A stretch of 47,764 nucleotides of DNA, counting the filler, from Jimgerdemannia flammicorona (Eukaryota), in assembly GCA_003990765.1 (NCBI GenBank). It is 2 parts of 2 records of this genome, joined end to end, with 100 filler letters (N's around TTAATTAATTAA, not from the genome) between each part and the next. Parts side by side here need not be neighbours in the genome. Positions count along the whole stretch, not along the records: positions 23,933 to 47,764 come from RBNJ01001057.1; 1 more part is not named here. One strand, written 5' to 3'. Below are positions 1 through 47,764 of the stretch, one piece after another; position 1 is the first letter of the stretch; every line of letters starts with the position of its first letter. The translations under genes and the position numbers were made by a program. The notes beneath the pieces were generated by a model. The model searched no databases and was not told the origin of the DNA. It saw nothing but the letters and a program-made list of their open reading frames with translations.

Positions 1-689
1 ATAGCAGTCTAAGTAACTAAAAAAAAAAAAAAAACTTCTCTTGACTGGTGTGGGTTTTAGTCTACTTAGTGATAATTCTATTGACTTATTCTGCTTGAGT
101 CTGAAGAGTATCTAGGGTGAAAGTATTCCTTGGCTATCACTATCAATATTAGTAATATTGACTAGTATCTGGTTGTCTATAATTCTTGAAGGGAGATTGC
201 TTGTGGGTGGAGAGAAACTATCTACTACTACCAAATTATAATAAAACTATATCAATAGAATTACTATATTGTAAATAATCAATAGTAACTATTGACCCTA
301 AGTTCTGAGTTCTTGAGAAAGTACTGAGTTCTGAATTATCTATTATAATAAAGTCCTAGTATCACTTTCAGGTTTGACTAGATGTAGGAGGCCATACTTG
401 TATCCTAAGTTAATCAGGCTTAGAATTGTTAACAAGTCAAATCTGAGATTTTTGTAGTAAGAATACTACTTATTTTTTATATTCAGAGAAAGTAGAGCTG
501 AGATTACAATTCACTCAGTATATAGAGTATTTATACATATTCAAAGTTATGATTAAATATGGTGTGCTAGATATATCTATATATAGTTATGCTACTTTGG
601 GTAACTATAACTGCTAGTTAGAAATTCTGTAGGAATTTCTATAGGAATTTCTATTGAAATTCCAGAGGCTTATAATGATTTGTTATAGT

Positions 690-894
690 GATAATAAAAT
701 AGCCACCTCAATACAGATACTCAAAAGAGGATCTAAGAGAATTTCTTAATAGGATTAAAGAAATAGCAACTTTAAAAAATCTCTCTACTCAGAGAAAAGT
801 CACTATCTTTAAAGTCTAACTTAGAGAACTAACCAAGGGAATTTTCAACTAAGTAGCAAATAATATATATATAGACCTTAAAGCAGTCATCTAT
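690..894 (+). pseudogene. Ty3/gypsy gag fragment, same family as the minus-strand element at 2897-9257; interrupted by the LTR at 895
   Basis: Reads ...EDLREFLNRIKEIATLKNLSTQRKVTIFKV*LRELTKGIF, clearly homologous to EDPREFLNRIEGITALKNLSLKRKIVIYKVQLKEPVKGIF at 7265-7400(-). Confidence 0.75.
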
Positions 895-1352
895 TGTGAT
901 GGTACAGCCAGATTTGGAAGAAGAAAATAGGGAATAGACACTTGATCGCACCTATTCCCAAAGTAGTATAGCATTATAGTTAGCAGTCCTCGATTTCGAC
1001 ATTGTCTAAATTCTTAGACATTATCCAAATCGGATACCCTGATTTAGTATAGCATTTAGACATTGTCCAAATGTTTCGACAAAGTCCAAATGACTCATTT
1101 ATTACTTAGCCACCCTCTCATAGCTAGCAAACTTGTATAAATAACCCAGTATCTTCAAGTGAATAAACCTCAGATCGAAATAGTTCAAAGCAAAGAGATA
1201 GCAAAGGAACTAGTAAGCCTGCGGGCAGATACACTTCGAACTCACCCACCCTCCCCTGCAACTTCAAGAGACTCTGCGAGAGTCAGAACAGTCAAGTTTT
1301 CAAGATACAGAAATCCGACGTACTTTCAAGAGTAAGCATCCGCTACATTACA
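895..1352 (+). repeat. 5' LTR (458 bp), near-identical to 47282-47758
   Basis: Starts TGTGA and ends TTACA. TATAAATA at ~1136 and AATAAA at ~1162. Direct alignment with the copy at the window end. Confidence 0.92.
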
Positions 1353-1355
1353 ACT

Positions 1356-1372
1356 TGGTGCCCATTGGCTGG
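1356..1372 (+). promoter_or_regulatory. Primer-binding site (tRNA not assigned)
   Basis: TGGTGCCCATTGGCTGG, 3 nt after the LTR CA end. The same ACTTGG follows the LTR at 47758. Confidence 0.7.
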
Positions 1373-3894
1373 TGATTCAAGATGAATCTCTCACTTTCAA
1401 GCTGAACAACGAACAACCACCACTATCCGAACAACCATACAAACCGAGCCCCAATACCCAGACAAGATGGATATAAGACCACCAGTATTCTATGGATATA
1501 TCTCAGATGAATCAATCATCACCTTCATTGATGATTTCGAGTAGTATGCTGCTGTAAGGACTCTGACAGCAGCACAGCAAGTAGCCCTCATGCCCTTCAG
1601 CCTATGAGGCCCTGCCAGAGCAGCATTCACAGCCACAACCCATGCAGGAAACAATGCCGATGCTATACTGATAGCACAGAAGACCTGGCTCCAAAACACA
1701 TATTACACAGATGAGATCAAGCAAGCCCTGAAGGATCAGCTCAACACAACATGCCAAGGAATGAGTGAGGATCCAAACACATTCTATACCAGAATTCGAT
1801 ATCAGATAATCCTTGCAGATTATGCTGCTGCTACCCGAGATCAAGTAGCTGAAGCAACCTTCATGAAAGGAGTCCATCCAGAAATAGCCATGGCCATCTG
1901 CTCATCACCAGTGATTCTGGATCTGCCACAAAGGGTCACCTATGCTCAGCGATACTGGATAGCCAGACACCCACAAGACCATACAATAGAGAGAGTTACA
2001 GGAGTCAGAATTGAGGCACCCAAGGCAATCAGTGTGATCCCCACTACAATGATCAATTGAAACACACCTCAGCCAAAAGCTACTGAGTAGCAAAAGAACA
2101 GCGACCCTATGGAGGAACTTGCCAAAAGGTTTGCTGAAATGACTGCCCACCTGGGAGATATGGTAAAGAAAATCTGAGAAAGAGATCGCCGCTCTGTTCA
2201 GAAGTTTGCCACCACCTTAGACAAGAAGAAAGGTACCTGCTACAGCTGTGGAGAAGAAGGCCACTACTCCTATGAATATATGAGTGAAACCAAACGCAAG
2301 GCTCAACCAAGCAATGCCACACGAAACAAGGAGCAGGCCAATATAATTACCTTTGAGGAGATCAGAGATTCTGACAAAGAAGAATGGGAGGCCTATCCTG
2401 CTCAGACCACCAAGAAGGATGTTCGCAAAGATCCCTACAAGAGACCACCAGGAAGACCCAAGAAGAACCCAGTGGAAAAGCAGATGGAAACTACCACAGA
2501 AAGTCAAGCCGAAGAGATGGACCAGGATATTGAGCTGGAGCAAGCAGTTCAAGATATCATCCGAGGAACCACTCTAGCCAGTGAAGGAGAAAAAGAAAAA
2601 AAGCTTCACAAGACCAAGACCTTCAAGTATGATATCTTCAAGGATCTCAGTCAACAAAAGGTCAATGCAACCTTTGGTCAGCTTGCAGAAATCCCAACAT
2701 TCAGACAGCAAATGAGGTTTGGACTTGCCGAAACAACCAAGGAACAAGGATGGAAGATAACCAAGGCCAATAATGTTCAAGAGGACTCAGGAGAAGAAAG
2801 TGAGGACAATCGCAAAACATCTGCTTATGCAACATGCCAAATTGAGGATCGAGTCTTTGAAGCCATCATTGATATAGGAGCAGGAGGATGTCTCCTCAGA
2901 TCAGTAAACTATAAACTGAGTTCATTATTCTCTGAAAGGTGGAAGATATATTGCAAAGTCTAAAAGACATTCAGAGGTACTCAAACAGTTTTTCTATAAC
3001 AAGAAAGGCTGTCTTCTGAATGTTTTTAAGATTTATGGAGATCTTGTGAAATCCTGTAAAAAGATCCATACTGCTAAAGTATCTGGTATCTTGTAACTAG
3101 TCTAAGAGATCATTAATTCTGGGCAAAAGATAGGCATCCTTCTCAGTGACTGAATTGAGTTTTCTATAATCTATACAAAGTCTCTATCCTCCTTTCTTAG
3201 GTATAACAAATATAAGGCTGGCCCAGAGACTACTAGAGAGTCAGATGACTCTATTGTCTAAGAGTTCTTAAAAAATTCCTTTTTGAATATCTTTAGATAA
3301 TGGGATATTCTATAGAGTTTCTGCTAGATAGGTGTTATATCTCCTATATTTATACTATAGTGATCTGATAGATTATATAGCAGATTGTTATATTTAGTAG
3401 TGAAGATATCTTGATATTTGTTGAGGAGTTCTACTAGTTGTTGTTATTGCTGAGGTGTCAATTCTTCTCCAATATTAGTGAAAGACTTTACTGTCTTCTG
3501 GATCACATAGGGGCCTTTTCTTTCTTCTGAGACCTTTTTCCATTTCTTAATAGGTTTAGCTTATAGACTTCTCTGTGGGTTTGGTTGAGAAAGAGTACTA
3601 GATGTCCTATGATGATTTCTTTTAGTAAGATAATGCTTTCCCAGCTCTGGTTGATTGCTTAGGAGTATACTGGATTCATCTTGTCAGAGAATGTATATCT
3701 CTTGATATCTAGGTTTGGGATGTCTTCATTAAGTTCAAAGAAGAGGTTTCTGGGGTTGAGTGGTATAAATATTTTAAAGGTAGTTTACTCACTGGGCTCC
3801 AGTATGAGGTTCTTGTACAATTTGACTGATTGGTAATATACTTACTAGGGGAACATATTTCTTGAGATGGTTGACCTAGAGGAGATATACTTCT

Positions 3895-4310
3895 TTCTTA
3901 TCTGAGCTTCTAAATCCTTTGATTTGTCTTGTTTCTTCAGTCAGTTTGATGACTTCTTGTAATTGAGAAGTCTTGACCTTCATGAAGACTACTTGAGCAA
4001 TCTTCTATCCTCTAAGGATTCAGTGCCATTCTGTGTTACTATTATGGAGGATGATCTTGATTTTGTCTATATATCCTAAGTCTATAGTTTCTCTTTCTAC
4101 AGTTACTTCTTGTCTGGCAAGTCCAGATCTTGAGGTCATCTAAATATAAGTTCCTTTGGGTGGCTACATGACTAGTCCTGTCCTGAACATCAATATCCTT
4201 CCAGGTCTAATAGGTTCATCCTCCAGACTATAGAGATTATACCCTATATCCTCTTAGTGGGCTCTGATCAAGAGTTTGGCCTTGAGATGTAGCAGAATGT
4301 ACTGGGCAAT
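3895..4310 (-). pseudogene. Retroelement-encoded trimeric dUTPase domain (between protease and RT)
   Basis: DIGYNLYS..RTGLVM*PPKGTYI*MTSRSGLA..TIDLGYIDKIKIILHN..G*KIAQVVF..TRQIKGFRSSD: decayed versions of all five dUTPase motifs (AGYDL, RSG, GxIDxxYxG, IAQ, RGxxGFGSS). Confidence 0.88.
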
Positions 4311-7300
4311 ATTGTTGTTGAGTTTGAGCTAAAGCTTTACTAACAGAGAGTCTCCAGGCTCTGAGATTGAGGTGCAGCCATCTGACTCCAGTAGAGAGAT
4401 CTTGGTGATAGTTGATTTCTCTCTTTCTTGTAGGATCTAAGGCTTCTATAAAGTTGGTGACATCTTCTACCCATCCTTGGTAAGTTGTATATCTAATAAA
4501 AGCTAGGATATCTTCTCTTAAATTATAGATCTTGAGAGTTCTTCTTCCTGGTTTCTTGGCCTGACTTTTTCAGATCTGAGTTCTCTTTTGTCTCCTCTCT
4601 TTAGAGTGTAGACTATAACATCCTGGCTGAGGTGAATCTTCTGGTATCTGTAGTCTTGGTAGTCTGAGTGTCTTCTATAGTTGCAATATTCCATTGCTTA
4701 GAAATACTATTTTTGATTATTGATCTCTTGTTGTCTTGGGAATTGGTATCCATCTTGATCATAGATTGGAGAAAGGGAGGCCAAGAGATATACTTCTATT
4801 CAGATGAAAAGGCCTTATCCTCTAGCTTAGTTTTGTAACCTTGTAGTGACTTTCTGAAAGATGATTGACTATACAATTAAAGTTGAGAGTTCTGGCCTAC
4901 AAGGTTTTTTTTCTTATTAATCTAGTAAGTGGTACTGATAGTAGTAGTCTTGGGGAGAGTAGAAGACTATTTGATATAGACATCTTCCTAGCCAAAAGGC
5001 TATTTCTTGGTGTATTTCTTACTTTGGAATAATGGAGATTATACTGAATCCTTCTTCAATATTCCAGGGATCATTATCTTCAGATAGTATCCAGTGAGGG
5101 TCATCTTAGAGAATGAGTTCAGGGGCTCTTCCTGCTCAGAGACCTCTTTCTCAGAAGCCTCTTGCTCAGGGGTTTCTTCTTTTTCAGATGATTCTTGGCC
5201 CCAGATTGCTTGTACTTCTGCAGCTTCAGCTGTAGGTGTCTTTAGGATATGTCTGCATTTTTTCTTTCTTTTTCTGCACTCAGGGTAGGCTGTACCAGAC
5301 AAATTTTTATTCCAATGATCTTAGAGGAGTGCTTGGAGTACTTGTATCTTTTGAGACAGATAGGGTATCCTTTGATCTATCCTGAAATAGCTCTGATTGT
5401 AATAGGAATAATATTCCTGACCCACATATTATCTTCTGGTCTGTCATCTACTAGGTTGATTTGGAAATTGAGTCTGGGATCATTTCTATCTTCAGACTCT
5501 TCTTCCTCTTCTGTGGTAGATTCTTCACTATTGGTATATTTTTCCTAAATAGTGATCTTCTTCTTCTTCTTTAATTACTTATAGCTAGTTATCTTAACTC
5601 TATACTTCTTGCCTCAGTAGTCAAACTTGAGTACTTGTTGACTAATATCAATAACTATATTTATTTCTTTTATCCAGTTGGTGCCAAGAATCACATTATA
5701 GGTGATAGCTTCAGTGATAATAGCCTTTGGGATGGAAAACTGAATGTGTTCTAGAGAGATAGTAATATTTCATACTTCTCCAAGAGGTTGGGTTCAGGCT
5801 CTATCTGCTACTATGATGCTGAGGTTGGATGGTCCACCAATGAGCCATTAATAGGTATCCAGAAATCATTTGGCAATAATACAGATAGATATTCCTAAAT
5901 CTATGAGGATTTTCACCTTTTGTCCTCCAATATCTTTCTATAGCTTGAATAGAGGTGGGAGCTAGTTCTTACTGTGAGATTAGAACTCAGCCAGTACTAG
6001 ATCTAGTGATTCTCAACAATTTGTTTTGGACTCTAGCAGATATTAGTTGTAGAAACTGCAAAAGAAGAACTTCTATCTTGGCTTCTTGAATCTTTTGCCA
6101 GGCTTTATTATAGATATCTCTAGATATAATCTTCAGAGTATACTTCTTCTTGGACTTTAAGGTAGTAGGTTTCTGTTCTTCTTGCTTTATTTCTTTATCC
6201 TCTGAGAGTAGTTCATTCATTTTGGAGACAAAAGATAAGAGAGACTAGAGAGATATTTCTACTGACTCCTCTTTATGTTCTTTGTCTTCCTCTTGAATTC
6301 TCCTACTGGTATTCCTAGATGGTCTTCCTACAGGTCTCTTCCTTTTCTCTACTGAGTAGACTGTCTTTCTGGTGATGACTTTGGCTGGGTATAAGTCCAG
6401 ATCACTATAGTCTTTACTATTACTTTCTTCTTCAAAGTCTTTGACAGGATAGACTTCAGTCTTCTTGTACTGGATTTTATTTCTTCAATTTAGTAGTTCC
6501 GAGTCTCTTCAGTTACTTCTTTTGTTGTCATATTCAGTAGCATAGTATCTGAATTATTTACAGTAGAAGCACTGGACTTGAACTCTATTTTAGACAGAGT
6601 ATCTTCTTTTCTTCTACTGGTAGCTCTTATTATCTCTGAGTAGATAACCTTAGTTCCTTTGTAGTATATACCCTCTGTTGTCTTGTAGATAGCTTCAATT
6701 TTTACATATAGTGAGTTTTTTTATCTATCTCACTAATTGGTCTAGCTTGGAACTGAGGTCTTGAATTTCATTTCTATTTTTCTTTCATTCTTTGGCTAGC
6801 TTTCTTTCTTCAGATCTTTTCTGTCCTTAGAGGAGTCCTTATAGGGCTTTGACCAGAATGACTACTTTGTCATCTTTCTTATTATAGTTATTCTAGATAG
6901 TTTCTTATCTGACATCAAAAAATTCTTGAGCTATATCTACTTGCTCTTCAGACCTCTTTATATCTAGAATACAGACATACAGGGCAATGTTCAGCAGGAT
7001 CCCATTCATGAAGATCATTGGTCCTATAATGTCTTGGTTAGTGGTATTGAATCTAACTGTATATATTCTCTTTTAGATTCTTGTAAAGAATGCTCTGAGT
7101 GATTCTCTAAGATTCATCTTTATTCCCATTTTTTGAGCCTTATAATAGGTCTCATTTTCTGCATACTTCTCAATGAGCCAATGAGTCATGGCTTTATACT
7201 CTACTAGCCAAGTTAGTACTATATTGATGGCTGCTCTAAGATCTGAATGTAAATAATTTCTTACTTAGGTGAAAATTCCTTTGACTGGTTCTTTGAGTTG

Positions 7301-8051
7301 GACCTTATAGATGACAATTTTTCTTTTAAGAGAGAGGTTCTTCAGAGCTGTAATTCCTTCAATTCTATTAAGAAATTCTCTTGGATCTTCTTCTAGGTAT
7401 CTTGTAAAGATTGATAATAGAGTGACTATTTTATCATCACTATCTTCTGATTCTAGTTCTGACTCTGATTCTAGTTCTGATACTAGTTCTGATACTAATT
7501 CCAATGCTGATTCTGATTCTGATTCTGATTTACTTTCTGAGTTGTTACTAGAGTTCAGGATACTTAGGTATTCTGAGGATAGTGTTGAAGATCTTGGACA
7601 AGGTAGAATAGGTCTGAGTATCCTTGAAGGAGTACTCTCTGATCTTCTTATTCTATAATAGCTGGTGGTAGAGATTCAATAGGTGAAATTGGTGGGTCTC
7701 CTACAGAAAGTTGGGCTTATATAATGAGATCTTCTAGTTCTTAAGCAATTTAGTCAAAGTTGACAGTAAGGCTGTCTGTATAATCTGGTTGGTCTAGTAG
7801 GAAGTCTGTTGGTACTGGCTAAGGATTCTGTACTATGCTGGCTTCCTGTTGAGATCTTTCTGATACTGGATAGTTATCAAGTCTTGAATTAATTACTTCT
7901 CTTCCTGTCCAAATACTAGTAATGACTGATTCTTCTATAGTGGTAGAGATTGGTATTGTATCAAATGTATTCAGTTTTGACTATGGGTTCTTATGAGCTA
8001 AAAAGTTATATTGATTTTTGTTTGAGAGTTCTTATATAGATTTCAAAAATC

Positions 8052-8069
8052 TTCTCAGTTGAGCCCCCA
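8052..8069 (-). promoter_or_regulatory. tRNA-Pro-type primer-binding site
   Basis: Minus strand TGGGGGCTCAACTGAGAA, 2 nt from the LTR end. Resembles the canonical tRNA-Pro PBS TGGGGGCTCGTCCGGGA with C>T/G>A decay. Confidence 0.75.
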
Positions 8070-8071
8070 AA

Positions 8072-9257
8072 TGTAATATACTCAGCTTAATAGAGACAAA
8101 TTACAAGGTTGGAGATTGATGTAGTTTGGCTTGAGCCCTCAGTTACTTTGTCAAAAAGTGACAAAATGTTCTAATATTTCTGAGGTCCTTGGTATTTAGT
8201 AGTATAATAGTCAAAGCTGGATATCTATGAGTAATTCTGGTAATTTTCGTATTGAGATAATTCTTAGATATAGTAGTGATTTTATATGATGGTTTTTATA
8301 TAATATAATAATCTCCAAAAGTATACAATTTCTGATATGATAATCTCTATATAGTATGAGTGGATTCCTTATGTGATTTCTACATAATAATTTTATTTTC
8401 AAAAGTATGTAATTTTTGTAGATAATTTGATTTGGCACAGATTCTCCTGAATTGGTGGCTCTTTGGAAATATTGAGTAACTGATGACTCAGATAATTAGG
8501 TTGATAGAAAACTTAAAAATGATAGATAATACAGATTCTTTCTGAATCAGCAGACTTCTGGAAAATAACTTAAACAGTATAGATAATTTGGATAACTTGA
8601 ATAACTTAGGTAGCTTGGATAGTAGATTCTTGATAAGTTATGTCAAGGACTAGCTTTATTTGCATAGAATTACATTGTAGACTAACTCTACTGTAAAGTT
8701 ATATCAGAAGACTAGCTTGTGATAAGGTTTTTTAAGGTGAGCTCTCTGGGAATAGTAGGTTCTTGGCAAAGTTATATCAAGACTGGCTTTGTTTGCATAA
8801 ACAAGTTCACTACAAAGTTGTATTAAAAGACTGGCTTTATGGCAAGATGACAGACTTCTCTTGAAAAATGGCAGCTTATTTCTTAAATAGCAGATTACTC
8901 AAATGATGGCAAAGTTCTTTACTTGAACTTAAGCAGTAGAATACTTAGATTCTTCAGACTTATTTAATAAGTATAATAATCAATCTTTGTATTGGAAAGT
9001 GGACCAGAGTGAAAAGGGAAGCTATTGCTTTAGATTCAATTTTAGAGTGAGATTTATTCACTCTTGTCTCTGGGGTATTTTATATAGTTATAGTTATTAC
9101 CTGGTTGCTATCTGGTTAATTATAGAATATACTGTATGACTAAATATGATATATGACTTCTACTATACCCTCAGAGTATAATACCTTCAAGATATAGTAC
9201 CTTTGAGGTTCAGTTGTCTCAATCTAGGTATCTGGTACTATTTATATAGTTTTCACA
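8072..9257 (-). repeat. 5' LTR (~1.19 kb) of the minus-strand gypsy element
   Basis: Minus strand starts TGTGAAA and ends ATTACA, abutting the PBS. TATATAAAA ~9078-9086 and AATAAA ~9054-9059 on minus. Short internal repeats at 8645-8840. The distal boundary is inferred; there is no partner LTR in the window. Confidence 0.65.
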
Positions 9258-12009
9258 GTAAATAGATAACTATAAGAGTAACTATGATATATGAGGATTA
9301 TATTATCTGAGTATCTGATACTTATATTATATGCCACACTACTATTATTCAAAGGAAAAATCAAAGAACAAGAAATAGATATCCTTATTGATAATAGTAT
9401 ATCTGACAACTTTATCAGTAAAGAGCTAGTAAAGAAACTAAATATTATCTCTATCAGTTTATCATGATAAGTAGAGTTCAAGATTTCCATAGCTGATGGA
9501 GAAAAAAATCAAGTTAATAGAATGACAGCCAAGTTACTCTGTATAATATAAGAATACTTCAAAAAGTTAAATCTCTAAATTACATCTCTGTAAGAATACT
9601 ATATTATTCTAGAAAAACTCTGGTTAGTACTATATAATCCTAATATTGATTAGAGAGAAAACAAACTCATATTAATTAAAAAAGAAAAGAAGATCACACT
9701 AGAAGTAAAGAAGTTTATAAAAGTACTAATAAAAACCATATCTGTAATTCATTTCAAAAAGCTTTTCAAAAAGCATAAGCAAGTATTTCTGATAATTATA
9801 TGATCCTCTAAGTTAGAAATAAGAAAAGATCTCCCAAAGATAGTCTAATCTCTGGTTTAAGAATTCAAGAATATTTTCCAGATAACCTATATATAGGACT
9901 GCTACCCAAAAGGAGTATAGATCACAAAATCAAATTCTTTTAGACTCTGAACCTCTATATATTACTATATTCTATATTACAATCTGAACTAGAGCTCTTT
10001 TAAAAGGAACTAGAAGATCTAGCTACTAAAGAACACATTCAATCAAACAAAGTACCTTATAGTATATCTATTCTTTTTGTTAAGAAAAAATATAGTACTA
10101 TATAAAGATATATTAACTACTATACTCTCAATAAGATTATAGTCAAGAACTAGTATTTACTATTAAGAATAGATAAAATATTGAACAGATTTCTATATAC
10201 TAAGATCTTTTCCAAATTGAACCTTTGTACTGGTTATCATCAAGTCTATATCAAGAAAGAAGATATTTTTAAGATCATCTTCAAGACATACTATAGTTTA
10301 TGAGAATTCTTAGTTATGTTATTTAATTTTACCAATATATCACTAATCTTTTAGAAATTAATATAAAATATTCTGTGACTATATTTTAATACCTTTGTTA
10401 TTATCTATCTAGATAACATTTTGATATTTAGTATATTAGAAAGAGAATACTCTAAGTATCTCAGATAAATATTTGAAAAATTATAAAAAAATAAGCTTTA
10501 CTGTAAGCTAGCAAATATGTGTTTATTAAGAAGGAGATAGAATATCTTGGCTATATTATTTCAGCCAATAGTATTCAGCCTGATCTCAAAAAGATTCAAG
10601 CAGTCTCAGATTGACCTATTTCAGCAAATATCTATGATATTAGATCTTTCTTAAAACTATCTAAGTATTACTATCAATTTATTGAAAATTACTCTGATAT
10701 TGTCAAGTCTATAACTGAATTATTGAAGATCAGTAATCTATTTCAATAGACCTCTGCCTGCTAAGAGATATTTTAAATCCTGAAGATAAAGTTGTTAACT
10801 ATATCAATTCTATATAACCCAGATCCAGCTCTATAGTTTATAGTTACTACAGATATATCCAGATATATATATAATCAGTATAGTACTATCTCAAAATATA
10901 AGCAAAGGACCTCAGCTAGTTATATATTCTTTATAAAAACTGAATGAGGCTGAATAAAGATATATTACTTATGAAAAAGAACTTCTGGCTATCTGTAAAG
11001 TCCTATAAAATTGATAATATTATCTCAAAAACCAAGACTGATATCATCACTCATCATAAGTCACTTATATATCTTAACTCAGGTCCCTATCTATTTCCAA
11101 ATTGGACAAAATGGATTAAGTATATTTAAGCTTTTAATGTCAAAATTATCTATAAGTTAGATAAGATAAATATGATAGCTGATATCTTATCAAGAAGGCC
11201 CAATCTTAGTGCCATCAAAGTGACTCCAGACAAGACTCTTTTGGATAAACTAAAAGAAAGATACTACCAGAATCTAGTTACAAAAGAAATCCTTACAAAT
11301 TTATCAGAAGAATATAAGATTACTAATAGAATAATATACAAGAATAATAAAATATATATCTCAAATTTCAACAACATTTGCTTCAAGATTTTTAAGAAAA
11401 ATTATAACTCTCTTCTTACTAATTATATAGAATATTAGAAAACCATCCATAATATTCATTATTACTTCTTCTGATCTGTGATGAATTAAAATATCAAGGA
11501 ATATATATTGTGGCATTGGGTTTGTATCCCTAGTTCGCTTCAATGCATGGCTCAATGTACCACTTGGTGAAGTGCGCAATGGATGTGAGTGCGTTTGCAA
11601 TAGTTACGGGTCATTGGTCACATGATCGGGTCATTCGAAACGTGTGATAATAGCAGGAGATCATTGGACGATGGCTCAATTGTTTGATAATGAGGTCGTT
11701 CGATTGTTCAATGGCTCAATATCTAGTGGAAAAGGGTGTTCCTGGTAGTAATTAACTTGGCAGTGAACTTGAATTTATGTGGCAATGATGGGCTTGGCTT
11801 TAAGCAGTTTGTGGCGCAGTAGGTCGGGAAAACGGAGATTGATGGCTCGCTCGTCTGTCTTGACTTGTTAATTTGAAAGGTTCTGGGCAGTTGTTCGTGT
11901 AGGCTGGTGGGTCAGTCTTTGGCAGTCTAGTATCCTTTGGTTGGGTATCCTTGGGTTTCTGGGTCTTGAATCTCGAATAGCAGTGGTCAGGTAATGTTTT
12001 CTTTCCATA

Positions 12010-12299
12010 GCAAGAGAAAATTCTTTAACTCAAACCTCGAGTGATTGTTGCTCTAGTTATCTTGTTCTCAGAATTTATCCAATCTCTTGGAGGTAGTGGT
12101 TATTTCTCAAAACCAGTTGACTTGTGGGTGGTCTGTGGTCTTGAATCCTTTTTATAGCAGTAAAACTTGAAATTCAGGCGGCAAGAGAAATTCCTTAACT
12201 CAAACTTCCGAGTGTTCCATTGCTCTAGGTTGTTATCTTGTTCTCAGAATTTTCCAGTCTCTTGGAGGCAGTGGTTTCTTTTCTCAAAACCAGTTGACT
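12010..12299. repeat. Two ~115-bp direct repeats (12010-12122, 12181-12299)
   Basis: Both run GCAAGAGAAA..TTAACTCAAAC..TTATCTTGTTCTCAGAATTT..TCTCTTGGAGG..TCTCAAAACCAGTTGACT. Confidence 0.9.
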
Positions 12300-12679
12300 G
12301 AGGTTTATTCACTCTAAGAATATGGGTTATTTATACAAGTTTGCTAGCTATGGACGTGGCTAAGGTATACTACATTGTGGTGAACATTCACTATGCTATT
12401 GGCTTGCATGATGCGAGGTGCAGGCTATTGTTTACTACAGATTGGGTTGTAGGAGATAGCAATGCTGGATTCGGATGAGCAGACATAAATGCTGATTGTT
12501 GCCAAAAACAGTTGTGGAGGATAGCAATGCTGAAAATGGGTGTGACAATTGTTTATGACGAATTGGGATAAGATGAGTACTAGTGCTGGATATGGATGTT
12601 GTGAGTGGTATTGCTGAAAACCAGTGTTGCTGACTTGCTGACAAATGTTAGCTGACTGAGGAAATGGATGTGGGATCAC

Positions 12680-13601
12680 TGAATAGTAAAGTACCCTTCA
12701 TCAGTGATCCAATCATCTTGCTGGGTTGTGACTTCTTCATCCCATTCTTCAAAGGGTAGGAGTGCCGGCCAGGAGGTGAGAGGGTAGAATTATGGCCAAT
12801 CATCTTCGATAACATTCTCCAACCCTTGGACTACTTGAAGGTGGACAGAGGATTGGTAGATTCTTTGTCCCTCCTCTTCTTCTTCCTCAGGTCCTTCAGT
12901 TTCCATATTGGTAGAGACTTCTGGGACTTCTTGATTTGGTTCCCAAATGATGAGGTGCAAATTGTAGCTGACAGGGTAGTGAGTAGTTGGGGTTGCTCCA
13001 ACAGGTATTGTAATGGTAATGGGTGGTCCTTCGAAGATTTCCATGAGACTCATTAGGTGACCTTAATGGTTGTCTTAAGTGGAGTAGTGTGAAAGCCTGG
13101 TTGAGTAGGCTCAGTTTGTTGGCTTCCTACGGCAACCCGGTTACTGCCAGTAGAGTCAGCTACTTCTGATTCTATCCAGTCTGCATCTTCAGTTGAGAGG
13201 TGGGCAAGACTTCCAGCAGTCACTCCTTGTAAGTGTGCTATAGCCCAGGGAATATGGCAGAAGATTTGGTGGACATGGAGGGCTCTCTTGATTAGCCGGC
13301 TGGTGGTTAACATTTCAGCAATGAGGTCTTCCTGGTCGCCTTCTTGGGTTTCATTATGAAGGCAGTGTCCAATTTCGTAATCATATCAGAGGGTCATTCA
13401 TTCAGTAGTATCTTTGAGCTGTTGGGTCATTATGTACTAGTAATTGATGAAGTGTCCAAGGTCCTCGGTGTAGAAGTTCAGATGTTCAGAGGTGTCTGGG
13501 TGCCAAATAGCCTTCTTGATAGCTTCAAGGATTAGAGTCTTTGGGCCAGGCAAGGGGGAAGAGCGGCAGGAGATCTGGTTGGGGTGGCGGATAGGAGACA
13601 T
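12680..13601 (-). pseudogene. Decayed ORF pair of unknown function inside the 2.3-kb insertion
   Basis: ATG 13601 to TAA 13053 (~182 codons) with only three internal stops (TAG, TGA, TGA), all one C>T from sense codons. A TAATG overlap leads into an acidic ORF (MSLMEIFEG..EEEEEG..EDDWP*..DDWITDEGYF). Confidence 0.5.
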
Positions 13602-14819
13602 TGTGTGGTGGGTACTTGTTCTTTGGTGCTGATTTCTGAGGCGGAGTATGGTTCTTTAAATAATGTAGTCTTTCTTTTGGCTCGGATTATCATTGCTCCT
13701 TTTGGGGTGATCACCTAATAGGTCAGGCTGTCTATTTGATTGTCATGCCATTATATCATCTGATCTTAGCAATCACTAGTACTCTGTTGTCAATTGCATA
13801 TGTCACAATATCTATCTATGATTACTGCTAAAAGAACAAAACATTAAGATTATAGTCTTATGGTCTACTCTAATCTCTCTCAGTTTTAGCTACCAAATGA
13901 GAGTAAGTTACAATAGACTTTATTATCTAATTATTCAAGATATCTTAAAAAAATAATGCTATCATTATCTTCATTAACTATCTCACCAAGATCATCAAAT
14001 TGGAGTCAACCAAAACTAATGCCACTATCTCTAATACTGCCAAAATATTCTTCAAGATAATCTTTCAAAATTATAGTTTTTCAAAGATCATAATTAGTGA
14101 TTGAGATTCAAAATTCATAAGTTATTTCTGATAGATATTATTTAAGACACTTAGAGCCCAATAACTTTGAAGTATAGTATATTACTCACAAACTAATAGA
14201 CAAACTAAGTGAGTGAACCAAACTCTTGAATATATGTTAAGAAACTATATTTTTTATAAACAAGATAGTTAGAAATAATATCTTATCTTTGCAGAGTTTA
14301 TCTATAATAATACAGTATAAGACTCAATAGGCTTTATATCTTTTAAGTTGCTATATAGTTAAGATATTCAAACCCATTAAGTCTACTTACTTAAGTTGGA
14401 AAAGAACTCTCCAAAGTTTCTACTATCTAAGATCTCATTGATGATATGACCACAATGATTCAAATTATTAAAGATAATCTACTCAAGGCTCAGACATTAT
14501 AAACCAAATATATATATTAATATTAAGAGACAGAGGATCAAATTCAAGATTGATAATCAAGTATTCTTGTCTACTATAAATCTCAATTTGATATCTTAAG
14601 TCAACTGCTCTTCTAAGAAACTTCAAGTAAGATATATTAGTCTTTATAAGATATTTAAACAAGTATCCTATGTAGTATATAAGTTAATACTATTATAGAC
14701 AATCTACATATATTCTATCTTTCATATCTCTCTGCTTAAGCTATATTATAATAATCTATACAAGTATCTAAACTAGACTTCTTAGCCATCAGCACTTCTT
14801 TTGATTAATAGTCATATTA

Positions 14820-14975
14820 AGTATAAAGTTGAGAAGATTTTTGACAAATATATATATTATAATTACACTGAGTATATTATCAAATATATAGGCTATCTTG
14901 AGTATGATAGTACTTGAGAACTTATTGGAAATCTCAAGAATACTCAATAAACTCTTTATAAATATAAACATTAAG
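14820..14975 (+). pseudogene. Integrase C-terminal chromodomain (decayed)
   Basis: YKVEKIFDK..TEYIIKYIGYLEYDST*ELIGNLKN matches the pattern YEVEKIL..EYLVKWxGY..xxxTWEPxxNL. Confidence 0.85.
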
Positions 14976-15004
14976 GATAATATTCTCTTTCAAATAGGAG
15001 AGAA

Positions 15005-15625
15005 TGTAATAATTCTCTATATTTTATTTTCTTTTTATTAGATTATCATCTTTTCTTTGTTATATTACTCAGTAGAACATTTTAGAATAGCTTAGAATAA
15101 TACAGAATTATTTAGTTATTTATCAAGAACTTATTTTCTAAATAGTTCTACTAAGATTTCATTGATTACTAATTGATGTTTAGTAATTCTCTATAATATT
15201 CTACTAAGTTCTACTAAGTATGACTTATTACTTAGTATCTAGCTTAGTAACTCTCTATAATATTTTACTAAGTTCTACTAAGTATGACTCATTGCTTGGT
15301 ATCTAGCTTAATAATATTCTATCTGATTCTTTTTCTTTATATTTCTCTTATATAAATATCCTCTCTGAATACTCTAATAAAGCTCAGTCTAGTTAGTTAT
15401 TATATATTTACTTAAATCTCCTAAAGGTAATTAAACTTCTAAGTTCTATTTCTTAAATCTAGTTATATATTTCTATTTGGACATTTGCTAATATATAGTC
15501 TAAGTCTCAGATTTTATCTAACTTAACCATATTGAAGCACTCTTATATTTCAATAAGTATAGTTGTTCTTTATAATATATATATTTATTATAGATAAGAC
15601 TATATATACATATTTAATTATTACA
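15005..15625 (+). repeat. 3' LTR of the chromovirus (right end approximate)
   Basis: TGTAAT directly after the PPT, with the inverted ATTACA at 15620-15625. Internal ~64-bp tandem duplication at ~15180-15310. TATAAATA ~15351 and AATAAA ~15376. Confidence 0.6.
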
Positions 15626-16186
15626 GAGCTTGATATCTTCTACTCTAATCTTTAAATAATATCAGATTAACATATTATAATATACTTTAAGTTCATTTTA
15701 TAACTAACTCTAAGAGTCAGAAGATAAAAATTTAAAATAAAAAAATCTAAAATATTTTTCAAGTTAAGTTTCTACTATATTATAATAGAAATAAAAATTA
15801 AATTAAATTTAAACTATTAAATTATTATAATATATATAATAACTCTATATTTAGTTTATTATATTATTATAATTATTATTAAAAAAAATTATTATTTATT
15901 TATAAAAAATAAATTTGCAAACTGATAATATATAGTTATTATTTTTATAAAAAAAAAAAAAAAGATAAATATACTTTTTAATAATTATTTTATATTTAGA
16001 GAAGATTTATATATTAAAAGTTATTTTTATTTATTTATTATAATATCTATAAACATCTGAATTACTATTGAAGAAATTAATATTATTATAAAATAATACT
16101 AGAATAAATAAGAAAAATAAGAAAAATATTATATATATAATTAAATATATATTATAATAAATATTAAAAGATATAATATATATCTT

Positions 16187-16264
16187 TTTATCTATAGGTA
16201 AGAATGTCTTTTAAAGTTTGCAAAAAATGATTTTCTGAAATATTGTTTTTCTATTTAAAATATA
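16187..16264 (+). repeat. ~78-bp dispersed repeat, second copy at 19995-20072
   Basis: TTTATCTATAggTAAGAATgTcTTTTAAAGTTTgcAAAAAATgATTTTCTgAAATA.. versus the same sequence with mostly G>A/C>T changes. Confidence 0.75.
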
Positions 16265-17092
16265 TTATATTAGATTAGATATTAAATAGAGCTTCAATTT
16301 GAATATTTCTTAGTATAATTTGATTTTAGAAGTGTATTTTAAACTCAGTCTATTAAATACTATATATTTTAAGGAGTCCTCAGCTCTGGGTTGATTACAC
16401 AAATGTTTTTATATCAATAATCTAGTTAAATCAAGTGTCGTTGGTCGCTAAGACCTAAATTCTGTTGACGGTCACTCTGTCGGGAAATACGGAATTCAGA
16501 TGAGAGATAGGTTGAGAATTCGGTTGAGATGTACTCAGGCGATTGGCGGAATACGTTGAGAGCTTGAAATGATATCGGAATCGGAACATGATTCGGGCAG
16601 AAGGACACTCGGTGAAGGAGGAGAAATGCGGATGAAGGATAGTGTGGGAATTCGGGACAGTGAGGGAATTCGGACGAGGGATATGTTAAAAGGGAAAGAT
16701 TCGGACGATAGGGGCGCTGGATCAGGATACGTTAAGCTGGACAAAATACGTTAATCTGGGACAGGAATTGTAATAAAGACTTCAAACTAACAAAAGAGAT
16801 GTGAAAACAAAGGATGCAGAAAACCAAAACAATAACAACCGGGTAAGAGAGTAGGTAAACAATAACACGTTGTCAACAGAATACCCTACATTCCGGTAGG
16901 GCAATCCAGCCTCCCTTGGTGCTTGTTCTAAAGTTACTAAACTAATCAAAGGCAGAAAGTAGCAAAGTGGTAAAGAAACGTTCATCCCCTTTTCAGGCTA
17001 CATTGAGAACTGTTTATCTACGACAAATTCTATCAATCTAAGAAAGATGGCTAAAGAATAGGGGAATATTTGAGAGGAATGCCTCGGTGACC

Positions 17093-17410
17093 TGGGCTAA
17101 TATGGATGTGGCAGATTCACATATGATGAGCGAATTGAGTAAACGGGGCTAAGATGTATGCGGCAATTTCGACATACATCAAGATTTTGGGCTAAGATGG
17201 AGGCGGCGGCATATATGTTTGGAGGCTAAGATGAATGCAGTGGCGGCATATACATTTTTGAAGGCTAAGAGAGATGCGGCAGATTCGCATGTGCTGAGAA
17301 GATTACGCTGAGGATTCGGGGCTAAGATGTATGTGGTGGTTTAACATGTCAGGAGTCTGAGCTAAGACGAATGCGGGGAACGGCGCTCAGATTCACATAT
17401 GCTGAGCGAT
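17093..17410 (+). repeat. Degenerate array of 7 GGCTAAGATG-xx-TGCGGC units with variable spacing
   Basis: Motif starts near 17095, 17147, 17190, 17224, 17263, 17320 and 17361, with periods of ~34-57 nt. Confidence 0.8.
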
Positions 17411-17663
17411 AGATGGTTGTGCAAAGACTCCAGATCATGAATTGGAAGGCTACGTGTCGTATATTTGTGGAATGTGGAAGGGGTGTCTATGTGTAAATTT
17501 GCGACCTGTCTCGCAGATAAAGGGAAAATATAATTTCAGGTGACTCAAGAGTATACTCTCCTTTAAACTCTTCTCAAACCGGGTTATCAAATATGACCGT
17601 TACCCTCCCTCCCTCTTTCACTTTCACCCTCTAGTCATTCCATTCCACCTCTGACACTATCTC

Positions 17664-17972
17664 ATGTCCTCTTGAAATACTTCATCTCCTCGATCGCAAT
17701 TATGACGCGTTCGCCGACGTCGATCCCGCAAGGGTGTCCCGTTCGCCAGCGTCGACTGCTTGTACGCGTTCCCTTGGCAACCTGCGACGCTCGCTCCACC
17801 GTCGACGCCCGCTCCACCGTCGACGCCCGCTCCACCGTCGACGCCTGCTCCACCGTCGACGCCCGCTCCACCGTCGACGCCCACTCCACCGTCGACGCCC
17901 ACTCCACCGTCGACGCCCGCTCCACCGTCGACGCCACCGTGTACACATACTTTTGCGGCAGCTTCACGCTAA
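17664..17972 (+). pseudogene. Possible decayed ORF: Arg/Ser-rich N-terminus plus (PAPPST)8
   Basis: The ATG after a CT-rich tract is in frame with the PAPPST repeat. The two interrupting stops are TGA in an Arg-rich context (CGA>TGA). Confidence 0.3.
17785..17940 (+). repeat. 18-bp GC-rich minisatellite (CGACGCCCGCTCCACCGT) x8 plus a partial unit
   Basis: Directly visible. It has no stops in any frame, which explains the six overlapping ORFs here. Confidence 0.97.
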
Positions 17973-19499
17973 TCGCCCGCGGGGGGTCGTTAGGATGCCG
18001 ACTGTTACTGTCATACCGTCTCAGGAGTTGTGAGGCTGTGACACCAAAAGTAGCAGCTGCCTAAGATCAGCGGCATTGCGGAAGGATATAATTACGGCCC
18101 ATGCTGTGTCACATATACTGCCAATGAATTTAGATCTTGATTGAGAAAATGTACAAATCCAATCGGGGATGGCGGCGTGGCGCAGGTACTCCAGGATTTT
18201 TGTGAGTTATTTACGCGCGCCACTTGCCACTATCCCTTACATGGTGCGCGCGACTCCAATCACCCAAGGGTCACGCCCATCGTTTCCTACCGCCTTATTA
18301 ACAAAAGTGAACAATTCGCAGTATCCAAACGGAACCGTGTCCCAACTCGCGGCTGCCGAAAAAAAACCCCGAACTGGAGGCAGACAGATCTAACCGTACA
18401 GGAAAGAGCTAAACTCGTATCCCAAGTTTGAGTTTTATGGTAAACTACCCCACTCCAACGGCTTACACCTTCGGTGTAACGTTTGGAACGGATCTGCCTT
18501 AGTACGGAAAATGCCCTCGAGATGGTGGTGGCGTACTCCTAACAAATTTTAGGGGGCAGGCTCTCAAACATTTGTCGCTAAGCTCACAGGATACCTAAAT
18601 AATAAAGAAGGAGCACTTCAAAGGTACGCCCTAAAGAATTTCATTATCCGCAAATGAGGCATGCGAAAATTGGGCTCATTACATCATAAATCCGGTTATA
18701 CATGAATTCTGTTTACATATTCTACGGGCAGAAATAGGCGGGATTAGGTGTTACAACGGCTATCTGGCACTGGTGTCCATGTCACTCTATCGTACTGGCT
18801 CACCTGTCCCAGCTAGCGTACAACCGTTGCAACCAACTCCGTCCGCCGCGCCGGTCAGGACCCTATTTTCCGGCCTCTCTCAGCAACAAGCCGTCCAAGC
18901 CGCCATCGCCGCTGGTCTTGCCCCACAGATGGCCTACACTTTGTCTCGCAGGACACTCTAAGCACATCACCTCCTTCAGCAAGCTAATCTAGTTAGAACG
19001 CTTCTGAGCCCATGGCAGAGGGCTCAGCTACAGAAAATGTATTCGGATCAAGTCGCAAAGGCCTTGGCCCCCGCCACCCAAATGCAACAGACTTCGGCGA
19101 ACGGAGCCGCGCCAACAAACGGTCTCGGTAACGGCTCCGATCCTGGCTGTGGATGGCATTGAACAGAATAAGGTACAGATTCAGCTAATGGCCGCAGAAC
19201 AAAGCGCCGCCCCACAGCAGTAGCAACTGAATGTTCGGCAACAACAGCAGCAGCAGCAGCAAGCGTCAACGGTTGCCATCAAGATTGAGCCCGTGGAGAT
19301 ATCGACTAAACCCACCGTGGGTCATGACAGGAAATACAGATCAAGCAGCAGCCTCCTCCTGTTATCCCTATCTCAGCCGTTGCGCCGGCTATGGCCAAAC
19401 TTCTTATTGTAAAAGGTGCAGCGCAAACCTACACACAACTGTCCCACACCATGAACCTTCACGCGCCTGTCCCCCACCACAAACCTACACACACCTGTC

Positions 19500-19610
19500 C
19501 TCATCTCATTTCATTGTCTTGTCTTATCTTGTCTTGTCTCTCTTATCTCTCTTGTCTCTCTTGTCTCTCTCATCTCTCTTATCTCTCTTATCTCTCTCAT
19601 CTCATAGTCA
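19500..19610. repeat. CT-rich simple repeat (TCTCTCTTR-like units)
   Basis: Directly visible low-complexity pyrimidine tract. Confidence 0.85.
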
Positions 19611-20411
19611 CTATAGATAGAGATAGCTCACCACTATCATCCTGCTCTAGCTCTTTTGTGATTATATAATATATAATTAACCTACAACTCCAATATATTC
19701 AATTTACAAGCTAAGAGGCAGTATCTCACATCAACTTTATTATTAATATCTCTAACTATTACTTCTAGTAGAGATCATATATTATACTCAACTTTTCTGA
19801 TTAATGTAAAATATATATAAAACATATATATAGAATAGATTTTATCTTTTAGTTTTATTTTAATTTATATTATCTATTTTATCTTTATTAATTAAAATAG
19901 GTTTATATCTTCTTATATAGAATTTTTTTAATATAATTATAAATATATATTTTAACTATAGTAAAGTAACTAAAGCTACTTAATATTTATTTTCTTTATC
20001 TATAAATAAGAATATTTTTTAAAGTTTATAAAAAATAATTTTCTAAAATACTATTTTTCTATTAAAAATATAACTCAATTTTCTCAAATAATATATATCT
20101 CTTATTTTATAATAATAATTTTTTCATTAATAATTTTTATAATTTTTTTTTTTACTTATAGTTAAAATTTTATAAAAAATAAACTTTGGTTTTTAACAAG
20201 TTGAGTTATATTTATAGTAAAATGTAATTTATTTATTTTTTTTTTTTTTTAAATAAAATTATCTACTTAGTTATAGAGTAAGATATATGTATATATATAT
20301 ATTATCAAAAATGGAACTTTTATAATAAAAATGATTAGTTATTTTTTTTATAAAGTTATTCTAATTTTAGAAGTTATAAACTTTTAAAGTTAAACTCTTA
20401 AATATAAATAT

Positions 20412-22467
20412 TATTAAAATTTCTATTATTTTAATATTTTGATAATATAGCTTATGTGTAACTATGTCATCTTTATACTATGTCACTTAATATTTAAATA
20501 TATACTATTTGGAATAATTAATAATACTCTTTTTCTCTCTACTCTATATACTCAATAAAGATTATAAGCTCTGATTAGTGACTAATAAGAAATATCTCTC
20601 TAAGACTATATTATATACTACTCTATACCAAGATATTATAAATAACAAATCAAGGAGCTAGTATAAGTGTTTCAAACACAGTAGATACAGATACTTCCAG
20701 AATAGATACAATAGTCACAGTTTCTATAATAAATATAAATATAGTCAAGAGATCAATTCTAATCTTCAATTGTAAGAATTATACTATTTGGATATTCTAT
20801 ATGAATAATCTTCTAAAAGAATATAGCTTGGTAAAGTATATAAAACTGCAAGTACAGATTCAAGATTATAATACTATAAATAATTACTGAGTATTATAAG
20901 AGATTACTTTTATATTATTGAACTAGTAAATAAAGCTTATAATATATATTATGATAGCTTACAATATATGAAAGACTTTATATAATCATTATATAAGTAT
21001 CTTCATCAAATTAATTCTATCTAAAATCTCAGTTATTTAATTTATAAATAAAATCTAAAGAGAGTATTGGTAAATATATCAATTATATTGATAATCTAAT
21101 GAATCAGATGAATTCCCTAAGTATATCAGTAAAGTATATTAGTAATAAAGAGTAGACTTGGCAGAGTTTAAGAAATCCTATATAAGAAATTCAAAATGAT
21201 AAATATGGGTAATATACATAAGAGATATCTATCATATATAACAGAAGTATATATATCATATACTTCTTGTAGTCAACTTACATCTAAGCTATTCTAGAAT
21301 AATTCAATATGAGTAAATATAAGTCAGTAAATATACTTATAAAAACTTTAGTAAAGTTAAAAAAAACTCAAAACTAATAATAACAAAGACTATACTAATA
21401 TTCCCTATTAGCAAGAAGTTAGACCCCTTATGTATCTTATATTAAAAACAAGATCTAGTATCTCATATATCATAAATAAGATAATATAGTACTCATTCTG
21501 CTATAATAATTTATATTAAAGTACTATTAAAAGAATTTTTAGATATATTAAAGAAACAATATGCTATATATTTACTCTCAGTGAATTGAGTAAGAGTGGT
21601 AAGAATAATAATATATAACTATCTAATATATGTAATACTAATTAGGCTGAAGATTTAGATTATTACTAATCTATAACTGGGTACTTATTTTAGTTAAACA
21701 ATAAAGGAGTTGTATCTTGACAAATATGTAAACAGAGCTTAGTACTAATATCATCTATATAAGTAGAGTATCAAGTATTATTCACAGTAATCAAAGAAGC
21801 CATTTGGCTATATTAGCTATTAAAGAAACTTGACATTAATTAGAAATTATACTTTATACTCATCTATCAGAATAATCAGTCTATAATTACTAAGACCAAG
21901 AACTCTATTTAATATAGCAAAACAAAGCACATTAATATACAATATTATTATATAAGAGAATAAATAGAAAATGAGACTATATACTTAGAATATAATATAA
22001 TTATAGATTTGCTTACCAAAGCTCTTTCAGAATCTAAGTTTAAGTAATGTACTAAAGAAATAAGTCTTATAGTAAACTATATATCAGCAATAAAACTATA
22101 TACCAGCAATTGATAATTATGGAATATTTTATAATAAAAAGAAAGTTAAAAAACAATGTAATATATATTTCTATATATCTCTCTCTCTTCTTTTTCTTCT
22201 TCTTCTATATTTGAGTTTTTCTAATATTAGAATCTATTGATATATATTCATTATTTTTACTATAATTTTTTAATTTTAAGCATAGATAGATAGTATTCTT
22301 TTAGTATATTTACAGTTATTTTATATTTAATACTTAGTTATATTATATTTCTACTTATATTACATTCTTGCATATTATCTCATTGAGTGGAAGTATTGAA
22401 ATTCCTATTATTTTAACATCTCAATAATGTAGCTTATATATAACTATGTCACCTTTATACTATATTT
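20412..22467 (+). mobile_element. Internally deleted, heavily decayed Ty1/copia element
   Basis: Matching LTR starts at 20412 and 22394 (TATTRAAAT.. from TGTTGAAAT). PPT-like GAGTGGAAG before the second. Copia RNase H at ~21700-22050: VVS*QICKQSLVLISSI*VEYQVL..IKEAIWL..QNNQS..SKTKHINIQYYYIRE..DLLTKAL. The 3' LTR is cut at ~22467. Confidence 0.85.
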
Positions 22468-22650
22468 AGTGCTCCGAACGAATGGAGTTGATCCGGATGA
22501 GATTCGATTCAGATTCGTCATGTGATGGATTCGAATCAACTCGGATTGGTCTCGTGATCTGATCCGGATTGATCCGGATTGATCCGGATTGATCCATCCG
22601 GATTGATCCATCTGGATTGACCCATCCGGATTGATCCGGATTGACCAGCT
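22467..22650 (+). repeat. GATCCGGATT tandem array with GATTCGA/GAATC motifs; probable end of a non-autonomous DNA transposon
   Basis: About 8 GATCCGGATT-type units with CpG intact. Begins abruptly (TAGTGCTCCGAACG) inside the copia LTR. The transposon-end interpretation is inference. Confidence 0.55.
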
Positions 22651-23832
22651 CCTTTCTCTGCTACCTTACCGGTCACAAGGTTTGGTAGGCGACCTTCCGA
22701 GTCCCCTTTCCCCTATTATTACCCCCTCTACCTCGGGTTGGTTTGCTGTGCCTGTATGGGCATAGTGGGAGGAGGGCAATGGTGATGAGTTGCCTCTTTA
22801 TCAGTGTCAGATCGGTGTCTTCTCCACTTTTTCGCAGTTTCTGGTGTCTTCAGCTGCGTCTGAAGTGCATCCGTTTTGGTGCGGCGCCTTCTTCCTTTTG
22901 CCATCGTCAACAAGGTGCTGTCTCGGTGTGTCTCGGGCTACGTAGGGAGTCGGCTGACCTTGGGCATCAAGTGCTTAGTGTAGGTTACCTGCAGGTCCTC
23001 GGTGCCTATGGTGGGGCCCTCTGGCTTTGGCGAGCTTCCCGGCGAGCACGGTTCTGGCATAGGTGACTGCTTTTTGGGTGATGTCGGGATGGGAGGGGAG
23101 ATGGCCGTCACAGATAGGAGGAAGGGCGATTACGGTAAACCAGTGGGGTGCCAGGCTGGGGGCGGTCATCGGGGTTGGGGCAGACAATATTTCGGTGGGG
23201 CCTTTCGATTGGCTAGTGGGGGGTGGGCTGGTGCAGGGGCCGGCATCCTGGCTGTACCCAACTGGAACTGGGAGCTGACGCGGCAACGCGATCGAGGCCC
23301 GCAGGCTTGGGGAGTGGGACCTTCCTCATTTGGCAGTACCCAACTGGAACCGGGAGCTGACATGGCAACGTGATCGAGGCCCGCAGGCTCGGGGAGTGGG
23401 AGTGGGGTCTCTTCAGGCCCTAGCCTATGTGTAAGTCCTTTGAGGAAGGTGCTGCATATAAGTCCTTTACTCACCCGCTTTGAATCTACTTTGCTCTCTG
23501 TTGGTTGGTTGGGGGGTTTTTTTTCTTTGCCTCAGGCTTTCTTTTGGGGTTCGGGGGGCTATTCTTAATTCAGTCCCGGTGCTGCTAGATCCGACATGTA
23601 GGTGTGCTCTCGCGTGTAAACGATGATCCAGCCCTGGTGAGCAGACAAGTCTAGTCTATGTTGTTGGGGTCAACGTAGCCGGTGTTCGACAGGCATAGCT
23701 GGAGTGGTGGGACTGCTGGACAATTTCGTAGCCTAGGTTAATAGGGGGATATTGTTTGGTGGGTGGTGGGGGAGGGTTTTGGCCTATATAGTCTAGGTTC
23801 CCTTCCAATAAAATCCGCGGGACTTGAGTCCG
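22651..23832 (+). mobile_element. ~1.18-kb non-autonomous retroposon, copy 1 (least mutated; runs into the gap)
   Basis: Homologous to 28835-29968 and 33399-34586 with the same 5' start CCTTTCTCTGCTACC. AATAAA at ~23808. Internal ~66-bp duplication at 23254-23320 / 23336-23401. Confidence 0.85.
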
Positions 23833-23931
23833 NNNNNNNNNNNNNNNNNNNNNNNNNNNNNNNNNNNNNNNNNNNNTTAATTAATTAANNNNNNNNNNNN
23901 NNNNNNNNNNNNNNNNNNNNNNNNNNNNNNN
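23833..23931. other. Assembly gap with artificial linker N-TTAATTAATTAA-N, followed by low-quality poly-G
   Basis: A palindromic 12-mer giving stops in all six frames, embedded in Ns, typical of contig-joining spacers. Confidence 0.92.
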
Positions 23932-23941
23932 NGGGGGGGGT

Positions 23942-23977
<36 letters not shown>

Positions 23978-24135
23978 TTTTTTTTGGTGGGGGGGGGGGG
24001 AGGGGGGGAGATGTGTTAGGTTATTTTACCTACAGAAAATTGTGGCCGATCTAACGCCTTAACCACCTCCTGAATTGTTCCTCGGCCCCTTCTCGACCAT
24101 CACGCGTCCCACTGTCCTGGTACGTGCGCATGCTA

Positions 24136-24445
24136 ACTCTCTAAACCTTAACAGCTTTGGAGTTGCCATATCCCCAGCCCGGATCCCCTGCACGGCGCTG
24201 TACCTCCTTGCCTCGAGCTTCAATCACGCGTGCCCCCGACGCACACGGCGGACGTGACATGGCCGCTTGGGACGAACGAGCTTGTTGTGCGGCTTCGGCG
24301 GAACGTCGCAGAGGGGGAGCAGGTGTTTGTGAGTTATATTGGAGATGCGGAGGCCGAGGTTTGGAGTAGGGAAGAGAGGAGGACGTGGTTATGGGAGCAG
24401 TATGGCATTGCGTGTCGGTGTCGGAGATGTAAAGGAGAGGGTTGA
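24136..24445 (+). CDS. 3' end of a SMYD-type SET-domain lysine methyltransferase (5' part lost in the gap; 1-nt frameshift at ~24233)
   Basis: LNSFGV..TALYLLASSFNHACP / TADVTW..NELVVRLRRNVAEGEQVFVSYI..REERRTWLWEQYGIACRCRRC: SET NHxC and GEE-x-x-SY motifs plus post-SET CxCxxC. Confidence 0.85.
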
Positions 24446-24670
24446 GAGGAGCCCCGTTGAATATGGGGCGAGGTGAGAGCCAAAGCTCGAAAAATCGATA
24501 TATTGCGATCGATATTATTCTTTAAATAAGGCAAAACTGAAAATGAGGTGAAATATGTCCGAAAGTGTATAGTTATAGAACGCACATATACCCAAGACGT
24601 ATAACAAAACTTCCATCGCTACAATCATTTCCAACTCCATCCACCTATACCTCCCATACCTCCTATACCA

Positions 24671-27097
24671 TCAACCACTCTTGACCTCTCCCTTCTCCTC
24701 CCCGTCCTCTTCTTCCACGCTCCCCGCCTCTTCTTCCAACACCCTAATCAAATCCCCCCTCTCACTCAACTCTTTCTCGGCCCACTCCTTAACTCTCTTC
24801 CTCGCCCCCTTTACCCCGCCCTTCCTCGCAAATGCCAACAAAGTTCTGACGGTCTTCTCATCGATTTCAATCACCCCACCTCTCGGTCTAGGGCCACCCT
24901 CACCGCCCTTCCCCATCTTCCTCACGACTGCAAACGCCTCCTCCCACGCCTTCTCCGTACGCTCAGCCTTCTCACCTCCCGCGAGGGGCGTTCTGCTCAC
25001 GCACTCGACGAACGAGCACCAGTTATTCACGTTAGCCGGGAATCCCTTGCGCGTCAGCCACATCCAGATCTCCCTCGCCTGGTTTCCGCGCCCATTATGC
25101 CCACATGCATCAAGAACAATCGATACCGTAACATTATCGAACGCAAACTCCGTCCGGTTCCCATTCGCTTCCGCCACATCCCCGCCGGACGCCTGGACGA
25201 GTGTATCCCAAATCCTCAAGACGGCGATAACGTCCTCAGCGCGAGAGAAGGCATTCATGAGGGCGTTGTAAACGGCGATGTCTGGATCTAGGTGTAGATC
25301 GACCTTGATAAGCCTGTGGACATGCTCGACGAGCGCCAGGTCTGTTCCGCGCGGGTCGCGGGCGGCGGCAGCGAGGAGGGCGGTGTAAATGTACGAATTC
25401 GAGCTGACGCGGTAGGAGCGCATGTCGGCGAAGAGGTCGAGCGCTGTTTCGAACGCGTAGTTTTCGTCGTCGGTGGTGTCGTGCTTCGTGAGGGCAGAAA
25501 TGAGGGCAGCGTAGAATGTCGTGTCGAGGCGTGGTGAGGGGAGGGGCTGGTCGCGGAGGAAACGATATGTCTCCATGGCGTGGTTCAGCTCTCCAGCATT
25601 GATGTACGCGACGATCAAGCTCGTGTACACTGCCACATCAGGCTTGTAGCTCACGGCCCCACCGGGTCCTCCCGTTTTCGGAGTTGCAAACACCTCATCA
25701 AACACACTCTGCGCCCCCGCAGCATCGCCATTCTTAGCCATCCTGTCCAAGACGACTTTCCAGACCCCCGCTTCCATCCCAACGCCATAGCCATACTCGT
25801 TCACAGCCCCTTTGACCCTCTCCATTGCCTCACTTGTCCTCCCAGCGGCGACCAAGGCCGTGACGAGCCCTGCAAGGACGCGTTCGTTTGGTGTGACGCG
25901 AGCGATGCGCATGTCATCGTACAGAGCCATGGCTGCTTGCGGGTTGCCTAGCTTAGACTGCGTGTCCATGAGGATGCCGTAGGTGACGACGTCGGGGTCG
26001 ATTCCGCTGTTGCGCATGTCTCCAAACACGGCGTGGGCGGAGGCGGGGATGTCGTGTTTGAGGCAGGCGTCGAAGAGGGTGTTGTATGTGACGATGTCCG
26101 GTTGTACGTTGGGAAAGAGCGTGGGCATGTTGTTGTAGATCCTTAAGGCCTCTTTGACACCATCGATGTTGAACGCGAGGAATTTTAGCAGAGTGTTAAC
26201 GGTAGTGATATCGACCTGTTGACGGAGGCGCGCACGGCGCGGAGAGAGGATGTCGTCGTGTAGGAGATTACCCATGGAGATGTTATCGAGATGGGTTGCG
26301 GCGGAGAGGAGGGTGGCGTAGGTGAATGTGTCTGGGTCAATGCCGACCACGAGCATGTTGGTGTAGATGGCGTAGGCATCCTGGAGGCGGTCGTGCTTGA
26401 GGTAGAGATCGATCATTGTGTTGAAGGTGACGGTATCCCGGGGGATGTTGTGGTCAAGCATGTCGTTGTAAACGTGGACCGCACCTTTGCTATCTCGGGC
26501 CCGTTTGAAGGCGGCGATGATGGTGTTGTATGTGTGCGTTACGGGGGCGACGTCGTTCTCGCGCATAAGGGCGAGAAGGCGGAGAGATTCGGTGGGGTTG
26601 CCGTGGAGGCCGTGAGCATGCATAAGGCAGTGGTATTCGAAATTGAGGGGTTTGATGCCAAATTTGTCGTGCATATCGGAGAAAAGGCGGGAGAGGAGTT
26701 CGAGGTCGGCGCTGTTTTTACTCTTGTGGAGGGCGAGCATGGCGTTACGAAAGGAGGGTTGGGTCAGGTGGCACGAGGCTTCGGGATCGGCGAGGATATG
26801 GCGGTAGGTGGAGTGGAGGAGGGGAAAGTTTGATTTGGAGGAGGCCTCTTCGAAGGCATTGAGGAGGTCGGCTGAGGATGTGGTGATAGGAGTGGGGACG
26901 GTTGCCGAGGTTCGTATTTGGGCTTCGGTCGGCTGTGAAGGGGGGGGGTTAGCTGGGCCTGTGGTGAAACGGACTAGGGGAACGACCGGACGCTGTTGTG
27001 GTAGTGAGGGCGTGCGCTCTACTGCGACAGCCAAGGTGGCCCACGTGGGGCTACGGCGTGCGACGCGAGAGAAGGCTGTCCTCGCCGGCAGCAGCAT
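24671..27097 (-). CDS. Pentatricopeptide-repeat (PPR) protein, 808 aa, probably mitochondrial RNA-binding
   Basis: Single open frame from ATG 27097 (MLLPARTAFSRVARRS, presequence-like). Many 35-aa PPR motifs (THTYNTIIAAF, DTVTFNTMIDLY, PDIVTYNTLFDAC, PDVVTYGILMD, PDIAVYNALMNAF). Confidence 0.95.
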   Translation of the reverse strand: MLLPARTAFSRVARRSPTWATLAVAVERTPSLPQQRPVVPLVRFTTGPANPPPSQPTEAQIRTSATVPTPITTSSADLLNAFEEASSKSNFPLLHSTYRHILADPEASCHLTQPSFRNAMLALHKSKNSADLELLSRLFSDMHDKFGIKPLNFEYHCLMHAHGLHGNPTESLRLLALMRENDVAPVTHTYNTIIAAFKRARDSKGAVHVYNDMLDHNIPRDTVTFNTMIDLYLKHDRLQDAYAIYTNMLVVGIDPDTFTYATLLSAATHLDNISMGNLLHDDILSPRRARLRQQVDITTVNTLLKFLAFNIDGVKEALRIYNNMPTLFPNVQPDIVTYNTLFDACLKHDIPASAHAVFGDMRNSGIDPDVVTYGILMDTQSKLGNPQAAMALYDDMRIARVTPNERVLAGLVTALVAAGRTSEAMERVKGAVNEYGYGVGMEAGVWKVVLDRMAKNGDAAGAQSVFDEVFATPKTGGPGGAVSYKPDVAVYTSLIVAYINAGELNHAMETYRFLRDQPLPSPRLDTTFYAALISALTKHDTTDDENYAFETALDLFADMRSYRVSSNSYIYTALLAAAARDPRGTDLALVEHVHRLIKVDLHLDPDIAVYNALMNAFSRAEDVIAVLRIWDTLVQASGGDVAEANGNRTEFAFDNVTVSIVLDACGHNGRGNQAREIWMWLTRKGFPANVNNWCSFVECVSRTPLAGGEKAERTEKAWEEAFAVVRKMGKGGEGGPRPRGGVIEIDEKTVRTLLAFARKGGVKGARKRVKEWAEKELSERGDLIRVLEEEAGSVEEEDGEEKGEVKSG

Positions 27098-27269
27098 CGT
27101 CTTGAAGTGTTCAAAAAAGTCCCAAACCCAAACCCAAACCCAGATCAGGAACCACACGCTGATTGCATCATCACTCCCGAAACACCCGTCACAGAAAAAT
27201 AATTCAAGCCTCACCGCCCTCAGGTCGCCCTACTTACTTTTCAAGCCACACCCTCATAAGCCATCACAA
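27098..27269. promoter_or_regulatory. 172-bp divergent promoter shared by the PPR gene and BCP1, with a (CCCAAA)3CCC tract
   Basis: Head-to-head ATGs at 27097(-) and 27270(+). CCCAAACCCAAACCCAAACCC at 27121-27141. Confidence 0.75.
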
Positions 27270-28518
27270 ATGAGCAAGCGGAAGACACAAGACCTCCACG
27301 AAAAACCCCCCGTCGACATGGACGTCGACAACCATCCCGAAAACGACCACCCCGACGACAGCAATGATGACGCCGACGACGACGACGACGACGACCTCCA
27401 GCACCTGGTGGACGTGGACTTTGAGTTCTTTGACCCCAAACCCGTCGACTTCCATGCCCTCAAGCGCCTGCTCACCCAGCTCTTCTCCGCCGACGCCGAA
27501 CTTTTCAGCCTCTCTGAACTGACAGACCTGATCCTCAGCCAGCCCTTGCTCGGCTCTACCGTCAAGGTCGACGGATCCGAGTCAGACCCCTTCGCGCTCC
27601 TGACCGTGTTGAACATGAATGAACACAAGGTAACCAAATTTACCCTTGACTCTCTCAAGTCATTTTGAAATTCTCCCTTCCACTTGCATACCCCATTGAC
27701 TTTCCCTTTTGACATCTATCACAGGATAAGAAACCAATCCAGGAGCTTCGCAAGTACCTCCTCGAAAAGATCCCTAAGAAGGACACCGCCCTGCAGTCCT
27801 CCCTCTCCGAGATTCTGTCGGCCGACCGGCCGCAGAGCAGGGACGTGGGCATTATATTGTCGGAGCGGCTGGTCAACATGCCTGTGCAGATTGTCCCGCC
27901 TATGTACAAGATGCTTATGGAGGAGATAGAATGGGCCGTCGAGGACGTGAGTATTATCTTCTTCGTTCGTGCAGTACAGCGTGGTTGAGGGGTCAGTGTG
28001 TGCTTCTTGATGCGTGTTCGTGTAATTTGGTTGTAATCGTGCTCGTGCTGTTTCCAGAAAGAACCATACGACTTCGAATGGTATGTGATCCTCTCCAAAA
28101 CTTACAAAGAGGTTGCCCCGACCGCTGACGACGACGACGACCCCGAGCCCAAACCGAAGAAGAAAAGGGCCAAAATGGTATGTCCCCCCTCCGCCCCTTC
28201 CCGCTTTTTACCTCTTCCACACCCCTTCCAATTCCCCATCTCCTACTCCCTCCTTCCGACCCTCCCGTCCTCAATCCACAGCACCAATCGCCCGCGGACC
28301 CGGTGACGTTCTATTTCCATCCTGAGGACGAGATCATCGCGCGGTACTCGTCGCATGCGTACGACTTCCGACTCACGCGTCAGGACGCCGATTCCGCGGC
28401 GGACTCGCGGCGCACCTTCTCCGAATTCGGTATAGCCCCCGCTAGGCGCGTATTTGTCGTCCGGGCGGATAGAATGGCCGCACTCATTGAAGAGATGGAT
28501 AGTGCGTGTGCGGTATGA
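27270..28518 (+). CDS. BCP1: Bcp1/BCCIP family 60S biogenesis factor, 312 aa; exons 27270-27629, 27725-27946, 28058-28177, 28282-28518
   Basis: Acidic N-terminus, then VDVDFEFFDPKPVDFHALKRLLTQLF, GSTVKVDGSESDPFALLTVLN, GIILSERLVNMPVQIVPPMYKML and FHPEDE. Three phase-0 GT-AG introns join into one frame. Confidence 0.95.
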
Positions 28519-28834
28519 TGAGGTGGAGGTGAGAGAGAGGAAAGACGAGGGGAGGAAGGATAGGTCGGTGTATATTGCGGAGGACGACGAGATTGAATTT
28601 GCGCTATTGTATTAAAATGCATATATAATGAACACATATTTTCGTCGTGCGCAAAAGTGACTGTTTGGCGTTTTAATGGGGATCCCAGACCTCTCCCGAC
28701 CGACCGACCGACCAAGACTGTGTTGGGCGATTATGGGGTTTGTGTGATGTCAGTGAAATGGAAGGATATCCTCTTTTGCGCGGGTTTATGTGTATTGTAT
28801 GGCCTGTTCATTGAGACACCAGCTTAGGCATCTC

Positions 28835-29968
28835 CCTTTCTCTGCTACCATACCAGTCACAAGGTTTTGGTAGGCAACCTTCCAAATCCCTTTTCTACAA
28901 CTTATACTTCCTCTACCTCAGGTTGGTTTACTGTACCTATTGCAAGGCAGTGGGAGAGAAGCAATGGTGATGTATTGCCCCTTTATCAATATCAGATCAG
29001 TGTTTTTTCTACTTTTTGGTAGTTTTTGGTACCTCTAGCTATATCTGAGGTATATTCATTTTGGTGCAGTACCTTCTTTCTTTTACTGTTATCAATAAGG
29101 TGTTATTATGATATATTATAGATTATATAGAGAGTCAGCTGATCTTGAGTATCAAGTACCAGTGTAGGTTATTTACAGATTATTAGTATCTGTGGTAGAG
29201 TCCTCTGAGCTTTGATGAGCTTTTTGATAAATATAGTTCTGATATAGATGACTGTTTTTGGATAGAGTTAGGATGAAAAGAGAGATAGTCATCATAGATA
29301 AGAGAAAGAGTAATTATGGTGAACCAGTAGAGTGCCAGATTAGAGGTAGTTATCAGGATTAAGATGGGTATTATCTCAGTGAGACCTTTTGATTGGCTGA
29401 CAGAGAGTAGGGCAGTATAGTGGCCAGTATTCTGGCTGTACTCAATGAAACTAAGAGCTGATATAGTAATATAATCAAGATCCACAGACTTGAGAAGTAG
29501 GACCTTTCTTATTTAGTAGTATCTGACTAGAACCAGGAGCTAATATAGTAATATGATTAAGGCTAGCAGGCTCAGAGAGTAAGATTGAAGTTTTTTTAGA
29601 CCTTAGTCTATATATCAGTCCTTTTGAGAGAGTCTCATATATAAGTCTTTTACTTACTTACCAAGAATCTATTCTACTTTTTATTGATTAGTTGAAGGGT
29701 TTTTTCTTTATCTCTGACTTTTATTTAGAGTTAGAGAGATTATATTGTTCAGTCTTAATATTACTGAATCTGATATATAGATGTACTCTTGTAATATTAG
29801 TCTGATGATCTAGCTCTGATAAATAGATAAGTCTAATCTATATATATAGTAAGAGTTAGTATATTCAATATATATAGCTAGAATGGTAAAACTACATATT
29901 CTCTCTATAGTCTAAGAATAATGAGAGAATAGTACTTAGAGAGAGAGTAGGAGAGAGTTTTAGTCTAT
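28835..29968 (+). mobile_element. ~1.18-kb non-autonomous retroposon, copy 2 (most mutated; 3' tail missing)
   Basis: Colinear with copy 1 from the identical 5' start. CpG is absent and TpA enriched. Confidence 0.85.
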
Positions 29969-32900
29969 CAGAAAATCAATCTATATAAATTACATATCAC
30001 ATTTTGAGGACTTAACTGAAAAAGTTTTCTAAAGACTTGACCATCTGGCTCAAGAACTTAACAGCCATCTATAGTAGAGGATTTAAAAGAAACTAGCCAA
30101 CAGCAGTCTGTTTTAGAAATAGAAGTATACACTATTATCAGGATAGCTTTCATCTTGTTCAGAGCCAGTAGTCAAGAAACTGAATCAGAAGAAAGAAGTG
30201 ATATAGATTATAGTTTAATCTCAAAAAAAAAGATGTCTCAGAGGACAACCTGAGTCTATATAGACCTAAGGTCCAGAATAAGAAGAAGATTTTCCTGAAG
30301 AATACCAGACTCTAATCTACAGAAGAGATTTAGGCAAAAGTAATTACATTACTACTATTATCATCTAAGCCATATTACTGAATTAAGTATATTTTTAAAT
30401 ATCTGAAAAAGAAGAAAATTACTATTCTTATCTTTTAGAATAAGAGAAAGATAGTAATTAGAAAATCTAATTAGATTACTTAAGAGATAAATTCAACCTT
30501 TATCACTACTTAGACAGAAACATAGACCCTTGATAAGATGAACAGAACTCTACTACTTCACAACAGCAAGGGGCAGATGAACTAAACATTAGCTACATTA
30601 GTCTTATTTCAATTACCAAAATCTCAGTATCTTGATCTTTTATATCCTGATACTATTCTCAAGAGATAAGAAGCTCTAGTCCTCTCAGTATCTTAGTATT
30701 TAGTAATTGCTATTGCTTAGTTAGAGAACTATCACTATTAAGAACTACTATTCTAGTTTTAATTAAAAAGACCAGACTCTCTCATCCTCACCAAGACACT
30801 ACCTTTTATCAGTACTATTAGTTCATTAAGCATCTCTACTATCTCTATCCTAAGCATTATTAAGAAACTCTATTCTAAAACTAGACTCAGACAGTAAAGA
30901 TAAACCAGACATAAGCTATTTTCAGAAATTCCATAATATAGATAGTGAATATATTAAGGAATTCTTTAGAGAAATTGAAGTACAAGTAGCAGCCAAGTAG
31001 TAGAATGCCTACAGAAAGCTCAGGATTGTAGAATCACTTCTGAGAGATCCTACTCTATAGAAGTATAATCAAGTAAAGTAAATTGGAGGAGATATCTATA
31101 GAACAGAATAAGTCAACAATTTTCAAGTAAATAAAGACTATGTAGATAGATATAAATAAAGACTATGCAGACAGATATAACATCCATAAGGCCTGACTCC
31201 ACACTCAGTTCAATAGACTTAAGTATTAATAAGAAGTATAAAAAGCTTTGATCTATATGAGCCAAGCTACTAATAAAATTCTAAAAAGCTTCTATTATTG
31301 AATTTAAGCTCAAATGATTAAGACAAACTTACAACCTATAGTCTAACTAGTTCTGATCTCAACTACCTTCCTCAATGAAATATTCCCAGAGCTTCAAAGA
31401 TAAGTTATTAGAATAAATTATTAAAGTATTGAGTAATAAGTTGCTAGAGCACAAAAATGTTGGAAAGCAGACTATAAATTACTCCAGTAGATATAGGAAT
31501 ATTGAGAAACAACTTAAGTTGAAATCTCAAGAACTTGCAGAATGACTCTAGAATAAAAAAATACCTACTTGAGAGCTCAGTTGGCTAACTATGAGACCAG
31601 ACCCCTATTCTCAATTCTAACTTAGTATAGATAATAATAGCAACTCCCACCAAGAACTCAAGAAGACACTATAATAATACTTACTAAATAAATAAAAGAT
31701 CTAGCTATTATAGTTACTCAGTTAAAGAACTAAGAAAGAAGATAGTAAGATTATTATCAAGATAATAAACCAGACTACCAACAGTAAAATAGCAGAAGCT
31801 CTACTCAGGCCCCACTAGTTATAACCATAGATTTATCAGTGATAGGTTTCTATATCTCAACTTATTTTAACTGTGGAAACTAAGGTCACATTCAGAGATT
31901 CTGCTCAAAGTAACAGACTCTGTCTAATGATAAAAATGTCAACCTCATTTAGATAGATGAAGAAACTTGAGAAATGGAAGAAAAAGCTATCTGGCTTCAT
32001 GATCAAGATGATACTTATCTATACTATGAAGCCTTTTCTTTTAAGATAACTTGAAATATAGCATCTGCTCAGATCAGAGGATGAGGAAGACTTTTAAAGA
32101 CCCCACTTCCACCACTATTGACAGTAATCATATCTATAGGCAAATATCTGAGATATGGCCATTTTCTCCTCAGATACTCCTCTAGAGAAGGATAAGAGAA
32201 TTAGAAGAGATACTCCTGAATCAGAAGCTGGCCCATTGAGAGTATCAAGAAGTATCTCTCTGCTTGACCTTGAAGAAGAAGAACACATGAGTATAGAATT
32301 TTCAGCTGACAAAATATCCAATAGAAATGAGAGGATTTATCCTAAGAGACCTAGACATCAAAAGAGTAGTAAACTCTATAAAGCAGCATTACTTTGAGAA
32401 CACCTCCATACTCAGAATATAGGCCTTACATTTAAATAAGTCCTTAAGAATATACCAGAAGTTAGGTAAAAATTTCTAAAGGAAGCCAAAGAAGATATCA
32501 AGAGAATTCTTATCCAAGAACTATATATATTGGAGCTTAGTACTATCTATACAGTTTATAAACACCAGTACCAAGAACATCAATCTATAAGACTAGCTAA
32601 TGGAAAAGTACATAGTGAAAATATCCAAATTCTTGTTAATACTAGAGTAGTAGTTTACATTATTACTTAGTAAATATTAGAAATAATTAGATAGAGAATT
32701 GATGAAAGAATGAAAGTGAGAGTTATCATAGCAGATGGATCAGCATTCACTCCTCTTAGACTAGTCAGAGATATACTCATTTAAGTTGAAAAGATCTGTC
32801 TCAATATATCTTAAGCTATTATAACCCCAGTAATCTTCTATGATCTAATCCTGGGAACTAACTGGTTGCACCAAGTTGGAGCTAATATAGATATCAAGAA

Positions 32901-33398
32901 GCAACTTCTAGTCTTCACCTTTTATAGACAAAAGTACAAGATACTAATTGAGTCAAAAGAATTAAGAAAAGTAAGTCAGGTCTCTAAAATAAAATAGCAA
33001 AGATATAGATATATATATATCTACTACTACTGAGGATAAAAGTGAAGCAAATTTTCTATAAGAACTAGAAAGTAATTTTGATACTCCTAGAGACTCTAAA
33101 AGTAGTCAATAAGATCTTTTTGTTGATGAGTGAAAATGGTTATAATATTCACACATATCTAGGTAGAAGGCTTATATAATTCAGTTTTTCTTCAAAGGTA
33201 GAGATAGTTATATAGATAGTCCTATATATTTATATGCTACTTCTTTACTGATAGCTTAATTGATACTTTCTTCCAGGCTTTCAGTATTGATTACTCTAAG
33301 GAATAACTGTAGTGACTGTCAAATTCTTGATCTTAAAAAGGATTCAATACTAGCAATTGAAGATAAGGATAAGTTAAAATAAGTTTCTCAAAAATTCC

Positions 33399-34586
33399 CT
33401 TTCTCTGCTACCTTACCAGTTACAATGGTTTGGTAGACAACCTTTTGAGTCCACTTTCCACAATTAATACCTCCTCTACCTTAGGTTGGTTTGCTGTATC
33501 TATTGTAGGGTAGTGAGAGGAAGGCAATAGTGATGAGTTACTCCTTTATCAGTATCCAATCAGTGTCTTCTCTACTTTTTTATAGTTTCTGGTATCTTCA
33601 GCTGTATCTGAAGTATACTCATTTTGGTGCAATGCCTTCTTTCTTTTACTATTACCAATAAGGTATTATCTCAGTATATTGTAGATTATATAGGGAGTCA
33701 GCCAACCTTGGGTATCAAGTGCCCAGTGTAAGTTATCTACAGGTTCTCAGTGCCTGTGGTGAAGCTCTCTGGCTTTGGTGAGCTTCCTGGCAAGTGCAGT
33801 TCTGGTGTAGATGACTTTTTTTCAGGTGTTGTCAGAATGAGAAGAGAGATGGCCATTATAGATAAAAGGAAGGACAATAATGGTGAACCAGTAGGGTGCC
33901 AGGCTGGGAATAGTTATCAGAGCTGAGATAAGTACTGCTTCAGTGAAGTCTTTTAATTGGTATAGAGTGGTTAGGTAGTAGGTATCACTCTTGACTTCTT
34001 TTGGCAATATGTGAGGTTGGGCCCTGATTATTGGGGAGGAGGTTGAGGGGCCTGAGACTACCTATTTTAGATATCTTGGCTACACTTAACTGAAACTGAA
34101 AGCTGATATAGCAATGTGATCAAGGCTTGTAGACTTGAGTAGTGGAATATTAGAGATCTCCTTCCACCTTATATGTAAGTTCTCTACTTACCTTATCTGA
34201 GAGAATTAGGCCCTATCTACTATAATATACTTTGATGAGAGTTTTTTCTTTATCTGTCATTCTCCTTGGAGTGATAGGAGCTATTATATTTGGCTTAAGT
34301 ATAGCCTTATATATATGTTGGGGTTTCAGATATGCATTTTCAGTCATTAGTATATAGCTGGATTCCCTCTGATGGTAGAGAGAGTATAGTGTACAGAATA
34401 AGGTATGGGTCACTATAGGCCCTGCTATACCTGATATAGTTAAGCTATTGGATAATAGCTAGTCTAGATTAATGAGAGGGCAGTGCTTAATAGATGGTGG
34501 GGGAGAGTTTTGGCCTATATAGTCTAGATTCTCTTCTAATAAAAATCCACAAGACTCTGAGTCCATAAAATAAAATAAAAAATAAA
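33399..34586 (+). mobile_element. ~1.18-kb non-autonomous retroposon, copy 3, complete with (TAAAA)n tail
   Basis: Same 5' start, AATAAA at ~34538 and a TAAAA-repeat tail. Probable 7-bp TSD AAATTCC (33392-33398) / AAGTTCC (34587-34593). Confidence 0.85.
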
Positions 34587-35149
34587 TAAGTTCCTATTCT
34601 CATATATACAACCATCTACTCCTAAAGTTTTTAAGATCTATAAAGAAGAATAGAAGATTCTCTCTTATCAATCTTTGGAGATCCTTATAATTGAAGACAA
34701 AAATAATAGCATCTATATCATCATCTGAGCTCTCTAGATCACCCTATCTATCTATAATAAATATTGAAAGAGATACTCAATAAGTAAGAAAATCAAATAG
34801 TAGAATAAGGAATTTATCAATAAGAATACTATAATTGTGAAAAGACCTTTATCTATTACTAATGCAAGCACCAAAGTGTCCACCTTAGTGAAGATGTCTA
34901 TAAGAGCCAAGTTAAGAGAAAGGACTCTATCTTATAAGAATCTTGAATTTACTAGGTCTGTCAAAAATACAAAAAGATCAACTATGAAGAGGACTGTAAA
35001 GCCAAGAATAAGATCTCTATCTGGGATCTACTATTAGAAATTCTTACTATAATCTATTAGTATCATCTTTTATTAGTAACATTCAGATGACATAAGACTC
35101 AGACAATACTTTTTACAATGTTTTTGATGATAGACGACTATTGACATAG

Positions 35150-37012
35150 ATGGCAATGATTGAACTAGTGAGCATACTGGCCAGGGGGGCAGTGGTGCCT
35201 TTGGCTGGCAGCAAGTGGGGAGGAGGAGAGATGGTTTGGAGATACCAGAGGCCTCAATGGCTGGTCAAGGTACTGGTGATAGAGGGAGAGGCAGCTTGAG
35301 GCAATAAGGAGGGGAGAGGTCAATCTTTGCTGATAAGGTCAAGATAAAGAGAATGGCCTTGGGTCTGGATAGCTGGCTGGGCCTGGGGAAGGCATTGTTA
35401 GCTACTGCTGGGGGTTAGGAAGGAGTGCCCAGGAGAGCATCTGGTGATAGAGAAGGGGGAGGAGTAGGGGCTGGTGATGTAACTGTTGATGGGGCTGTGA
35501 CTGGGGATCAGGAAAAAAATCTAGATGTGATAGTGGTTATTAGTTCAGGACAAAGGGTGGGCATAAGGCCCAGGGACCTGGTGGATGGGGTGACAGACAT
35601 GGTGTCAACACTGTTACTCAAGAAATCAAGATCAGAATTTACTATCATAATATATTTCAGGGGCTTGGCAGTAACTGTGAGGATGATCTTGGGGCTGGTA
35701 GCACAGAAAGTGAAGGGGGCAGTGTCAGTGAAGTTTTTGAAGGGGAAAGAAGGGGTCAAGGTGGGATTTGAGGAAGAGGAAGCATTATTGGCTACTATGG
35801 AGAAGAGGGTGACAGTGGGCAAAGTTGTGGTCCCTATAGCCATATATATGCACTGGGACCCCTGAGTGGTGTAGTTGATAGTATTGGATCTTCCTACAGT
35901 ATTGAGAGAGAGGGCCAGAGAGTTGATTGTGGGGACAGTCAAGGAGTATGGGGAGATTGTGGACATTAGGTTCAAGGTCTGAGAAGGAACAGAGCTCTGG
36001 ACTGATAATGTTGATGTCCAAGTGAGGCTGGCTAGAAAGGAGAACATGGGAAAGATGAGAGATTGGCCAGTGACTCTGAAGTGGGAACTGGTAGAATGTA
36101 AGATCATGCAAGTGAAGGAGACTCTAGAAGAGAAGGAGATTGGCTTGGCAGGAGTATGAAGCAAAGATGGTAGTGGAAGTAGTCAAGGAGAGGAGGACCA
36201 AGATGGACAAGGTGATCTGGGAGAAGATACAAGGGAGGAGAATCCAGAAGGAGCTGCTGGCAAAGTTAGGGGGTAGTGGAGCTGGCAGTAGTATAGGGGA
36301 CAGGAGTGCAGGATTGCATGCGAGTGACTGGGTGGGGGGAAGTGAGATGGCCCAAGGTAGAGCCCAGGATAGACCAAGGAAGGAGGAGTAGGGTGGTGTA
36401 GAGGTGGATGCAGAGATGAGTAAAGGAGTCCAACCTCAGTATAGTATCCCAGAGGGGGCAGGGGGTGAGGAGGAGTTACTGGATGTCCTGGATGAGGAGT
36501 GGGATGAGTCAGTAAGGAGGAGCACTCTGGTGGATCTGGGGGTGGGGGATGGTCAGGTTGCCCAGAGTATGGCAGAGGCAGTAGATGAGGAGAAGTAGCT
36601 GTAGAAGACTTTGGAAGGGGTGGCAGCAGAGGAGCTAGGGGGTGAGGACTTTCAGGTTATAGAGGAATGGCATTGGGAGGAAATTCTTTGTAGAGAGGAG
36701 GTGCCAAGGAAGGTTAGGAATAAGGTCCTGGCAGTACTATTGGAATCAGTTGAATATCAGGTCAATGATCAGAGAGAGGAGGAACTCCAGGAGATTGTGA
36801 ATGATAGGACAGCTTACTTGTGGGGATCAAGAAAGGGATTGGAGAAGTGGAGAGTGGTCAGCATGAACTATTGGGCAGAGATAGAAGTGGTGGATGAGAT
36901 GAAATGTCAGGAAATCTTAGAGGCATTGAATGCTCAGACTATATCAGAGGGGGATTTGGAAGTAGAGCAACAATTGGATCTGGCTGGGGATGAGATGAGT
37001 ATAGAATACTAG
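35150..37012 (+). pseudogene. LINE ORF1 (decayed)
   Basis: ATG 35150 followed by a chain of ORF fragments broken mainly by TAG/TGA and ending just before ORF2. Confidence 0.7.
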
Positions 37013-37043
37013 GCTGGGTTATCACATTCAAACATTATTCAAT

Positions 37044-40000
37044 ATGAACAGTATAACTAGAATATTCTCTTTGAATATAAATGAGTTGAGGGGGGCAGCT
37101 TGGCAGAAGTTCATATTTGGTTGGCTCAAGGGGCTGGATGTGGATCTCTTTTTACTGCAGGATGTATATTACAAGGCAGAAGTGGACTTTCAGGATTGGA
37201 CTAGGGAGTGGGGGGGAGCAGTAGTATGATTTGGGTGGGTGGATATCTTAGTGTAGAAGGAGATAGGGGACATTGGTGATATAGGACATTGGGGGAGTCA
37301 GTTGGTGTAGAGAGTGTGGAAGAGACCTGGTTAGAGCCCTCTGATAGTTGGATCATATTATTGCCCAGCAGAGAGAGGGGAGCAGGTGGACTAGATCAGG
37401 AATTTGCAAGAGGCTGGTGTTATGGTTGAGGCTGAGATTGAATGCCTGGAGGGGGATTTCAATATGGTATAGGATAATATAGTAGACCAGACTGATGGTG
37501 AGAGAGGGTTGAAGGACCAGAGTGACAGGTTGGATGGTTGGATGGAGATGGAGAGATTGAGCTCTCTGGTGGATTCGGGGAGACAGTTCTTGGAGGATCA
37601 TTGAATTTATACTCACTGGGCAGCTGGACTGAGTTCTAGAATTAACTGGATACTGATGACAGAATGCTGGAGAGTGGATGTCTGGGCCATGCTGGAGGTA
37701 GTGTAGTGTCCATAGTCTGATCACTGGGGTCTGCTTGGGGGGGGGGAGGTTTGGGGGAAGTGGGGATGGGCCTGAACATTGGTGGCTCAATTCCTCTTTG
37801 TTGGAGAATAGCGATTTATGGGCTGACTGGGAGACAGAGGTTATTGAAAAAATCAGTCAATGGCAGGAGCAGGGCCTGGTAATAGAAGATCATTGGAGAA
37901 GGCTGAAATCGAGTGCTCAGAGATATTGGAGGGAGGCAGGGAAAGGGAGGAGTACTCAGTGGTGGCAGAGAGTGCACTGGACCTCGCAGTGGCTGGGGAT
38001 GCTCCTGGAGAGATGGGCAGGAGTACTAGAAGATAGAGAGGTGGTAGACTGGCATATTGTAAGGATTCAGAAGGAAGTCAGGAAACTTAAAGAGGTGCTA
38101 TGATTGGAAAAAGAGGCTAAATTAAAGGGGATGGTGGCAAGATTGAGGTGGCAAGGGTTGGAGGAAGGGGAGCAATCCACTCAGTTTTTATCATGGATGT
38201 TACAAGTGTGGAGAACTAAGCAGTAGTGGGATAGCATCTTGGATGAGGATGGGGAGATGGTGGTGGAGACTCCAGTGATTCTGGGATTGCTAAGATCCTG
38301 CTGGAAGGACCTATGGAGTGAGGAAGAAGGGGGTGGAGATGCCTTAGACATTGAATGGCAGCTGGAGGGTTGGTATCTGAACCCAGCAATGGGTCTAGGG
38401 GCTCTGGGGGACTGAGTGAGAGGGGAGGAGGTGTGCAAGGTCCTGGCTTCAACAAGCAAGGGGACAGTACCAGGAGAGAATGGGCTTCTCTGGGATTTTT
38501 AGAAAAAGATGGTCAGGGTGGAGACAGTGTTGGAGAAGTTGACAGGGATGTGCAATGAGGTTCTTCAGTCTGGAACTTAGATTGGGGGCCAGCATCTAGG
38601 GCTGGTCTCTTTGCTCTTTAAGAATAAAGAGAGAAGGGAAGATTGGAAGAACTAGTGTCCAATCATACTCCTTGATATGAACTACAAGCTGGTTATGAAG
38701 GTCTTGGTGACTAGGCTGCAGAGGATCACTCAGCAAGTACTGGGAGTTGAGTAGAGAGGTTTTGTTGGTGGTTGGTTGATTCGAGATGGGACAGCCTGGG
38801 TCTATGGAGTGATTGAAGGGGCTCAGGCTGCCAGGGTTAATAGCTGACTGGTGTTTCTGGATCAAGAGAAGGTATATGATAGAGTGCAGAGGATCTGGCT
38901 AGAAGGGGTGCTGAAGTAGGTGGGTGTTTCACCAGGGTTCTGGAGGTCATTAATCAGTCTTTTGGAGGACAGTTAGGCAGCCTTAGTAGTCAATGGACAC
39001 AGGGATATCACCTTCCCTCTGGGTCATAGGGTGCTACAGGGGGATCCTTTGTCACCCATCTTGTATGCCCTTTCCTTGGAGCCCCTATTGGATAGAATCA
39101 GGCATCAAATTGGGGGTTTGGACATTCTAGGGATTAATTGGAAGGTAGGGGTCTTTGCAGATGATATGGTAGTTAGATTGGGTTCATTGGCAGATATGGA
39201 AGAATTATGGCAGACTGTAGAATAGTATGAGAGAGACTCTGGTGCTAGGCTCAATTGGCACAAATGTGAGACTATGGGTTGGGTGGAGGAATAGTTGGTG
39301 GTAACATGATTGAGATGATAGTGCTAGCAGGGGATCCTGTTCGCTATCTGGGGATCTATTTCTCTATATATGAGTCTCTTCTTCCTCATGCTTAGTGGAA
39401 ACAGCAACTCCTAGTATGGGGGGATGTGCTTTTATGGTAGGGCAGATGGCACATTTTCTTGGCAGGAAGGGTGATGGTGCTAAATATATATTGGCTGCTG
39501 AAGTTGTAGTATGTGAGGTACCATCTGGACTTCCTAGCATAGGTAATAAGGCACCTGCTGAAGATGGCAAAGACATGGATCTGGGCTGGGCAGCAGAGTC
39601 AGATAGGATGGGAGGTGCTGACTCTACCTATGGATAGTGGCAGACTGGGCTTGGTAGACTTCCCCAAATGCCTTCATTGCTTGCAAGCATGGTGGCTGAA
39701 GAGGGTAAGTGAGTTATAGAGACAGGAGTGAGTACCACTCATGCAAAGGGTGTGGGAGGCCTGGTATTCTCCCTGTGGTATATCTGGTGATCTGCTTGCA
39801 ATGGTGGCCCTGGATGGGAGCAAGAGGATGTGATATAAGAGCTTTTGGTGGGAGTAATGGATGGTGCCCAGAGAATTGATCTGCAATAGCAGGGTGATGA
39901 AGGTGAGGGAGATTGGGGACCACAGATGTGGAGATGGGACAGGCTTCTGTTAGGTGGCACTTTGGTAAAGGACTTTTGGCTTAGCAATGGTGTGGAGTGC

Positions 40001-40660
40001 TTGCGGAGCTTAGGGGGGGACCTGTGGCCTATTGTGTGGCAGAGAGTAGAGATTGGTGAGGGGTGGGACTGGAATGGGCTTTGGTCTTGGAGTAAGCAGA
40101 TGATACAGTAGCTCCCCCCCAAGTTCTGAGTAGTGTGGTGGTGGTTTCTAAGGCAGAATGTGATGTTGAACTTTCAGTCTGAGCACTTAGTAGTAGATGG
40201 CCAGTATGAGTGTGAGGAATGTTTGGATGTTGGGCAGGAAGGGGGAGTGATTCAAACACCTGAATATTGGCTTGGTGAGTGTGACATTCTGGGGGTTTTT
40301 TGGCACTGTATTGCAGACAGATTAGAACTGTGAGCACTAGTAGGAGGGGAAGGGAGGAGATGGGGAGAGCTCTACTGCAGGTTAGTGGGGAGAGTTAGTG
40401 ATGAATGGCTGACCCTGGGTTGGGCTCTGGTAATTTGGGTAGGGCTAGTCAGATATTAATTATATGTATTCGAGGAGGGTTGGTAGATAGAGATTGGAGA
40501 TAGGGTGGCATGGTGGGAATGGCTGTTATTAGACATTTTGAATAGCTGGTGATGGTGGTGGGGACCTGGAGGGGGTAGGTGCCAGGGACTGGTGAAGTAT
40601 ATATACCGAAAAAGTAGAGGGTGGGTCTGGGTGGTGGGTAACTGGGTCATCTTCCAATAA
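37044..40660 (+). pseudogene. LINE ORF2: APE endonuclease, reverse transcriptase and C-terminal Cys motif (decayed)
   Basis: RIFSLNINELR..DLFLLQD, GDFN and SDH (APE). FLDQEKVYDRV, LQGDPLSPILYALSLEPLL, VFADD and RYLG (RT). CEEC..TPEYWLGEC near 40210-40282. Confidence 0.92.
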
Positions 40661-40768
40661 GAAGAGGTAGAGGGAGATGAGGAGAATCCAAGGAGTATTG
40701 GGTGAGGGGATGGGAGTAATATTGTACTATTAATATAGATTGCAGTAATAAAGAGAAGTCCAAGTAAC

Positions 40769-40805
<37 letters not shown>

Positions 40806-43800
40806 TTAGTATTGCTGATCACATCAAGGTAAATAAGAAGTCAACCTCATCTTCTCCTTCATAGAAGCCTTAGACTTACTTGGAAAACTAGAGTATATTG
40901 GTCATTCTTTAAGCTAGAATATATAGAGTTCTCTTTTACAGTAGTAACTACTGAGACATTATTTCTCAAGATTTAGTCTATTATCTAAGTCAAACTACTA
41001 TTATCTTAGACACAACCCCCTCTTGTATAAATAAAAGAATTAGTAGGATATGACTTCTATCTTCCCTATTAGGCAATGCTCTATTCCAGAACTACCAGGA
41101 CCTTTAACCTTCAAATTACACTTGCTATACCACCTAGATACTATAGATAACTGATATCAAGATTATCTCTAATAGTCAAAGAAATCACAGTAGAAGAAAT
41201 AATTATTAATCAGGATTATTGAGGTTCTCTGAAGGTCATTATTTGTAACAATAGTAAAAACCACTGAACCTTTAATCACTTGGAAGCTATCTATCAAATT
41301 CTGTTTATCAAGACATCATAGTCTACTATTCAAGAGATGAATCAACTAGACAATACTAAGAGAGGATAAGGAGAATTTAAAAGAACCAATAGAATTTCTC
41401 AACTACTACCCATTGAAGTCTACTTGGCAATAGTAGCTCAGTTTCACTAAATGAAACTATACATCTATTATTCTATTTAAATAAGAGAAGATATCCTCCT
41501 TCAACTATATCAACAAGAAGCCTTAATATATACCTACTTATGGATACCAATAATCTGATATTCAAGCTATCAATAGAACTCTAAGAAAAGTATAATCTCC
41601 TCTTAGCTAAAGAATAAATATATAATCAGATGTCACTAATCTATATTTCTATTTGAAACCTGGGCTTTGAAGTAGTAATAATCTTCAAAAGAATAATATT
41701 GAGATATTTTGAACTATTGATAGACACCTACAAGGAAGAAGTTTTTAAATTTTTAAAAAATAGCAAGCTCTCTCTGGTGAGACTGATGATATTAGAAAGA
41801 AAGACTCAGTAATTAAAGATATTGACATCAAGACAACTCTAACCAAGGATCAGTAATAATAGATATAAAAGTTGATAAAAGAATATAAAGATATATTTAC
41901 CACTACATATAATAACTTTCCACCATATCAATATAGAGAATATATAATATATATAGAAGATATCAAATCAATCCAATAATATTCTTATTAAATACTATAC
42001 CATCTGATCAAGTTTGAATAACAATATATAGATAAGATATTATAAAATGAAGTTATTAGACCCTCATCAAGCCCCTGAGCTTTATCAGTAATTATAGTAC
42101 TAAAGAAAGAAAGATAGAAACTAGTTATAGACTTTAGAAAACTCAATAAGATTATTATAGAAGATGTCTACCCACTATCAAGAATTGATGACCTTCTCAA
42201 TACTTTTAAAAAGCCAAATATATGACTACTACTGATCAGTTTCAAAGATTCTAAATAATCTTCATTACTAAGAATAATATCTATAAGATAGCTTTCATCA
42301 CTAGATAAGGATAGTATATATAAATATCTCTAAATGCTATTTAGACTCTATAATATACTAACCTTATTCTAGTAAATAATGAACTATATCTACTGAGATC
42401 TCATTAGAAGAAATATACTAGTATATATAGATAATATAATTATCTATTCAGAAATATTTGAATAATACCTATAAGATCTTCATAAAGTATTTGATACTAT
42501 CTGAAACTCAGAACTCAGACTTAATGCCAAGAAGTGCTTCTTTGGAAAATATCAAGTCAAGTATCTGAGATATATAGTTTCAGTCGAAGAAACTCATACT
42601 GACCCATGCAAGATTGAGAAAGTCAAGAATTATCCAACCCCTACCTCTACTAAGAAAGTTCTATCTTTCTTTATATTAATATCTTACTACCAGTAATTCA
42701 TTCTAAGATTTTCAGATAAGATAGCTCTACTATATAATATCTCCAAGAAAGACCAATTATTCTACTAGAAGAAAGAACAGCAGAAGTCATTTGATCTACT
42801 CAAGAACGCTCTTACTGAAGCCTCTATTTTAGTATAATTAGATTTTCACAAACTATTCATCTTGGTAACTGATACCTCTGTCCTTGGACTTAGATCAATC
42901 CTATCTTAGCTAGATGATCAGAAGAAAGAATATATCATTAAGTATGCTAGCAAGGCTACTAATAAAATTTAAGTAAACTATAGAGTCACTAAGCTGAAAT
43001 GTCTTATACATAGTAGTATAGACCATAGATCACTTTAGATACTATATTTTGGAAAAGAGATTTGTTCTTATCACTGACCACTAAGCTTTACAATAGTTAT
43101 TTAACAAATCAGAGCCCTTAGGAATCTTTGCCAGATAGATTATATCTTTATAAGAATATCAGTTTACTATTATCTATAAGAAAGACATTAAGAATTCTAA
43201 TATTAATACTCTATCAAGGATTCTATAAACTCAACAAAAAGAGAAGAAGCCTCTGCAAGAGAAGACTGCTTCCTACTTACCTAAATGAATCAAGAACTGT
43301 ACCTTACCCTCATCTAGAGCCTATACAATAGAAGTTTCAAAAAGAGAATTCAGCTAGCTCATAAGCTATTTATTCAAAGAAATTTTAAGAAATTTCAAGA
43401 AGGTAATAGTAAACTTTAGAGAGTAGAAGAAGACTAATACATCCAAGTTTCATAAGAAGATGAAATATAGAAAATACTCATAACAAACTATGATCTAAAT
43501 GCATACTGAGGAATTAGAGCCACTATTATAAGAATCAAGAAGAGATACTGGTAGCTAAAAATGAGAAAACAAATTTTAATATATATTTAATAATATGATA
43601 TCTGTCAAAGATATTGATAAAAGCCAACTAATAAAACACTACTAATACTAATTACAGTACTAGCTGGAGCTTTTTAAAGACTAAGAATAGACATTATTAA
43701 CTCTCTACCAGTAACTAGTCAGAAAAGACACTATATTCTCACCATTAAAGATCATTTGATAAAATAGCCAGAAGTCTTTACCATTGAGACTACTGATACC

Positions 43801-45240
43801 CAGACAATTATTGAGATCTTATATAATGAAATTTTTAGTTACCATGGTGTCCCTAAGGAAATCATTACAGACTAAGGCTGAGAATTTATCAACAAAGTTA
43901 TAAAGATCTTTATAGCTAATTTTAAGATCAAACTATATTCAATAATAATCTATTATCTATAAGTAAATAAACTTACTAAATGAATAAACCAGATCATCAA
44001 GCAAGACCTCAGTAAGACTAAAGATCAATTGAATTAGGATATCTATCTTCTAGTAATCCTATTTAGTATTCATACTTTAAAAGTAACTACTACTCAATAG
44101 ACCTCTTTCTATTTAATATATGACCAAGAAGCACAAGACTCTGCTGAACCAATCTAGTTAGATTTGGTAAAATAAGTCACTAAAGAGATTACTTAGTTAT
44201 ATGAAATATATTAATAAGTACAAGGTTTTATTGTTAAAGTATAAGAGTGACAAAAAAAGTATTATAACTTTAAAGCAGATCTTGAACCCCTGCTTATTAG
44301 ATAATAAGTCTTTGTATACTATACTATTATAGAGGGAAACTGGAGTACTAAACTTGAACCAAAATGAGAAAGACCCTATCTTATCTATTAAAAGTTTATG
44401 AATCACACTTATTAACTCAAGACTCTAAATAGAGTTATACTTAAGACTAAGATAAACTACAACCATATAAAACCTTATTATTTAGTAGAAGTAAAATATA
44501 TTTAAATAACTCCATTCACTCTATCTGTAGTGTCTTTATTAGAGAATGATAGATGCTTTATATAGAACTCAAGAAAGCTGACAATGTTAAAACCAATCTC
44601 AAGTCTATCTATATAATAGATATTACTACTAGAAATTACCTCAAATTACAGAAAAATTTATTTCTGAGAGGTTTGAACCCTCAGCTATGACAATGGAAGC
44701 CCTTGTCTTAGACAAAAATAGTTAGTTCTTACAAATATATTAATAGTCAAAAAAAAAAAGAGAACTAAGACCTACTATTTTTATATAATTACCACTACCA
44801 AGAATGGCTCTAATTTTGTAAGAGGCAGATGTGATAATATCTTCAAAACTAGTAATATCAGAATTCAGAAGACTGTCTTGATATCACAAGCTACTAGTTG
44901 TAAATCATAACTTAATTATGACTCATCTTGATTATAAGATGATCTGTATCTAAACTTATTATAACTTATAATAACCCTAGTAGTATATTACTACTAGTCA
45001 GATAACTCTACTCTCTGAACTAAAGAAAGATATAAAAGAAGTATTAAGAAAAGAAGTATAAAGTATTAACTACAAATAGAAGACTTACTATAAAAACAAA
45101 ATATCTGTCATCTGCCAAAAAGCTAGATCAAGGAGCCACTCAGGTCTATCAGTTTAAGAATAGATATTTATTAATATTAAGAGAGCAATGAGACTGTATA
45201 CAAGAAGAACTCTTAGTCTGAATCTCTATATATATATATA

Positions 45241-47281
45241 AGAGATCTCTACTACTATACTTTCAATTGCTAGTCTTATTATTACTAAAGGTAACTTATT
45301 TCTTTTTGACTACTGGCTTGCTTTAGGCTATAATACTTTTGACTATTTTGGTACTAATATAGTTTTCTATTATACCACTATCTAATAAAACTACTATATC
45401 TTATTTGTTAGCTTATCTTTCAAACTTAATATAGCTATTCTCTTTCTTAATAGTATTGAGTTTATCATCATTATTCTAATTGATTTCAGTTTTCTTAAAG
45501 TTAGTCTCACTCTATTCTTTATAAGTGATATAGTCTGGTTTAGACTCTACTATTATCTCCTTAGCTTGATATCTTATAGTTTGGATTATAAAAATCTCAG
45601 AGAGAGATATATAGTATTTACTAATATGTTCTATATAATATATTCAGATAGAAAAAAAGTATTGTCTATAGTACATAACTATCTAAAATTTTCTAATACT
45701 AGATTTCATTACTATTTTTCTTTACTATATTGATCTTTTGCTTACTAAAAGTTTAATTAGTAAAGTTAAATTCTTTCTTATCTTAGTCAGACTTATCTAG
45801 TTCAGAAACTTCTTTGATAATAAGATATTTATAGTTTTTCTTAATAATGATTTGGGTAATTTTTTAGCCTACTTTTATATCTAAGAGTATATTGTCAAAA
45901 TTTTGTAAGATAACTTAGATCTCTTTTATAAAATGTTGATCAATAACACCTTCTCTAAGACTAATGTTGAACTTCTTGGCCAGACTACTTTGTTTAGCTA
46001 GATGGATATAGATTTCTTTGAGAGCTTATATTTCAATATCTGTCTATACTGTTATATTTGAGTCTGGTGAGATAGTGAGATTTTAGCTACTATAGAGATT
46101 ATAGTCTATATTAGTTAGAGTATATTTTAGTAGAGATAGTGATTTTGTAAAATATTCTTTATATATATCTTGATGATATTTTCAAAACTTCTCTTATATA
46201 ATTCTTCTTCAATTATAATAATATTATATTTTTTTAAGTTGCTAAATAAGTCTTTATTCTTCTTTTTTTAGATAGTCATAAGATATGTATATATTCTTTT
46301 ATTATAGATAAAATATAGACTCTTTTTCTAAAGCTGTCTTTATTTATTATCATTATATAACTTAGTTCTTTTATAGTCCTTTTGGCTGTTCTGACTCTTA
46401 TTTCTAGATATAGTAGTTTTTTTATCTTATTGGTCTTTTTTGAATTCTTAATTTTATAAAGCCTAGGTAGTTAGAATTTTATAGACTCTTTACTACACTC
46501 TATAAGTAATACTAGTATTCTTAGAAAAGACTTTATTTTTTGATCTTCTGGATAAGCCAATCTAATAAGACTGTAAAGAGATAATTGGCTCTAATACTAT
46601 TATAACTAGGTTATTTTTCTGATAGATAAGTCTTATAGTCTTGAGGTAGGTATCTGAAGATTTTTAGATCCTTCTTACTATTTTTATAAAACTTCATATA
46701 AGTTATCTTATTTTAGGTTTTCTAAATATAGACTATATTTCAGAATTTATTTAGTAAGAGGATCTTGAGTTCTAGATCTATATTATAGTTCTTATTCTAG
46801 TTAATTATTGGTTAAGTTTTATATATTATATAACTTGAGAGTTATTTTCTAAGTTACTGAATGTTCTTTTAGGATATGCTAGAACTTAGTTACTATTTTT
46901 ATAAAAAAAAGTTGTAACTATTTTTATCTGAGCTATAGATATGATAAATAGTTACTAGAAGATATTATATATATATATTATTAGTAAGTATTTAAATAGA
47001 TACTTAATTATTATTCTACTAGTTAATATAATATTCTATATTAACTATATTAATAAAGCTTTCAATATTACTATTCTTTCTATTAAAGATTGAGATTCAT
47101 AGAATCTTGATAGATTTGTTTTATTCAGTTATTTGGTCTACTATTTCTACTAGAGCTATTAGCTACTAGATCAGAGCTTAGATATATCTATTAGTTATTA
47201 TAGTTATTAGTAGTAGTACTATAGAGATTGATTCTCTTGATAAGAATTCTGTCTGATACATATAATTGAGATACTGTATAA
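45241..47281 (-). mobile_element. Very decayed LTR-retrotransposon fragment with order gag/CCHC - dUTPase - protease
   Basis: On the minus strand: decayed knuckle (SLYFIYNKK..H.SYDY) ~46270-46322, dUTPase ~45755-46160, protease DIVVLLDSGIIENYISTKIVK ~45340-45400. Confidence 0.72.
45755..46160 (-). pseudogene. Second retroelement dUTPase domain (upstream of protease)
   Basis: NIDYNLYSS..TV*TDIEI*ALKEIYIHLAKQSSLAKKFNISLREGVIDQHFIKEI*VILQN..VG*KITQII..EVSELDKSD*DKKEFNFTN: dUTPase motifs I-V in correct order and spacing, with G>A/C>T decay. Confidence 0.8.
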
Positions 47282-47758
47282 TGTGACGGTACAGCCAGAT
47301 TTGGAAGAAGGAAATAGGGAATAGACACTTGATCGCACCCATTCCCAAAGTAGTATAGCATTATAGTTAGCAGTCCTCGATTTCAACATTGTCTAATTTC
47401 TTAGACATTGTCTAAATTTTAGACATTATCCAAATCGAATACCCCAATTTAGTATAGCATTTAGACATTGTCCAAATGTTTCGACAAAGTCCAAATGTCC
47501 CATTTATTACTTAGCCACCCTCTCATAGCTAGCAAACTTGTATAAATAACCCAGTATCTTCGAGTGAATAAACCTCAGATCGAAATAGTTCAAAGCAAAG
47601 AGATAGCAAAGGAACTAGTAAGCCTGCGGGCAGATACACTTCGAACTCACCCACCCTCTCCTGCAACTTCAAGAAGACTCTGCGAGAGTCAGAACAGTCA
47701 AGTTTTCAAGATACAGAAATCTGACATACTTTTAAGAGTAAGCGTCCGCTACGTTACA
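47282..47758 (+). repeat. 5' LTR of a second copy of the 895-2896 gypsy family
   Basis: Near-identical to 895-1352 and followed by ACTTGG (PBS start) at the window end. Confidence 0.92.
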
Positions 47759-47764
47759 ACTTGG

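Follow-up and report, generated by a model that had tools for sequence, protein, structure and literature searches.

Repeat-confined C>T decay in all four CpN contexts and three DIM-2-like genes in the Endogonales fungus Jimgerdemannia flammicorona

Introduction

Which process removes CpG, and many other cytosines, from the repeats adjoining an unmutated BCP1 gene of Jimgerdemannia flammicorona? The window analyzed, a stretch of 47,764 nt, consists of two joined records of assembly GCA_003990765.1, of which positions 23,933–47,764 are from RBNJ01001057.1. The original prediction was RIP-like hypermutation beyond CpG with a sharp boundary next to BCP1, possibly in an early-diverging fungus, by either a repeat-targeted mutator or broad-context methylation and deamination. 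The organism is indeed early-diverging: the PPR protein of the window falls in the same 90% cluster as a named J. flammicorona protein, and this mycorrhizal lineage belongs to the Endogonales of the Mucoromycota. Being outside Dikarya, it is no ascomycete with ordinary RIP. According to the kingdom-wide survey of Badet and Croll, RIP-like signatures occur only in ascomycetes (PMC12543289). J. flammicorona is listed there as no_rip (PMC12543289, supplement file 12): 23 k-mers were enriched in its non-coding DNA, but none in its repeats. Nevertheless, directional C>T change in every context is erasing these repeats.

Results

Host DNA of the window

The features of the window are listed in Table 1. 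G or C occupied 308 of the 433 four-fold sites of the PPR gene, and the BCP1 gene was CpG-rich and unmutated. The non-coding host DNA around these two genes had a GC content of 0.49 and a CpG o/e of 0.94, and the approximate introns of another host gene had values of 0.40 and 1.07, respectively. This non-coding and single-copy host DNA served as the neutral background, which is a compositional control and not a measured mutation rate.

Table 1. Positions of host genes, repeats and the CpG-free block along the window
Feature	Position	Strand	Remark
LTR-like repeat, young	892..1358	+	92% identical to 47279-47764; LTR label from the original prediction
Ty3/gypsy-type relic: protease, RT, RNase H	7700..11500	+	Domain matches
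Copia relic, probable	19600..22400	+	Retrotran_gag_2 E 0.027 (below cut-off) and motif read by eye
Copy 1, young retroposon	22648..23832	+	Ends at assembly gap
PPR gene, 808 aa, single-exon	24671..27097	-	Used to place the organism
BCP1/BCCIP gene with introns	27270..28518	+	BCCIP PF13862 E 4e-31; ends read from the sequence
BCP1 3′ flank, CpG-rich host DNA	28519..28782		Final CpG 28781-28782 is the boundary
CpG-free block	28783..35134		0 CpG vs 170 expected over 6,352 bases
Copy 2, old, heavily C>T-mutated retroposon	28833..29975	+	3′ end approximate
Ty3/gypsy-type gag-protease relic	30000..33390	+	RVP_2 E 0.003; GC 0.31, CpG o/e 0
Copy 3, old retroposon	33396..34564	+	Divergent middle; A-rich tail beyond 34564
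Dead LINE, intermediate decay	35000..40600	+	RVT_1 E 1e-20; ends approximate
Ty3/gypsy-type relic: dUTPase, RT, RNase H, integrase	41000..44500	+	GC ~0.27
Partner of the 892-1358 repeat	47279..47764	+	92% pair

A CpG-rich island at 16450-19500 (GC 0.50, CpG o/e 0.98) was flanked by relics of 12–24% GC. It contained short tandem repeats and belonged to a low-copy family, with pieces of 70–86% identity on ~12 contigs that retained CpG without directional C>T. No Pfam match was found in the one frame tested, and the island is probably part of an unannotated host gene family. A degenerate inverted repeat (15781-16185 and 19772-20160; 66% over 423 bp) flanked the island.

A retroposon in three copies

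Self-BLAST of the window revealed one repeat at 22651-23659, 28833-29841 and 33396-33960, with an extra 3′ piece at 34460-34564. The 5′ end of this ~1.19-kb repeat was fixed and its 3′ end carried a poly(A) tail. One of its genomic copies (L014) was surrounded by a ~15-bp target-site duplication, and six frames of copy 1 gave zero Pfam matches, on which a coding origin was rejected. Thus, by these features the repeat is classified as a non-autonomous non-LTR retroposon. Its 5′ motif, made degenerate for C/T and G/A, had 3,493 matches in the genome, and the reversed control had 0. Copy 1 was 94–96% identical to its 29 top matches in the genome, and 25 of its 154 CpG cytosines were changed. At least two subfamilies were distinguished (among L099–L188), which were alike over the first ~560 bp and at the 3′ end and differed in the middle. 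The commoner subfamily, with 39 of the 84 clustered copies, was not of the copy 1 type, and copy 3 may belong to it. Copy 1 was inserted in a CpG-rich tandem motif with a ~10 bp unit (22470-22647) adjoining the AT-rich copia relic. A short terminal hairpin was located right before the poly(A) tail (23813-23832; L002–L030), at which many contigs break.

C>T load of the old copies and the boundary at BCP1

Relative to copy 1, 281 of 628 C/G sites of copy 2 were changed by C>T (or G>A) and 31 of 485 A/T sites by T>C. In the 5′ half of copy 3, the only part compared, the corresponding counts were 106 of 315 and 16 of 243. The changes were thus one-way in both copies, as had been claimed. Moreover, no CpG of copy 1 was kept in copy 2 (0/50; 22 had become TA, 17 CA, 8 TG and 3 other) or in the 5′ half of copy 3 (0/28), in agreement with the claim that all CpG were lost. 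The changes CTGCGT>CTATAT, GTGCAT>GTATAT and GCTACGTAG>ATTATATAG were all present in the copy alignment. As CpG>TpA requires a second hit outside CpG, this conversion is internal proof of non-CpG mutability. The losses of copy 2 were 86/153 at CpA, 89/224 at CpC and 37/151 at CpT; CpA and CpC were both mutated as proposed, but "some at CpC" was too mild a description of a loss of ~40%.

The CpG-free block began 51 bp before the start of copy 2, close to the ~60 bp proposed for the sharp boundary, and the next CpG was found at 35135. The 502 bases immediately upstream of the block held 52 CpG. At its BCP1-facing end, copy 2 was less mutated at non-CpG sites over ~150 bp (9/61 vs. 0.34 pooled).

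A decay series among the other elements

The LTR-like pair retained 12–13 CpG, and its differences were mostly at CpG (transitions: 9 CpG, 4 CpC and 2 CpA; transversions: 3). The LINE had a CpG o/e of 0.04, and TAG/TGA accounted for 20 of the 23 stops in the scored part of its RT frame. This LINE copy kept 7 of 203 inferred CpG and lost 112/610 CpA, 122/1038 CpC and 38/606 CpT, with 4 T>C changes. The most decayed stage was the probable copia relic with a GC content of 0.20. The proposed series from LTRs with partial CpG loss through the LINE to gypsy relics was therefore seen, but "TpA-saturated" was an overstatement: none of the 49 relic windows had TpA/ApT>2 and 6/49 had a substrate index <0.7, both thresholds as quoted in PMC7296669. 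Ty3/gypsy-type relics were found as predicted, and the copia call is based on a weak gag match and a motif read by eye. Two dUTPase relics were found on opposite strands in the Ty3-type block, at 41000-41400 and ~45770-46100.

Mutation spectrum and copy ladder

The C>T changes of 30 young copies, which were the top matches of copy 1, amounted to 666/4537 at CpG, 145/4160 at CpA, 151/7453 at CpC and 54/4295 at CpT; ~94 of the 350 non-CpG changes were at five subfamily-shared sites. The corresponding fractions of 29 old copies, a biased set picked by likeness to copy 2, were 0.57 at CpA, 0.39 at CpC and 0.23 at CpT, with T>C at 580/12509. For a ladder across ages, a sample of 90 was drawn from the first 100 motif matches listed, leaving out six close to the start of a contig and the final four. 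As all were on long contigs, the youngest copies are under-sampled. Columns in which variants were shared between copies (151 with non-C>T and six with C>T) were removed together with their neighbors, and the 82 copies with at least 250 scored sites were then used.

The non-CpG load of these 82 copies was continuous from 0.02 to 0.47, and the order of contexts was CpG>>CpA>CpC>CpT. Over six bins, CpG survival was 0.35, 0.19, 0.10, 0.08, 0.008 and 0, and kA rose from 0.05 to 0.89. kC was ~0.5–0.8 of kA and kT ~0.13–0.4 of kA across bins; the relative rates kA:kC:kT stayed near 1:0.6:0.2 from young to old. Before saturation, CpG cytosines changed ~4–12 times faster than CpA. The load correlated with other substitutions (Spearman rho 0.67, n=82), but did not do so (rho -0.08) among the 31 old copies picked by likeness to copy 2 (the 29 together with copies 2 and 3). 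Moreover, it was higher with AT-rich flanks (Spearman -0.39 with flank GC, n=84). The same context order was given by the LINE and the retroposon in the per-family analysis that had been proposed as a check. The 30 LINE copies (the one of the window and its 29 best matches) kept 386/5615 CpG, with C>T at 2471/16944 CpA (0.146), 2942/28684 CpC (0.103) and 1166/16953 CpT (0.069), and T>C at 554/50076.

A simulation of independent hits with four rates (G8:A1:C0.55:T0.1) reproduced CpG survival and the CG>TA fraction along the ladder. At high load it gave values that were too low for CpC (0.32 vs. 0.42 observed) and CpT (0.085 vs. 0.18 observed). CpG-only decay was rejected, with a simulated CG>TA of 0.04 vs. 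0.55 observed in the oldest bin, and so was a model led by CpA, run with rates chosen for illustration, as it failed against the ladder.

In the 82 copies the excess over the T>C rate was 13–84 times for CpA and ~150–440 times for CpG cytosines. These ratios are inflated by the removal of shared-variant columns; in the unfiltered LINE, the CpA excess was 13 times. Non-CpG transitions were thus far above the compositional background. C transversions reached at most 1.6%, while CpA changes reached 59%. As mammalian CpG decay is ~10–15 times background, passive deamination may not suffice for an excess of this size.

Several other sources of the pattern were rejected. The residual correlation between old copies was at most 0.12 and the nearest relatives of copy 2 were 73–78% identical to it; the C>T changes therefore arose separately in each copy and were not shared by inheritance. 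Subfamily divergence was dismissed, as the excess survived removal of the shared non-C>T columns. A plant-type CHG preference was also dismissed, as CAG (0.51) and CCG (0.27) were not above other contexts in the old copies. Finally, a 5′ base effect was found in the young retroposons (L002–L030) and the LINE (L070–L098), in which ApCpG and ApCpA were the fastest and TpCpG and TpCpA the slowest. It is possibly the flanking preference of an enzyme.

Strand distribution, edges and host duplicates

One-way C:G>T:A change limited to repeated DNA was found, as in RIP. In Neurospora, 91.9% of RIP clusters are single-strand (PMC7296669). In the young copies, adjacent mutations were on the same strand in 494 of 986 pairs (0.501 vs. 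a null of 0.492±0.017), the per-copy strand chi2 was 26.6 on 29 df, and no spatial clustering of mutations was found in these 30 copies. Similarly, same-strand adjacency in the LINE was 0.639 vs. a null of 0.650±0.007 (6,549 pairs), and there was no per-copy strand excess (z2 25.2 for 30 copies, ~220 non-CpG hits per copy). A per-copy strand excess, though mild, was found in the 82 retroposon copies (chi2 of 58 vs. 39±7 and of 45 vs. 23±5). It was also seen in each of two subfamilies (56.7 vs. 39 at p 0.027; 21.1 vs. 12 at p 0.057), and no excess of same-strand adjacency came with it. Simulated single-strand bursts of 2 gave a chi2 of 89±17 vs. the 58 observed, and bursts of at least 3 never gave one that low; any bursts should therefore average <2. 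Thus, of the two distributions proposed as a check, scattered changes on both strands were found in both families, qualified by the mild per-copy excess in the retroposon. The adjacency and spatial tests revealed no single-strand clusters of the kind made per round by canonical RIP, while many very weak rounds are possible. Nor did the young copies have the Neurospora-type preference for CpA over CpG.

Retroposon ends beside CpG-rich DNA had 65 hits vs. 103 expected (nine copies, with copies 1 and 2 left out), whereas relic-flanked ends had 561 vs. 549 expected (65 copies; permutation p 0.006 between flank types). One of the nine host-flanked copies (L178) was an exception without a spared edge. 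The dependence of edge sparing on the neighborhood points to chromatin domains.

Canonical RIP is known to target any long duplicate above ~80% identity, host genes included. HSP70 paralogs of J. flammicorona, 91–92% identical over ~1.9 kb, had a CpG o/e of 1.03–1.12 and kept four-fold C before G at 40 and 36 sites, and many before A too. No targeting of long host duplicates was thus found in this one family, in which selection or gene conversion could mask it by holding the CpGs. On the features tested, canonical RIP is not the process.

DNA methyltransferase genes

PF00145 searches of the genome gave eight scored candidates, which were in three DIM-2-like genes (C8187, C11271 and C3657) or in DNMT2-like genes. 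The DIM-2-like genes were intron-bearing and had normal CpG content. None of these eight PF00145 candidates was RID-like, in a search whose sensitivity is lowered by introns and in an assembly that may be incomplete. DNMT1-like queries (P0062 and P0216) matched only the three DIM-2-like loci, weakly. The methyltransferase survey that the original prediction had called for thus yielded three DIM-2-like genes, with RID and canonical DNMT1 not detected in this limited search.

P0048, a named protein of J. flammicorona that corresponds to the C8187 product, had its best PDB match to 9BAQ (E 6e-39; animal DNMT1 1.5e-25), which is Neurospora DIM2 (PMC11315935). It aligned to 9BAQ across the RFTS, BAH and MTase regions, in keeping with a DIM-2 architecture. 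The domains of P0048/P0049 were DNMT1-RFD (weak), DUF7893, BAH (weak) and DNA_methylase. A short single exon alone scored higher to DNMT1. In a tree of 95 methylase domains, rooted at the midpoint and thin in outgroup sequences (one DNMT1-like, two bacterial-type), the C8187 protein was grouped with proteins of Phycomyces, Radiomyces, Glomeromycota and Basidiobolus, and this group was sister to a large clade holding Trichoderma proteins (FastTree 0.998). This tree thus places it with DIM-2 and not with DNMT1. Its closest named relatives were Phycomyces proteins, and Dim-2 occurs in Phycomyces according to reviews (PMC7862722, PMC13297926). For C11271 and C3657, the placement was based solely on tblastn scores, which were close in the case of C3657 (138 to the Trichoderma reference vs. 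118 to the DNMT1-like one). Judged by these sequence comparisons, the three paralogs are an apparent expansion. In addition, C58, C2181 and C1744 represent at least two DNMT2/TRDMT1-like genes by motifs read by eye. C1744 was rejected as RID or DNMT5, as the motifs in its frames, likewise read by eye, are those of a second DNMT2-like gene.

Discussion

The decay found in J. flammicorona is repeat-confined, two-stranded, scattered and roughly clock-like. Considered together, the spectrum, the ladder, the scatter, the spared edges and host paralogs, and the three DIM-2-like genes suggest that chromatin-directed, broad-context methylation of DIM-2 type, followed by one-at-a-time deamination, is probably behind it. 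DIM-2-family enzymes would methylate the cytosines of transposon DNA in heterochromatin, with CpG receiving the most and CpA, CpC and CpT less. The methylated bases would then turn into thymine singly and on both strands, CpG first and CpA and CpC afterward, ending at 12–30% GC. Targeting would follow the chromatin domain and not homologous pairing of copies, giving sharp borders at genes. The methylation itself, the roles of the enzymes and passive deamination as the chemistry are what we infer. In Zymoseptoria tritici, TE methylation by Dim2 follows CG>CA>CC>>CT (PMC8016269), which equals the order of mutation rates found here and thus supports DIM-2-type methylation. Of the two processes originally offered, broad-context methylation with scattered deamination fits, a mutator with the RIP-type signatures tested does not, and a repeat-targeted mutator enzyme that changes bases singly is possible.

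Such a mutator would be mitotic and DIM-2-dependent: one of the three DIM-2-like enzymes would promote deamination of the cytosines that it targets, or T:G/U:G mismatches would be left unrepaired. It could be the Z. tritici Dim2 phenomenon with a broader context that includes CpG, which we regard as possible but rather unlikely. It would account for the very high excess of C>T over T>C, and it is consistent with the three DIM-2-like paralogs and the mild strand excess in the retroposon. Moreover, it has a precedent, as functional dim2 raises the mitotic mutation rate of Z. tritici more than tenfold (PMC8016269). More than 98% of the mutations in that fungus, however, are at CA and CG is spared (PMC8016269), while CpG is the fastest here. 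The mutator as described there is therefore not the same as the one that would act in J. flammicorona. Local clustering is also absent, and the sequence data cannot tell a mitotic mutator from passive decay. A wider reading, in which the genome defense of the Endogonales is independent of RID and DNMT1 and an enlarged DIM-2 family not only methylates repeats at all four CpN but also actively mutates them during vegetative growth, is likewise put forward only tentatively.

Weak premeiotic RIP, triggered by homology over many sexual cycles with 1–2 changes per copy in each and accompanied by ordinary CpG decay, is considerably less likely than a mitotic mutator. One-way C>T only in repeats, the sharp borders, the lead of CpA among non-CpG contexts and the small strand excess in the retroposon would agree with it, and DIM-2 has been linked to RIP in Neurospora (PMC8016269). 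It is difficult to reconcile with the single-strand clusters of Neurospora, the burst simulations, the LINE that has no strand excess, the persistence of 94–96% identical copies among the 3,493 motif matches, the intact 92% HSP70 duplicates, edge sparing that varies with the flank, and the absence of a RID-like gene among the eight scored candidates. Generic GC-to-AT pressure in late-replicating, poorly repaired and non-recombining heterochromatin, acting without non-CpG methylation, is very improbable. Although the load tracks the AT content of the flanks as well as age, such pressure would not be expected to produce the strong 3′-base dependence, and the scarcity of C transversions and the composition of host non-coding DNA (GC 0.40–0.49, CpG o/e 0.94–1.07) also argue against it.

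In J. flammicorona, C>T mutation directed at repeats is seen apart from RID and from bursts that depend on pairing. DIM-2-type methylation predicts that methylation in J. flammicorona follows CG>>CA>CC>CT and is written by the DIM-2-like enzymes. The case also bears on whether DIM-2-linked mutagenesis predates RIP. If an active DIM-2 mutator were at work, it would amount to a "proto-RIP" outside Dikarya, missed by k-mer surveys, and may show the ancestral state of ascomycete RIP. As a practical effect, repeat ages and RIP indices will be misread in such genomes.

TEs of basidiomycetes reportedly undergo CpG/TpCpG hypermutation. Similar to these, the TEs of J. flammicorona show CpG-centered C>T decay outside ascomycetes; different from them, TpCpG is the slowest CpG context here and the non-CpG loss is large. 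Similar to RIP of Neurospora crassa, the process described here is one-way C:G>T:A in repeats, with gain of TpA from CpA, AT-rich relics and spared genes (PMC7296669). Different from it, single-strand clusters are absent, CpG is preferred over CpA, CpC loss is high and the classical indices are mostly unreached (PMC7296669). In addition, near-identical TE copies and host paralogs persist here, and RID was not detected in a limited search. With the Dim2 process of Z. tritici it shares a DIM-2-family enzyme, C>T limited to repeats and a mutation order that equals the methylation order there; besides the reversed standing of CpG, CpC here changes at ~0.6 of the CpA rate (PMC8016269). Z. tritici has rid and Dnmt5, whereas three DIM-2-like genes were found in J. 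flammicorona.

Phycomyces blakesleeanus, of the same phylum, has DNMT1, the canonical form of which was not detected in our limited search of J. flammicorona, as well as Dim-2. Its CpG-preferring repeat methylation of 2.2% at CG, 0.3% at CHG and 0.5% at CHH gives a CG-over-non-CG ratio of similar size to that found here (PMC7862722), and no report of a similar mutational ladder was found for Phycomyces in the literature searched. In the Entomophthorales of the Zoopagomycota, a repeat-associated C>T signature has likewise been proposed outside Dikarya, e.g., a RIP-index signal of 24.2% in Zoophthora radicans (PMC10515909). That proposal is based on dinucleotide indices, whereas in this study the spectrum was polarized for each copy separately and speaks against true RIP. 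Such a decay pattern was not found described for Endogonales in the open-access literature, judged mostly from titles and abstracts. Our results add a copy ladder, a strand test with a bound on burst size, an edge that depends on the flank, and spared host paralogs.
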